Shown: piece by piece, positions 1 to 64,000 of the stretch | Layout of the letters: each line of letters opens with the position of its first letter | Position numbering within the stretch: position 1 is the stretch's first letter | Source: Gammaproteobacteria bacterium | GTDB lineage: Bacteria; Pseudomonadota; Gammaproteobacteria; CBDDKY01 | Assembly (NCBI GenBank): GCA_965230455.1 | Contig: CBDDKY010000003.1 | Location: 45,626 to 109,625, forward strand | Direction: 5' to 3' | Length of the DNA stretch: 64,000 nucleotides | Notes under the pieces: model-generated | What the model saw: the letters and a program-made list of their open reading frames with translations, nothing else | What the model was told of the DNA's origin: nothing | Database searches by the model: none | Translations under genes and position numbers: made by a program

Positions 1-19296: not shown

Positions 19297-20433
19297 CTAA
19301 CTTAGCACTGCTTTAAGCAAGGGATCTAAAACACGATACTGCTGTTGCTCATCAATAAAGGCATAGTCCTTAAGCAGCAAAGCTTCTAACGAACGATGAA
19401 TGCTTGTACTAGACATTTGCCACTGTAATGCCCAATGCTTGCTGGTAGGCTCTTTGACTTTTTGAGCTTTTGCTAAATTAATGAGTAGCTTGCGTTGATT
19501 AGTCGTTAATAAGCTAATTTCTTGTTCAACACGCGATTGATTTTCCAAAGTATAAATTTGCCATGTCTCTTCTACATCTTTGCGCGTGGGCAGCTGTTCT
19601 TGTTGCCATAACAAAGAACAAAGCTTATTTAAAAAATAACTATGGTTTTCGGTTAATGTTAAAACCTCATGGATAACAGCCTCATCTAGCGCACATTGCC
19701 AATGCACCTGCGCTGCTTTATTGATATAGTTTTGATAATGCTCATTACTAATCCGTTGTATCGTCATTTGATCACAAAGATTATAAAAAGGGCGGTTTCT
19801 ATCATTAAACATAGACTCTATCAAATGGCGCTGACTACCAGAAAACACATAGCGAATAGCTTTACTCTTTTGTACCGCTTCACGAATAGCCGCTTCAATA
19901 CTATGGTTAGGAGCCACTTCTGCTAAAACTTGAAACTCATCTAAAAAAATAATTGCTTGCTGCTTTTTATTAACGAGAAAATTATCAATACGCTCCAACG
20001 CTGCTAATATAATATCAACAGGGCGTCTTTCTTGCCGGTTAAATTCTACCGAGAGCCCCATTTTTTCTATGGCAAATTTTAACTGAAAACCACTAAAAAA
20101 TTCTGTTGCAATTTTAATAAGCTTTTCAGGCGTTGACTCCATACTTGCTAATAACTGGCCAACACCATTTAGCACAAAATGAGCAATATCTTCTTCATTG
20201 AGCGCCTTGTATAAATCAATATGTACAAAAGGCCACGATAATTTCCTCATAGCCTGCAAAGCCAAACTGGTTTTACCATAGCGACGTGGCGATACTAAAA
20301 GGGTGGATATATTATGTTCTAGATTATAATGAAGCCTCTTTAGCTCCACCGTTCTATTGCAAAAGGCTGCTCCCTCCGCCAAAGAAACAGGAAAATAATT
20401 TATCAAACTATCACCTCTATGATGAACACGCAA
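19297..20433 (-). CDS. AAA+ ATPase of the archaeal-ATPase family (PF01637-like, with a DUF234-type C-terminal region). Paralog 1.
   Basis: Walker A 'RRYGKTSL' and Walker B-like 'IIFLDEFQ'. About 40% identical to the 21425-22537 product across the full length. The ORF-track start is a TTG codon. Confidence 0.75.
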   Translation of the reverse strand: MRVHHRGDSLINYFPVSLAEGAAFCNRTVELKRLHYNLEHNISTLLVSPRRYGKTSLALQAMRKLSWPFVHIDLYKALNEEDIAHFVLNGVGQLLASMESTPEKLIKIATEFFSGFQLKFAIEKMGLSVEFNRQERRPVDIILAALERIDNFLVNKKQQAIIFLDEFQVLAEVAPNHSIEAAIREAVQKSKAIRYVFSGSQRHLIESMFNDRNRPFYNLCDQMTIQRISNEHYQNYINKAAQVHWQCALDEAVIHEVLTLTENHSYFLNKLCSLLWQQEQLPTRKDVEETWQIYTLENQSRVEQEISLLTTNQRKLLINLAKAQKVKEPTSKHWALQWQMSSTSIHRSLEALLLKDYAFIDEQQQYRVLDPLLKAVLS

Positions 20434-20446
20434 ATTGTAATACGCA

Positions 20447-20476
20447 AATTGTAATACGCAAATTGCGTATTGTCAA
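20447..20476 (-). promoter_or_regulatory. Near-consensus sigma70 promoter (TTGACA, 17 bp, TACAAT on the minus strand). The spacer is a 17-bp perfect palindrome 'atacgcaaattgcgtat', a likely operator for ATPase paralog 1.
   Basis: On the minus strand 'ttgacaatacgcaatttgcgtattacaat' lies directly upstream of the gene start. It is followed by two direct repeats of 'ttgcgtattacaat'. Confidence 0.5.
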
Positions 20477-20588
20477 AAATACAAGCAACAGCAGCTTAGC
20501 AAACAAATGTTAATACTTACTGATCCCCTCATTTACATTTAAGGAACAAACAGCGAGGAATAAATAAATTTGATATAAGCGGTTGATT

Positions 20589-20743
20589 TTATTGAGAAAG
20601 AAGATCATCATACAGGCTGAACAAACCGAGTGTTTTAGCAACCTCTTTTTGGCATCCCATGGCATCAATAGTGATGATACAACCCTTTATTTCTAGCAGT
20701 TCTAGTAGTTTTGGTATCGCTGTCAGCCATTCCCGCGGACTCA
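20589..20743 (-). pseudogene. ISAs1-family transposase remnant, a 51-codon internal fragment.
   Basis: The minus-strand translation '[40 protein letters not shown]' matches 'ITAIPKLLDLLALEGCIVSIDAMGTQKKIAKKI' of the intact ISAs1 transposase at 40809-41960. Confidence 0.7.
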
Positions 20744-21047
20744 TTAACCCCTTGAAATTAGTGGCCTAGACAGGCATGCTTACTTTATTTTTCGCAACAA
20801 TGAGGATACGTTGCTCATGAAAATCAAGATGCGCAAAAGATTATCAGCCCCAGGCCTGCTTGAGGCTACCAAAACCCGATTTGCTCGTAGTGACAAAATC
20901 GCTTGGTAATTAGACCGACAGTTTGCCTTGGTAATGACAATAGTTCACGGGGTAAAAAAAGATTTAACCTAAAATAGAATATGTTAGGGAACAAAAAAAT
21001 CCTGCCGTGTCGCCGTATTGTGGATAATTTCTTCAGCATACATTGAT

Positions 21048-21327
21048 CCTAAAATCAGCAGTTAAATCACGTTTTTGGCGATAACATCTTGACTTATCTA
21101 AGAAAACAAAAAAAGTCTACATCACCAATAAGGGTGAACCAGAACGATGTGCCAGTGGCACATCGCAGTCTGGTGAGCGCGAGGACAGGATGTCCGAGCT
21201 GGGACTGATAAGAACAAGGGCCGTGCGACAGGATGTCTGTGGCAGTCATTGCTTATTTCCCTTTTTAGTTTCCTTGTCTAAATCAATCTGTTACACCAAA
21301 AAAGCGCGATTTACTGCTGATTTTAGG
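21048..21327 (-). repeat. MITE-like element family R2, copy 1, about 280 bp, with about 24-bp terminal inverted repeats 'cctaaaatcagcagtNaaatc'.
   Basis: Its reverse complement aligns nearly base-for-base with 38991-39320. It contains the perfect internal palindrome 'gatgtgccagtggcacatc'. Confidence 0.75.
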
Positions 21328-21424
21328 TTGATGGCACAAGACCATTGACTGTGAGCATCGCCAAACACACAACTGACGTTCAAAAGCCTAGCGCCCAACC
21401 ATTCACAGGATATTAACCATAGAA

Positions 21425-22537
21425 TCAAATAGATACAGATAGAATAGTTTTAAACAGTGGATCCAAGACTTGATAAGAGCCTTCTTTGTTGCAATAGACA
21501 TAGTCTCGTTGTTCTAATACCGTTAAAGATTGACTAATCGTTGCCCCTGACATTTGAGTCAACGTTTGAAACTCTCGCCCCCTTGGAGCAGCAGTCCCCC
21601 CGCTGCGTGCTAAAAACACCAATAGCTTGCGTTGGTTTTGGCTCAATAAATCCAGCTCACCAGAAACCTGAGAACGCTCTTCGATAGCATAGGCTCGCCA
21701 CAAACCTCTAACTGCTTCTGCTGTTCTATCGTCTAATTTCCACAGCCTAGAACATAATAAATTAACATAATAAGGGTGCCTTTCTGTACAATTAAAAATT
21801 TCTATCAACACCTCGGGTTCTAAAGGAACACCCCACGTTTCCACTGCTGCACGCTGTATATAAGCCTGATAATGCGCTTCGCTGATACGCTCTAAACCAA
21901 TGCGATCGCACAATTTATAAAAAGGACGATTTTTATCGCTAAATATTAATTGCAATAAATGCCTATTACTACCCGAAAAAATAAATGACATACTCTTCGA
22001 TGCCTGAGCTACTTGTCGTATCACACTCTCAATGGCACAATTTTCAGTTACCTCATAAATACGCTGAAATTCATCAAAAAATAAAATTAATTTTTGTTGG
22101 TATTTTTTACTTAAAATCTCAACACGCTGCAATATTTGCAGAATATTCGTGCTGGAATCCTGGCTGGGTTTATTAATTTCTACACTTAACCCTAGACCAT
22201 CAAAAGCCAACCTTATACTCAGCCCTGCAAACAAGTCCGCGGCTAATTTTAAAGCCTTTTTAGGACCTTTCTCTATACGAGTGATCAACTCACCAACGCC
22301 TTTTAAGATAATTTTTTCAATATCCGTTTCTGTAATTGCTGATAAAAAGTCAAAATGCGCATAATGAAATTGAACACTATTAATAGCATTAATGGCAAGA
22401 CTGGTTTTACCATAACGCCTTGTAGCGATTAATAGCGTTGGCCTAGATTCTTTCAAATTAAAGATTAATGCTTGTAGTTCTGCCTGGCGGTTGCAAAAAT
22501 TATCATCTACCGCCAGCGCTAAAGGAAAATAATCCAT
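21425..22537 (-). CDS. AAA+ ATPase of the archaeal-ATPase family (PF01637-like). Paralog 2.
   Basis: 'MDYFPLALAVDDNFCNRQAELQALIFNLKESRPTLLIATRRYGKTSL' parallels paralog 1. Walker B 'ILFFDEFQ'. Confidence 0.75.
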   Translation of the reverse strand: MDYFPLALAVDDNFCNRQAELQALIFNLKESRPTLLIATRRYGKTSLAINAINSVQFHYAHFDFLSAITETDIEKIILKGVGELITRIEKGPKKALKLAADLFAGLSIRLAFDGLGLSVEINKPSQDSSTNILQILQRVEILSKKYQQKLILFFDEFQRIYEVTENCAIESVIRQVAQASKSMSFIFSGSNRHLLQLIFSDKNRPFYKLCDRIGLERISEAHYQAYIQRAAVETWGVPLEPEVLIEIFNCTERHPYYVNLLCSRLWKLDDRTAEAVRGLWRAYAIEERSQVSGELDLLSQNQRKLLVFLARSGGTAAPRGREFQTLTQMSGATISQSLTVLEQRDYVYCNKEGSYQVLDPLFKTILSVSI

Positions 22538-22548
22538 GCTACATCCTG

Positions 22549-22591
22549 GGAAAATGTCATATTATATGCGTCATATTATATGACATTTTCC
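22549..22591 (-). promoter_or_regulatory. 43-bp near-perfect palindrome immediately upstream of ATPase paralog 2, a candidate operator. It is repeated in degenerate form at 22636-22676.
   Basis: 'ggaaaatgtcatattatatgcgtcatattatatgacattttcc'. The second copy is 'gaaaatgtcatcttgtatgcgtcatattttatgac'. Confidence 0.45.
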
Positions 22592-22748
22592 AAAGAAGAG
22601 CAACAAACTATAACTCATTGAAAAATAAATTAAAATTATACAATCAGAAAATGTCATCTTGTATGCGTCATATTTTATGACTATTTGAAAGCGAAAAATG
22701 GGATTAGAGAATAGAAGATACAGGATTGACGCCACAACTATCTGTCTT

Positions 22749-24920
22749 CTATCCTCCCGCAAAAGCCACAGCCGCCACCAGCCATTTAATGCCATGCTGA
22801 GCAAAATTGACTTGTACTCGGGCTTGTTCGCCTTTGCCTTCTATTTGCAAAATCAATCCTTCACCAAACTTCTTGTGCTGAACGGTTTGCCCCACATAGT
22901 AACCCGAAGCATGAGCATCTGAAGCAGAGGCTTTATAAGCATAGGGGGTTTTGCGGCCCCCCTTCACAATACGCGTTTGCATGCGTACGCTTTGTAACAG
23001 TTCTTCAGGGATTTCAGACAAAAAGCGCGAGGGGCGCTGGTATTGATCAGTACCATAGATATAGCGCTTCTCTGCATGGGATACATATAATTTCTCCATG
23101 GCGCGCGTAATACCCACATAACAAAGGCGCCGCTCTTCTTCCATACGGCCCGGGTCGTGCATAGATAGTTTATGGGGAAAAATGCCTTCTTCTAGCCCTA
23201 ATAAAAATACCACGGGAAATTCTAGACCTTTGGCGGCATGCAGCGTCATTAACTGTACGCAATGGGTCGTATCACTTTGCCCTTCACCGGCTTCCAAAGC
23301 GCTGTAGGTTAAAAAAGCCTGCAATGAACTATTGGAGCCCGTATCCTCTGACTCCACATTAAAACGCCCGGCAGCGGTCACTAATTCCGCTAAGTTTTCC
23401 TCGCGCACTTGGGCTTTGGTGGGGCCTTCTTTGAGATAGTGCGACATTAAATGACTTTCTTCTACGACTTTTTTAACGGTATCTTTTAATAAGGTGTTTT
23501 CGCAGCTTTCTGTCAACGTCGTAATAAGTTGCAAGAAACTTTCTAAAGCATTAGCTGCACGCGCGGCTAACTCATGCTGTTCTAAGAGGAATAAAGTCGC
23601 TTGCCATAACGATAAGGCTTCTGAACGCGCCGTATCACGCAACAGTTCTAATGTGCGCTGACCAATTCCCCTGGCTGGCACATTGACAACGCGTTCGAAT
23701 GCACTGTCGTCTTCTCGATTGCAAACCAAACGCAAATAAGCCAAGGCATCTTTAATTTCAGCGCGTTCAAAAAATCGCATGCCGCCGTAAACACGATAAG
23801 GCACACTAGCCTGTAATAACGCTTCCTCAAGAATGCGTGACTGCGCATTAGAGCGATATAATAAAGCCATATGCTCGTAGGGAGTCCCTTCAGCTGCACG
23901 GGCTTGAATTTGACTCACCACATAGCTGGTCTCATCCATATCGCTATAAGCGCTGTATAAGGTAATAGGCTCGCCGGCTTTATCTTCAGTCCAGAGGGAT
24001 TTTCCTAATCTATCACCGTTATTTTCAATCAAGGCATTGGCGGCTTGTAGAATGGTCTCTGTGGAACGATAATTTTGCTCCAAACGCACCATCTTTGCGC
24101 CTTTAAAATCTGTTTGGAAGCGATGGATATTATCCATTTGTGCGCCACGCCAGCCATAAATGGACTGGTCATCATCACCCACTATCATGATGTGATTATT
24201 CTTACCCACTAACAAACGCAACCACGCATATTGTAATTTATTGGTGTCCTGGAACTCATCCACCAAAACATGTTTAAACCGTTGTTGATAGTGCGCTAAA
24301 ATCTCCGGATTATTGAGCAATAATTCATGGGCACGCAGCAGTAATTCAGCAAAATCCAGCAAACCCGCCCGTTCACAGGCTTCTTGATAATCTCGATAGA
24401 CCGAACGCATGACCTCTTTATGGTGATCATATTCTGGCCCAATGCTTTCAGGACGCAAACCTTCGTCTTTTTTGCCGTTAATATAACCTTGCACCTGACG
24501 CGGCGGCCAGCGTTTTTCGTCAATGTCACGCGCTTTTAAAATACGCTTAATAAGGCGCAGTTGGTCGTCAGAATCGATAATTTGGAAGTTTTCTAATAAC
24601 TTAGCCGCTTCCCAATGCGTACGCAGCAAGCGGTGGGCAATATGGTGAAAGGTGCCTACCCACATGCCATGCACTGACATGCCCATAAGCTGCTGAATAC
24701 GGCCTCGCATTTCTGCCGCGGCTTTATTGGTAAAGGTCACCGCTAATAAACTAAAAGGTGAACAGTGTTCTTGCTCCAAGAGCCAAGCAATACGATGCAC
24801 CAACACACGGGTCTTACCACTGCCAGCGCCAGCTAAAACCAGAGCATGCATGGCAGGCAAGGCCACAGCTTCACGCTGGGCCTCATTCAGTTCAGCTAAT
24901 AAGTGATGGGAATTATCCAT
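22749..24920 (-). CDS. uvrD: DNA helicase II.
   Basis: 723 aa. N-terminal 'LLAELNEAQREAV...LVLAGAGSGKTRVL' (helicase motif I), 'VLVDEFQDTN', 'IMIVGDDDQSIYGWRGA', 'YRSN.QSR' and a C-terminal UvrD-specific tail. Confidence 0.93.
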   Translation of the reverse strand: MDNSHHLLAELNEAQREAVALPAMHALVLAGAGSGKTRVLVHRIAWLLEQEHCSPFSLLAVTFTNKAAAEMRGRIQQLMGMSVHGMWVGTFHHIAHRLLRTHWEAAKLLENFQIIDSDDQLRLIKRILKARDIDEKRWPPRQVQGYINGKKDEGLRPESIGPEYDHHKEVMRSVYRDYQEACERAGLLDFAELLLRAHELLLNNPEILAHYQQRFKHVLVDEFQDTNKLQYAWLRLLVGKNNHIMIVGDDDQSIYGWRGAQMDNIHRFQTDFKGAKMVRLEQNYRSTETILQAANALIENNGDRLGKSLWTEDKAGEPITLYSAYSDMDETSYVVSQIQARAAEGTPYEHMALLYRSNAQSRILEEALLQASVPYRVYGGMRFFERAEIKDALAYLRLVCNREDDSAFERVVNVPARGIGQRTLELLRDTARSEALSLWQATLFLLEQHELAARAANALESFLQLITTLTESCENTLLKDTVKKVVEESHLMSHYLKEGPTKAQVREENLAELVTAAGRFNVESEDTGSNSSLQAFLTYSALEAGEGQSDTTHCVQLMTLHAAKGLEFPVVFLLGLEEGIFPHKLSMHDPGRMEEERRLCYVGITRAMEKLYVSHAEKRYIYGTDQYQRPSRFLSEIPEELLQSVRMQTRIVKGGRKTPYAYKASASDAHASGYYVGQTVQHKKFGEGLILQIEGKGEQARVQVNFAQHGIKWLVAAVAFAGG

Positions 24921-25015
24921 AGCAATCTCAATCTGTTCAAGCAGAGGATATTTTATAGGGCTTGCTCCCGAGAAGCAAAGGCTCTATCCTACCGTACACT
25001 TTTCCTCTTTAAGCA

Positions 25016-27232
25016 TTGCTACTGAGTTATACTGTGAATTGCATCCTGGAAATAGCGCTGCCGGTTCCTCTCAGGCGCTGTTTTGATTATTTACCGCCAG
25101 AAGACTGTGCTACTGATAAGCTAGTCCCGGGGCAACGTCTCTGTGTACCTTTTGGACGCCGGCAATTAATCGGCATTTTGGTGGATATAAAAGACCGCAG
25201 CAGCGTGCCTGCTGATGCGTTAAAGTCAGCCATTTCCTTATTAGACACCACCCCCCTTTTATCAAACGACTATTTAACCCTGAGCCAACAGATAGCCCAT
25301 TATTACCACTATCCTCTGGGCGAAGTCTTACATTGCTTTTTACCCACAGCACTACGTCAAGGAAAGGCGGCCAACATCAACCACCCTACCTATTGGGCAT
25401 TAACCTCTGAAGGTTTGGCTCTCGACGTAGAACTTTTGAAAAGGGCCCCAAGGCAAAAAGCGCTCATCAATCTCTTGCGTGCGCAAAAAAAACCTTTGCC
25501 CCAGGCCTCTCTTACCGCCAAAGGCTTTACTAACACACAATTAAAAAGCCTTGCTAATAAGAATTATATTCATAATCCTCTCTATCATGAATACGCCACA
25601 GATGCGACCAGCCGTCAAGAAGAAAAGCTCACGCTCAATGAACAGCAGCAACAAGCACTCAACCATATTGTCCAACATTTGCATCATTTTCAATGTTTAT
25701 TGCTACATGGAATAACCGGCAGTGGAAAAACCGAAGTCTATTTACAAGCCATTGATGCCGTTGTACAACAAGGAAAGTCTGCCTTGATATTGGTACCAGA
25801 AATTGGCTTAACGCCACAAACCATTACCCGTTTCCAAAAACGCTTTAAGGGTCCCGTGGTCGCTCTGCATTCACATCTCAACGACACGGAACGCGCAAAT
25901 GCTTGGCTACAAGCAAGCCAAGGGTTGACACCTATCGTTATTGGCACACGCTCGGCGCTCTTAACACCTTTACCTAAACTAGGCATTATTATTGTGGATG
26001 AAGAACATGATTTATCCTTTAAACAGCAGGATACGCTACGCTACTCAGCCCGTGACATGGCCATTTTGCGCGCCAAATACAGCAATATCCCTATTGTATT
26101 AGGCAGTGCAACGCCTTCCTTGGAAAGTCTACTTAATGTGGAAAAGGAAAAATTTAAGCGCTTAAACTTACCTAATCGCGCCGGGAACGCCCATAAGCCG
26201 CACTTTGAAATTTTGGATATTCGCGGTCAAAAACTCGATGAAGGCTTGTCCAACCGTTTATTAGCAACCATCCGCACCCATCTTGAAGCCGGCAATCAAG
26301 TATTACTTTTTTTAAATAGGCGTGGCTTTGCGCCGGTTTTATTTTGTCATCACTGTGGTTGGATTGCTAGCTGCTCACACTGTGATGCTCATATGACCTA
26401 TCATCGTCAACCTGAGCGCCTTTATTGCCACCACTGCGCAAATCAAGGAAAATCAACCACACAATGCCCACACTGCCAGCAAAAAGCCATGCTACCTTTG
26501 GGCGTTGGTACGCAACGTTTAGAAGAAAAGCTGCAAACCCTTTTCCCCGATTTCCCCATTCTGCGCATTGACAAAGACACAACGCGAACCAAGCATGGCC
26601 TACAAAAAAAATTAGCCTGTATTAATCAAGGTGAACCGCATATTCTACTGGGCACACAAATGCTCGCCAAAGGCCATCATTTTCCCCATGTTACTTTAGT
26701 TGCTATTTTAGAAGTGGATAATGGCCTGTTTAGTGTGGATTTTCGAGCAACAGAACGCTTAGGACAGTTAATTCTTCAAGTGGCAGGACGCGCTGGGCGT
26801 GCTGAGAAAAAGGGCACGGTTTTTTTACAAACCCACCAGCCACACCACGAGCTTTTTCATGATTTAATTCATAAAGATTATGATTATTTTGCTAAAAAAA
26901 TACTCCTGGAAAGAAAACAAGCACATCTGCCTCCCTATGGGCATACAGCGCTATTACGAGCCGATGCCAAGCAACGCCATGAGGCTTGGCATTTTTTAGA
27001 AGAAGCAAAAAGACTTGCTGCATCGTTAAGAACATCCGTGCAGATATTAGGACCTGCGCCAGCCCCCATGGAAAAACGGGCTGACCGATACCGTGCACAA
27101 TTATTTTTACAAAGCCAACGTCGCCCCCTATTACATGCGTTTTTAACACATTGGCTTGCTAAACTGGAAAAACTGCAGAAAAATAGAGCGGTGCGTTGGT
27201 CCTTGGATGTGGACCCACAAGAGATGTGTTAG
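25016..27232 (+). CDS. priA: Primosomal protein N' (replication restart helicase).
   Basis: Walker A 'GITGSGKTEVY', 'DEEHD', a Cys-rich zinc-binding region 'CHHCGW..CSHCD...CHHC...CPHC', and a C-terminal domain typical of PriA. Confidence 0.93.
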   Translation: MLLSYTVNCILEIALPVPLRRCFDYLPPEDCATDKLVPGQRLCVPFGRRQLIGILVDIKDRSSVPADALKSAISLLDTTPLLSNDYLTLSQQIAHYYHYPLGEVLHCFLPTALRQGKAANINHPTYWALTSEGLALDVELLKRAPRQKALINLLRAQKKPLPQASLTAKGFTNTQLKSLANKNYIHNPLYHEYATDATSRQEEKLTLNEQQQQALNHIVQHLHHFQCLLLHGITGSGKTEVYLQAIDAVVQQGKSALILVPEIGLTPQTITRFQKRFKGPVVALHSHLNDTERANAWLQASQGLTPIVIGTRSALLTPLPKLGIIIVDEEHDLSFKQQDTLRYSARDMAILRAKYSNIPIVLGSATPSLESLLNVEKEKFKRLNLPNRAGNAHKPHFEILDIRGQKLDEGLSNRLLATIRTHLEAGNQVLLFLNRRGFAPVLFCHHCGWIASCSHCDAHMTYHRQPERLYCHHCANQGKSTTQCPHCQQKAMLPLGVGTQRLEEKLQTLFPDFPILRIDKDTTRTKHGLQKKLACINQGEPHILLGTQMLAKGHHFPHVTLVAILEVDNGLFSVDFRATERLGQLILQVAGRAGRAEKKGTVFLQTHQPHHELFHDLIHKDYDYFAKKILLERKQAHLPPYGHTALLRADAKQRHEAWHFLEEAKRLAASLRTSVQILGPAPAPMEKRADRYRAQLFLQSQRRPLLHAFLTHWLAKLEKLQKNRAVRWSLDVDPQEMC

Positions 27233-27261
27233 TGCCCTCATTTATCACCCTCGCCTAGGGC

Positions 27262-30200
27262 GTGTCATCAATTACCCAGCTCTGAGTAATAAACTAACGG
27301 GTACGCCCGAAAAAATACACTCTCTCTCAGTAGCTTGCAGCCCCTCTTACTCGTCTTTGCGAGCGGCAGCGAAGCAATCCAGGGTGGTAGGCTGACTTGT
27401 TCTATTTTTTCAGTGAACTAGAAACAGGTATGCCCTCTCTTGAACAAGGCAAGGCGTTATGTATTCAGAATGCACAGCTTCGTGGTTTAAACTTTCCTAG
27501 GATTTAATTTGGATTGCCGCGCTGCCGCTCGCAACGACGAATAAGGTGGTGCGTAACAAGTTGATGTAGAATGGTTTTTTTAGGGTGTGCTTGGGCGTTC
27601 ATCATTGCCGCTCGCAAGGACGAATAAGGTGGCGCGTAACAAGTTGGTGTAGAATGATTTTTTTAGGATGTACTTGAGCGTTCATCATTCCTTGTAAAAG
27701 CAAACCGTATTGAGTAATAAACTAACGAGCACACCATAAAAGAAGCATTTCCTTTCAATAGCTTACGGGCCCTCTTACTCGTCTTTGCGAGCGGCAGCGA
27801 AGCAATCCAGGGTGGTAGGCTGACTTGTTCTATTTTTTCAGTGAACTAGAAACAGGTATGCCCTCTCTTGAACAAGGCAAGGCGTTATGTATTCAGAATG
27901 CACAGCTTCGTGGTTTAAACTTTCCTAGGATTTAATTTGGATTGCCGCGCTGCCGCTCGCAACGACGAATAAGGTGGTGCGTAACAAATTGATGTAGAAT
28001 GGTTTTTTTAGGGTGTGCTTGGGCGTTCATCATTCCTTGTAAAAGCAAACCGTACTGAGTAATAAACTAACGGGTACACCATAAAAGAAGCATTTCCTTT
28101 CAATGGCTTACATGCTCTCTTACTCGTCTTTGCGAGCGGCAGCGAAGCAATCCAGGGTGGTAGGCTGACTTGTTTTATTTTTTCAGTGAACTAGAAACAG
28201 GTATGCCCTCTCTTGAACAAGGCAAGGCGTTATGTATTCAGAATGCACAGCTTCGTGGTTTAAACTTTCCTAGGATTTAATTTGGATTGCCGCGCTGCCG
28301 CTCGCAACGACGAATAAGGTGGTGCGTAACAAATTGATGTAGAATGGTTTTTTTAGGGTGTGCTTGAGCGTTCATCATTTCTTGTGAAAGCAAACCGTAC
28401 TGAGTCATAAACTAACGGGTACACCATAAAAGAAGCATTTCCTTTCAATGGCTTACATGCTCTCTTACTCGTCTTTGCGAGCGGCAGCGAAGCAATCCAG
28501 GGTGGTAGGCTGACTTGTTCTATTTTTTCAGTGAACTAGAAACAGGTATGCCCTCTCTTGAACAAGGCAAGGCGTTATGTATTCAGAATGCACAGCTTCG
28601 TGGTTTAAACTTTCCTAGGATTTAATTTGGATTGCCGCGCTGCCGCTCGCAACGACGACTAAGGTGGTGCGTAACAAGTTGGTGTAGAATGATTTTTTAG
28701 GGTGTGCTTGGGCGTTCATCGTTTCTTGTGAAAACAAACCGTACTGAGTAATAAACTAACGGGTACACCATAAAAGAAGTATTGCCTTTCAATGACTTAC
28801 GTGCTCTCTTACTCGTCCTTGCGAGCGGCAGCGCGGCAATCCAGGGTGGCAAGCTGACGTGTCCTTTTTTTTGATGCCTGACCCGTGGGTATGCCCTTCT
28901 TGAACAAGACAGGGCATTAGGCGCTCAGTGCGCACGGCTTTGTGGTTGACACTTTCCTACCGTTCAACTTGGGTCGCGTCGCTGCCGCTCGCAACGACGA
29001 ATAAGGTGGTGCGTAACAAATTGATGTAGAATGGTTTTTTTAGGGTGTGCTTGAGCGTTCATCATTCCTTGTGAAAGCAAATCGTACTGAGTAATAAACT
29101 AACGGGTACACCATAAAAGAAGCATTTCCTTTCAATGGCTTACATGCTCTCTTACTCGTCTTTGCGAGCGGCAGCGAAGCAATCCAGGGTGGTAGGCTGA
29201 CTTATTCTATTTTTTCAGTGAACTAGAAACAGGTATGCCCTCTCTTGAACAAGGCAAGGCGCTATGTGTGCAGAGTCCATAGCTTCGTGGTTTAAACTTT
29301 CCTAGGATTTAATTTGGATTGCTTCGCTGCCGCTCGCAACGACGAATAAGGTGGTGCGTAACAAGTTGGTGTAGAATGGTTTTTTTAGGGTGTGCTTGGG
29401 CGTTCATCATTCCTTGTAAAAGCAAACCGTACTGAGTAATAAACTAACGGGTACACCATAAAAGAAGCATTTCCTTTCAATGGCTTACATGCTCTCTTAC
29501 TCGTCTTTGCGAGCGGCAGCGAAGCAATCCAGGGCGGTAGGCTGACTTGTTCTATTTTTTCAGTGAACTAGAAACAGGTATGCCCTCTCTTGAACAAGGC
29601 AAGGCGTTATGTATTCAGAATGCACAGCTTCGTGGTTTAAACTTTCCTAGGATTTAATTTGGATTGCTTCGCTGCCGCTCGCAACGACGACTAAGGTGGT
29701 GCGTAACAAGTTGGTGTAGAATGATTTTTTAGGGTGTGCTTGGGCGTTCATCATTCCTTGTGAAAGCAAATCGTACTGAGTAATAAACTAACGGGTACAC
29801 CATAAAAGAAGCATTTCCTTTCAATGGCTTACATGCTCTCTTACTCGTCTTTGCGAGCGGCAGCGAAGCAATCCAGGGTGGTAGGCTGACTTGTTCTATT
29901 TTTTCAGTGAACTAGAAACAGGTATGCCCTCTCTTGAACAAGGCAAGGCGTTATGTATTCAGAATGCACAGCTTCGTGGTTTAAACTTTCCTAGGATTTA
30001 ATTTGGATTGCCGCGCTGCCGCTCGCAACGACGAATAAGGTGGTGCGTAACAAGTTGATGTAGAATGGTTTTTTTAGGGTGTGCTTGAGCGTTCATCATT
30101 TCTTGTGAAAGCAAACCGTACTGAGTCATAAACTAACGAGCACACCATAAAAGAAGCATTTCCTTTCAATAGCTTACGGGCCCTCTTACTCGTCTTTGCG

Positions 30201-30578
30201 AGCGGCAGCGAAGCAATCCAGGGTGGTAGGCTGACTTGTTCTATTTTTTCAGTGAACTAGAAACAGGTATGCCCTCTCTTGAACAAGGCAAGGCGTTATG
30301 TATTCAGAATGCACAGCTTCGTGGTTTAAACTTTCCTAGGATTTAATTTGGATTGCCGCGCTGCCGCTCGCAAGGACGAATAAGGTGGTGCGTAACAAGT
30401 TGATGTAGAATGGTTTTTTTAGGGTGTGCTTGAGCGTTCATCATTCTTTGTGAAAGCAAACAGTATTGAGTAATAAACTAACGGGTACGCCCGAAAAAAT
30501 ACACTCTCTCTCAGTAGCTTGCAGCCCCTCTTACTCGTCGTTGCGAGCGGCAGCGAAGCAATCCAGGGTGGTAGGCTC
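27262..30578 (-). repeat. Tandem array B of the same ~345-bp unit, about 10 units, in inverted orientation relative to arrays A and C.
   Basis: It is the reverse complement of the array-A unit, for example 'ggattgccgcgctgccgctcgcaacgacgaataaggtggtgcgtaacaagttg'. It starts about 30 bp after the priA stop and ends about 115 bp before the GNAT gene. Confidence 0.9.
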
Positions 30579-30692
30579 GAGATTTCTCACGTTAAAATCA
30601 CCCCCTTCTTTGAAAGTTTATGCTACAATTTCTTGAAATTTCAGAACTCATAAAGGACGTTGTCCATGCCTCTGACTAAAATATAGAAAATT

Positions 30693-31562
30693 ATGATAAT
30701 ACGCCTAGAAAAATTGTCTCGTCTTAGCATGAACCAATTCAATCAAATCAAAAAGTTGGCCGAGCTCTGTGAAAGAGTGGATGGGAGTCTAATCAAGCAT
30801 TACTGGAATATCCTGCAAGCACGCCGCACACGGGAGTTTGATGACTTTTGTTATTCGATAGATAATCGTTTAGTGGCACATTTAGCGACTTACGTCTTTA
30901 AGCCTCATGAGGCAGAAATCAGTGCAATGGTACACCCTCACCATCGACAGCAAGGGATTTTCTCACGCCTTTTTCAAGAGGCTCACTATGAATTAAAACA
31001 CCGTGGTATCCAACGCATGCTTTTGGTTTGTAAGCATGGCTTTACGCCCGCAGAAACTTGTCTAACCGGTTTGGGCGCTACTTATTCACATTCAGAATAT
31101 GAAATGGCTCTCGCGCCACGTGACTTTACACCCTCATCAAAAGAAACGAGTCTAACCATAAACCGCGCCGCCCCCAAAGATATTCCCTGTCTGGCGACAA
31201 TGGACAAAGATGCCTTTCAAACCTGCCCAAAAGAAGCTAGCGAAAACTTAAAGCACGCTTTGCAAGATCAGAAGAAAATTATTTACATCGCACTCAGCTC
31301 CACGGGCGATCCTGTTGGGAAAATACATTTCCGCCAGGAAACCGGTCACCAAGTGTTGCATGACTTTTGTGTGTTAAGCTCTCTGCGAGGTCAGGGGTAT
31401 GGCGAGCAAATACTGACAAAATCTTTGGAAAGTATTTTTAATACACCGTGCAAACGCGTTGTTCTCGATGTGGTTTTTGATAATGAGAGAGCGTTATCCC
31501 TTTACAAAAAACATGGCTTCTCTATCACAGCTGATTTTGATTTTTGGGGGCAAACAATATGA
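30693..31562 (+). CDS. GNAT-family N-acetyltransferase with two tandem acetyltransferase-like halves.
   Basis: An acetyl-CoA-binding type motif 'RQQGIFSRLFQ' in the first half and 'LRGQGYGEQIL' in the second half, with 'LYKKHGF' close to the C-terminus. Confidence 0.65.
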   Translation: MIIRLEKLSRLSMNQFNQIKKLAELCERVDGSLIKHYWNILQARRTREFDDFCYSIDNRLVAHLATYVFKPHEAEISAMVHPHHRQQGIFSRLFQEAHYELKHRGIQRMLLVCKHGFTPAETCLTGLGATYSHSEYEMALAPRDFTPSSKETSLTINRAAPKDIPCLATMDKDAFQTCPKEASENLKHALQDQKKIIYIALSSTGDPVGKIHFRQETGHQVLHDFCVLSSLRGQGYGEQILTKSLESIFNTPCKRVVLDVVFDNERALSLYKKHGFSITADFDFWGQTI

Positions 31563-32380
31563 GAGATACTCTACAGCGATTTTTATTTGAGCATCAATCC
31601 ATTCGTGGCGAAATTGTGCATCTTAATAATAGCTATCGTACCATTCTTGCACAACACCCTTATCCAACGCCGTTAAAGAATTTTCTAGGTCAGATGCTAG
31701 GCGCCTCAGTGTTATTAGCTGCCACCTTAAAAACTGAAGAACCCTTAACCCTACAAATAAAAGGGCAAGGTCCCTTATCTTTATTGGTCGTACAAGCAGA
31801 TAATGCTATACACGTCAGAGGTATGGCGCAGTGGAAAACAGCAGCAGAAGAATTAACATGGCAAGAAGCCGTCGGGCCTAACGGCGTTTTAGCCATGCTT
31901 TCTGAGCGTGCTGACAAGAAATATCAAGCCATTGTGCCCCTACAGGGGGATAGCTTAGCGCAATGCATCGAAACGTATTTCTATCAATCGGAACAATTGC
32001 CCACGAAACTTTGTCTATTTAATGATGAACAGCAATGCACAGGCCTGCTTCTGCAGGTGATGCCAGACTATGACCCGCAGTACTGGAAACACATTGAGAT
32101 GCTGGCCAATACGCTAACGGCCGAAGAGCTATTACAGTTGGACAATGAAACCATACTACGGCGGCTCTTCCATCAAGAAGCGGTGCGCCTCTTTGATCCA
32201 ACCCCCGCAAGCTTTCAATGTCGTTGCTCACTTCCCAACATGGAGGTTGCCATTCGCGCCCTGGGCATGAATGACGCGATGGCCTTGGTCAACAGAGAAA
32301 AACTATTGGCCGTAACCTGCGAATTCTGTAATCAAACCTATGAGTTTGATCCCATCGATGTGGAAGCGTTGTTTCGTTAA
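31559..32380 (+). CDS. hslO: Redox-regulated chaperone Hsp33.
   Basis: 'LQRFLFEHQSIRGEIVHL' parallels the Hsp33 N-terminus. The C-terminal zinc centre is 'CRC...C..C' ('FQCRCSL...VTCEFCNQTYEF'). The ATG at 31559 overlaps the GNAT stop. The ORF-track start is a TTG codon. Confidence 0.88.
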   Translation: MRDTLQRFLFEHQSIRGEIVHLNNSYRTILAQHPYPTPLKNFLGQMLGASVLLAATLKTEEPLTLQIKGQGPLSLLVVQADNAIHVRGMAQWKTAAEELTWQEAVGPNGVLAMLSERADKKYQAIVPLQGDSLAQCIETYFYQSEQLPTKLCLFNDEQQCTGLLLQVMPDYDPQYWKHIEMLANTLTAEELLQLDNETILRRLFHQEAVRLFDPTPASFQCRCSLPNMEVAIRALGMNDAMALVNREKLLAVTCEFCNQTYEFDPIDVEALFR

Positions 32381-32402
32381 CCCAAAAAGCGTGATTTTAG
32401 GG

Positions 32403-33299
32403 TTAAGGCGCTTTTTGCGGATTTTTGCCTTTTTCTTCTGCTATCCGAGCTAGTCGCATCCCCATCAATGCGGCCTTGTGGTAATAAGTTTTCGCACGTG
32501 TCGCATCTTTTGTAACGCCCTCGCCAAACTCATACATATTCCCTAAGCGCACCAATGCCCACTGTTTAGAAAACATAGATACCTTTTTATCTTCTACGAC
32601 AGCCTTATACATACTTTTAGCTTTAGCAAAATCTTGTGGCACACCACTACCAAAGTAATATAAATTAGCTAATTCATAACGTGCATCACCACTGCCTTGC
32701 TGCATAGCTTTGGTGAACCAAACTTTAGCCTTCTTATTATCTCGAGGTAAAACAGGATCGTCCACATAACTTAATCCGTAATAAAGCTGTCCCGTAGCAT
32801 CACCTTGTTTGGCCGCCAAAGCGTACCAATGCTGCATGGCCAAATGCCATTGCTTTTTCTCATGCTTTCTGGTTTTTGGGTGTGCATGCGATGCCACATA
32901 CACTTGACCATAGGCTACCTGGGCCGCCGCATTGCCTGCTTTGGCGGCTTTCTGAAATTCATCAACGGCAAGCACCGGCTGGGCTTTAACACCTAAACCA
33001 TAAAGGTAAGCCACACCCAGCTGATATTGCGCCTTGGCATCACCCGCTTTAGCGGCTTTTTGTAGTGCTTTTGCATTCTCCAACAGCGCAGGCGTTTCTA
33101 TACCCACACGACACAAAGAAATAGCGTAACGAAACTCATTCTGTACTAATTTATCACCCTGCGCCGTTAATGCCTTCGCGCAATAAAGCTGGCCATGCTC
33201 AATAGCTCTCAAATAATCATCAAAAGACACAAGGTTAGAAGCAGCATGAGCTACTCCCATACTTACCAGCATCATCAGCAGTCCAACTAGTCGCTTCAC
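32403..33299 (-). CDS. Secreted Sel1-repeat (TPR-like) protein resembling EnhC/LpnE.
   Basis: Signal peptide 'MKRLVGLLMMLVSMGVAHA', followed by at least 6 Sel1 repeats such as 'AQYQLGVAYLYGLGV', 'ARYELANLYYFGSGVPQDFAKA' and 'ALVRLGNMYEFGEGVTKD'. Confidence 0.85.
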   Translation of the reverse strand: MKRLVGLLMMLVSMGVAHAASNLVSFDDYLRAIEHGQLYCAKALTAQGDKLVQNEFRYAISLCRVGIETPALLENAKALQKAAKAGDAKAQYQLGVAYLYGLGVKAQPVLAVDEFQKAAKAGNAAAQVAYGQVYVASHAHPKTRKHEKKQWHLAMQHWYALAAKQGDATGQLYYGLSYVDDPVLPRDNKKAKVWFTKAMQQGSGDARYELANLYYFGSGVPQDFAKAKSMYKAVVEDKKVSMFSKQWALVRLGNMYEFGEGVTKDATRAKTYYHKAALMGMRLARIAEEKGKNPQKAP

Positions 33300-33429
33300 G
33301 TTAAATCTCGCTTACTTACTCTTTTACAAACCCTTATCATACAAGCATGTCCTGCCTGTGGCAATCCATAGGCTTTTAGCTTAGAATGTCTACAATTGCT
33401 AAACCTTCTTTCTACCTTAAGCTACTGTC

Positions 33430-35445
33430 ATGCAAGAACTTAATCCCCAACAACGCGAGGCCATCACCTACGCGGCAGGCCCTCTCTTGGTGTTGGCTGG
33501 TGCAGGCAGTGGCAAAACCCGCGTCATCACAGAGAAAATTGCCCATCTTATCAATCATTGCCAGCTATCCCCCCGTCATATTACAGCGGTTACCTTTACC
33601 AATAAGGCTGCCAAGGAAATGCAACAGCGTGTGGGTAATTTGCTGGATGCTAAAGCTAAGCGCGGTCTACGTATTTCAACTTTTCATACCCTGGGATTAA
33701 CTATTCTCAAAAAACACAGCGAGGCTGTAGGTCTGAAGGCGAATTTCTCTATTTTTGATGCAGAAGATAGCTTAGGGCTATTGCGTGAATTAATACCCAG
33801 TGAGCAACGTTTAGACAAAGACTATTATCGCGGTTTACAGTCACGCATTTCGCAGTGGAAAAATGATCTATTGAGCCCTATACAAGCTCAACAACAAGCT
33901 GAGGATGAAGAAACCCTAAAGACTGCACAACTCTACGAACATTATCAACGACATTTGCAAGCTTATAATGCGGTTGATTTTGATGATTTAATTTTCCTCC
34001 CCACACGTCTTTTGCAATCAAATTCAGATATCCGTGAGCGCTGGCAACACAGCATCCATTACTTATTGGTGGATGAATATCAAGACACCAGCGAAAATCA
34101 ATATACCCTGATTAAGCTACTAACCGGTATTCGACAAAAGTTAATGGTAGTGGGCGATGATGATCAATCCATCTATGCCTGGCGTGGCGCCAACCCTGAA
34201 AACATTCACGCGCTACAACGAGATTTTCCAACACTTAAAGTTGTGAAACTGGAACAAAATTACCGTTCCTTCGGCAACATTTTGCGTGCAGCAAACCATG
34301 TTATCCAAAATAACCCGAGACTTTTTCATAAAAATCTTTGGAGCAACCTAGGTACAGGCGATAAACTAGGTGTGTTATATTGTCGGAGTGAAGAGCATGA
34401 AGCTGAACAAGTGGTGGCCCAACTCATAGCCCACCGAATCCAACAAGGAACGCAGCAAGGAGATTATGCTATCCTCTACCGGAGTAATCATCAGTCCAGA
34501 CCTCTCGAAAAAGTATTAAGGCACCATAGTATCCCCTATCATATTACGGGTGGTCAATCTTTTTTCGCCCGTACAGAAATTAAAGACATTCTAGCTTACT
34601 TACGCCTGGTGACCAATCCAACTGATGATGCTGCTTTTTTACGTATCATTAACGTCCCTCGTCGAGGTATCGGCGCAACAACGCTAGAAAAATTAGGCCA
34701 CTATGCGAAAACTCGTCAAGTCAGCCTTTTCCAAGCTTGCAGTGATTTGGGACTTGGCGAACACCTTTCAGGAGCAGGTCTAAAAGCATTGCGCCTGTTT
34801 CAACAATGGATAGAACAGCTGCAGCGAGACTGCCAAAGCCCTGCGCCCATGGAACCTCTCCGACAAATGCTGAAAGAAATGGACTACTTTAATTGGTTAG
34901 ACGAAACCAGTAGCAAGCCCAGTGTTGCTGAAAAACGCATCGAAAACGTGCAGGATTTTTATAAATGGATTCAGAAACTTATAGAGAAAGAGGACGAAGA
35001 TAAAGCGCAAGATATGCTCGGGACCGTGGTTAATAAAATCATCCTGTTAGATAGGCTAGAACAACAAAACGAATCCCCAGACTGCGTACAATTGATGACC
35101 ATCCATGCAGCCAAAGGCTTAGAGTTTCCTCATGTCTTTGTGCTCGGCATGGAAGAAAAAATTCTTCCCCACAAAAATAGCCTGGAAGCGGAAACCTTAG
35201 AAGAAGAACGCAGACTCGCTTATGTAGCTATTACCCGCGCCAAACGCAGCCTCACCTTTTCCTTAGCTGCCAAGCGACTACAGCAAGGCGAAATGATGGC
35301 TACAGAGCCCTCACGCTTTCTATTAGAAATTCCCGACGAAGATTTACAGTGGCAAGGCCACCCCCGTAAGAAAAAAGACCCTGAAGAAAGTCTCGCGCAA
35401 GGCAAAAACCATTTGAGTGCACTAAAGGCAATGTTAGGGAGATAG
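33430..35445 (+). CDS. rep: ATP-dependent DNA helicase Rep.
   Basis: 671 aa in the UvrD/Rep family: 'LNPQQREAI..GPLLVLAGAGSGKTRVI', 'LLVDEYQDTS', 'VVGDDDQSIYAWRGA', 'YRSNHQSR'. It has the shorter Rep-type C-terminus. Confidence 0.9.
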   Translation: MQELNPQQREAITYAAGPLLVLAGAGSGKTRVITEKIAHLINHCQLSPRHITAVTFTNKAAKEMQQRVGNLLDAKAKRGLRISTFHTLGLTILKKHSEAVGLKANFSIFDAEDSLGLLRELIPSEQRLDKDYYRGLQSRISQWKNDLLSPIQAQQQAEDEETLKTAQLYEHYQRHLQAYNAVDFDDLIFLPTRLLQSNSDIRERWQHSIHYLLVDEYQDTSENQYTLIKLLTGIRQKLMVVGDDDQSIYAWRGANPENIHALQRDFPTLKVVKLEQNYRSFGNILRAANHVIQNNPRLFHKNLWSNLGTGDKLGVLYCRSEEHEAEQVVAQLIAHRIQQGTQQGDYAILYRSNHQSRPLEKVLRHHSIPYHITGGQSFFARTEIKDILAYLRLVTNPTDDAAFLRIINVPRRGIGATTLEKLGHYAKTRQVSLFQACSDLGLGEHLSGAGLKALRLFQQWIEQLQRDCQSPAPMEPLRQMLKEMDYFNWLDETSSKPSVAEKRIENVQDFYKWIQKLIEKEDEDKAQDMLGTVVNKIILLDRLEQQNESPDCVQLMTIHAAKGLEFPHVFVLGMEEKILPHKNSLEAETLEEERRLAYVAITRAKRSLTFSLAAKRLQQGEMMATEPSRFLLEIPDEDLQWQGHPRKKKDPEESLAQGKNHLSALKAMLGR

Positions 35446-35454
35446 TGGGCCCCA

Positions 35455-35885
35455 AGATTTTTCAGCAATTCCCGCTGGCCTTGAATGATTATAAATATCA
35501 ATAAGTTACAGATTTTTGGGTGAATATTTTTCGCAATCATTCTGCGGGAATGGCTTCCTGTTGGAAACGCATTCTATTGGTTAGCACCGGCTCGAGCATC
35601 CTTGCTCGAGCGTGCGCCCTAAAAAAAGCAATGCTTTTTTTAGACGGGCTTACCCTGCGCAAACCAAGTTTGCGCGGACGGCGATTTACTCTGAAGACAA
35701 ATTTCTTGCTGGCGTCCCTGCCGGAATTCCATAACTTTTGGATAACCCTGCTCGGCCTTCCTAGCCTCGCGTTTGCCCTTCAGCAAAGTTATACTTTGCT
35801 GTCCCGCTTCGCGGGAACACGGCTCACCCTTAAAAATCCCCACGCGATAGGTTGGCAATTCCCAGCGGGAATTACTGAAGATTTT
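35455..35885. repeat. MITE-like element of about 430 bp, bounded by about 17-bp inverted repeats of the REP-like palindrome 'tcagYaattcccgctgg'.
   Basis: 'ttcagcaattcccgctgg' at 35461-35479 and 'ccagcgggaattactgaag' at 35858-35876. The interior carries several GC-rich 'cccgc..gcggg' hairpins. The ORFs called inside are probably spurious. Confidence 0.6.
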
Positions 35886-35976
35886 TATTAAATGTGGCAG
35901 AAATCGCTGATTAATGACACCAGCTCCTTTTTACTTTAGAATCTCCTAATTCAATACTTGGTTGTAATTTAAAAGA

Positions 35977-36840
35977 ATGCTCAACGATTTTTTCTACAAA
36001 CTCACGCAATATGGCATACCTCAACAAGCGGCTTCTCGTTTAATGGGTAAACTTACTTCTTGCCAAACCCCTGTCGTTAAAAATTATCTCATCAAGAAAT
36101 TTGTCAAGCGCTATGGGGTTAATTTGCAGGAGGCTAAACGAACACTTCCCACCGAATATACTGATTTTAATGATTTTTTTACTCGGCAATTGAAAGATAA
36201 CCTGCGCCCCTTACATAGTGGCACGCACTCGGTTATTAGCCCTGTCGACGGTGCAGTTAGCCAATTAGGACGAATAAAATCTGGGCATTTGATTCAGGCC
36301 AAGGGCCGTACTTTCACTGCTCATGAACTATTGGGTGGCACCACAAAGGACAGTAAGCACTTTACCGAAGGCCACTTTGCCACACTATATTTATCGCCCA
36401 AGGATTATCACCGTGTCCACATGCCCCTTGATGGCACCTTACAAAGCATGACTTACATTCCGGGTCGACTTTTTTCGGTGAGCCCACGCTCTGCCGACCT
36501 CATTCCCAATGTCTTTGCGCGCAACGAGCGGCTAGCTTGTCTGTTTGATACGCCAGCAGGCCCCATGGCCATAGTGCTTGTGGGTGCTTTTTTTGTGGCC
36601 AGCATTGCTACCGTTTGGTCTGGCTTGATGACACCTAATACCCAAAAAGCTATCTCGCGCCAATGCTATGACGAAGCCACCCACCGTATTCATCTCAACC
36701 GAGGTGAAGAAATGGGGCACTTTCAATTAGGTTCCACGGTAATTTTACTGTTTGGACCCGATAGCGTGCAATGGGCGGGCGATATCCGCGCCGCAAGCAC
36801 CATCAAAATGGGACAATTATTAGGAACATGTTCGACATGA
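35977..36840 (+). CDS. psd: Phosphatidylserine decarboxylase proenzyme.
   Basis: Collinear with bacterial Psd. It has the C-terminal 'FQLGSTV' self-cleavage site (LGST). Confidence 0.92.
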   Translation: MLNDFFYKLTQYGIPQQAASRLMGKLTSCQTPVVKNYLIKKFVKRYGVNLQEAKRTLPTEYTDFNDFFTRQLKDNLRPLHSGTHSVISPVDGAVSQLGRIKSGHLIQAKGRTFTAHELLGGTTKDSKHFTEGHFATLYLSPKDYHRVHMPLDGTLQSMTYIPGRLFSVSPRSADLIPNVFARNERLACLFDTPAGPMAIVLVGAFFVASIATVWSGLMTPNTQKAISRQCYDEATHRIHLNRGEEMGHFQLGSTVILLFGPDSVQWAGDIRAASTIKMGQLLGTCST

Positions 36841-38240
36841 TCAACCAACCTTCGCAACCGCCTAAACGCGTCTTAAGCTTATTTAGCTTGGTGATGATCA
36901 ATGTCATCGCCGTGGACAGTCTGCGCAGCTTACCCTTTGGTGCTGAATACGGTTTGGCCGTCATTTTCTTCTACGCCTTAGCAGGCCTTTGCTTTTTTGT
37001 GCCCATCGCTTTAGTTAGTGCAGAACTGGCCACGGCCTGGCCTAAAACCGGTGGACTGTATGTGTGGGTGCGAGAAGCCTTTGGGGTACGCTGGGGGTTT
37101 TTAGCCATTTGGCTACAATGGATTTACAACGTAGTCTGGTATCCTACCATTTTATCTTTTTTAGCAGCTACTGTTATTTATTTGATAAACCCCGCCCTTT
37201 TGACGCACAAACTCTTCATGCTGGTTATTATTTTAATCTTATTTTGGACGGCAACCTTTGTTAACTGTTTAGGCATGCGTGCTTCCAGCATGCTAAGCAC
37301 CTTGGGCGCTATTGTCGGCACTTTACTGCCTATGTTTTTTATTATTTTATTAGGCCTACTTTGGCTATGGGAAGGCAAACCCACCCAAATTCAATTCACC
37401 TGGGGACAAGCTATTCCAAATTTAACGCACTGGGGAAACTTAAGTTTTTTAAGTGTGGTTGTATTTGGTTTAATTGGCCTGGAAATGTCAGCTTCTCACG
37501 CTGAAGAAGTGAAAAATCCTGAAAGGAACTTCCCACGTGCACTGTTAATTTCAGCACTGCTTATTTGGTGTACCCTAGTGCTTGCCTCGCTTGCCATCGC
37601 TATTGTTATTCCCCCCAAACAAATAGACTTGGTAGCAGGCCTCATTGCCGCGTTTGAAGTATTTTTTAAAGCCTATCACATGACATGGATGGGCCCGGTT
37701 ATTGCCACCCTTATTGTCATCGGCGGATTTAGTGGTGTTGGCGCTTGGCTCATCGGCCCGACTAAGGGTCTATTAGCGGCCGCCCACGATGGCAGCATTC
37801 CACCTTTTTTTCAAAGAACTAATAGAAAAGGCGTTCCAACCCGCCTGCTGCTGGCACAAGGCATTATTTTTACACTCATGTGTACGATATTTTTCTTGAT
37901 GCCTTCCGTTAATAGCTCCTATTGGGTTTTAAGCGCCATGACCGCACAGTTGGCCCTGCTAACCTATCTATTATTTTTTGCAGCCGCTATTCGCCTGCGT
38001 TATAAATTTCCCAAAGCCCCAAACACTTACCGTATTCCTGGTGGAAAACTGGGTATCTGGTGCATAGGATTGCTCGGTGTTTTTACCTGTTTGGGAGCAA
38101 CCTTACTTGGCTTTATTCCCCCTTCACAGATTAAGACAGGCAGTCTTGTAACCTATGAGTGTGTGTTGGTGGGCGGCATCATCATTTTTTGCGGTTTGCC
38201 TTTTCTAATCCGGGTATTTGCAGCCACTTCTAAGGAATGA
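36828..38240 (+). CDS. APC-superfamily amino-acid permease or antiporter with about 12 TM segments.
   Basis: The hydrophobic profile and motifs 'GLYVWV..AFG', 'GLEMSASHAEEVKNP' and 'YRIPGG' are typical of GadC/Arc-type antiporters. The ATG at 36828 overlaps the psd stop. Confidence 0.8.
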   Translation: MFDMINQPSQPPKRVLSLFSLVMINVIAVDSLRSLPFGAEYGLAVIFFYALAGLCFFVPIALVSAELATAWPKTGGLYVWVREAFGVRWGFLAIWLQWIYNVVWYPTILSFLAATVIYLINPALLTHKLFMLVIILILFWTATFVNCLGMRASSMLSTLGAIVGTLLPMFFIILLGLLWLWEGKPTQIQFTWGQAIPNLTHWGNLSFLSVVVFGLIGLEMSASHAEEVKNPERNFPRALLISALLIWCTLVLASLAIAIVIPPKQIDLVAGLIAAFEVFFKAYHMTWMGPVIATLIVIGGFSGVGAWLIGPTKGLLAAAHDGSIPPFFQRTNRKGVPTRLLLAQGIIFTLMCTIFFLMPSVNSSYWVLSAMTAQLALLTYLLFFAAAIRLRYKFPKAPNTYRIPGGKLGIWCIGLLGVFTCLGATLLGFIPPSQIKTGSLVTYECVLVGGIIIFCGLPFLIRVFAATSKE

Positions 38241-38324
38241 AAAAGCTTGTAAGCCCAAAGTCAACATGCTACTGGAACTACTCAATGGTGGACAATTTCA
38301 ACTGCCTCATTTAGACTAAGCAAT

Positions 38325-38425
38325 TCATCTTCACGCTGTAGCTTGAACCGCGTATCTTAACTCAGCCGTTCAACAACTCGGGAGCAAACCTCTGAGGTTT
38401 CTCACTTTAAATCACGTTTTTGGAG
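38325..38425 (+). repeat. Repeat family R3, copy 2, immediately upstream of the secreted-protein gene.
   Basis: Matches 17755-17840. Its leading 'ttcacgctgtagcttg' also resembles the R4 end. Confidence 0.6.
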
Positions 38426-38433
38426 CTTTACGC

Positions 38434-38928
38434 ATGCAAAAATCATTTCAACTATTACTCCTTGGTTTTCTTTTTTTTGTTCAGTCTTCATCAGCAAACA
38501 CTTTATCTGTCGGTGAAAACGGTCTCTCCTATCAAGGAGAGCAATATCAAAAACTCTTAACCTTCCAAGAGGCCTTAAAGACTTGCAAAGTAGGTACTTA
38601 TCCCATGATATCAATTGACTTCACACCCACAACTAAAGCTATGGGCGAAGTAAACATCATAGGTATAGAAAACAACCACTGCAAAGTTGTTACTACACAA
38701 TTTATAGCAACCTACAACGCCCAAACTCAACACTTTGAACCTGTAAGCGAAGACTCCAAACATAACATTGTCTGCCATTATAAGCTAAGCGACTTGCCGG
38801 TATTATCTGAGCAATATATTAAAATGCCTAACAACCGCGTTAAAACAAATCCTGATAGTTATTCAAAGGTTAAATCAATTAAAAATAGTAGCTGTGCAAT
38901 TGAAGGTGGCGGTATTTTATTACAATAA
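38434..38928 (+). CDS. Small secreted protein of unknown function (signal peptide). The gene is AT-rich.
   Basis: 'MQKSFQLLLLGFLFFVQSSSA' looks like a signal peptide. The mature protein has 3 Cys. GC content is well below the flanking core genes. Confidence 0.55.
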   Translation: MQKSFQLLLLGFLFFVQSSSANTLSVGENGLSYQGEQYQKLLTFQEALKTCKVGTYPMISIDFTPTTKAMGEVNIIGIENNHCKVVTTQFIATYNAQTQHFEPVSEDSKHNIVCHYKLSDLPVLSEQYIKMPNNRVKTNPDSYSKVKSIKNSSCAIEGGGILLQ

Positions 38929-38990
38929 CTTGTTGATCTGTCAACACTTTTCCAGATAGTTTTATTATTAAATTCTATTTGCTCTTTCAA

Positions 38991-39320
38991 CCTAAAATCG
39001 GCAGTCAATCGCGTCTTTTTGGTGTAACAGATTGATTTAGCCTAACATCAGCAGTCAATCGCGCTTTTTTGGTGTAACAGATTGATTTAGACAAGGAAAC
39101 TAAAAAGGGAAATAAGCAATGACTGCCACAGACATCCTGTCGCAAGGCTCTTGTTCTTATCAGTCCCAGCTCGGACATCCTGTCCTCGCGCTCACCAGAC
39201 TGCGATGTGCCACTGGCACATCGTTCTGGTTCACCCTTATTGGTGATGGAGACTTTTTTTGCTTTCTTAGATGAATCCAGATGTTATCGCCAAAAACGTG
39301 ATTTAACTGCTGATTTTAGG
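38991..39320 (+). repeat. MITE-like element family R2, copy 2, with a 50-bp tandem duplication of its left end.
   Basis: The reverse complement of 21048-21327. 'cctaaaatcggcagtcaatcgcg..gatttag' occurs twice in succession. Confidence 0.75.
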
Positions 39321-39324
39321 TTGA

Positions 39325-39452
39325 AGGAACGAGGGACAAATTTGTGTTTATTTGAGGCAGCATAGTGAACTATGTCACGAAAATACACGCAAATTTGCAC
39401 CCGTTTTATTCAAATTGCAGCGTGAAAATGAATTGTCAACAGACCCTAATAA
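39325..39452 (-). repeat. Repeat family R4, full copy of about 130 bp, upstream of the AEC transporter gene.
   Basis: The reverse complement of 52504-52642. It includes 'gtgaaaatgaattgtcaacag'. Confidence 0.7.
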
Positions 39453-39481
39453 GGTGCAAATAACTGCGTAACTATGTATCT

Positions 39482-40453
39482 TTGATAAAAAAATCAACAG
39501 GTTGCTCTATGTATATGCTAGATATAAAATATTTTATCTTTGCCTTTATGTTAGTTGGGTATGCCAGTTCGAAATGTCATATTTTTCATATAAACACATC
39601 TGAATTACTAGTAAGGTTGTTATTTTATATATTAATGCCAATTATTTTATTCTTTGAAGTTGCAAGATTACCAATTGCAGAAACGCTATCATGGGGTTAC
39701 ATTAGCACCTACACTTGTGTCTACATCATAACATTTACACTTAGCGCAATAATTTCACAATTTTTTTTTAAGAGAAACACTACCAATACTCTTCTTAATG
39801 CTATGGCGTCTACACATCCTAATGCTGTTTACATTGCATTGCCTTTATTTCTCTTACTTTTTAAAACAAGTGCATTAATTGCCACTACCATTAGCCTACA
39901 AACCTGCTTTAACTTTTTTATGCTAGCTAAACTTGATTTATTAACCACGAAACATTCTATTAATAGCACCAATTTCTACATAATAGCACGAACCATTATA
40001 AGAACACCTATTTTAACTGGAATATTATTAGGTCTGGTTTTTAGTTTTTTTCATATTACATTTCCAGAATCTATTTATTCAACTTTTAACGCTATTACTT
40101 ATTTCACTTCATCTCTTGCACTATTTGCCTTAGGCTTATCTCTTGGCGCTTCCTCAGTAAAATTTGATAAACAACAAAGATTAGAAATATTAACTCTAGT
40201 TTTTTTAAAGTCACTATTACACCCACTGTTTGCTTTTTTAATAGGTCATTACGTATTTTCTTTAAATAGTAAAACATTAATAGCGGTTATTTTAATGGCA
40301 GCTATGCCAACAGCAAAAAGTTTATTCATCGTTGCAAAACGGTATGAAGCAAATACCAGTCGCATAAACACCGTTATATTCATAACAACCATTTTCTCAG
40401 CTGTTACAATTAATGTTATTTTCTTAATAGAAAGCTATTTATCAATCAAATAA
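39482..40453 (+). CDS. Auxin-efflux-carrier (AEC, Mem_trans-like) family membrane transporter with about 10 TM segments. The gene is very AT-rich.
   Basis: It is hydrophobic throughout. Two halves have similar topology ('ALPLFLLLF', 'FALGLSLGAS'). GC is around 30%, much lower than core genes. The true start may be Met12. Confidence 0.6.
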   Translation: MIKKSTGCSMYMLDIKYFIFAFMLVGYASSKCHIFHINTSELLVRLLFYILMPIILFFEVARLPIAETLSWGYISTYTCVYIITFTLSAIISQFFFKRNTTNTLLNAMASTHPNAVYIALPLFLLLFKTSALIATTISLQTCFNFFMLAKLDLLTTKHSINSTNFYIIARTIIRTPILTGILLGLVFSFFHITFPESIYSTFNAITYFTSSLALFALGLSLGASSVKFDKQQRLEILTLVFLKSLLHPLFAFLIGHYVFSLNSKTLIAVILMAAMPTAKSLFIVAKRYEANTSRINTVIFITTIFSAVTINVIFLIESYLSIK

Positions 40454-40454
40454 C

Positions 40455-40712
40455 TATACCCGTAGCGGTTGAATTTTAGGTGTTGCATGAAGCTTTCCAT
40501 GGAGCACGCTATTGTTTTAAGCGCCAGATGTCAATTAGATTTGAATGATGTTGCCCTAAAAAAGAGAATGGTAGCTATTGTAAGTCTTAGTTTTGTTATA
40601 GTAGGTCCCAAGAGAGTTCTACCCGACGATTTTTTTTAGGGCAATATCATTCAAAGGTGGTTGGCAGGTGGCAGGTGGCAGCTCAAAAACCTAAAATTCA
40701 ACCGCTACGGGT
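40455..40712. repeat. MITE-like element of about 255 bp with 23-bp inverted termini and nested palindromes. It abuts the ISAs1 left end.
   Basis: 'acccgtagcggttgaattttagg' at 40457-40479 and 'cctaaaattcaaccgctacgggt' at 40691-40713. Inner inverted repeat 'tgatgttgccctaaaaaa'/'ttttttagggcaatatca'. Triple 'ggcaggt' run. Confidence 0.6.
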
Positions 40713-40719
40713 ATATAGT

Positions 40720-41974
40720 CCAGGGCTGTCCCATTAAAATTATGCTAAGAGGGGTTGGTAAAAGTTCACTAAAGGATTACACTTCTTGCTTTACAAAACA
40801 AGGAGTTAGTGATGGCCAGCTCAAAGCAACCCGCCTTTCTTTATCATTTTGATAAGCTAGAAGACCCAAGAATTGAACGAAAGAAACTTTATCCGCTGAA
40901 TGAAATTTTACTCACTGTTTTATGCGCAAGCATTTGTGGCGCACAAAGCTGGCGAGATTTTGTAACGTTTGGCGAGGAAAAACTGGATTATCTTCGGCGC
41001 TTTCTGCCCTTTGAGCAAGGCATTCCATCAAAGAACACCTTCGCTAGGGTCATGTCAGCTTTAGAGCCAGAAGCTTTTAGAGCGTGCTTCATTGCCTGGG
41101 TTCAGTCTTTTCAATCAGCGTTAAAGGAAATCATTGCTATTGATGGCAAGTGTCTAAGAAAAAGTTTTGACGCTGCAGCAGGACAATCAGCTATCCATAT
41201 GGTGAGTGCTTTTGCCACGTCGAGCAAGTTAGTATTAGGGCAAGAAAAAGTCAATGAAAAGTCTAATGAAATCACAGCTATCCCAAAACTATTAGATTTA
41301 CTGGCTCTCGAAGGCTGCATTGTAAGTATCGACGCAATGGGTACACAGAAGAAAATTGCGAAAAAGATCCGCCAAAAAAAAGCGGATTATGTTTTATCCT
41401 TGAAAGGGAACCACAGTACGTTACATGATGATATTACTCTATTTTTATCGAGTGAAGTTGAAAAATTGTGTCAAGGCAAACCGCACAATATTACAGACCA
41501 ACACGAAGAGTGTGATAAAGGTCATGGACGTATTGAACGGCGTTTATGTTATGTAAGTGAGCGACTAGATTGGCTGACACAGAAGAAGGATTGGTGTGAT
41601 ATAAAAACCGTTGCCATGGTGGAGTCACAGGTCAACCAGGGGGCAAAAACGACAACAGAGCGACGTTATTTTATTAGCAGTATGGCTGCGAATGCAAAAG
41701 AATTAGCACAAGCCATACGTAGTCATTGGGCTATAGAGAATAGTTTGCATTGGGTTTTAGATGTCACGATAGGAGAAGATTTATCACGAGTGCGAAAAGA
41801 TAATGCGCCTGAAAACATGGCGATGGTTCGCCATGTTGTTTTAAATTTACTCCGAGGTGCCAAACCCCAGTTCCGAAAGGATATGAGCCTCAAGGGCCTG
41901 CAAAAGAAAGCTGGATGGGGTGAAAAAACACTCAATACCATTCTTATGCAGGAATTTTAATGGGACAGCCCTGG
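40720..41974 (+). mobile_element. ISAs1-family IS element (H-repeat-associated type transposase), apparently intact.
   Basis: 15-bp terminal inverted repeats 'ccagggctgtcccat' at 40720-40734 and 'atgggacagccctgg' at 41960-41974 bound the 383-aa DDE transposase ORF. Confidence 0.8.
40809..41960 (+). CDS. ISAs1-family transposase.
   Basis: 383 aa. The N-terminus 'PRIERKKLYPLNEILLTVLCASICGAQSWRDFVTFGEEKLDYL' matches the DDE_Tnp_1-associated domain. It has the DDE core and the C-terminal 'HWAIENSLHWVLDVTIGED'. Confidence 0.88.
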   Translation: MMASSKQPAFLYHFDKLEDPRIERKKLYPLNEILLTVLCASICGAQSWRDFVTFGEEKLDYLRRFLPFEQGIPSKNTFARVMSALEPEAFRACFIAWVQSFQSALKEIIAIDGKCLRKSFDAAAGQSAIHMVSAFATSSKLVLGQEKVNEKSNEITAIPKLLDLLALEGCIVSIDAMGTQKKIAKKIRQKKADYVLSLKGNHSTLHDDITLFLSSEVEKLCQGKPHNITDQHEECDKGHGRIERRLCYVSERLDWLTQKKDWCDIKTVAMVESQVNQGAKTTTERRYFISSMAANAKELAQAIRSHWAIENSLHWVLDVTIGEDLSRVRKDNAPENMAMVRHVVLNLLRGAKPQFRKDMSLKGLQKKAGWGEKTLNTILMQEF

Positions 41975-42007
41975 TATATAGTCTGAGGGACCGACACAAA
42001 TTCATTT

Positions 42008-42727
42008 TTAAAAACAAAGGGTTGAGAAATAATTATAGGTTTCTTGCTTTAAGAAGCTAAGCGCTTCCCTATATTGTTCATTGGTTATTTGATAACGCTT
42101 ATAAATTAATTCACAACCTAAAAAGAAACGCGATAGCACTCGCCTATGTTTCGTTGAGTTTGCTTGAAAGTGCCATTGTAAATTATTCATCTCACCAACC
42201 GTGCCTATCAAATAAGCAAATAAGGACGCTAAGGCTGCAATGATGAGTATCACCCGATATCGGCTTTTGCTCTTTGAAAAAGTCTCTCGAAGCCCAAGAC
42301 CATAGCGTCCACTTTTCATGTCACGGAACCCCTATTCTATACTCATCCGTAACTGATAAGCACCAACAATGTACTTTGCAGGAGCTTCTAAGGATGATAT
42401 TAATAACCAAGGTTCTATCACTGACGCTTTGTGGCGATTACTTTTTTGCGTGCGGCTAGGGCGACCTGTTCGCGTATGTGCATGACGTCCTTGGCCTGGC
42501 TTTTTATACAAGTAAAAGAAACCTGGAAATTCTTTTTGTCGACAATAATAGCCTTCCCCTAGATACTTAGGCTTCTTCGTCGCCTTACCCCACACATCAT
42601 GCCAATCGTCCGGTTGCAAATCCTCATCTGTAGAGATATTACTGTGCCCCCTCAGACGACCAATAAAGTCCCACCCTAATTTACGCACTAACGTGAACCA
42701 AGACAAACGAAACTCCACGTCTGTCAC
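42008..42727 (-). pseudogene. IS4-family DDE transposase remnant. It is frameshifted and N-terminally truncated.
   Basis: Two adjacent minus-strand ORFs, '...SLEAPAKYIVGAYQLRMSIE' and 'MKSGRYGLGLRETFSK...', rejoin by a frameshift into the IS4-type C-terminal signature 'YxxRWxIE..F(R)DMKSxxGL'. Perfect 26-bp inverted repeats 'tatatagtctgagggaccgacacaaa' sit at 41975-42000 and 43231-43256. Confidence 0.65.
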
Positions 42728-42825
42728 TAAAATGGGGCGACACGTTTCTGGAAGAACATGCTTTAGTTTATTTAAAAAGTAACGATATAAACGAACACTA
42801 AACTGTTCGCTTCGCTCATATATAT

Positions 42826-43256
42826 AGTCCCCGCAGTTGAAAGTTCGGGAAATTATTTGTTAATGTGATAACATAAGTTTTATATTTTAGCGCCTGGATG
42901 TTAGTCAGATTTGGACAATTTTTACTGAAAAAACGAGGATTTTAGCTATTCTAAATGACAAGTTTTTTCAGTAAAAATTGTTCAAAGATGGCTGGCAGAC
43001 AGACAGCTAAAACCCGAGGTTTCAACTGCGGGGACTATATACCCTGAGGGACCGACACAAAAAATTATTATAAAACAATCAGTTAAAGATCTATCAAATC
43101 AGGTGACTTAACAAGCTGAATTTAATAGTTAATCATATGTTACATAATCAGCTTTTTTATCCTTATTTTTAAGTAGCAAACGATAAGGGTTAAATCATAT
43201 AATCGTTACTCTTTGTTTTTTAAGGTTATTTTGTGTCGGTCCCTCAGACTATATAG
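42826..43256. repeat. Cluster of hairpin and MITE remnants inside the IS graveyard.
   Basis: 22-bp inverted pair 'tccccgcagttgaaagttcggg' (about 42826) and 'cccgaggtttcaactgcgggga' (about 43010). A perfect 19-bp hairpin 'caatttttactgaaaaaac ... gttttttcagtaaaaattg'. A third copy of 'ctgagggaccgacacaaaa' at about 43045 pairs with 43228-43250 to delimit a MITE of about 210 bp. Confidence 0.55.
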
Positions 43257-44373
43257 CAATTTCACTTCAAGATGCGAACACAGGTTTTTCTAAGATTTGA
43301 AAATTATCTGTTATTCTTGAACGCAATAATCTTTTCTTTTTGCCAATATGCCTAAAAAAATGTTTGATAGCCTCGGTAAAATCAGAAAATTTTTCATAAT
43401 ATTTATTGTAGGTAACTTGCTCATGCATAATCTTCCACAGTCGTTCTACTGGATTTAGATTGGGTGAATATGGCGGTAAATAATGTATGACTATCCCCAG
43501 CTCTTTAGCAAAATCCTGTACTAATCCACTACAATGGTAACCTACATTATCCCAAATAATGTGCACTTTATAATTTCCAGGGTGATGTTTACGCAGCCGA
43601 AATAAAAAGGATTGTATGCTTTCTTCATTGATCTTGTCGGATTGCTCATAAACAACTTTGTGATTAGTTAAGCAGACTCCGCCCATAAAGTTTAAGCGGT
43701 ATTGTCGAGCTGTTGTAGCAATCGGTTTACGCTCGCCTTTCATTATCCAACCATAAGCTAGCCTTGTTTGATGTTGTGGATGAACACTATCAACAAAGTA
43801 AATAGGCTCTTTTCTACCCGCTTTTTTCTTTAGTTTCTCATAATAGGTAATAAAATCTATTTGCTTAGTTTTATCTGCTTTAGCAGGAACTGCATTTGGT
43901 TTTTTATAACGAAAACCGTGCTGGTGTAACCACTTCGTCATGCCACTGATGGTGTATTTTTTATTAAAAGTTTTGCGTACATAAGCACAAATATCTTTTA
44001 CATAGCGGTAAGTGTATTTTTTTAAATGTGATAAAAGTAACTGCGACTGCTCTTGGTTAAGTTGACTATTGCTGCCGCCATTTTCTGGCTTTAATTTAAA
44101 TGTTTTAAAATAATCAGAAATATGCCGACGAATGGTTTCATCATCTAATAATAAAAGACGAGCAACTTCAGAGTAACTGTAGCCGTCATCGTAAGCTAAT
44201 ACAGCCTTGATTCGGTCGCAAGTCCGCTTGTCGCGCTCTTTTTTATGGCGCCGTTGCAGCTTTTCACGTTCTTGTGTTGTTAGCTTTCTATTCATAACGG
44301 TATTTGATCATATCCTGATGATTTATGCAACTTTTTTAAGTCAAATTCGCATCTTCAATGGCGAGTGCTATAT
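43252..44373 (-). mobile_element. IS630-family IS element, copy 1 (about 1.12 kb). The target is a TA within 'tatata'.
   Basis: The ends 'tagcaatttcacttcaagatgcg' and '...cgcatcttcaatggcgagtgcta' form imperfect terminal inverted repeats flanked by TA. Copy 2 at 61978-63099 is more than 99% identical. Confidence 0.85.
43267..44295 (-). CDS. IS630-family (Tc1/mariner-like) transposase.
   Basis: 342 aa with an N-terminal HTH, DDE/D core 'IYFVDSVHPQ' and 'IHYLPPYSPNLNPVERLW'. Confidence 0.9.
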   Translation of the reverse strand: MNRKLTTQEREKLQRRHKKERDKRTCDRIKAVLAYDDGYSYSEVARLLLLDDETIRRHISDYFKTFKLKPENGGSNSQLNQEQSQLLLSHLKKYTYRYVKDICAYVRKTFNKKYTISGMTKWLHQHGFRYKKPNAVPAKADKTKQIDFITYYEKLKKKAGRKEPIYFVDSVHPQHQTRLAYGWIMKGERKPIATTARQYRLNFMGGVCLTNHKVVYEQSDKINEESIQSFLFRLRKHHPGNYKVHIIWDNVGYHCSGLVQDFAKELGIVIHYLPPYSPNLNPVERLWKIMHEQVTYNKYYEKFSDFTEAIKHFFRHIGKKKRLLRSRITDNFQILEKPVFAS

Positions 44374-46348
44374 ATTCAATGCCTATATCTCGTGTTCTTT
44401 TAATAAAATCTTCATGGCCATCTTCATGATTAAAATAGTAAGGCGTTAGAGGAATGTCCTTCTTCTTCATTTCTGCTAAAATTAAATTACTGAGTTTTCT
44501 ACCTAGACCTAATTTTTCAGCACAGAGATAAATATGGTTTAAATAGTAAAAGGTGATGCTTATTGACTCATAGCTTACTGAAACTTTTTCGCTTCCACCT
44601 TGTACCATTTCACCCAGCAATTCTCGGCTAATAAATTCTGCACCATGAGCGCCAGTCTTGGTTAGCGTTTTATGAGACAGGGCAGCAAGCTCTGGTATAA
44701 GTCTATCCTGCATTTCTTTGAAAAATACTTCCAGGCCTTCCTTCTCTCTTCTAAATTTTTTCTTAGTATTGTTAGTTTTAGGATAAAAATCCACAAGCAT
44801 AGATAAAAGTAGCATCAGCCGCATGCGAATTAAAAACCATCCAAACTGAAAATGAAGGCTATCTTTTTCCTCAAAAATTTCCATACGCTTTTCATCACAG
44901 CGTTTAATTAATGAAAAAAGCTTATCGAAAATATTTGCGATATTACTGCCATGCTTTGATAAAATAATAACAGAGTTTTTATAAAGACTTAGCAAGTTTA
45001 CAGCCGTATTTCGCAAAAAAGCATTTCCCATATTATCTGCAGTTTCTCGTATATTTTTTTCTATATCAAGCAAGGTTGCCTCAATATATAAATTAAAAAG
45101 TTCTTCGTATAAAAAACTAGGCAGTAAACTATTAGTAATATGTGGTGCTAGAAAAATCCTCACGGCTTTCAAGGCTTTTTCAAAAGCATTTATTGCTTCT
45201 TTATTTGATTTTTTTAAGCCTTTCATGCCGTTTTTTAACTTTAGCAACAACTGGCTATATGCTTTTTCATTGAATTTCTTTACATATCCCTCAGAAAGGG
45301 CAGATAGCTCATGATTTCTGCGTCCTATTCGTCTCTGGTAACCTTGAAATTTTTCACCCAAAAAAGCTTTTGTAAAAATTTTCTGCATGTCAGGGTCGCT
45401 ACCAGAAAACAATTGCTCTTCATCAGACTGTGTTAAGGGAACATGCTTCTCTAGGCGGGCAATATAATTACCCATAGGCTCTTCTAATTCCACAGGGGTT
45501 TTATCTGCTAAGCAAGCAATGCCTTTATAGCTTGCAAATAATACATTATGTTCAATAAGCACAGGCAAACTAGCATCCAGCCATTCGCCTTCCCGTTTAA
45601 TAGCCTGCTGAAGTTCTATTTGGATTTTTGTTGCCTCATCGCCTGCAAAGTTTAATTGACTCAATTGTCTTTCTTTTGCTTTAATCTCTGCCCGGAGCGC
45701 TGTCAACTGTTCGGCAACATATCCCTCAACCTCCTCGGCAAACTCAAGGTTGAATTTAAGGAACTCAAAACAAGCCGTCAAGTCTCTATTAAAGGATACA
45801 AAAAGCAGCTTACTTAGCATGACCTCACATAGGCGTAAGCATCTCACTAAAGGCCCAAGTTCAAGCGCCGCTTTTTCTTTGCTACTTTCATAGGCTTTAC
45901 CCGCCTCAAAAAATATTTTTTTCCAGAGTGCATTAAATAGATTCACCAAAAAGCTAACATTTAGCTTTTTATCCAAATACATCCCAAAAGAAACTAAAAC
46001 GCTGTTCAGTGCAGATTCTGCCCAACTATCCTCATACGATGAGTTTAGCGGATTGTACTTAGCCTTGATAACAGCCATATAAGCCTGAATATCCTTAAAG
46101 ACATCATAAAAAGGTTTGAATATTGAGGAATGTTCATGTTCAATGCAGTAGTTATCAAACGCCTCATAGAATGTATCGCTCTTACTCAGGCAAATATCGA
46201 AGGTCTTATCATCGATGGTATAGCTATGCATTAGGTCTTGCAGTAGCTGCTCTTCCTCAGATAACGTGGTACTTTCCGACTCATTCACCACCGTATCTGT
46301 TGCTGCTTGTTGAATATTCATGCCCCATAACCTCCTGATTAAAAACAC
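44336..46348 (-). CDS. 670-aa alpha-helical protein of unknown function. Its 3' end is interrupted by IS630, and the last 12 codons plus the stop come from the IS terminus.
   Basis: The ORF crosses the IS630 right boundary at about 44373. The tail 'YIALAIEDANLT*' is encoded by the IS terminal repeat. There are no transmembrane segments and no known motif. Confidence 0.6.
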   Translation of the reverse strand: MFLIRRLWGMNIQQAATDTVVNESESTTLSEEEQLLQDLMHSYTIDDKTFDICLSKSDTFYEAFDNYCIEHEHSSIFKPFYDVFKDIQAYMAVIKAKYNPLNSSYEDSWAESALNSVLVSFGMYLDKKLNVSFLVNLFNALWKKIFFEAGKAYESSKEKAALELGPLVRCLRLCEVMLSKLLFVSFNRDLTACFEFLKFNLEFAEEVEGYVAEQLTALRAEIKAKERQLSQLNFAGDEATKIQIELQQAIKREGEWLDASLPVLIEHNVLFASYKGIACLADKTPVELEEPMGNYIARLEKHVPLTQSDEEQLFSGSDPDMQKIFTKAFLGEKFQGYQRRIGRRNHELSALSEGYVKKFNEKAYSQLLLKLKNGMKGLKKSNKEAINAFEKALKAVRIFLAPHITNSLLPSFLYEELFNLYIEATLLDIEKNIRETADNMGNAFLRNTAVNLLSLYKNSVIILSKHGSNIANIFDKLFSLIKRCDEKRMEIFEEKDSLHFQFGWFLIRMRLMLLLSMLVDFYPKTNNTKKKFRREKEGLEVFFKEMQDRLIPELAALSHKTLTKTGAHGAEFISRELLGEMVQGGSEKVSVSYESISITFYYLNHIYLCAEKLGLGRKLSNLILAEMKKKDIPLTPYYFNHEDGHEDFIKRTRDIGIEYIALAIEDANLT

Positions 46349-46481
46349 TTAAGTTGGCTATTATCTTTCCAAGGTTACATTTTGTAAAGCTTATGACATT
46401 TGTTGTGCCTTGAGCCTCTAGTCTTATCCCAGCTGAACTGCTATCCTAGACCCTTTGATGTTCATACGTAATATAATACTC

Positions 46482-48959
46482 ATGGAATCCACCTATTCCC
46501 CCGCCATCCTTGAAGAAGCTGTACAGAAAAAATGGCTTAGCGAACAAACCTTTGCTGTCAAAGAAGACTTAACCAAAGAGAAATTCTTTTGTCTGGCGAT
46601 GTTTCCCTACCCCAGCGGTAAGTTACACATGGGCCATGTGCGCAATTATTCCATTGCCGACGTCATCGCTCGCTATCAGCGCATGTTAGGGAAAAATGTG
46701 CTGCATCCCATGGGATGGGATGCCTTCGGGCTGCCGGCTGAAAATGCTGCACGCGCCCATAACACCCAACCTGCTAAGTGGACCTATGCGAATATTGAAC
46801 AAATGCGTGAACAATTTAAGCGCCTGGGCTTTAGTTATGATTGGGATAGAGAGATAGCCACCTGTAAGCCGGACTATTATCGCTGGGAACAATGGCTTTT
46901 CACCCGACTGTTTGAAAAAGGCTTGGTCTACAAAAAAAATGCCATGGTGAATTGGGATCCGGTGGATGAAACTGTCCTTGCCAACGAGCAGGTGATTGAT
47001 GGACGTGGCTGGCGCTCTGGCGCGTTGGTAGAGAGGCGAGAAATTCCGCAATGGTTTATTAAAATTACCGCTTATGCCGACGAACTTTTACAAGATTTGC
47101 AACACTTAGAAGAATGGCCCGAACAAGTCCGTTCTATGCAAAAGCATTGGATTGGCCGCTCAGAAGGGGTAGAGATTACTTTTGAGGTTGAAGGTCTACA
47201 GACACCCCTGCAGGTTTATACCACCCGCCCAGACACCCTCATGGGCGTTACTTATTTAGCCTTGGCACCACAGCATACCTTAGTGCAACAGCAGCTAGAA
47301 GCCCATCCTGAGCTGTTACCCTTTATAGAAGAATGCCAGCATATCCAAGTATCAGAAGCCGCCATGGCCACACTGACCAAAAAAGGCATGGACATTGGGC
47401 TGCGCGCTATTCACCCTATCACAGGTGAAACTATCCCCATTTGGACGGCTAATTTTGTTTTGTTGGAATACGGTTCAGGTGCGGTTATGTCGGTGCCAGG
47501 ACATGATGCGCGGGACTTTGAATTTGCTACCGCTTATGGCTTACCTATCCAGCAAGTCATTGAACCTAACCATGGCGAGCCGGTGGATTTAACCCAACAA
47601 GCTTTCACCGGCCAGGGTGTTTTAATCAATTCCGGCCAGTGGGATGGACTGCCTTCTGAAAAAGCCTGCCATACTATTATTAAAGCCTTGGAAGCAATCA
47701 ACAAAGGCCAAGGCCAGGTGCATTATCGCCTGCGCGACTGGGGAATTTCCCGGCAGCGCTATTGGGGAACACCCGTTCCTGTGATCCATTGCATGCAATG
47801 TGGCCCACAAGCGGTACCCCCGCACGATTTACCGGTGGTATTACCTGAAGACGTAGATTTATCGGGCAATGATTCGCCTTTAAAGCATTGGGACGATTTT
47901 GTAAACGTCCCCTGTCCTCATTGCCAACAACCAGCAAAGCGCGATACAGACACTTTTGATACCTTTATGGAGTCTTCTTGGTATTATGCGCGCTTTGCCA
48001 GCTTTGATCAGCACTCTGCCATGTTGGATGACAGGGCCAAGTATTGGACGCCGGTGGATCATTACGTGGGAGGTATTGAACATGCTGTTATGCATCTGCT
48101 CTACGCACGTTTTTTCCATAAATTATTACGCGATGAAGGCTTGCTTAACAGTGATGAACCTTTTAAGCGCCTGTTAACCCAAGGCATGGTACTAAAAGAT
48201 GGCACGAAAATGTCTAAATCCAAGGGCAATGTGGTGGACCCACAAACACTCATCGACCAATACGGTGCTGATACCGTGCGTCTTTTTGTGTTATTTGCCG
48301 CGCCCCCTGAGCAGTCCTTAGAGTGGTCTGACAGCGGCGTCGAAGGTGCTTACCGTTTTTTAAAACGTCTGTGGATTTTTGCTGTAGAGCATGGGGAAGC
48401 CATTAAATCACTTAATGCCCTACAATCACCTACAGATTGGGAACGTATCCCTGCTGAACTTCGCACGGTTCGCCAAACCATGCATCAAACCTTACAGCAA
48501 GCCAATGGTGATATTGCCAAGTCTCAACTGAATACCGTTGTCTCTGCAGCAATGAAACTATTAAATTTATTACAAAAGCTACCACAAGACACGCAACGTC
48601 CTACCCAATGCTTGCGCCAAGAGGGCCTAAGCCTGTTGCTGCGCCTTTTAGCGCCCATCACACCACATATTACGCAAACCCTGTGGCAAGACTTAGACTT
48701 TGGTACACTCATCATGGATGCACCTTGGCCTAAGGTGGATGCGAAAGCCTTACAAAGCGATAGCATGGCGCTTATGATACAAATTAATGGTAAGGTCCGC
48801 GGTAAAATGCATGTACCCTGTGATGCTGACGAAACCACCATTCAACAATTAGCCTTGGCTCACGAAAAAGTAAAAACGCAGTTACAAGACAAAGCCTGCC
48901 GAAAAATTATTGTCGTACCTAAGCGACTGGTCAATGTGGTGCTGGGAGACAAAACCTAA
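46482..48959 (+). CDS. leuS: Leucyl-tRNA synthetase.
   Basis: 'HMGHVRNY' (HIGH), 'KMSKS', 'GWDAFGLPAENAA' and the CP1 editing domain. The start is placed at the internal Met ('MESTYSPAILEE...'). Confidence 0.96.
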   Translation: MESTYSPAILEEAVQKKWLSEQTFAVKEDLTKEKFFCLAMFPYPSGKLHMGHVRNYSIADVIARYQRMLGKNVLHPMGWDAFGLPAENAARAHNTQPAKWTYANIEQMREQFKRLGFSYDWDREIATCKPDYYRWEQWLFTRLFEKGLVYKKNAMVNWDPVDETVLANEQVIDGRGWRSGALVERREIPQWFIKITAYADELLQDLQHLEEWPEQVRSMQKHWIGRSEGVEITFEVEGLQTPLQVYTTRPDTLMGVTYLALAPQHTLVQQQLEAHPELLPFIEECQHIQVSEAAMATLTKKGMDIGLRAIHPITGETIPIWTANFVLLEYGSGAVMSVPGHDARDFEFATAYGLPIQQVIEPNHGEPVDLTQQAFTGQGVLINSGQWDGLPSEKACHTIIKALEAINKGQGQVHYRLRDWGISRQRYWGTPVPVIHCMQCGPQAVPPHDLPVVLPEDVDLSGNDSPLKHWDDFVNVPCPHCQQPAKRDTDTFDTFMESSWYYARFASFDQHSAMLDDRAKYWTPVDHYVGGIEHAVMHLLYARFFHKLLRDEGLLNSDEPFKRLLTQGMVLKDGTKMSKSKGNVVDPQTLIDQYGADTVRLFVLFAAPPEQSLEWSDSGVEGAYRFLKRLWIFAVEHGEAIKSLNALQSPTDWERIPAELRTVRQTMHQTLQQANGDIAKSQLNTVVSAAMKLLNLLQKLPQDTQRPTQCLRQEGLSLLLRLLAPITPHITQTLWQDLDFGTLIMDAPWPKVDAKALQSDSMALMIQINGKVRGKMHVPCDADETTIQQLALAHEKVKTQLQDKACRKIIVVPKRLVNVVLGDKT

Positions 48960-49489
48960 TGAATACTCGCTGCCATTATACAATCCTACTCGGTATGCTT
49001 TTATTAATGCTTGCAGGCTGTGGCTTTCAACTACGCGGCAAAGCCGCTTTACCACCACAATTGAATCCCCTGTATTTACAGTCCAATGACCCCTTTGGGC
49101 AATTTAGCAAAACCCTGCAGAACTTGTTAAAAGTGAATAATGTGCAATTGGCCCCAGCCCCTCAAGATGCAACCTATACACTGCATATCATCAGCGCCAA
49201 TACAGAAAGCTTAGCGCATACCCTGAGTAATGATAGCAGTGACTCTTCGCAAGTCTATCAGTTGACATATCGCGTGGTTTACGAGCTACTCAATCAAAAA
49301 GGCCAAAGAATTCTTGGCCCTGCAAATGCGTTGGCTGAACGTAGTTACACCACCAACCCTAGCCAAGTGTTTGGCAACAGCACAGCCCTGGATAGTGTTA
49401 AAAAAGGCCTTGCACAACAGGCGGCTTTTCAGCTATTAATGCAGCTAAGTTCCCAGCAAACAGCGAACGCACTTGCACAAGGCTCATGA
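48959..49489 (+). CDS. lptE: LPS-assembly lipoprotein LptE (RlpB).
   Basis: Lipobox 'LLMLAGCGFQLRG'. It lies in the conserved leuS-lptE-holA order. Confidence 0.85.
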   Translation: MNTRCHYTILLGMLLLMLAGCGFQLRGKAALPPQLNPLYLQSNDPFGQFSKTLQNLLKVNNVQLAPAPQDATYTLHIISANTESLAHTLSNDSSDSSQVYQLTYRVVYELLNQKGQRILGPANALAERSYTTNPSQVFGNSTALDSVKKGLAQQAAFQLLMQLSSQQTANALAQGS

Positions 49490-50490
49490 AGTTACAGGCA
49501 GGACAATTACAGCATCACTTAAAACAACAGTTTCTGCCGGTCTACTTTGTGGCTGGCAAAGAACCTTTATTGATACAAGAAGCCTGTGATGCATTACGCC
49601 AACATGCTAAACAACAAGGCTTTGAACGTCGCCGCTTTACGTTGCTGCCCGGCTTTAATTGGTCAGACATTATAGGTGCCACACAAAACTTATCCCTGTT
49701 TGCCAGCAAGCAATTCATCGACATACACATTCCCAATGGCAAAATCGATGCAGCCAGCGGCAAAGCATTATTGCACGTTATGGAACAATTGGATGATACT
49801 GTTCATTTGCTCATGCACATGAATAGTTGGGATAGCAGCGTGCAGAAAAGCGCGTGGTTTAAGAAAATTCAAGCCATCGGCGCTGTCATGACTATTTGGC
49901 CTCTGGAAGATAAACAGTTACCACAATGGCTGCAACAACGTGCTAAATCTCGGCAATTAAGCTTATCGCCTGCGGCTTGCGCGCTATTGGCCGAACGCGT
50001 GTCTCATCATTTATTAGCCGCCGCCCAAGCTGTCGATAAATTAGTATTACGCTATGGTCCCGGCAATATTAGCGATGCACAAGTGGATGCGCTCATTAGT
50101 GATGAAGCACGCTTTGATGTTTTCCAATTAATGGATGTCGTGTTAGCGGGCAATGCGGCACAACTCTATAAAACAGTAGAACGCCTGAAGCAAGAAGGCG
50201 TGGAACCCATTTTAATGTTATGGGCCTTGGCAAAAGATATTCGCCTCTTAAGCAAACTTGCCACAATCACAGCACAACATGAGCCCACTGAGCCTTTTTT
50301 CCAGCAAGCCCGCATTTGGGGGCCACGTCGCCAAACCCTCAGCCGAGCCGCTAAACGCTATAATACGGGGCAATGGCTGGAACTACTGAGACAAGCGCAA
50401 GGACTGGATGCGCTGATTAAAGGACAACGTATGGGGAATATTTGGGATGAATTGTTACAGCTTGGGCTTCAGGTTCAGAATCCACAATAA
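49486..50490 (+). CDS. holA: DNA polymerase III delta subunit.
   Basis: 'LPVYFVAGKEPLLIQEACDALRQHAKQQGFE' parallels E. coli HolA 'AAYLLLGNDPLLLQESQDAVRQVAAAQGFE'. The length and the position after lptE also fit. Confidence 0.9.
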   Translation: MKLQAGQLQHHLKQQFLPVYFVAGKEPLLIQEACDALRQHAKQQGFERRRFTLLPGFNWSDIIGATQNLSLFASKQFIDIHIPNGKIDAASGKALLHVMEQLDDTVHLLMHMNSWDSSVQKSAWFKKIQAIGAVMTIWPLEDKQLPQWLQQRAKSRQLSLSPAACALLAERVSHHLLAAAQAVDKLVLRYGPGNISDAQVDALISDEARFDVFQLMDVVLAGNAAQLYKTVERLKQEGVEPILMLWALAKDIRLLSKLATITAQHEPTEPFFQQARIWGPRRQTLSRAAKRYNTGQWLELLRQAQGLDALIKGQRMGNIWDELLQLGLQVQNPQ

Positions 50491-50498
50491 CCCGCAAA

Positions 50499-51266
50499 TT
50501 ACTGCACAAACACCCAATTATTTTCAGAAGATAAGTCTTCAGCAAAAGCATAATCTTCCGCATTAAACGCTTTAAGCGACTCAGCGTCTTCCAGACGATT
50601 TTTAATGATATAACGCGCCATCATACCGCGCGCACGTTTCGCCAATAGACCAATGGTTTTATAGGTGCCATTGCGCTGGGTTTTAAACTGAATCGTTAAA
50701 AATCTACCGTCCAACAGACTTTCATTCACAGCCTGGCTATATTCAATGGAGGCTAAATTAACCAGCAGAGGATTTTTTTGTTTTTTTAGTGCCTTATTAA
50801 GTAGACCAGCAAGCGGGGTTTGCCAATAGGCGTAGAGATTTTTAAATCCATTAAAAGCAAACGTAGTCCCCATCTCTAAGCGGTAGGCCTGCATCAAATC
50901 CAAAGGACGTAATAAACCATAAAGCCCAGACAGCATACCTAAATGCTGTTGTGCAAAGGCAACGTCATCTTTATCAAAACGCTGAGCATCCATCGCACGA
51001 TAAACGTCTCCTTTAAAGCAAAACAGCGCTTGCTTTGCCTCTTTGGATGTCACGGGCCTTGTTAAAAAATGCTGATAACGTTCGTGGTTGAGCGCGGCTA
51101 ATTTATCACTGATGGACATCAAGCCTTTTAAGTCAGCAGGACTACAGTTTTTCAGTTGTGCCACCAACGGATAAACCTGTGACAAACACTGAGGTTGTGT
51201 GTGGGTTGTCACAGGCGCCGCCGTGTCGAGATCCAGCGTCTTCGCTGGAGAAATAAGAATATACAT
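50499..51266 (-). CDS. yaaA: Peroxide stress protein YaaA (UPF0246).
   Basis: 'MYILISPAKTLD', 'LMSISDKLAALNHERY', 'AFCFKGDVY', 'QQHLGMLSGLYGLLRPLDLMQAYRLEMG' and 'NLASIEYS' match E. coli YaaA closely. Confidence 0.93.
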   Translation of the reverse strand: MYILISPAKTLDLDTAAPVTTHTQPQCLSQVYPLVAQLKNCSPADLKGLMSISDKLAALNHERYQHFLTRPVTSKEAKQALFCFKGDVYRAMDAQRFDKDDVAFAQQHLGMLSGLYGLLRPLDLMQAYRLEMGTTFAFNGFKNLYAYWQTPLAGLLNKALKKQKNPLLVNLASIEYSQAVNESLLDGRFLTIQFKTQRNGTYKTIGLLAKRARGMMARYIIKNRLEDAESLKAFNAEDYAFAEDLSSENNWVFVQ

Positions 51267-51276
51267 ACCTGTTCGC

Positions 51277-52458
51277 TTAGGATGCCTTAGGCTGCACCGA
51301 ATAGGTCTTTAAACGTCGAGCAAAAGCCGCTAATACTTCAACGCCCGTTGCTTCAGCCTGACGACACCATTCTTGTAGCGCGTCAATCAACTCTTTTTGT
51401 GTTGCCGTGGTACGCGCCCAAATAGCTTGTAATTTTTGGCGATACTGATAGGCTAGCGCTAATTGCTCACGCCCTGATAACGCTGCGTTAATGGTTTCTC
51501 TGGCCTTGGCATCCACCAATTCATCGGCAGCAATCAGCGCACGCTTGGAACGACAAAATAATTTAGAAGCATGACCTTTTAATTTCGCTTTTTCTACATC
51601 GAAAATAGGCAGCATAACTTCTTTACTGTAGCGCGATAAAATTTGGAAACGGTGACGCACTAAAGCTGTCAGCGTATCCACGTCAATTTGCGTTTTGTCT
51701 TTGATGACGACTGGGTGAGTTGCCACACGACGAACCTTGACTAAATTCAGTAGTGAAAAGATTTTAATATACAACCAACCAATATCAAATTCCCACCACT
51801 TCACTGAAAACTTTGCAGACGTACCGAAGGTATGGTGATTGTTATGCAACTCTTCGCCGCCGACGATAATACCGATAGGCCAGAGGTTCGTCGCTGCATC
51901 GGTGCACTCATAATTACGATACCCCCAAAAATGCGCTAAACCATTAACAAGGCCCGCAGCAAATAAGGGAATCCAAGCCATTTGAATAGCCCAAACTATA
52001 ATACCCGGGAAGCCTAATAGCGCCACATCAAGCACAGCCATCAACAAAAGACCTAACGCAGGATAACGCGTGTATACGTTGCGCTCCATCCAATCGTCAG
52101 GCGTACCTTTACCAAATTTTTCCAGGGTGGCTTTATCTTTACAGGCTTTGCGATACAATTCCGCCCCCTGCCACATCACCGTGCGCAAACCCAATAGCTG
52201 TGGGCTATGGGGGTCTTGTTCTGTTTCACAGTGGGCGTGATGTTTACGGTGAATGGCAACCCATTGCTTGGTTTCCATACCCGTGGTTAACCACAACCAA
52301 AACCGAAAGATATGCGATAAAAAGGGATGCATGTCGATGCCACGATGGGCTTGGCAGCGATGCAAATAAAGCGTAACCGCCATGACCGTCAACTGCGTCA
52401 TCGCCAAGGTCAATATGACATAGCCCCAAAAAGAAAGATTTAGCAATCCGTAAAACAT
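51277..52458 (-). CDS. Membrane fatty-acid (acyl-CoA/acyl-lipid delta-9 type) desaturase.
   Basis: Histidine boxes 'HRKHH', 'HRLHH-like' and 'HNNHH', with 4 TM helices. The start is placed at Met23 (RBS GAGGA). The first 22 codons of the ORF-track model begin at GTG and are read through the R4 repeat. Confidence 0.85.
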   Translation of the reverse strand: MFYGLLNLSFWGYVILTLAMTQLTVMAVTLYLHRCQAHRGIDMHPFLSHIFRFWLWLTTGMETKQWVAIHRKHHAHCETEQDPHSPQLLGLRTVMWQGAELYRKACKDKATLEKFGKGTPDDWMERNVYTRYPALGLLLMAVLDVALLGFPGIIVWAIQMAWIPLFAAGLVNGLAHFWGYRNYECTDAATNLWPIGIIVGGEELHNNHHTFGTSAKFSVKWWEFDIGWLYIKIFSLLNLVKVRRVATHPVVIKDKTQIDVDTLTALVRHRFQILSRYSKEVMLPIFDVEKAKLKGHASKLFCRSKRALIAADELVDAKARETINAALSGREQLALAYQYRQKLQAIWARTTATQKELIDALQEWCRQAEATGVEVLAAFARRLKTYSVQPKAS

Positions 52459-52503
52459 GAGGTTTTCCTCGTCTAAAGTAAAATAAGCCCTAAACACCAG
52501 GGG

Positions 52504-52642
52504 CTGTTGACAATTCATTTTCACGCTGCAATTTGAATAAAACGGGTGCGAATTTGCGTGTATTTTCGTTACTATAGTTCACTATGCCGCCTCAAATAAA
52601 CACAAATTTGTCCCTCGCAGTAATTCCCGCTGGGAATTGCTG
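52504..52642 (+). repeat. Repeat family R4 copy (about 115 bp) fused to a REP-like palindrome 'cagtaattcccgctgggaattgctg' at 52618-52642.
   Basis: Identical stretches occur at 19142-19188 and, in reverse complement, at 39325-39452. The palindrome family also occurs at 12543, 35464 and 35853. Confidence 0.7.
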
Positions 52643-52771
52643 TGTCCCTCGTTCCTTCAAATTTCGACAGACGCCTACTGGGCGTTAAAACCCCATTGTA
52701 TCATACTACTGAACCATCTGCGCATTTTTGCGGTGAAAACACGACTACCGAATGATCATATGACGTTAGAT

Positions 52772-53413
52772 TCAACGTTTGGGGCGTAATGCCTCTGCCT
52801 TCGTCGGTACAGCACGTAACTTATCGCCAATCACCTTATCCACCAAGTCATAAATGACTTCATCAGACATAGACGGATTAAAACCACTCAGCGAATAATC
52901 TTGCGCCTTAGAGGCCATCCACGCCGCACGTACCATACCATAAAATCCAGACACCACATGGATGCCATCCCAAGCCCTCTCCATGGCCAATGCCACCATA
53001 TCAAAGGCTGTTTGTGTGTATTGGTTAACCAAGGTTCCTTTGCCCTCAACGCTAACCCCACCGCCGCCACCGTCATCTTCATCTTCGGCACCATAGGATC
53101 CAAACCCCAAACGGCCTACACAAGCAGCCAACGCATACCCATAGTCATAAATGGTCCAGCCACTGCTGGCCTCTATCAATGTCGGTTTGCGCCCCGCCAC
53201 ATCAAAAAATTTACTGCTTTCACAAAGGTTTAGGTAAGGATAGCGACTCAACAAGTAATAAAAATCCACATCGGATAAAGGGCGGAGCATTAAAGACTCT
53301 CGAACACCTTCAGGCAAACGATTAAACTTTTCCAGATTGACCAAATCATCGTATTGACCACTGGTCAAATATCGTAAAATATCCTGTGAAGGAGAAGGCG
53401 TTTCATCGGGCAT
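52772..53413 (-). CDS. Hypothetical 213-aa protein with an acidic, Gly-rich linker ('EDEDDGGGGGVS'). It is divergent from the 1906-aa gene.
   Basis: A clean ORF with normal codon texture and no recognisable family. Confidence 0.45.
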   Translation of the reverse strand: MPDETPSPSQDILRYLTSGQYDDLVNLEKFNRLPEGVRESLMLRPLSDVDFYYLLSRYPYLNLCESSKFFDVAGRKPTLIEASSGWTIYDYGYALAACVGRLGFGSYGAEDEDDGGGGGVSVEGKGTLVNQYTQTAFDMVALAMERAWDGIHVVSGFYGMVRAAWMASKAQDYSLSGFNPSMSDEVIYDLVDKVIGDKLRAVPTKAEALRPKR

Positions 53414-53627
53414 GGGGTATTTTTCCTGACTAAAAATCTCTTTTTGAGTCTAACACACTCACCCGGGGGAAAACAGTAAGAGAAAACCGCTAAGAGTCAG
53501 CGCCATAAACCTGTTAGATATCAATGCGTTGTAATTATATTTTCTTTTTCAGGCCCTCTGCACTTAATCTTAAAGCTTTCTTAATGTTTTCTTAATAATT
53601 TCGCGCTAGAATACTAGCTATCTAGTA

Positions 53628-56600
53628 ATGCGTGGATTTTTGATAATGCTTGATTTTTTGACGCCCCGTGGCTATTTTACTTACCAGCGCCCTACTGAAG
53701 ACAATAATAACCCCAACGTTACCTATCGGGATGAGCGTGGTAATGAAATTGAGTCTACGTTTCGTTACGTTGGCCCCCTTAAGGGGCGAGGCCAGGGTGA
53801 GCCTGGTTTCTTTCTGCAGCAACTAGACCCTGATAATGCTGTTGTTGGTAAAACACTTGCCAAATTTGACTTAGAAGCAGCCATTCAAGAAGCGGTTTTA
53901 AACGCCCTATTGCCCGACGCTGAAAACCCATTACCTGAGGAACTCAGATCCAGCGTTAACTGTGCCAAACTCACGGCACTGCACAATGGGAAGGAGCGTG
54001 ATGCTGGCGGAAAATTCATCGGGCTGGCTTCTATTCAAAAAGCTGTAGACGGTCAAGATATGGCCAAATTCATGGTTAGCCCAGAGGGCCGCGCTCCTCA
54101 AGCTTTCTTACGAGAGGTGGATAAAGCCTACGCTTCTTCATTAGATAATGCGCGTGATGCACTATCTGAAGAAGCCCAGTTCCATTTAGCCGCCGCCCTA
54201 CTGCAATCAGAATTTGCCAATGATGAAAGCAAACACATTGGGCAATTTATGCTGCTCTTGGATGCGCGTGGCCAAATAGAAAAGGTCGTGCGTATTGATT
54301 TGGGCGCCGCTTACCGCTACGCCTGGGCTAAACAGCTACACCATGCCGACTCTCCGCTGAAAGCCTCTATTTTTTATAATCACCATAAGGTGGTCAAAGG
54401 TGAAGCCCTGGGCCTGGAGACTGTTTTCGGCAGCGACCCACTTGGAAAAGACTACACCAGTTCACAGCTGCGGCACCCTGGCATACGTGCTAAATTTCTC
54501 TCACTCGCCCTAGAAAGACCCGCGCTCACCGAAGCGACTATCATCCAACGCTTCACAGGCCTCTTTGAGCAAATACCTGGCGATGCAGTACAACAACAAA
54601 GAGAAGCGTTAGTCGGATTTGCTGCGGAATTTTATAAAGATGCCTACGACCCAAATCAAGCTAAAGCTGAAGATGAAGATGGGTTCGAGCTCCTCGACGA
54701 CTTTAAGTTTAATGAGCATTACAAAAAGCTACCCAAAGCTTATAAAGCGTGGAAAAAAATCCATAAAGATCTCATGGACGCCCAAGAGGCTCGGGAAAAA
54801 GCCATCGCGGACATTACTCAAGCTGGAGCAAACCAGGAAGCAGAACAACAAGCTCGAAATGAATTCAATACTGCTGAGAACATGATACAGGATTTAACGG
54901 GAGCGAAAAATGACGCGCTTATCGCCTGTGAAAACATCTTACGCAAGATTTGTCTGCCGGACAGTGAAAGCACCGGTCCATTTGTCGATGATGAGCTTAA
55001 TCATCACCAGGAAGGGAGCATCGCACACGGCTTAGCACAACATGTCGCCGAGGCGACCCTGTCCAAACACCAGGCTATCGTTAACCATGCACAGCTTGAA
55101 ATCACACGCTGCGTTAACGGCGCCAATGTGGGCCCAGCTATTAGTAACCTATTAACAACACCAGCCTCCACGGCGCCTCTTACTCCCGAACAGATTGACT
55201 CATTAACAGCTAAACACACCCAGCTGACAGCCCGCAAAAAATCTCCCCTTGTCAGAAAACTCATTGAAAACCGTCTTACCCTTAACCGATGCTATCATGA
55301 GGACAACACACTCAAAGCAGCATCGACCGCCGTCATTACCGATTTAGGCCTTCAGGGCGAAAAACGGCGCGAGCTGTTAAAAACCGCGAAACAAGCCTTG
55401 AAGTCCATTGCTCATTTGACGCCTGAAGCTAAAACAGCACTAAAAAACATCAATAATGCGTTAAGACAGCGTCCGGGCTCAGAGCCACACTTGTATGACT
55501 TACTGTCTAAACGCGTTATGTTTGATATATTAGACCAAGCCACCTTGATGGCTGAAGCGCCACAACGTAAAGAAGAGGTAAAAGACAAAAGAAAAATTCC
55601 TTGGCAAAAAGAAGCCCCCACTTACAGCGCAGCACAAACACTGTTTCAAGCTTATTATAAGTCGTTTGACCTAGAGGGTAGAAACGCTTTAGCTGAAATG
55701 CAGGATGAAGAAATAGAGGTTCGTCAAGCCTTCGTAGAGTCTAGCTATACTTCTCTACTCATGTCGCACTATGCACGGCAATTACCCCAACGGGTTCCAG
55801 CCGTTACAGCAACTGCCCGCGAAATCCTTGCTATTTTCTTCCCTGATGATAAAAGAATGGACGACGATGCAAAAAATCAGCATATTAGCACCAACGAGCT
55901 GGATAAGCTCCCCCTTGAGCACCTTCATTGGGTAGCCAGCCGTGCAGGCGCTGCTTGGTGCATGGAACATAGAACAAAAAGCGCCCTGTTTAATCAGCAA
56001 GTAAAGCGCTTAGACTTTATTAAAGTCCATAAGGGCTGCCACCAGCTTTATGCAGCCATTAAAAAGTTGCCCCCTCATTTGCGCGCCTATCCCGATACAG
56101 AGCTACGCCGTATTATTGATGGACTTAGAAACGGCGCTGAAAACTCAAAGCAATTGGAAGCACAGCTTGCTGGCTTAATCCATGCCACCGAAAAAGCCCC
56201 GGCTGCCGCACTGACTCAGTGGACGCTTAATCTCCTAGAGGGCTTGGAACAAACACCACGTATAGCGCAAGCTATTGAACATATACGCGCTGAAGACAAC
56301 GCTACCCCACTGCACGCGCTCCTCAAGAAAACGCTGATTACTCACGTCATGGATGAATATCCTGAGCACGGCCAAACACTGTGGGAGCTTCAACAACAAT
56401 CGCTTACCTTGGCTCGCGTAACCACTGATGACGAACGCGTTCAAGAGCTAGCCACCTTGGGGGCGAAATACCCAAACTTTCGGGATCTGCAAGAGGCTGA
56501 TCAATCACTTATCGCCCAGTATTATCGATTATTGCAAGATGAAAACCCTCCCACCGTAACCCAAGGTGCTCGAGCCATTTTAACTTCGCTTACCCGCGAG

Positions 56601-59348
56601 GCGGCCCTTACCACTAGCCCAGAACAGGCTTACTTTATTGCCTCACGTGCAGGGGGTTCCAACTGGTACAACAACCTACCTGCGGGTGATAATGCTGACG
56701 AACAAGCCCGCATCCTTACACTTAAAGGGCTTTTTGTGCAAGGCCAGCTCTTGGCTTCCCATGAGAATTTATCGCTACTGATTAACAAGCTTCGCGCCTT
56801 ACCCACTATAGGAGACACATTTGCGGACCATATCGATAAACTCAGCACCAGTCTGGGCTTATTGCTTTCACTACCCAATAACGCTGACACAGAACAGAGC
56901 ATCCAAAACCTTATCAGACAAGTGGACAAATACAGAGCCTTTCTTGACGATGCGGAGAAAAACCCATTATCTTCTGCTGATATCGAGGAGATGATGCAAG
57001 CTTTTGATTTGGATGAAGGGGAAATGACGTCCCAGCATGCCCTGACGCCCTTACAGGATAAAAGCTTACACCCATTTCTCCCCAACGTGGATGCACAAAC
57101 AGATGGTTCACCGGCAAAACAGCTCATGGGTATCGCACTCATCCAACATATCCATGATTTAGCCAGAGCAAAAACAACGCCTCAAGCCCTTTGTCGGCAG
57201 GCTAAACAGCTGTTACAACAAGTCCCTGCTGCATTTTCAGACCGAGCTAAACCCATTATCGCACAGCTTGACGCTGAAGCTCGCCGCCCCGACGATCATG
57301 CCAAGCATCCCCAGGCTATTATCCCGGCTAGCCTCATCTTCGATATGCAGCAAGAAGAACAAGCTGAAAAAACCCATGATATAGCCGCAGGGTTAGAAGC
57401 CTTATCGGCTTATGGCAGAGAAGCGGGCTACCTTGATGAAGGCGATGAACAGGTAGATGAAGAGGCATTAGCAGCAGCAGAAGAACAGCGAGATATACGC
57501 AAAGCAGAGGAAAGAAGCCTTATCGATGAGCGAAGAGAACAATCTCCCGATGAGAAATTACTCCATCTCTATGAACGCGAGCTTGACAATGATGAGCACG
57601 AAGACGTTGCCGAATGCGCCCAAGCGGCGTTGAGAGCATTTTTGCGTGATATGGCTGCCAACAGGCCAGCTTCTTTACAACAATTCAGTGTGGCCGATTT
57701 TCATTTTGTGGCCTCTCGTGCCGGCAGCCGTTGGATCAATGACAATCGGGATACTTATCCTCTTTTAGATACTTTTCTAAAGCGTGTGATTGTCATTATG
57801 AGGCCTAGAACAACACGAGAAGCGCTGCCTCTCTTAGGCCATACGCCGGCGCTACACGAATTATTTGTAACCATTAAAGGCTTACCTCCAGGCGCAGTTC
57901 GTAGACACGCTAATGCTTTATTGAATGCATTAGCCGATGACAGCCTTGTTGGTGAGGAGGAAAGGCTTCAAGCAGAACACGTAGCGCAAGGGCTTGCCTC
58001 GTTTTTGAAAGCTTATCAAAAGAACCCTCACTTTGGCATGCAAGAACTGTTGTCGTTCAAAGCGCTTTTCCAGCTGCAACCTAATGCAGCCATCTTCCCT
58101 TCTGAACCGGAACAAAAACGCCTCACAGGGCTTCCCGCGTCTCCTCACGATTTATTTCAACGAGAGGGTTTAACGCCGACCCAGCGATTGGCTAAAATTT
58201 TCATGAATGTGCTTTACCAAAAAGAGCGCGGTGTTCCCATCAGCCCGCGCGTTGCAATCGAAGCGCTTAACCACGATAACTCTCAATTCGGTCAGTTTGC
58301 GCGCGGTTTTATTGCCACACCAGCGCCACAAAGGGCTCGGGACATCGATAATGAAAAATATCCTACCTACAGCAGGGCAAAGCAAGGCATTGACAACCAA
58401 AGGGAGGATGACGCCAATAGAACAACATTTATCAGGCAGGAAGAAACGCTGGTAGGCCGCTTGAGCACCCATAAAGAACAACAACTCGCCCTACTACGCA
58501 ATGAATTTCTGGCGCTTGATTTGGCTGTTGAAGAAATGACCTTAGCAAATGCTAGCACAGGAAACGTACTCCAACGCTTTGATGCCATAACCAACCGAGT
58601 CGGTGACACACTGCAAAGACAATGCAAGCAAGAAATAGCCCGATGTGTTTCAGGGCTGGGACATGATAACAACGGTCGCCACCCAACGGCGGGTTTCCCA
58701 CCTAAAGGTTTATTAATTGAAGGTTGCGAAGAGCGCTATTTGAAACCCACGGTGGATGCTTTTAATGCTAAATGCGCTGAATCACGCCAACACTTAGAAA
58801 CTAAAGTCAATATCATGCGCCAGGCAAAAGTGCAAAATAAATTGACGGGCACCTCCGTGCCTCGCGCTGCTGAAGAAAGTGGTGCGTCGGCTAACTTTAG
58901 CCTCACCGGCCGCGCCGCACAAGCACGCCAACAATTATTAACCGCAACAACCATCTCGGTCAATAAAGCATTCATTACCATTCACCCCGGTGGCCGAATC
59001 ACCGGGCTAGATCAATTCAGTGATACAGAGCTACTCAGCTGGCTACGTGGTAAAACCCGCGTCTTTGGTTTTAAGGTGAAGCAAAACTTTGCTGAGGTGC
59101 TCGCGGCGGCTGGTTATAGAACCTTTAATCTGAACATGATTCGCCACGCCGACCTTAAAATGCAAGCAGCCTGCCACCACGCAGCTGAAGAAGGACTGCG
59201 ACGTTATAATAAGGGCAGACCCGTTTCTGAGCGCGTTTCACTTTTGCAAAACCAGGAAGCTGGCAATGCTCCCCTGCCTAATTTTGATAGAGATAATAAT
59301 GAACCGGTTGACAATCATCCAAGGCCTAGGCCTACACTGGTACATTAG
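53628..59348 (+). CDS. Giant (1906 aa) alpha-helical protein, paralog of the 12643-17697 product, and a candidate translocated effector.
   Basis: A single 5.7-kb ORF. It has three copies of the 'F/W-VASRAG-xxW' motif ('LHWVASRAGAAWC', 'AYFIASRAGGSNWY', 'FHFVASRAGSRWI'). The C-terminal ~350 aa are homologous to the 1684-aa protein. There is an acidic, coiled-coil-rich segment at about residues 1230-1300. Confidence 0.8.
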   Translation: MRGFLIMLDFLTPRGYFTYQRPTEDNNNPNVTYRDERGNEIESTFRYVGPLKGRGQGEPGFFLQQLDPDNAVVGKTLAKFDLEAAIQEAVLNALLPDAENPLPEELRSSVNCAKLTALHNGKERDAGGKFIGLASIQKAVDGQDMAKFMVSPEGRAPQAFLREVDKAYASSLDNARDALSEEAQFHLAAALLQSEFANDESKHIGQFMLLLDARGQIEKVVRIDLGAAYRYAWAKQLHHADSPLKASIFYNHHKVVKGEALGLETVFGSDPLGKDYTSSQLRHPGIRAKFLSLALERPALTEATIIQRFTGLFEQIPGDAVQQQREALVGFAAEFYKDAYDPNQAKAEDEDGFELLDDFKFNEHYKKLPKAYKAWKKIHKDLMDAQEAREKAIADITQAGANQEAEQQARNEFNTAENMIQDLTGAKNDALIACENILRKICLPDSESTGPFVDDELNHHQEGSIAHGLAQHVAEATLSKHQAIVNHAQLEITRCVNGANVGPAISNLLTTPASTAPLTPEQIDSLTAKHTQLTARKKSPLVRKLIENRLTLNRCYHEDNTLKAASTAVITDLGLQGEKRRELLKTAKQALKSIAHLTPEAKTALKNINNALRQRPGSEPHLYDLLSKRVMFDILDQATLMAEAPQRKEEVKDKRKIPWQKEAPTYSAAQTLFQAYYKSFDLEGRNALAEMQDEEIEVRQAFVESSYTSLLMSHYARQLPQRVPAVTATAREILAIFFPDDKRMDDDAKNQHISTNELDKLPLEHLHWVASRAGAAWCMEHRTKSALFNQQVKRLDFIKVHKGCHQLYAAIKKLPPHLRAYPDTELRRIIDGLRNGAENSKQLEAQLAGLIHATEKAPAAALTQWTLNLLEGLEQTPRIAQAIEHIRAEDNATPLHALLKKTLITHVMDEYPEHGQTLWELQQQSLTLARVTTDDERVQELATLGAKYPNFRDLQEADQSLIAQYYRLLQDENPPTVTQGARAILTSLTREAALTTSPEQAYFIASRAGGSNWYNNLPAGDNADEQARILTLKGLFVQGQLLASHENLSLLINKLRALPTIGDTFADHIDKLSTSLGLLLSLPNNADTEQSIQNLIRQVDKYRAFLDDAEKNPLSSADIEEMMQAFDLDEGEMTSQHALTPLQDKSLHPFLPNVDAQTDGSPAKQLMGIALIQHIHDLARAKTTPQALCRQAKQLLQQVPAAFSDRAKPIIAQLDAEARRPDDHAKHPQAIIPASLIFDMQQEEQAEKTHDIAAGLEALSAYGREAGYLDEGDEQVDEEALAAAEEQRDIRKAEERSLIDERREQSPDEKLLHLYERELDNDEHEDVAECAQAALRAFLRDMAANRPASLQQFSVADFHFVASRAGSRWINDNRDTYPLLDTFLKRVIVIMRPRTTREALPLLGHTPALHELFVTIKGLPPGAVRRHANALLNALADDSLVGEEERLQAEHVAQGLASFLKAYQKNPHFGMQELLSFKALFQLQPNAAIFPSEPEQKRLTGLPASPHDLFQREGLTPTQRLAKIFMNVLYQKERGVPISPRVAIEALNHDNSQFGQFARGFIATPAPQRARDIDNEKYPTYSRAKQGIDNQREDDANRTTFIRQEETLVGRLSTHKEQQLALLRNEFLALDLAVEEMTLANASTGNVLQRFDAITNRVGDTLQRQCKQEIARCVSGLGHDNNGRHPTAGFPPKGLLIEGCEERYLKPTVDAFNAKCAESRQHLETKVNIMRQAKVQNKLTGTSVPRAAEESGASANFSLTGRAAQARQQLLTATTISVNKAFITIHPGGRITGLDQFSDTELLSWLRGKTRVFGFKVKQNFAEVLAAAGYRTFNLNMIRHADLKMQAACHHAAEEGLRRYNKGRPVSERVSLLQNQEAGNAPLPNFDRDNNEPVDNHPRPRPTLVH

Positions 59349-59376
59349 GATTGAAGAAAGTATGCGATAATGTAAT

Positions 59377-59400
59377 GGCTTGAGTCGACAGGCTCAAGCC
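59377..59400 (+). terminator. Weak terminator-like hairpin just after the 1906-aa gene stop.
   Basis: 8-bp stem 'ggcttgag'/'ctcaagcc' with an 8-nt loop. There is no following U-tract. Confidence 0.25.
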
Positions 59401-59449
59401 ATCGCTAACAGAGCCATCCTCTAGAAGCCTACAGATGTCTACTTTGTGC

Positions 59450-64000: not shown

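Follow-up and report, generated by a model that had tools for sequence, protein, structure and literature searches.

Phased operator arrays on the promoters of solitary AAA+ winged-helix ATPases point to a self-repressing gene module

In the 64-kb window (the whole stretch of DNA analysed here), two neighbouring ATPase genes each carry a distinct array of short, phased DNA sites upstream of their start codon, and the layout seen across 104 homologous loci points to an undescribed self-repressing gene module. On the basis of these sequences, we consider it fairly probable that such solitary AAA+ winged-helix proteins form oligomers on, and repress, their own promoters, and that the specificities of paralogs do not overlap.

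We infer that the array is bound by the product of the gene itself, that binding represses the gene and that ATP drives oligomerisation. Each gene is a self-contained monocistronic module whose product, of about 370 aa, combines an AAA+ ATPase domain with a helical lid and, at the C terminus, a MarR-like winged helix. The winged helix would read a short dyad, which in gene 1 is TACGCA-N3-TGCGTA and in gene 2 (G)TCATA-N3-TATGA(C). The predicted sites form arrays of two to four units, phased every 14–15 bp over the gene's own −35/−10/+1. Binding would begin at the best dyad, with more subunits joining cooperatively on the phased weaker sites, probably in an ATP-dependent manner, and an occupied array would occlude RNA polymerase, so that each protein would hold its own level constant through negative autoregulation. 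Because the paralogs would read different dyads, the two loops are proposed not to interfere with each other.

The gene pair lies on the minus strand, between uvrD and an HPPD gene, and comprises the following features, given in window coordinates.

19297–20406, minus strand: gene 1, AAA+ winged-helix ATPase of 369 aa when read from its most likely start, TTG 20406
20411–20418, minus strand: Shine-Dalgarno-like AGAGGTGA, read from the sequence, ending 4 nt before TTG 20406
20426–20470, minus strand: gene 1 operator array, the dyad ATACGCAAtTTGCGTAT at 20454–20470 plus two half-sites
20448–20476, minus strand: gene 1 sigma-70-type core promoter, TTGACA at 20471–20476, 17 nt, TACAAT at 20448–20453
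20628–20741, minus strand: ISAs1-family transposase gene remnant with about 38 codons left, from tblastn against plasmids
21048–21327, no strand assigned: MITE-like element of 280 bp with terminal inverted repeats of about 68 nt
21425–22537, minus strand: gene 2, AAA+ winged-helix ATPase of 370 aa
22550–22592, minus strand: gene 2 proximal operator, the dyad GTCATATaATATGAC at 22570–22584 plus a second unit at 22556–22569, 14 nt off
22647–22686, minus strand: second, distal copy of the gene 2 operator (88% identity to the proximal copy), with the dyad GTCATAAAATATGAC at 22667–22681

An earlier, sequence-only reading had described a tandem pair of paralogous genes of the PF01637/DUF234 type. 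Their paralogy holds, as the two products share 41% identity over 368 aa (E 2e-110) and belong to a family of ATPases akin to the archaeal PF01637 group; their Walker A motifs are PRRYGKTSL (gene 1) and TRRYGKTSL (gene 2). The genes are indeed adjacent on the minus strand, but their tandem placement is incidental rather than a feature of the system. They are old paralogs, each with its closest relatives (62–64% identity) elsewhere; only 3 of about 100 homologous loci have another copy less than 6 kb away, and one relative carries the gene-1 and gene-2 types about 22 kb apart. Both open reading frames are present as first assigned, but gene 1 most likely starts at TTG 20406 and not at TTG 20433, from which the mechanically called frame (19297–20433, 378 aa) runs. 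TTG 20406 aligns with the MDYFP of gene 2 and with the 369-aa orthologues, and the orthologues of gene 1, 369–373 aa in length, cover 100% of the 369-aa form.

The spacer of 1 kb between the genes contains the two mobile-element traces that had been read there. A 51-aa open reading frame with no Pfam match is, over 38 aa, 68% identical to annotated ISAs1 family transposases (E 4e-10), and the element at 21048–21327 has the hallmarks of a MITE, being short, non-coding, bounded by terminal inverted repeats (21048–21113 and 21262–21327, 79% complementary) and present in more than one copy, with a 96.8%-identical inverted counterpart at 39041–39320 found by self-blastn. An insertion hotspot at the gene pair can only be inferred, from these two scars.

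Pfam matches of the gene 1 product include AAA_14 (E 2e-9) and PF01637, the latter with 29.6 bits (E 7.5e-7); the gene 2 product gives 26.6 bits (E 6.4e-6) with PF01637, and both scores are below the cut-off of 33.2. PF01637 is also matched at E ≤0.1 by all 40 relatives tested (best 1.4e-12), and precomputed Pfam annotation lists it for most homologues. Although the Pfam score is below cut-off, the structural match to the PF01637 family is strong, and the proteins have the three-domain fold of its solved SSO1545–PAB2304 members. The kinship with PF01637 proposed earlier stands, but the DUF234 half of the assignment falls: DUF234 (PF03008), a PD-(D/E)XK nuclease domain (PMC3424549), was found at E ≤0.1 in neither window protein and in none of 40 relatives, and is excluded also because 370 aa leaves no room for it. 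The ATPase motifs occur throughout the family: none of the 96 aligned members departs from K44 of Walker A or from D155/E156 of Walker B, and in the same alignment G43 is invariant and T45 is 90% conserved. At 50% identity, this branch falls into about 900 clusters (E ≤1e-30); the 150 best representatives all align in one piece, the full-length ones being about 370–400 aa, and no extra domain was found beside the AAA+ and winged-helix parts in either window protein.

The C-terminal winged helix, previously put forward as a possibility, is recovered in the AF2 model with a predicted topology of H-H-H-strand-strand (helices at residues 300–312, 321–327 and 331–343, strands at 347–349 and 355–357). 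A profile of the C-terminal 80 aa matches winged helices of the MarR family, with ZitR at E 2.6e-4 and a range to 1e-2; the other matches are AdcR, PhiH1 repressor-like, SarA and SlyA. Single-sequence Pfam matches to the winged helix are weak, and the sequence evidence is modest (E about 1e-4).

Gene 1 had been credited with a near-consensus promoter whose 17-nt spacer is palindromic, and with 14-bp direct repeats, and both descriptions stand. The promoter matches the sigma-70 consensus at 11 of 12 positions and has the top sigma-70 score within 19100–22900, a region in which sigma-70-like matches are not enriched (6 observed versus 11 expected). Its spacer is filled by the perfect palindrome ATACGCAAtTTGCGTAT, and two TTGCGT(A/G)T half-sites follow 14 and 28 nt downstream of this dyad, at 20440–20447 and 20426–20433. 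The 14-nt unit occurs three times in the upstream region, at 20425–20466, and is the sole tandem repeat across the 64 kb that matches at least 21/24 at periods of 12–17. Perfect 8+8 palindromes are not rare in the window (18 versus 4.3 in shuffles), and we therefore place the weight on position, phasing and conservation. In six gene 1 orthologues (50–63% identity), TTGACA, the 17-nt dyad spacer, the −10 and a TGCGTA 14 nt further on all recur; TACGCA-N3-TGCGTA and the first extra half-site are invariant in the six, as are TTG in the −35 and TA in the −10, and the flanks of this promoter array do not align.

Upstream of gene 2, the 43-bp palindrome described from the sequence is present but imperfect, with 25-nt arms that are 88% complementary, and two dyads phased at 14 bp are the better reading. 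In this proximal operator, inverted GGAAAATG / CATTTTCC flank the two units; the operator stops 12 nt short of the ATG and includes two coding-strand TATAAT hexamers (22561–22566 and 22575–22580). Its repetition further upstream, also noted earlier, is confirmed: the 40-nt element at 22550–22589 recurs with 88% identity at 22647–22686, 97 nt start to start. The distal copy sits just 5′ of a third TATAAT (22635–22640) and 63 nt downstream of the uvrD stop; none of the three perfect hexamers has a good −35. The dyad is conserved in two relatives, L114 (64% identity) and L001 (54%), and gene 2 relatives keep their own dyad type, TCATA-N3-TATGA. The two paralogs do have separate and different operators, as had been supposed.

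The sequence-only reading had made its case depend on the palindromes being conserved upstream of orthologues, and they are, in the alignments of both genes, in L114 and across the family. Our survey covered 104 homologous loci of 24–64% identity from many phyla, among them Legionellales, Campylobacterota, Bacteroidota, Nitrospirota and Acidobacteriota. An array or strong palindrome lies within 100 nt upstream in 78 of these loci (75%); about a quarter of the 104 have neither under the thresholds used. Within the 80 nt upstream, the best palindrome scores 8.6 on average, versus 5.3 for other intergenic upstream regions (Mann–Whitney p 1e-15), and scores of at least 10 are reached by 30% of family upstream regions versus 2% of controls from the same loci. 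Phased repeats, defined as direct repeats matching at least 9/10 at an offset of 14 or 15 nt, occur in 49 of 104 loci versus 1 of 92 control upstream regions and about 0.5 per 104 in shuffles; the 14-nt offset accounts for 31 loci and the 15-nt offset for 18 (1/92 and 0/92 in controls), and harmonics at 28 and 30 nt are also present. The median array extends from −56 to −24, counted from the start codon. Where a sigma-70-like match exists (36 loci), 20 arrays overlap it and about 7 more start within 10 nt downstream of the −10. Elsewhere, operator-like words are near chance (201 versus 147 expected, scanned over ±6 kb per locus and 64 kb in the window), and the surplus is made up of further sites directly in front of the same ATPase gene. 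That these operators are a trait of the whole family is a new result, and a phased array of 14–15-bp units describes them better than a single palindrome.

Array sequence varies with protein subfamily. Arg336 in the recognition helix pairs with GCG-containing operators (10/18 versus 5/53, p 1.5e-4; 5/10 versus 2/33, p 0.004, after redundancy reduction), an association that is lost on correction for 89 tests, and helix–operator covariation is not specific, as its partial Mantel r of 0.11 (p 0.004) is the same for a control helix.

Recurring partner genes had been raised as a further clue, and none is conserved among about 970 open reading frames flanking the homologues, which makes a trans-acting factor encoded nearby unlikely. 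The downstream neighbour is convergent as often as co-directional. Family genes are solitary and patchy across phyla, with several divergent paralogs per genome at varied insertion sites, and they appear as single insertions between housekeeping pairs such as glyS and glyQ, purL and purM, or OEP and RND-MFP; their neighbours are housekeeping genes, not defence islands. No direct or inverted repeats flank them at an element boundary, the longest shared words averaging 8.4/8.3 nt versus 7.6/7.7 nt in controls. Phages almost entirely lack the family (2 of 50,697 records), and it is rare on plasmids (19 records).

The same observations bear on what else the arrays might be. The proteins could bind their own arrays mainly as loading or nucleation sites for a DNA transaction, whether at an Orc1/Cdc6-like or iteron-like origin, in a silencing or partition-like filament or in target marking of the TnsC/MuB type, with autorepression as a by-product. 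Iterons and origin recognition boxes adjoin initiator genes, and phased direct repeats with an inverted unit recall them; moreover, the structural neighbours that follow the SSO1545 group are Orc1/Cdc6 on origin DNA and TnsC and MuB filaments, and single insertions between housekeeping pairs would also suit such a role. We nevertheless judge it unlikely, as the arrays have only two to four units placed exactly on −35/−10/+1, no AT-rich unwinding element is evident, no helicase, integrase or transposase gene is conserved nearby, and the absence of boundary repeats and the scarcity on phages and plasmids speak against it. That the arrays are instead bound by a different host factor, or work as structured DNA or RNA, with a purely structural winged helix in the ATPase, is highly doubtful. 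The winged-helix domain of STAND NTPases contacts the nucleotide pocket and is structural rather than DNA-binding, and the unspecific covariation fits this; yet the arrays accompany the gene across unrelated phyla and neighbourhoods, and their sequence shifts with protein subfamily. Furthermore, in gene 1, as in its orthologues, the dyad occupies the promoter spacer, which is not transcribed; a role as an RNA hairpin is thereby excluded there, and direct repeats phased at 14–15 bp are not a hairpin feature. A chance origin in AT-rich intergenic DNA, for which the 18 palindromes of the window and its unenriched sigma-70-like matches could be cited, is refuted by the family-wide enrichment over matched controls and shuffles and by column-by-column conservation among orthologues, and we give it practically no credence.

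The proteins might also be minimal STAND-like or Orc-like sensors in conflict, defence or stress, with a ligand such as foreign DNA or protein and with autorepression fixing a low dose. Their solitary, patchy and divergent occurrence at varied sites would agree with this, as would a weak match to the candidate PDC-S01 among the PADLOC-DB v2 defence models (E 0.003). That match is the best (E 0.0026, followed by mad8 at E 0.01), but none is significant or near it; neither window protein joins an NTPase core to sensor repeats and/or an effector, as in STAND/NLR-like proteins, the 150 one-piece representatives likewise carry no effector or sensor domain, and the housekeeping neighbours argue against a defence setting. 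We regard a sensor role as improbable; it is compatible with autoregulation and would only add a function on top. In a broader and rather unlikely scenario, widespread, solitary AAA+ winged-helix modules, bacterial cousins of Orc1/Cdc6 and the STAND core, would form ATP-dependent filaments on iteron-like arrays of 14–15-bp units beside their own genes, array and protein specificity would co-diversify to give several non-interfering copies per genome, and the modules, going beyond plain autorepression, would be selfish, self-maintaining units inserted between housekeeping genes or sequence-specific DNA sensors in conflict.

Under the self-repression that we favour, a branch of the PF01637-type ATPases, to which, to our knowledge, no function has been assigned although structures have been solved since 2006, gains a concrete predicted activity, sequence-specific binding to a phased array on its own promoter. 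For about 100 family members there are now predicted DNA sites, and the window offers a natural paralog pair whose predicted specificities differ. Should ATP govern the spread from the strong dyad to the phased weak sites, the module could be a minimal model for assembly of the Orc1/Cdc6 and DnaA type; if the proposal is true, the family would also be a source of compact, mutually non-interfering repressors.

Among known systems, the archaeal PF01637 proteins SSO1545 (PDB 2fna) and PAB2304 (PDB 2qen) match the window proteins in size, at about 350–370 aa, and are likewise built from an AAA+ domain, a lid and a winged helix at the C terminus; the window proteins are bacterial and only 15–18% identical to them. 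The match names a fold and not a mechanism. COG1672 (PF01637+DUF234) has a related N-terminal ATPase module but ends in DUF234, which the window proteins and their 40 relatives lack. Orc1/Cdc6 are more distant kin sharing the three-domain plan (the NCBIfam ORC1 model gives 17 bits against a cut-off of 311); in archaea they bind repeated boxes with a short dyad beside their own gene, and ATP controls assembly. Unlike theirs, the sites in the window lie on the core promoter with a 14–15-bp phase and with neither unwinding element nor helicase partner, and the genes occupy ordinary chromosomal sites in bacteria that use DnaA.

Iteron-binding plasmid Rep proteins are autorepressed through direct and inverted repeats at the initiator promoter, but they have two winged helices and no ATPase, their iterons are longer (17–22 bp), more numerous and at an origin, and the family described here is rare on plasmids. 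MarR autorepressors (ZitR/AdcR, SlyA, SarA) have a similar winged helix and dyad operators over their own −35/−10, and a dyad overlapping its own promoter is found here too; they are, however, proteins of about 150 aa that lack an ATPase and dimerise through a helical interface, whereas here an AAA+ protein ends in the winged helix and the sites form phased arrays of two to four units. DnaA differs in that its domain IV is not a winged helix, its boxes are 9-mers and it has a defined second job at oriC, whereas none is known here. Yet DnaA is an AAA+ protein with a C-terminal DNA-binding domain whose ATP-dependent oligomers on an array of strong and weak sites repress its own promoter, and this autoregulation is the closest analogy for how the module would work.

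The two ATPase genes of the window encode proteins that are 41% identical end to end (E 2e-110), both with the Walker A motif RRYGKTSL and the Walker B motif DEFQ. Along the coding strand, uvrD (22749-24920) is followed by gene 2, gene 1 and the 4-hydroxyphenylpyruvate dioxygenase (HPPD) gene (17974-19080). The nearest relatives are Legionellales and Coxiellaceae MAGs. A sequence-only reading of this DNA had described the 1-kb spacer between the ATPase genes as scarred by an ISAs1 fragment and a MITE, and both mobile-element scars are present.

19297-20433, minus strand: gene 1 ORF as called mechanically, 378 aa
21425-22537, minus strand: gene 2 ORF, 370 aa
1-kb spacer between the genes: ISAs1-family transposase remnant, about 38 codons, 68% identity, E 4e-10
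1-kb spacer between the genes: 280-bp element with terminal inverted repeats; second copy at 39041-39320, 96.8% identical

The first TTG of the mechanical gene 1 ORF falls within the third operator repeat. The in-frame TTG at 20406 is more likely to be the start, as it is preceded by AGAGGTGA, aligns with the MDYFP N terminus of gene 2 and would give a protein of 369 aa, the length of the orthologues.

A 49-nt sequence located between gene 1 and the HPPD gene (19140-19188) recurs at 39401-39449 and 52499-52545 (98-100% identity); one copy adjoins the second MITE copy, 39330-39447 and 52499-52617 are 96% identical, and the repeat is a further small dispersed family. The perfect palindrome ATAATCCCATGGGATTAT lies at 19041-19058, within the HPPD coding sequence and 22-39 nt from its 5' end, and a related palindrome containing CCCATGGG at 46704-46722. 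Just downstream of the HPPD gene, a 1,698-aa ORF (12643-17739, minus strand) has no Pfam match at E ≤ 0.01 and may be effector-like, given the Legionellales-like relatives of the genome. Tandem arrays repeating about every 345 bp are very large (1-1798, 27282-30577 and 59466-61973, on both strands, with units 80-95% identical) and are probably giant repeat-protein genes, and a 1,124-bp segment present twice (43250-44373 and 61976-63099, 99.8% identity) may represent either an insertion sequence or a gene that was duplicated recently. An Rfam scan of the entire window returned no RNA family.

Upstream of gene 1, the promoter TTGACA, 17 nt, TACAAT matches the sigma-70 consensus at 11/12 positions, the top match of the region, and its spacer is, as had been read from the sequence, the perfect palindrome ATACGCAAtTTGCGTAT. 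The coding strand reads TTGACA-ATACGCAAtTTGCGTAT-TACAAT-TTGCGTAT-TACAAT-TTGCGTGT, that is, one full dyad and two right half-sites exactly 14 and 28 nt downstream, and this array of predicted binding sites is the sole strong tandem repeat at periods of 12-17 across the 64 kb. Gene 2 is preceded by a 43-nt inverted repeat that had been taken for a palindrome repeated further upstream: the second copy exists, 97 nt further upstream and 88% identical, but the palindrome is imperfect, its 25-nt arms being 88% complementary. At the core of the element is the dyad GTCATATaATATGAC, and a second unit, half degenerate, lies 14 nt away. The coding strand of gene 2 has three perfect TATAAT hexamers, two within the proximal element, but no good −35 for any of them, and we therefore assign no gene 2 promoter. 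The two paralogs do carry distinct operators, built on TACGCA/TGCGTA and TCATA/TATGA, respectively. Perfect 8+8 palindromes are not rare in the window (18 versus 4.3 in shuffles), so the argument cannot rest on palindromes alone; no convincing further operator copies were found within the 64 kb.

We compared upstream regions across the family, using 28 genome and 80 metagenome loci of relatives at 24-64% identity from Legionellales, Coxiellaceae, Campylobacterota, Bacteroidota, Nitrospirota, Acidobacteriota, Omnitrophota, Aquificota and others, with start codons placed by alignment to the query. Nearly all ATPase genes compared have a palindrome 10-50 nt upstream of the start. Over 80 nt upstream, the mean best-palindrome score is 8.6 against 5.3 in controls, taken from the non-coding DNA that precedes other ORFs of these loci (n = 93, Mann-Whitney p 1e-15), and scores of ≥10 occur in 30% of ATPase upstream regions, 2% of controls and 0.6% of shuffles. 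Direct repeats matching at ≥9/10 positions are found at an offset of 14 nt in 31/104 loci and of 15 nt in 18/104, with harmonics at 28 nt (8 loci) and 30 nt (6 loci) and all remaining offsets at background; the control regions yield 1/92 and 0/92 at 14 and 15 nt. Within 120 nt upstream, phased arrays of 2-4 units occur in 53 loci, the units mostly containing an 11-13-bp dyad such as TGCGTAACGCA, TATGCAGCATA, GGTATCATACC or TCATAnnnTATGA, and in total 78/104 loci have an array or a strong palindrome. The arrays have a median span of −56 to −24 relative to the start codon; among the 36 loci with a recognisable sigma-70-like promoter, the array overlaps it in 20 and begins ≤10 nt downstream of the −10 in about 7 more. 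Operator-like words in the ±6-kb flanks of the relatives' loci have counts near chance.

The sequence-only reading had made the retention of palindromes upstream of orthologues its decisive test, and promoters of both types conserve their dyads, a result in favour of that reading. Six gene-1-type promoters (50-63% protein identity) are alignable over the functional block only, where the invariant columns are the −35 TTG, the dyad's TACGCA and GCGT within the 17-nt spacer, the −10 TA and a TGCGTA 14 nt past the right arm of the dyad. Gene-2-type promoters have a −35-like TTG followed by (G)TCATA-N3-TATGA(C) dyads at a 14-nt phase, three in succession in locus L034, and the closest orthologue of gene 2 (64% identity, locus L114) has GTCATAAAATATGAC, identical to the distal gene 2 dyad of the window. 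Enrichment over controls and shuffles, together with this column conservation, excludes a chance origin of the palindromes and repeats.

The proteins themselves match AAA_14 in Pfam over its cut-off and PF01637, the archaeal-type ATPase group, just under it (E about 1e-6); a PF01637 match is present in 40/40 aligned relatives and a DUF234 match in 0/40. DUF234 is a PD-(D/E)XK nuclease-type domain at the C terminus of COG1672 proteins (PMC3424549), and so, with no relative matching it, the earlier label of 'DUF234 type' is wrong. The C-terminal winged helix suspected in the same reading is supported: an AlphaFold2 model based on 40 aligned sequences (gene 2, pLDDT 90.3) has a predicted helix-helix-helix-strand-strand topology at residues 300-357, and a C-terminal profile of 41 members matches MarR-family winged helices, with ZitR (E 2.6e-4) followed by AdcR, SlyA, SarA and PhiH1 repressor-like. 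A single-sequence PDB search gave no useful match. In 96/96 family members the Lys of Walker A and the Asp-Glu of Walker B are unchanged. A profile search over 1.84 billion representatives places 904 clusters in the family at E ≤ 1e-30 and 2,974 at E ≤ 1e-10, and each of the best 150 representatives matches in one single stretch, full-length proteins being about 370-400 aa. Aliarcobacter butzleri, Vibrio parahaemolyticus and Parabacteroides distasonis are among the culturable carriers. Residues C15, C210, C262 and H254 of gene 2 are invariant or nearly so in the 40 closest relatives but kept in just 40-62 of 96 wider-family sequences; a family-wide metal or redox site was thus dropped, and these residues may be a clade-specific feature of that kind.

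All-against-all clustering of about 970 flanking ORFs revealed no conserved neighbour or partner gene, the largest cluster being generic glycosyltransferases (8 loci), and an operon partner was accordingly rejected. On the downstream side, the adjacent gene runs in the same direction in 36 loci and converges on the ATPase gene in 39; on the upstream side, the median gap is 140 nt. The ATPase gene is therefore the only constant companion of the array, whose sequence varies with protein subfamily. In a first covariation test, on entire 90-nt upstream regions, AT-rich noise left no signal. Within strata of equal identity, more similar recognition helices go with more similar operators; at 30-40% identity, for instance, the share of pairs whose operators match at 9/10 positions climbs from 6% through 11% to 26% with growing helix similarity. 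The partial Mantel correlation (r 0.11, p 0.004) is equalled by a control helix, making it a weak, non-specific signal, and the tendency of GCG-containing operators to go with an Arg at position 336 of the recognition helix (p 1.5e-4 overall, 0.004 after redundancy reduction) is the top of 89 associations tested and not significant after correction. Covariation is only suggestive; from association, position and fold, we infer that the ATPase binds its own array.

Structural neighbours hint at another use of such binding, and suggest, with genes sitting singly between housekeeping pairs, that the array could be an origin, iteron or loading site for a DNA transaction. In relatives, the ATPase gene stands alone and splits genes that are usually paired or in one operon: it is found antisense between glyS and glyQ in L110 (3724-7986 region), between purL and purM in L113 (2637-7265 region), and between genes for an outer-membrane efflux protein (OEP) and its RND membrane-fusion partner (RND-MFP) in L112 (4295-8409 region), placements that look like single-gene insertion. 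However, no helicase, integrase or transposase is conserved nearby, and boundary repeats were not found: between the 250 nt before the gene and the 200 nt after it, the longest shared direct or inverted words do not exceed those of mismatched controls in length, which led us to reject transposon-like boundaries, L009 and L016 being exceptions. In L016 (gene at 2586) the 19-nt operator palindrome ATTATGTTTAAAACATAAT recurs downstream of the gene, and in L009 (gene at 5953) a 21-nt direct repeat flanks it. The family is also nearly absent from phages and plasmids, with only 2 phage and 19 plasmid/chromid records, and an origin there was rejected. A defence or sensor role on top of autoregulation is possible, but the proteins have no effector domain and no significant PADLOC match. 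Near family members, L113 also encodes an orphan AAA_14+DUF4143 protein (1260-2591, 443 aa) and L112 an orphan AAA_14 protein or fragment (11574-12239, 221 aa); solitary AAA-type ATPase genes of several kinds seem to build up in these genomes.

We favour autorepression, in which the winged helix would read a dyad, the best dyad would nucleate binding, and further subunits would join on the phased weaker units until −35, −10 and +1 were covered and the ATPase's own gene repressed. ATP would probably drive subunit addition, a step proposed because the ATPase site is strictly conserved and on the model of DnaA and Orc1/Cdc6. The distal site of gene 2 lies 97 nt from the proximal site and could serve looping or a second promoter. 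As the two proteins would read different dyads, their loops should be independent. Gene 1 and gene 2, each with relatives elsewhere at 62-64% identity, are old paralogs; the tandem pair is real here, but adjacency is not a feature of the system, as just 3 of about 100 loci have a second copy ≤6 kb away and one relative has gene-1-type and gene-2-type copies about 22 kb apart.

The array-plus-ATPase pattern is clear, family-wide and open to direct testing, and the loop itself is a proposal. Full-text literature yielded no account of the function of this family or of its operator arrays, and a PF01637-fold ATPase combined with a MarR-like winged helix, dyad arrays phased at 14-15 bp and solitary genes with diversified specificities appears to be undescribed. 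The general kind has precedents: DnaA, likewise AAA+ with a DNA-binding tail, represses its own promoter, and winged-helix autorepressors are also known. With DnaA, the module described here would share the AAA+ protein with a DNA-binding tail and the repression of its own promoter, and with the autorepressors the winged helix and, again, that putative repression.

What the first reader, a model, noticed from the sequence alone, without database searches (positions are those of the whole stretch)
40455..44373. Nested IS graveyard: MITE, intact ISAs1, IS4-family remnant with perfect 26-bp terminal inverted repeats, derivative MITEs, and IS630, all joined at TATATA sites
From 40.4 to 44.4 kb the order is: a 255-bp MITE (40455-40712), an intact ISAs1 (40720-41974), an IS4-family remnant delimited by perfect 26-bp inverted repeats 'tatatagtctgagggaccgacacaaa' (41975-42000 and 43231-43256) that contains a frameshifted transposase (42008-42727), an internal hairpin element (42826-43030) and a third terminal-repeat copy at about 43045 that defines a ~210-bp MITE, and then IS630 (43252-44373). 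Every junction falls at a 'tatata' motif. A single TA-rich hotspot has therefore been hit repeatedly. The perfect 26-bp repeats suggest the IS4-like family may still be mobilisable in trans.
Basis: seen in the sequence. Interest (0 to 1): 0.5.

Follow-up and report, generated by a model that had tools for sequence, protein, structure and literature searches.

The report
Nested transposon pile-up at TATATA site
A 3.9-kb gap between two convergent genes holds six mobile-element pieces (two live insertion sequences, one dead one, three miniature derivatives) that all landed in one TATATA site; this is an ordinary, well-resolved case of transposon nesting.

Summary
Seven of the window's 13 TATATA hexamers lie in this 3.9 kb, all at element junctions.

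Corrections:
- The "IS4 remnant bounded by perfect repeats" is a chimera. It joins a 5'-truncated IS10-subgroup copy (A, minus strand) to a 204-bp internally deleted derivative (B, plus strand). Both outer ends are stop-side ends, which explains the perfect symmetry.
- The transposase carries an in-frame TAG, not a frameshift, and lacks the first catalytic Asp.
- The "hairpin element" is a homologue of the 253-bp MITE. Both have IS630-type ends.

The ISAs1 element is intact, with a perfect 8- or 10-bp target duplication that overlaps A's terminus, so it inserted late. The IS630 element is intact and has a 99.8% identical second copy in the window.

Diverged relatives of the IS4-like element in unrelated metagenomes carry the same TATATA plus CC/GT at both ends. 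One lies directly beside an IS630-family element. The nesting therefore reflects shared TA-repeat targeting, not only a local hotspot.

A second genomic copy of the IS4-like element stops at the same residue, so dead copies multiplied, most simply in trans. These are new members of known IS families, and interest is low.

The parts
39482..40453 (+). Left flanking gene (membrane transport protein, Pfam Mem_trans). Its stop codon TAA is at 40451-40453, 1 bp before the TATA that starts the nest.
40455..40458 (.). TATA flank left of MITE1. This is the only junction without a full TATATA.
40459..40711 (.). MITE1: 253 bp, no ORF. It has perfect 22-nt TIRs and a near full-length foldback (DNA fold -63 kcal/mol, z = -11). 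Its end has the IS630-type layout TATA|CCCGT....TTGAA.
40712..40719 (.). TATATAGT: left copy of the ISAs1 target duplication. It is 8 bp as written, or 10 bp (GTATATAGTC, 40711-40720) if the IS is taken to start at CAGGG.
40720..41974 (+). Intact ISAs1-family insertion sequence: 1255 bp, perfect 22-nt TIRs, transposase ORF 40812-41960 (382 aa).
41975..41982 (.). TATATAGT: right copy of the ISAs1 target duplication. It is also the TATATA flank plus the GT dinucleotide of IS4-like copy A.
41983..42825 (-). IS4-like copy A (IS4 family, IS10 subgroup), 5'-truncated. The stop-side end CTGAGGGACCGACACAAA is at 41983-42000. The transposase pseudogene spans 42008-42825 (about aa 115-390 of 390 in P0001 numbering). 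It has an in-frame TAG at 42331-42333 inside the Y(2)R(3)E(6)K motif, and the first catalytic Asp is missing.
42819..42826 (.). TA run at the A|MITE2 junction. It is partly native coding sequence: the second genomic copy reads ...EHIYERSEQ..., so the native sequence appears to stop inside the run, at about 42825.
42827..43035 (.). MITE2: 209 bp, a homologue of MITE1 in the same polarity (alignment z = 7.0; 0 of 500 shuffles reach it). TIR GTCCCCGCAGTTGAAA; foldback -64 kcal/mol, z = -13.
43036..43043 (.). TATATACC: TATATA flank shared by MITE2 and B, plus the CC dinucleotide next to B's start-side end.
43044..43247 (+). IS4-like element B: a 204-bp internally deleted derivative (a MITE-sized element). 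Its left end resembles the start-side (5'-UTR) end of intact relatives. Its right end resembles the stop-side end and keeps traces of the last codons. It lies in the opposite orientation to A.
43250..44374 (-). Intact IS630-family insertion sequence, including its TA-repeat flanks. The transposase ORF is 43267-44295 (342 aa). The TIRs are about 32 nt at 78% complementarity. The exact boundary within TATATA cannot be resolved.
44336..46348 (-). Right flanking gene (670-aa ORF; annotated elsewhere as 661 aa; no Pfam match). Its last 11 codons (ALAIEDANLT plus the stop) are read from the IS630 end. Without the nest it would end 3-7 codons after ...GIEY.
61976..63099 (-). Second IS630 copy, 99.8% identical over 1124 bp (2 interior differences). 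It sits at the edge of a 345-bp tandem array.

Best explanation
The region is a transposon nest built by at least five or six separate insertions into one TATATA site. That site lay where the 3' ends of two convergent genes meet, a place where insertions do little harm.

Current order, left to right: gene | TATA | MITE1 | TATATAGT | ISAs1 | TATATAGT | IS4-like A (3' two-thirds, dead) | TA run | MITE2 | TATATA | IS4-like B (204-bp deletion derivative, opposite orientation) | TATATA | IS630 | TATATA | gene.

Mechanism:
- IS630-family elements and the two MITEs, which have IS630-type ends, integrate at TA and duplicate it.
- The IS4-like clade (IS10 subgroup) is found next to a palindromic TATATA core wherever it occurs.
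- Each insertion therefore leaves fresh TA-repeat sites at both of its ends, and the site grows by accretion.
- ISAs1 came late. It duplicated 8-10 bp that span the TATATA and the first 2-3 nt of A's terminus.

The 'perfect 26-bp inverted repeats' exist because both outer ends of the A+B block are stop-side ends of the same IS family facing each other.

Shown: element identities, boundaries, orientation, the truncation and the nonsense codon, homology of the two MITEs, the ISAs1 duplication, TATATA flanks in relatives.

Inferred: the order of the earlier events; how A lost its 5' third (either a deletion between TATATA repeats in place, or arrival as a ready-made block); past mobilisation in trans; which bases of TATATA are duplicated target and which are carried by the element.
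For: Family assignments:
- ISAs1 model NF033564: 425 bits against a cutoff of 70, full model length.
- IS630 model NF033545: 218 bits against 100.
- IS4 model NF033591: 192 bits against 152 for the remnant and 270 bits for its intact relatives.
- Pfam agrees.

IS10 subgroup:
- P0001 is 33% identical over 89% of its length to IS10A, ISVsa5 and ISEc29 transposases.
- Intact relatives measure 1306-1308 bp from CTGAG to CTCAG.
- The termini start CTGA, like the IS10 outside end CTGATGAATCCCC printed in PMC3159471 and PMC2705183.
- The YREK motif is present and the D-62-D-127-E spacing lies within the ranges given in PMC2266710.

Chimera:
- tblastn finds only aa 115-390 of the transposase in the window.
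- B's left end aligns with the start-side ends of relatives. A's left end and B's right end align with each other and with stop-side ends.

MITEs:
- MITE1 and MITE2 are homologous.
- They share the in-register layout TATA + 9-10 nt + TTGAA with the window IS630, the IS630-family element in L144 and an annotated Vibrio campbellii IS630-family element.

ISAs1: the flanking direct repeat is perfect.

TATATA:
- Strongly enriched in the nest and always at junctions.
- TATATA plus an S-Y dinucleotide flanks CTGAG in L009-L012, L141-L144 and L179.
- Outgroup relatives at 37-39% identity (L026, L039) have ordinary 9-bp direct repeats directly against CTGAG.
- In L144 an IS4-like relative abuts an IS630-family element.

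Activity:
- The two IS630 copies in the window are 99.8% identical.
- The identical ISAs1 transposase is recorded on 3 contigs and one of the two IS630 variants also on 3.
- A second IS4-like copy, P0159, ends at the same residue.
Against: - The source genome's DNA could not be retrieved beyond the window. Copy numbers of MITE1, MITE2 and B, and the existence of an intact IS4-like master copy, are unknown.
- The 18-mer terminus was not found in the species-representative genome collection except as chance hits.
- The MITE terminus pattern found nothing in metagenomes.
- TATATA is self-complementary, so a duplication of 2, 4 or 6 bp cannot be told apart from element-borne TA repeats. A 10-bp palindromic target (GGTATATACC, perfect in L141) is not excluded either.
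- More distant relatives have imperfect cores (GGCTTATACC in L181; TATAGC, TATATT and TATAAA in the L133-L136 family).
- Five other TATATA sites in the window are unoccupied, so the motif alone does not make a site a hotspot.
- The order of the early events is only partly constrained.
Confidence: 0.85

Rival explanations
1. Positions 41975-43256 are one IS4-family copy bounded by its own left and right ends. It decayed in place by frameshift and internal loss, and a separate ~210-bp MITE and a hairpin element later inserted inside it.
For: The two 26-mers are perfect inverted repeats and flank a transposase pseudogene. The total length without MITE2, about 1040 bp, is not far from the ~1310 bp of intact relatives.
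Against: - The sequence just inside both outer ends is of the stop-side type: 51 nt at 86% complementarity, including traces of the last codons.
- An intact element has different start-side and stop-side inner sequences (L009-L011, L141, L144).
- The only start-side-type end is the third copy at 43044, and it faces the wrong way to belong to A.
- No trace of the first 114 codons exists in the window.
- The defect is a nonsense codon, not a frameshift.
Confidence: 0.07
2. The A-B block was not formed here. Elsewhere in the genome, B inserted into the TA run of a full-length A copy. A transposase acting in trans then paired A's stop-side end with B's stop-side end and moved the segment between them, about 1.04 kb, to this site as a new pseudo-IS with perfect ends. 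No deletion is then needed.
For: - The two outer ends are a perfect, correctly inverted pair, each with TATATA outside it.
- All three 18-nt termini are identical although the adjacent inner sequence has diverged (about 70-86% identity), which suggests the termini were kept usable.
- Dead copies did multiply: P0159 ends at the same residue as A.
Against: - No second copy of the block is available for comparison.
- The alternative is equally simple: a deletion in place between the TATATA to the right of B and the TATATA that flanked A's lost start-side end.
- No intact transposase of this family is seen in the window.
Confidence: 0.35
3. There is no special local hotspot. The TATATA motifs are carried in by the elements as part of their terminal repeats. 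The nest is a survivorship effect: in a gene-dense genome, insertions persist only in a harmless spot between convergent genes.
For: - TATATA plus S-Y is symmetric on both sides of diverged IS4-like relatives, with no direct repeat outside it.
- Both IS630 copies share TATATA on the left and TATAT on the right.
- IS630-type ends in the Vibrio and L144 elements start TATA|CC.
- PMC11544213 notes IS630 members with TATA at both ends.
- Five free TATATA sites in the window are unoccupied.
Against: - Flanks vary among copies and relatives (TATAGC, TATATT, TATAAA, CTTATA).
- Assembly unitigs of multi-copy relatives break at or 1 nt outside CTGAG (L180, L181), as expected if the sequence outside is target DNA.
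- Part of the TA run at 42819-42825 is native coding sequence of A, so at least that site was a pre-existing target.
- TA duplication is the established behaviour of the IS630/Tc1/mariner group (PMC5481204).
Confidence: 0.25
4. Assembly artefact: repeats collapsed or were mis-joined at low-complexity TA runs, producing an apparent nest.
For: All junctions are short TA repeats, where assemblers can mis-join. IS630 and ISAs1 are multi-copy in this genome.
Against: - The junction logic is internally consistent. The ISAs1 duplication is perfect and includes nucleotides of A's terminus, and each element has both of its own ends in the right orientation.
- The public annotation of the same genome contains the chimeric C-terminus of the 661-aa protein and both pseudogene ORFs exactly as in the window, on a 1.52-Mb contig.
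Confidence: 0.03

Closest known systems
IS10 / Tn10 and its relatives IS10A, ISVsa5 and ISEc29 (IS4 family, IS10 subgroup)
   Same: - Single-ORF DDE transposase of about 390-400 aa with the Y(2)R(3)E(6)K motif.
- 33% identity over 89% of the length.
- Element length about 1.3 kb.
- Termini begin 5'-CTGA.
- Outgroup relatives with the same terminal motif make 9-bp duplications, like IS10.
   Different: - The clade to which A and B belong is flanked on both sides by TATATA plus an S-Y dinucleotide, arranged as an inverted rather than a direct repeat. No 9-bp direct repeat abuts CTGAG.
- IS10's known hotspot (NGCTNAGCN, from memory) is unrelated.
- The copies here are dead: A is truncated and has a nonsense codon, and B is an internal-deletion derivative.
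IS630 family (IS630/Tc1/mariner group) and their MITEs, for example Correia elements of Neisseria and Nezha of cyanobacteria (both recalled from memory)
   Same: - The 342-aa transposase has DDE_3 and HTH_33 domains.
- Insertion is at TA.
- MITE1 and MITE2 are short, have no ORF, are flanked by TA and have ends in register with three IS630-family elements.
   Different: - Transposase identity to annotated plasmid-borne members is under 50%.
- The MITE termini are only about 50% identical to the resident IS630 ends, so their driver may be another, unseen, IS630-family element.
- The MITEs are near full-length foldbacks.
- Their copy number is unknown.
ISAs1 family (ISAs1, IS1358, H-repeat elements)
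   Same: - PF13808 and PF01609 domains and a full-length NF033564 match.
- About 1.25 kb, with terminal repeats starting (C)CAGGG.
- An 8- or 10-bp duplication. The family ranges are recalled from ISfinder, not tested against it.
   Different: About 47% identity to annotated plasmid-borne members. There is nothing unusual otherwise.
Nested IS clusters in IS-rich bacterial genomes
   Same: Several unrelated elements are stacked into one another at a harmless intergenic position, with older members degraded and younger ones intact.
   Different: All junctions here fall in one self-complementary hexamer, so the insertion history can be read nearly base by base. The same IS4-like/IS630 adjacency recurs in an unrelated metagenome contig (L144).

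Membership tests
IS4 family | DDE transposase with D(60-110)D(100-150)E spacing and the Y(2)R(3)E(6)K motif (PMC2266710) | tested here: met
   The remnant reads YQLRMSIE*GFRDMK, with the stop at the first position of the 6-residue spacer. Intact relative P0001 has D94, D157 and E285, giving spacers of 62 and 127. NF033591 scores 191.6 bits against a cutoff of 152. A itself lacks the first Asp because of the truncation.
IS4 family, IS10 subgroup | Length 1200-1350 bp and ends starting 5'-CT (Table 1 of PMC2266710) | tested here: met
   Intact relatives measure 1306-1308 bp from CTGAG to CTCAG. The closest annotated transposases are IS10A, ISVsa5 and ISEc29.
IS4 family, IS10 subgroup | 9-bp direct target duplication next to the termini | tested here: not met
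   In L009-L011 and in window element B, the 9 bp next to CTGAG on the two sides are inverted, not direct, repeats. Only the TATATA core is shared. L141 fits a 10-bp palindrome. Outgroup relatives L026 and L039 do have 9-bp direct repeats. The window elements themselves are embedded in a nest, so their own duplications cannot be read cleanly.
ISAs1 family | ISAs1-type transposase (DDE_Tnp_1_assoc plus DDE_Tnp_1) | tested here: met
   PF13808 at 3e-32 and PF01609 at 4e-25. NF033564 at 425 bits, covering model positions 1-314 of 314.
ISAs1 family | About 1.2-1.5 kb, short terminal inverted repeats, 8-10-bp duplication (ranges recalled from ISfinder) | tested here: met
   The element is 1255 bp with perfect 22-nt repeats. 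The direct repeat is TATATAGT (8 bp) or GTATATAGTC (10 bp), and it is perfect.
IS630 family | DDE_3 transposase with N-terminal helix-turn-helix domains | tested here: met
   PF13358 at 5e-34 and PF13592 at 2e-15. NF033545 at 218.5 bits against a cutoff of 100.
IS630 family | Insertion at TA with TA duplication | tested here: inconclusive
   Both copies are flanked by TA repeats, which is compatible with a TA duplication. No empty site is available: copy 2 sits at the edge of a tandem array and the sequence to its right does not continue the repeat.
MITE (non-autonomous derivative of a DNA transposon) | Short, no ORF, terminal inverted repeats related to those of an autonomous element, flanking target duplication | tested here: met
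   MITE1 is 253 bp, MITE2 209 bp and B 204 bp. MITE1 and MITE2 have IS630-type ends. B has both ends of the IS4-like element. All are flanked by TA repeats.
MITE (non-autonomous derivative of a DNA transposon) | Multiple dispersed copies in the genome | not testable with these tools
   The window holds one copy of each, although MITE1 and MITE2 are diverged relatives of each other. The rest of the genome's DNA could not be fetched. The metagenome scan for the MITE terminus found nothing.

The most novel reading that the evidence does not exclude
A clade of IS10-like (IS4-family) elements has given up the canonical 9-bp duplication and hotspot. It now integrates into a palindromic TA-repeat core (TATATA, in the context GG..CC) with a short symmetric duplication. 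That is the same kind of site that IS630-type elements use and regenerate. The two unrelated transposon families would then seed each other's targets and co-nest repeatedly, as seen here and in L144. The S-Y dinucleotide next to the IS10-type terminus has the same repertoire as the first two bases of IS630-type ends, which leaves room for a closer relationship, such as insertion into IS630-type footprints or shells.
Probability: 0.3. Interest if true: 0.4.

Novelty: new member of a known kind. Interest (0 to 1): 0.2.

Why it matters
The practical value is annotation. The locus supplies exact ends for three unnamed insertion sequences and three miniature elements in a poorly sampled gammaproteobacterium. 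The closest GlnA is 74% identical and the assembly has contigs of 1.52 and 0.85 Mb. It also shows which elements are alive (ISAs1, IS630) and which are dead (IS4-like).

Two general points follow:
- A perfect inverted repeat around a pseudogene need not mark one element. Two copies facing each other with the same end give the same picture.
- TA-targeting elements regenerate their own target, so nests can grow without any special property of the host site.

The one thread worth a specialist's attention is the TATATA-flanked IS10-like clade. Its ends do not fit the 9-bp rule of its subgroup.

Tried and rejected
- Genome scan. A scan of species-representative genomes with the 18-nt terminus gave 8 single chance hits in high-GC genomes.
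- Exact-protein look-ups for contigs (IS630, ISAs1, GlnA, P0031) were all 'not on record'. The same proteins are nevertheless in the protein collection, so no extra DNA from the genome could be obtained.
- Metagenome scan for the MITE1/MITE2 terminus consensus: 0 hits.
- Metagenome scan and viral scan for CTGAGNNAYCGACACAWA returned mostly chance matches in coding DNA. A few genuine ends were recovered from the metagenome scan (L026, L028, L039, L129). Nothing useful came from the viral contigs.
- Plasmid collection, DNA mode: only weak ISAs1 hits, and nothing for the MITEs, the IS4-like element or IS630.
- Rfam: no family at gathering score in the window. Only sub-threshold miRNA-precursor hits on the MITE2 hairpin appeared, and these were rejected as hairpin mimicry. 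No tRNA genes were found.
- I tried to fix the duplication length of the IS4-like clade (2, 4, 6, 8, 9 or 10 bp) from flanks, from the tandem junction in L144 and from the native TA run in A. It cannot be decided, because the core is self-complementary.
- The family of P0023 (L133-L140) has a different architecture, with long terminal regions, and was set aside.
- Inverted-repeat search on the Vibrio IS630 element missed its ends. They were read directly from the sequence instead.

Full report
**What is in the sequence**

- MITE1 has perfect 22-nt terminal inverted repeats (TIRs) at 40459-40480 and 40690-40711.
- The ISAs1-type element has perfect 22-nt TIRs at 40720-40741 and 41953-41974.
- The 18-nt core CTGAGGGACCGACACAAA occurs three times: at 41983 (+), 43044 (+) and 43230-43247 (-). 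Shuffles give 0.01 expected.
- With the adjoining TATATAGT, the outer two copies form a perfect 26-bp inverted repeat.
- The hairpin element has arms at 42827-42849 and 43013-43035.
- The IS630-type element has about 32-nt arms and a second copy at 61976-63099. The two copies are 99.8% identical over 1124 bp.
- TATATA occurs 13 times in the 64-kb window. Seven are inside the 3.95-kb nest, and all seven sit at element junctions. Five of the six outside are ordinary unoccupied sites, and the sixth is the left end of the second IS630 copy.
- The leftmost junction has only TATA.

**Identity of the three insertion sequences**

- The 382-aa ORF at 40812-41960 matches Pfam DDE_Tnp_1_assoc and DDE_Tnp_1. 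It matches the NCBIfam ISAs1 model over its whole length, 425 bits against a cutoff of 70.
- The 342-aa ORF at 43267-44295 (minus strand) matches DDE_3 and HTH_33 and the IS630 model, 218 bits against a cutoff of 100.
- The two short ORFs in 42008-42727 have no Pfam hit on their own. Translating the minus strand shows a single frame from 42825 to 42008, interrupted by one TAG at 42331-42333.
- The joined 269-aa sequence matches the NCBIfam model transpos_IS4_2, 192 bits against a cutoff of 152.
- It finds thirty homologues, most of them 385-408 aa. All are metagenomic or come from uncultured bacteria, all carry PF01609, and the best is 62% identical.
- The motif around the stop reads Y-QL-R-MSI-E-*GFRDM-K. 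This is the Y(2)R(3)E(6)K signature that defines the IS4 family (PMC2266710).
- In the intact relative P0001 the catalytic residues are D94, D157 and E285, with spacers of 62 and 127. These lie inside the family ranges.
- The window copy begins at about residue 115. It therefore lacks the first Asp as well as carrying a nonsense codon. 'Frameshifted' is incorrect.
- P0001 is 33% identical over 89% of its length to IS10A, ISVsa5 and ISEc29 transposases on plasmids.
- Intact relatives measure 1306-1308 bp between CTGAG and CTCAG. Their ends start CTGA, like the IS10 outside end CTGATGAATCCCC (PMC3159471 and PMC2705183). This places the element in the IS10 subgroup of the IS4 family.

**The 'remnant with perfect repeats' is two elements**

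- In intact relatives (L009, L010, L011, L141, L144) the sequence just inside the start-side end differs from that inside the stop-side end. The start-side reads CGACACAAAAA..A.AAAATCAA..., leading into a 107-116-nt leader. The stop-side overlaps the stop codon.
- In the window, the end at 41983 is of the stop-side type. This is expected, because the pseudogene's stop lies 7 nt away.
- The end at 43247 is also stop-side. Its inner 33 nt pair with those at 41983-42022 (51 nt at 86% complementarity) and keep traces of the last codons.
- The third copy, at 43044, is of the start-side type: CGACACAAAAAATTATTATAAAACAATCAG against CGACACAAAAATATTAATAAAATCAACAAA in L011.

So 43044-43247 is a complete but internally deleted 204-bp derivative (B) on the plus strand. 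41983-42825 is the 3' two-thirds of a separate copy (A) on the minus strand. The perfect symmetry of the outer 26-mers arises because they are the same kind of end from one family, facing each other. The three 18-nt termini are identical, whereas the adjacent inner sequence has diverged. This fits termini that were kept usable by transposition.

**Evidence from elsewhere in the same genome**

- The source genome's DNA could not be fetched.
- Its proteins are in the protein collection. The 661-aa neighbour and GlnA match at 100% on a 1,522,619-bp contig.
- Exact look-ups show the following. One of the two IS630 transposase variants is recorded on three contigs and the other on one. The ISAs1 transposase is recorded on three contigs, with additional truncated and read-through variants. 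The assembly includes a second large contig of 854,328 bp.
- The 131-aa pseudogene ORF clusters with a 217-aa protein, P0159, from another locus.
- P0159 extends upstream through ...PFIVIDGSKL...GRAITLYEHIYERSEQ... and ends at the same ...YQLRMSIE.
- This gives the native sequence across A's breakpoint. The native sequence appears to end inside the TA run, at about 42825, where the native codons are H-I-Y-E.
- Both copies end at the same residue, consistent with a shared nonsense codon. They differ at one residue in the overlap. The mutation therefore most likely predates the duplication, which means a dead copy multiplied. The simplest explanation is mobilisation in trans.
- GlnA's next-best hits are about 74% identical, and the named ones among the listed hits are marine and Legionellales-type gammaproteobacteria. 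The host lineage is poorly sampled.

**The two hairpin MITEs**

- MITE1 (253 bp) and MITE2 (209 bp) align over their whole length in the same polarity. The alignment score has z = 7.0 and no shuffle out of 500 reaches it. In the opposite polarity z is 1.3.
- Both fold into near full-length hairpins, at -63 and -64 kcal/mol with z = -11 and -13.
- Of 55 predicted pairs, 17 differ on both sides between the two elements yet stay paired. With two sequences this shows only that each element keeps its two halves symmetric, as long-TIR elements do.
- Their ends share an in-register layout with IS630-family elements: TATA, then 9-10 nt, then TTGAA.
  - MITE1: TATA|CCCGTAGCGGTTGAAT
  - MITE2: TATA|GTCCCCGCAGTTGAAA
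  - Window IS630: TATA|GCACTCGCCATTGAAG
  - IS630-family element in L144: TATA|CCTAGCGCGGTTGAC
  - Annotated Vibrio campbellii plasmid IS630-family element: TATA|CCCGTGATCATTGAAG
  

- I therefore assign MITE1 and MITE2 to IS630-derived MITEs. Their ends are only about half identical to those of the resident IS630, so the driver may be a different family member.

**The TATATA motif**

- TA integration with TA duplication is the established behaviour of the IS630/Tc1/mariner group (PMC5481204). Some IS630 members are reported with TATA at both ends (PMC11544213).
- The new point concerns the IS4-like clade. Intact relatives from unrelated metagenomes carry TATATA plus an S-Y dinucleotide directly outside CTGAG at both ends. 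These are L009, L010, L011/L012, L141-L143, L144 and L179, at 54-62% protein identity to A. The dinucleotide is mostly CC, but also GT, GC or CT.
- More distant members of the same terminal-motif group (L026, L039; 37-39% identical to P0001) have ordinary 9-bp direct repeats abutting CTGAG.
- In the TATATA clade, the 9 bp abutting CTGAG on the two sides are inverted, not direct, repeats, and no direct repeat lies outside the TATATA.
- L141 fits a 10-bp palindrome, GGTATATACC, on both sides.
- Several left flanks have GG before the TATATA.
- More distant members show imperfect cores: GGCTTATACC in L181, and TATAGC, TATATT and TATAAA in the L133-L136 family.
- Unitigs of multi-copy relatives break at or 1 nt outside CTGAG.

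Together these favour a palindromic target preference centred on TATATA. Because the core is self-complementary, I could not decide between a duplication of 2, 4, 6 or 10 bp. I also could not decide whether the S-Y pair is carried by the element.

The same adjacency seen in the window recurs in L144. There, an IS4-like relative is followed directly by an IS630-family element 37% identical to the window's, and two IS4-like ends are separated by exactly GGTATATACC. In L009 the relative sits in the centre of a palindrome with 68-nt arms, at TATATA.

**History of the locus**

Removing the elements reconstructs ...ATCAAATAAC-TATA(TA)-TTCAATGCC.... This lies at the convergent 3' ends of a membrane-transporter gene and a 670-aa ORF with no family match. 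The transporter's stop codon is at 40451-40453. The 670-aa ORF now takes its last 11 codons from the IS630 end. Without the nest it would end 3-7 codons after ...GIEY, so the damage is minimal.

The ISAs1 element is flanked by a perfect TATATAGT. If the element is taken to start at CAGGG, the repeat is GTATATAGTC instead. Either version includes the first 2-3 nt of A's end, so ISAs1 arrived after A. Under the 10-bp reading it also arrived after MITE1.

IS630 and ISAs1 are young. IS630 has a near-identical second copy, and ISAs1 has perfect repeats and a perfect duplication.

B abuts the native TA run inside A's reading frame, and MITE2 sits in that same run. A's 5' third (about 460 bp, including its start-side end) is gone. 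Two explanations fit:
- A deletion between the TATATA on B's right and the TATATA that flanked A's lost end.
- Formation of the A(3')-B block elsewhere, followed by transposition as a unit using its two stop-side ends.

I cannot separate these without the rest of the genome.

**Verdict**

The finding is real and its main interpretation is right, but the object is ordinary: a nest of new, unnamed members of three well-known IS families and their miniature derivatives, at a harmless site. The corrections concern the anatomy of the IS4-like part and the source of the TATATA motif. The only unusual aspect is the TATATA-flanked IS10-like clade, which departs from its subgroup's 9-bp duplication rule. 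This rests on about ten metagenomic contigs and remains unresolved.

Noticed in passing
window 1-1727, 27178-30714, 59463-61975: Three arrays of a ~345-bp tandem repeat, about 5, 10 and 7 units long, lie within 64 kb. They share an 87-nt conserved block ending ...CTTGCGAGCGGC and are not covered by any ORF of 180 aa or more. The second IS630 copy sits exactly at the right edge of the third array, and the sequence beyond it does not continue the repeat.
   Followed up: partly
window 19142-19188 and 52499-52545: A 47-nt sequence (AGGG.CTGTTGACAATTCATTTTCACGCTGCAATTTGAATAAAACGG) is repeated at 98% identity. One copy lies just upstream of a 4-hydroxyphenylpyruvate dioxygenase-like gene and the other at the 5' end of a DesA-family desaturase-like ORF, both on the minus strand. 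It may be a shared promoter or operator.
   Followed up: no
window 21043-21092, 38986-39035, 39036-39085: A 50-nt repeat (TT.A.CCTAAAATC.GCAGT.AAT...) occurs as two tandem copies about 400 bp upstream of the left flanking gene, with a third, 66% identical copy at 21 kb.
   Followed up: no
window 51277-52524 (-): The DesA-family desaturase ORF also matches the NCBIfam 'DesA/ISL3 alpha bundle tail' domain and, weakly, the ISL3 transposase model over residues 314-408.
   Followed up: no
window 44336-46348 (-): The 670-aa ORF next to the nest has no Pfam family. Its only homologue among 5.8 billion proteins is itself (661 aa, same genome). It is an orphan gene whose C-terminal 10 residues are encoded by the IS630 end.
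   Followed up: partly
L144 1-2510: In this metagenome contig, the stop-side end of one IS4-like copy and the start-side end of the next are separated by exactly GGTATATACC. An IS630-family element follows, and the contig ends in GGGTATATACC. This suggests a tandem or circularly permuted arrangement of IS4-like plus IS630-like units.
   Followed up: partly
L009 2386-3847: An IS4-like relative sits at the TATATA centre of a palindrome with 68-nt arms. The same contig carries a group II intron-type reverse transcriptase gene (RVT_1 and GIIM domains) about 640 bp from the palindrome.
   Followed up: no
L129 315-1661: An outgroup IS10-like element (39% identical to P0001) has at least 14-nt inverted flanks, aaggtgccctgggg|IS|ccccagggcacctt, and no direct repeat. 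Its nearest relatives L026 and L039 have clean 9-bp duplications.
   Followed up: no
P0157 (same genome, 854,328-bp contig): An ISAs1 transposase variant of 391 aa reads through the normal stop into the terminal repeat (...ILMQEFSWDSPVYLS). Truncated 143-aa and 218-aa variants also exist, so this family has both live and decaying copies in the genome.
   Followed up: no

Follow-up and report, generated by a model that had tools for sequence, protein, structure and literature searches.

Has the gene at the edge of this cluster of insertion sequences lost its original C-terminus to a mobile element, and if so, how much of the protein is gone? The original prediction described a minus-strand open reading frame (ORF) of 670 aa which runs into the end of an IS630 copy, and proposed that, if the product is an effector with a C-terminal secretion signal, the insertion would have inactivated its export. 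We studied this ORF, further called the orphan gene, within the window, that is, the whole 64-kb stretch of DNA that was analysed. The ORF is present in the sequence (Table 1). The overall account that we favour, at a probability of about 85%, is that of an orphan gene of an accessory island whose 3′ end was capped by a recent IS630 at the edge of a chain of TA elements.

Table 1. Features of the mobile-element nest and of the genes on both of its sides (window positions)
Feature	Position	Strand	Details
Auxin-efflux-carrier family transporter gene	39482..40453	plus	complete C-terminus, profile positions 12-331/336
MITE A	40457..40713	.	257 bp; 26-bp perfect terminal inverted repeats TATACCCGTAGCGGTTGAATTTTAGG
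ISAs1-family element	40720..41974	plus	transposase 40809-41960
IS4-family element	41977..43251	minus	both own ends kept; internally decayed
IS630-family element, copy 1	43254-44370	minus	ends TAGCAA.../...GTGCTA; TA duplications 43252-53 and 44371-72
IS630 transposase gene	43267..44295	minus	342 aa, intact
IS-derived ORF tail	44336..44372	minus	TA duplication, 11 codons (IALAIEDANLT), TAA stop
Native part of orphan gene	44373..46321	minus	~650 codons, 36.7% GC
Maximal orphan ORF	46348..44336	minus	670 aa, GTG 46348 start
Orphan gene, likely real start	ATG 46321	minus	661 aa; AGGAGG upstream
Shine-Dalgarno AGGAGG	46331..46336	minus	9 nt 5′ of ATG 46321; direct sequence reading
Promoter-like site TTTACA-17-GATAAT	46360..46388	minus	consensus match alone, 10/12

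The junction of the orphan gene with IS630

The boundaries of IS630 were set by comparing its two copies, 43250-44373 and 61976-63099, which differ at 2 of 1124 positions. Since the copies are 99.8% identical, the IS630 event can be regarded as recent. Only with ends of the form TAGCA...TGCTA does each of the copies show a TA duplication, and TA then stands on either side of each. The element is ~1.1 kb long and its terminal inverted repeats are imperfect, of ~26 bp (TAGCAATTTCACTTCAAGATGCGAA and TAGCACTCGCCATTGAAGATGCGAA). The transposase matched NF033545 with 218.5 bits (cutoff 100) as well as the Pfam domains DDE_3 (4.8e-34) and HTH_33 (1.6e-15). A search of plasmid records with the IS630 DNA gave no match.

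TA targeting with TA duplication is well established for IS630/Tc1 elements (PMC2170065). The element in the window resembles members of the IS630/Tc1-mariner group (IS630, ISY100) in its DDE_3 and helix-turn-helix transposase, which scores above the NCBIfam IS630 cutoff, in a WDN-to-NPVE spacing that fits DD34E, and in the type of its terminal repeats and TA flanks. Unlike the known members, it ends with TA-GCA..., which gives TATATA once duplicated, and other TA-flanked elements are piled into its sites.

The identity of the two copies stops exactly at 44373, which places the 3′ end of the orphan ORF inside the IS630 terminus, as had been proposed. The tail (I)ALAIEDANLT and the TAA (44371-44336) are read from the right terminal inverted repeat of copy 1 and lie within the block common to both copies; additionally, tblastn recovered the same tail at copy 2 (63097-63065, 100% identity). 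Hence, the overlap between the ORF and the IS is real and not a chance resemblance. The claim that the final 12 codons and the stop come from IS630 was right about the foreign origin of the tail and the stop, but the foreign part amounts to 11 codons plus the stop, as the Tyr codon at the junction consists of a native TA and the first base of the TA duplication.

IS630 joins the gene at a TA inside TATA, after codon 649/650, and the junction peptide of the chimera is DIGIEYIALAIEDANLT. At this point the native frame, GAA TAT A.., contains no stop. All three frames that enter the right end of IS630 meet a stop within 36 nt. The predicted product of the orphan gene is a chimeric 661-aa protein that carries a foreign tail and lacks the native stop.

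The nest downstream and the extent of the loss

The region beyond the gene, referred to in the original prediction as an IS graveyard, is indeed wholly mobile DNA (40455-44372). On the left it is bounded by the convergent transporter gene, whose stop at 40453 is intact, and the flanking TA of MITE A begins 1 nt past this stop codon. The ISAs1 element was inserted at the junction of MITE A and IS4, with a perfect 8-bp duplication (TATATAGT at 40712-19 and 41975-82). The transposase of IS4 is devoid of approximately its first 104 residues, and the interior of this element carries MITE D (42825-43037) and, from 43040 to ~43100, a left end of IS4 that is stray and diverged. Both termini of the IS4 element are still in place, so that its deletion lies within the element and stops short of host DNA. 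The right end of IS4 adjoins the left end of IS630.

The junctions D/C, C/IS630 and IS630/gene all read TATATA, i.e., an element-end TA, a common duplication TA and another element-end TA. The remaining junctions of the nest are likewise TA-only: MITE A has TATA at its left edge, and X/D reads TATATATA. Apart from TA, there is no non-mobile DNA between the transporter and the orphan gene. Such an absence of native intergenic DNA between convergent genes is unusual if nothing was deleted.

Similar nests are found in IS-expanded, recently host-restricted bacteria, where IS families and MITEs are inserted adjacent to or inside one another, older copies are internally decayed, and the frame of a flanking gene continues into an IS end as far as the first stop. 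In contrast to those nests, the mobile elements here have taken over all of the space between the convergent genes, and the unrelated MITE A, IS4 element and IS630 are separated by TA alone.

A simple insertion allele, with halves of the gene on both sides of IS630, is not what the window shows: the other side is adjoined by the IS4 end and not by a continuation of the ORF. With tblastn we found no such continuation anywhere in the window, and likewise no paralogue of the orphan gene and no copy of its lost 3′ part. We also rejected a single recombination between two IS630 copies that would have removed the right part of IS4 together with the 3′ end of the gene, as the right end of IS4 is still present. 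Separately, the desaturase gene at 51277-52524 was considered as a second gene-IS chimera and discarded, its ISL3-like tail being part of the normal DesA architecture (NCBIfam).

That the original C-terminus was lost holds insofar as the ORF has been deprived of its native stop; the size of the loss is not fixed by the sequence. A substantial truncation has close to an even chance. It would mean that an IS-mediated deletion took a large C-terminal portion of the protein along with the terminator and the intergenic spacer, and that the ORF is a fresh pseudogene. The deletion could have arisen by recombination between an IS630 copy beside IS4 and another one inside the gene, or as an adjacent deletion caused by IS4. 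It is plausible because no intergenic DNA is left between the convergent genes; the lack of a native stop at the junction also fits. TA is present at every IS630 junction and its duplication is therefore uninformative, so a simple insertion looks the same as a junction made by IS630 x IS630 recombination. Local rearrangements are known as well: the IS4 transposase has lost its N-terminus, and IS630 copy 2, also in the window, sits between non-contiguous flanks, which indicates that rearrangements around IS630 occur.

The structure models bear on the same question. In the AF2 model of the C-terminal 266 residues, the last 28 native residues (~623-650) and residues ~558-590 fall below 50 pLDDT, and this could reflect an incomplete domain, but the model is too poor for judging domain completeness (the full-length single-sequence model, with pLDDT 40.7, is unusable; the C-terminal 266 residues reached pLDDT 56.5 and pTM 0.57). 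Further points against a substantial truncation are the two retained ends of IS4, the junctions, all of which are consistent with simple TA insertions, and the 650 remaining codons, which are free of lesions.

A minimal loss is somewhat doubtful. Here, the convergent genes would once have abutted or overlapped, TA-targeting elements would have piled one after another into a single TA just past the stop of the transporter gene, 0-7 codons would have been exchanged, and the protein would be functional. The nest fits pure insertions into one TA, since all its junctions form a TA chain and IS4 keeps both ends. When all mobile elements are removed, TAAC-TA-TATTCAAT is left, and the reconstructed minus-strand tail most likely reads ..GIEYSYLIDK followed by a stop, with about six codons (SYLIDK) replaced; depending on the number of TAs kept, the alternative tails are GIE or GIEYIVI, each followed by a stop. 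A minimal loss is also favoured by the position of the left edge of the nest, immediately past an intact transporter stop codon, by the perfect ISAs1 duplication, and by the otherwise intact orphan ORF with its normal predicted expression signals. However, it requires that the convergent genes once overlapped by ~24 nt, an uncommon arrangement, and that at least three independent insertions hit one TA.

Our best estimate is that the loss from the orphan protein was small to moderate. We put a loss of at most seven codons, with a native tail SYLIDK overlapping the 3′ end of the transporter gene, slightly below even odds and a larger loss via IS-adjacent deletion slightly above them.

The orphan gene and its product

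The orphan ORF looks like a real protein-coding gene: its codon bias is frame-specific, it has a translation start signal, and it is longer than expected by chance. The public protein record P0001 (661 aa) also starts at ATG 46321. The codon signal of the ORF is +0.205 bits per codon, compared with -0.42 and -0.70 in other frames, and known genes score similarly. There are no frameshifts and no stops in the ~650 native codons. The putative promoter is located in the divergent spacer common to leuS and the orphan gene. The gene lies next to leuS at the edge of a low-GC island (~38.3-46.4 kb), and has a GC content of 36.7% vs 45-48% in housekeeping genes. The native protein is predicted to be all-helical, soluble and acidic, with no signal peptide, transmembrane segment or internal repeat.

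Searches for homologues found the orphan protein itself and nothing else, both in a word-indexed search of 5.8 billion clusters and in an exhaustive phmmer search of 1.84 billion representative proteins. Peptide-pattern scans revealed no relatives in GTDB genomes or JGI metagenomes, an exact 24-nt scan of metagenomes did not find the native 3′ end, and there was no Pfam, NCBIfam, PADLOC or PDB-sequence match. Foldseek comparison of the poor model with the PDB returned only generic helical bundles with E above 0.8. Relatives of the protein were present at 0 of the 80 retrieved leuS loci. LeuS of the source genome shows a best public identity of 63–64% and is about equally distant (60–64%) from many gammaproteobacterial groups, so the lineage is not demonstrably Legionellales. 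The orphan gene is lineage-specific and was probably acquired horizontally.

It is unlikely that we are dealing with a secreted effector, such as a type IVB substrate, from which IS630 removed the C-terminal export signal and left a near-full-length, non-exported protein. An effector would be in keeping with a helical, acidic ORFan of a low-GC island that has neither signal peptide nor transmembrane segment. The window also holds giant orphan ORFs and a Sel1-repeat protein, and a neighbouring 1906-aa ORF has a LepB_N match below threshold (E=1.3e-4, 22 bits, cutoff 25). On the other hand, the 64-kb window contains no secretion-system gene, the affiliation of the lineage with Legionellales is not demonstrable, and the protein is unlike any known effector family: no such family or eukaryote-like domain was detected in Pfam, NCBIfam, PADLOC, PDB sequences and folds or among the 1.84 billion proteins. 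Taken together as hints of a host-associated lifestyle, the sub-threshold LepB_N match, the Sel1 protein and the giant ORFs are weak.

A parallel comes from Coxiella burnetii. According to PMC13104383, which cites Voth et al. 2009, C-terminal truncation reportedly influences, and likely prevents, the export of Coxiella effectors by Dot/Icm. Like the orphan gene, the truncated Dot/Icm alleles described there (Ank proteins, CinF, Vice) are ORFs of nearly full length that, in some strains, lack their C-terminal end or carry another one, and they are found in IS-rich host-restricted genomes. Unlike the orphan protein, those of Coxiella are proven type IVB substrates with intact alleles for comparison; the orphan protein is known from sequence alone and is unrelated to the Ank proteins, CinF and Vice.

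Even less probable is that the ORFan founds a new helical effector or host-interaction family in a deep, unsampled gammaproteobacterial lineage, with a tail just swapped by IS630 and a promoter that drives the transposase. Finally, that the ORF is a chance open frame within AT-rich accessory DNA and no gene at all is highly improbable: the protein has no homologue anywhere and no domain match, but a 2-kb open frame at 37% GC is extremely unlikely to arise by chance, the codon log-likelihood is positive in this frame alone and comparable to that of conserved genes, and the ribosome-binding and promoter-like sites are correctly placed.

Consequences of the capping by IS630

In the account of an orphan gene capped by IS630, the 3′ end of the gene abuts a chain of TA-targeting elements that extends without a gap as far as the convergent transporter gene. 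Its outermost member, an IS630-family copy with recent activity, meets the gene at TA. Translation is expected to run 11 codons into the terminal inverted repeat and to halt at the first in-frame TAA. The gene may still be transcribed from its own predicted promoter, and transcription may continue into the co-oriented transposase gene, whose ATG is located 40 nt 3′ of the orphan stop; we looked for a terminator-like site between this stop and the ATG and found none. Given the 650 codons without a frameshift or stop, the orphan gene either would still function, with an exchanged tail, or would have become a pseudogene only very recently.

The capping of the orphan gene by IS630 is an ordinary insertion-sequence effect. 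For annotation, it means that the deposited 661-aa protein is a chimera of gene and IS, and that its entry should carry a flag for possible truncation. For the organism, a gammaproteobacterium that is rich in IS and phylogenetically isolated, it is one local case of genome decay. The capping would carry greater weight only if the protein were secreted as an effector, or if the insertion could be dated and the loss measured with the help of a sister genome. If the ORFan did found a new family and read-through did occur, the expression of an accessory gene would be linked to the activity of IS630.

Junction between the orphan ORF and IS630

The two IS630 copies, aligned over 43250-44373 and 61976-63099, show 2 differences in 1124 nt, and the identity between them stops exactly at 44373. 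The final 11 codons of the orphan ORF (IALAIEDANLT) and its TAA lie within this common block and are found again at copy 2 (63097-63065) with 100% identity. The ORF thus truly overlaps the IS terminus, and coincidental similarity is ruled out. The minus-strand ORF and its IS-derived stop are as described in the original prediction, while the number of IS-derived codons is 11 rather than 12.

Only one parse of the element ends, TAGCAA...GTGCTA, places a 2-bp TA duplication around both copies; at copy 1 the duplications are found at 43252-53 and 44371-72. IS630/Tc1 elements are established to target TA and to duplicate it (PMC2170065). Under this parse the native minus-strand sequence at the junction reads ...ATT GAA TAT A.., so the gene originally continued past this point and has indeed lost its native stop. 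In this respect the predicted loss of the original C-terminus holds.

Whichever of the three frames enters this IS630 end, it runs into a stop within 36 nt. The transposase ATG is located 40 nt downstream of the ORF stop on the same strand, with no terminator-like site between them; transcription from the host promoter could plausibly read through into the transposase gene. The two IS630 transposases differ at a single residue, A251V (position 43544 in copy 1, 62270 in copy 2), immediately following the second catalytic Asp (WDNVGYH in copy 1, WDNAGYH in copy 2). The copy 1 enzyme may be impaired.

As for the other end of the ORF, the ATG at 46321 is a more probable start than the GTG. It is preceded by AGGAGG (46336-46331, 9-nt spacer) and a promoter-like TTTACA-17-GATAAT (46388-46360), and P0001 (661 aa), the sole database entry for the protein, begins there. 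The codon signal is frame-specific (+0.205 bits per codon vs -0.42 and -0.70 in the other frames) and falls inside the range of the window's conserved genes. The ORF is AT-rich (GC 36.7% vs 45-48% in housekeeping genes) and belongs to a low-GC island at ~38.3-46.4 kb of the window, bounded by an amino-acid permease gene and leuS.

Features of the orphan locus and of the rest of the window
Feature	Position	Strand	Remarks
Orphan ORF, 670 aa from GTG	46348..44336	-	seen in sequence
MITE A	40457-40713		26-bp perfect terminal repeats
ISAs1-family element	40720-41974		perfect 8-bp duplication TATATAGT
IS4-family element	41977-43251		
MITE D	42825-43037		inside IS4 element
Stray, diverged IS4 left end	43040 onward		inside IS4 element
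IS630 copy 1	43254-44370		
IS630 transposase, 342 aa	43267-44295	-	NCBIfam IS630, 218 bits (cutoff 100); Pfam DDE_3, HTH_33
345-nt tandem-unit arrays (three)	1 to about 1750; 27180-30720; 59460-61975		non-coding; middle array in opposite orientation
Giant orphan ORF, 1059 aa	6819-9998	+	no Pfam domain
Giant orphan ORF, 1698 aa	12643-17739	-	no Pfam domain
Giant orphan ORF, 1906 aa	53628-59348	+	no Pfam domain
Sel1-repeat protein gene	32403-33299		

The IS nest and the extent of the loss

The "IS graveyard" proposed downstream of the ORF is real: 40455-44372 contains nothing but mobile DNA. Its left edge lies 1 nt past the stop of the convergent auxin-efflux-carrier gene (39482-40453), whose C-terminus is complete (profile positions 12-331 of 336). 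Fragments of the IS4 transposase match NF033591 positions 105-335 of 340, so roughly the first 104 residues are missing. An alignment of the three IS4-type ends showed that the ends at 43251 and 41977 (left) form a cognate pair; the element therefore retains both of its own ends and the deletion is internal.

TA-only strings part the cores of adjacent TA-flanked elements: TATATA at D/C, C/IS630 and IS630/gene; MITE A has TATA on its left side, and the X/D junction has TATATATA. They correspond to an element-end TA, a shared duplication TA and a second element-end TA. MITEs A and D have terminal repeats laid out like the IS630 ends (TATAG...GTTGAA), and each MITE has a long internal palindrome. 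Both could be non-autonomous derivatives of the IS630 family, in which case their position in the same TA chain would be explained.

IS630 copy 2 occupies a different setting. Its left flank (61966-61985) cuts a 345-nt repeat unit directly after GCGAGCGG; the expected continuation, CAGCG..., is absent from the other side (63097-63160), where an IS21 IstB gene is found. Copy 2 therefore occupies either a rearrangement junction or the end of the array and is not a simple insertion. Adjacent 345-nt units match at 88-92% (Tandem Repeats Finder), and each carries a long hairpin with ~40-nt arms (CTTAYTCGTCYTTGCGAGCGGCAGCG..GCAATCCA and its complement; RNA-fold z-score -5.5). The arrays have no Rfam match and no ORFs.

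Two histories of the junction are about equally likely, and our estimates rest on priors rather than on a decisive observation. In the first (about 55%), an IS-adjacent deletion or IS630 x IS630 recombination took the spacer and a stretch of the gene. In the second, which we place a little below even odds, all events were insertions into one TA and at most 7 orphan codons were lost. Deleting all elements in silico under the one-TA assumption leaves TAAC-TA-TATTCAAT and a native tail of ...GIEY-SYLIDK*; with a different number of TAs the tail becomes GIE* or GIEYIVI*. This reconstruction implies that 0-7 codons were replaced and that the gene originally overlapped the transporter 3′ end by ~24 nt. 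Convergent overlaps of that size are uncommon, and rearrangements occur around these elements (non-contiguous flanks of IS630 copy 2, deleted IS4 interior); on these grounds a history of deletion or recombination is about as likely as insertions alone. One version, a single deletion reaching through the right end of IS4, is ruled out, as that end is still there. No pieces of the orphan gene were found elsewhere in the window.

The orphan protein and the effector hypothesis

The protein (76 kDa, pI 5.8) is predicted to be all-helical, with no predicted signal peptide, transmembrane segment or internal repeat. Pfam, NCBIfam, PADLOC and PDB sequences yielded no match; there were no homologues among 5.8 billion clusters or in an exhaustive search of 1.84 billion representatives, and no relatives were found in GTDB genomes or JGI metagenomes. 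AF2 models were poor, with a pLDDT of 40.7 for the full-length protein and of 56.5 for its C-terminal 266 residues, and Foldseek returned generic helical bundles only. The source genome is itself isolated: no public protein is more than 64% identical to its LeuS.

The original prediction also raised the possibility of an effector that had lost a C-terminal secretion signal. The giant ORFs, the Sel1-repeat protein and the IS load are reminiscent of host-associated bacteria; the 1906-aa ORF has a weak, below-cutoff LepB_N match (E=1.3e-4) and no relative among PDB sequences. In Coxiella, C-terminal truncations are reported to affect Dot/Icm export and are regarded as likely to prevent it (PMC13104383). 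Nevertheless, no secretion system is visible within the window, the lineage is not assignable to Legionellales and the protein is unlike any known effector, and we consider a secreted effector unlikely.

Other loci and significance

The fatty-acid desaturase ORF at 51277-52524 (minus strand) carries a C-terminal Pfam ISL3-transposase domain and was considered as a second gene-IS chimera. It was rejected: according to NCBIfam NF049918 and NF049919, such a "DesA/ISL3 alpha-bundle tail" is regular DesA family architecture and hence no artefact. A 47-nt sequence that contains TTGACA has two copies, at 19142-19188 and 52499-52545 (98% identity, 33 kb apart). A 50-nt unit forms a tandem duplication at 38986-39085 and has a diverged third copy at 21043-21092. 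Both could be additional small repeats of a mobile or regulatory kind. Two low-GC (38%) minus-strand ORFs 1 kb apart (19297-20433 and 21425-22537) both match ATPase_2 and AAA_14, with no significant match in PADLOC.

In general, the original observation is correct and its interpretation goes beyond what is knowable. The orphan ORF is a gene-IS chimera of an ordinary sort, bordering an IS nest in the genome of a poorly sampled, IS-rich gammaproteobacterium. As a fresh instance of a well-known phenomenon it is of low general interest; it is relevant to annotation and as a single case of genome decay.
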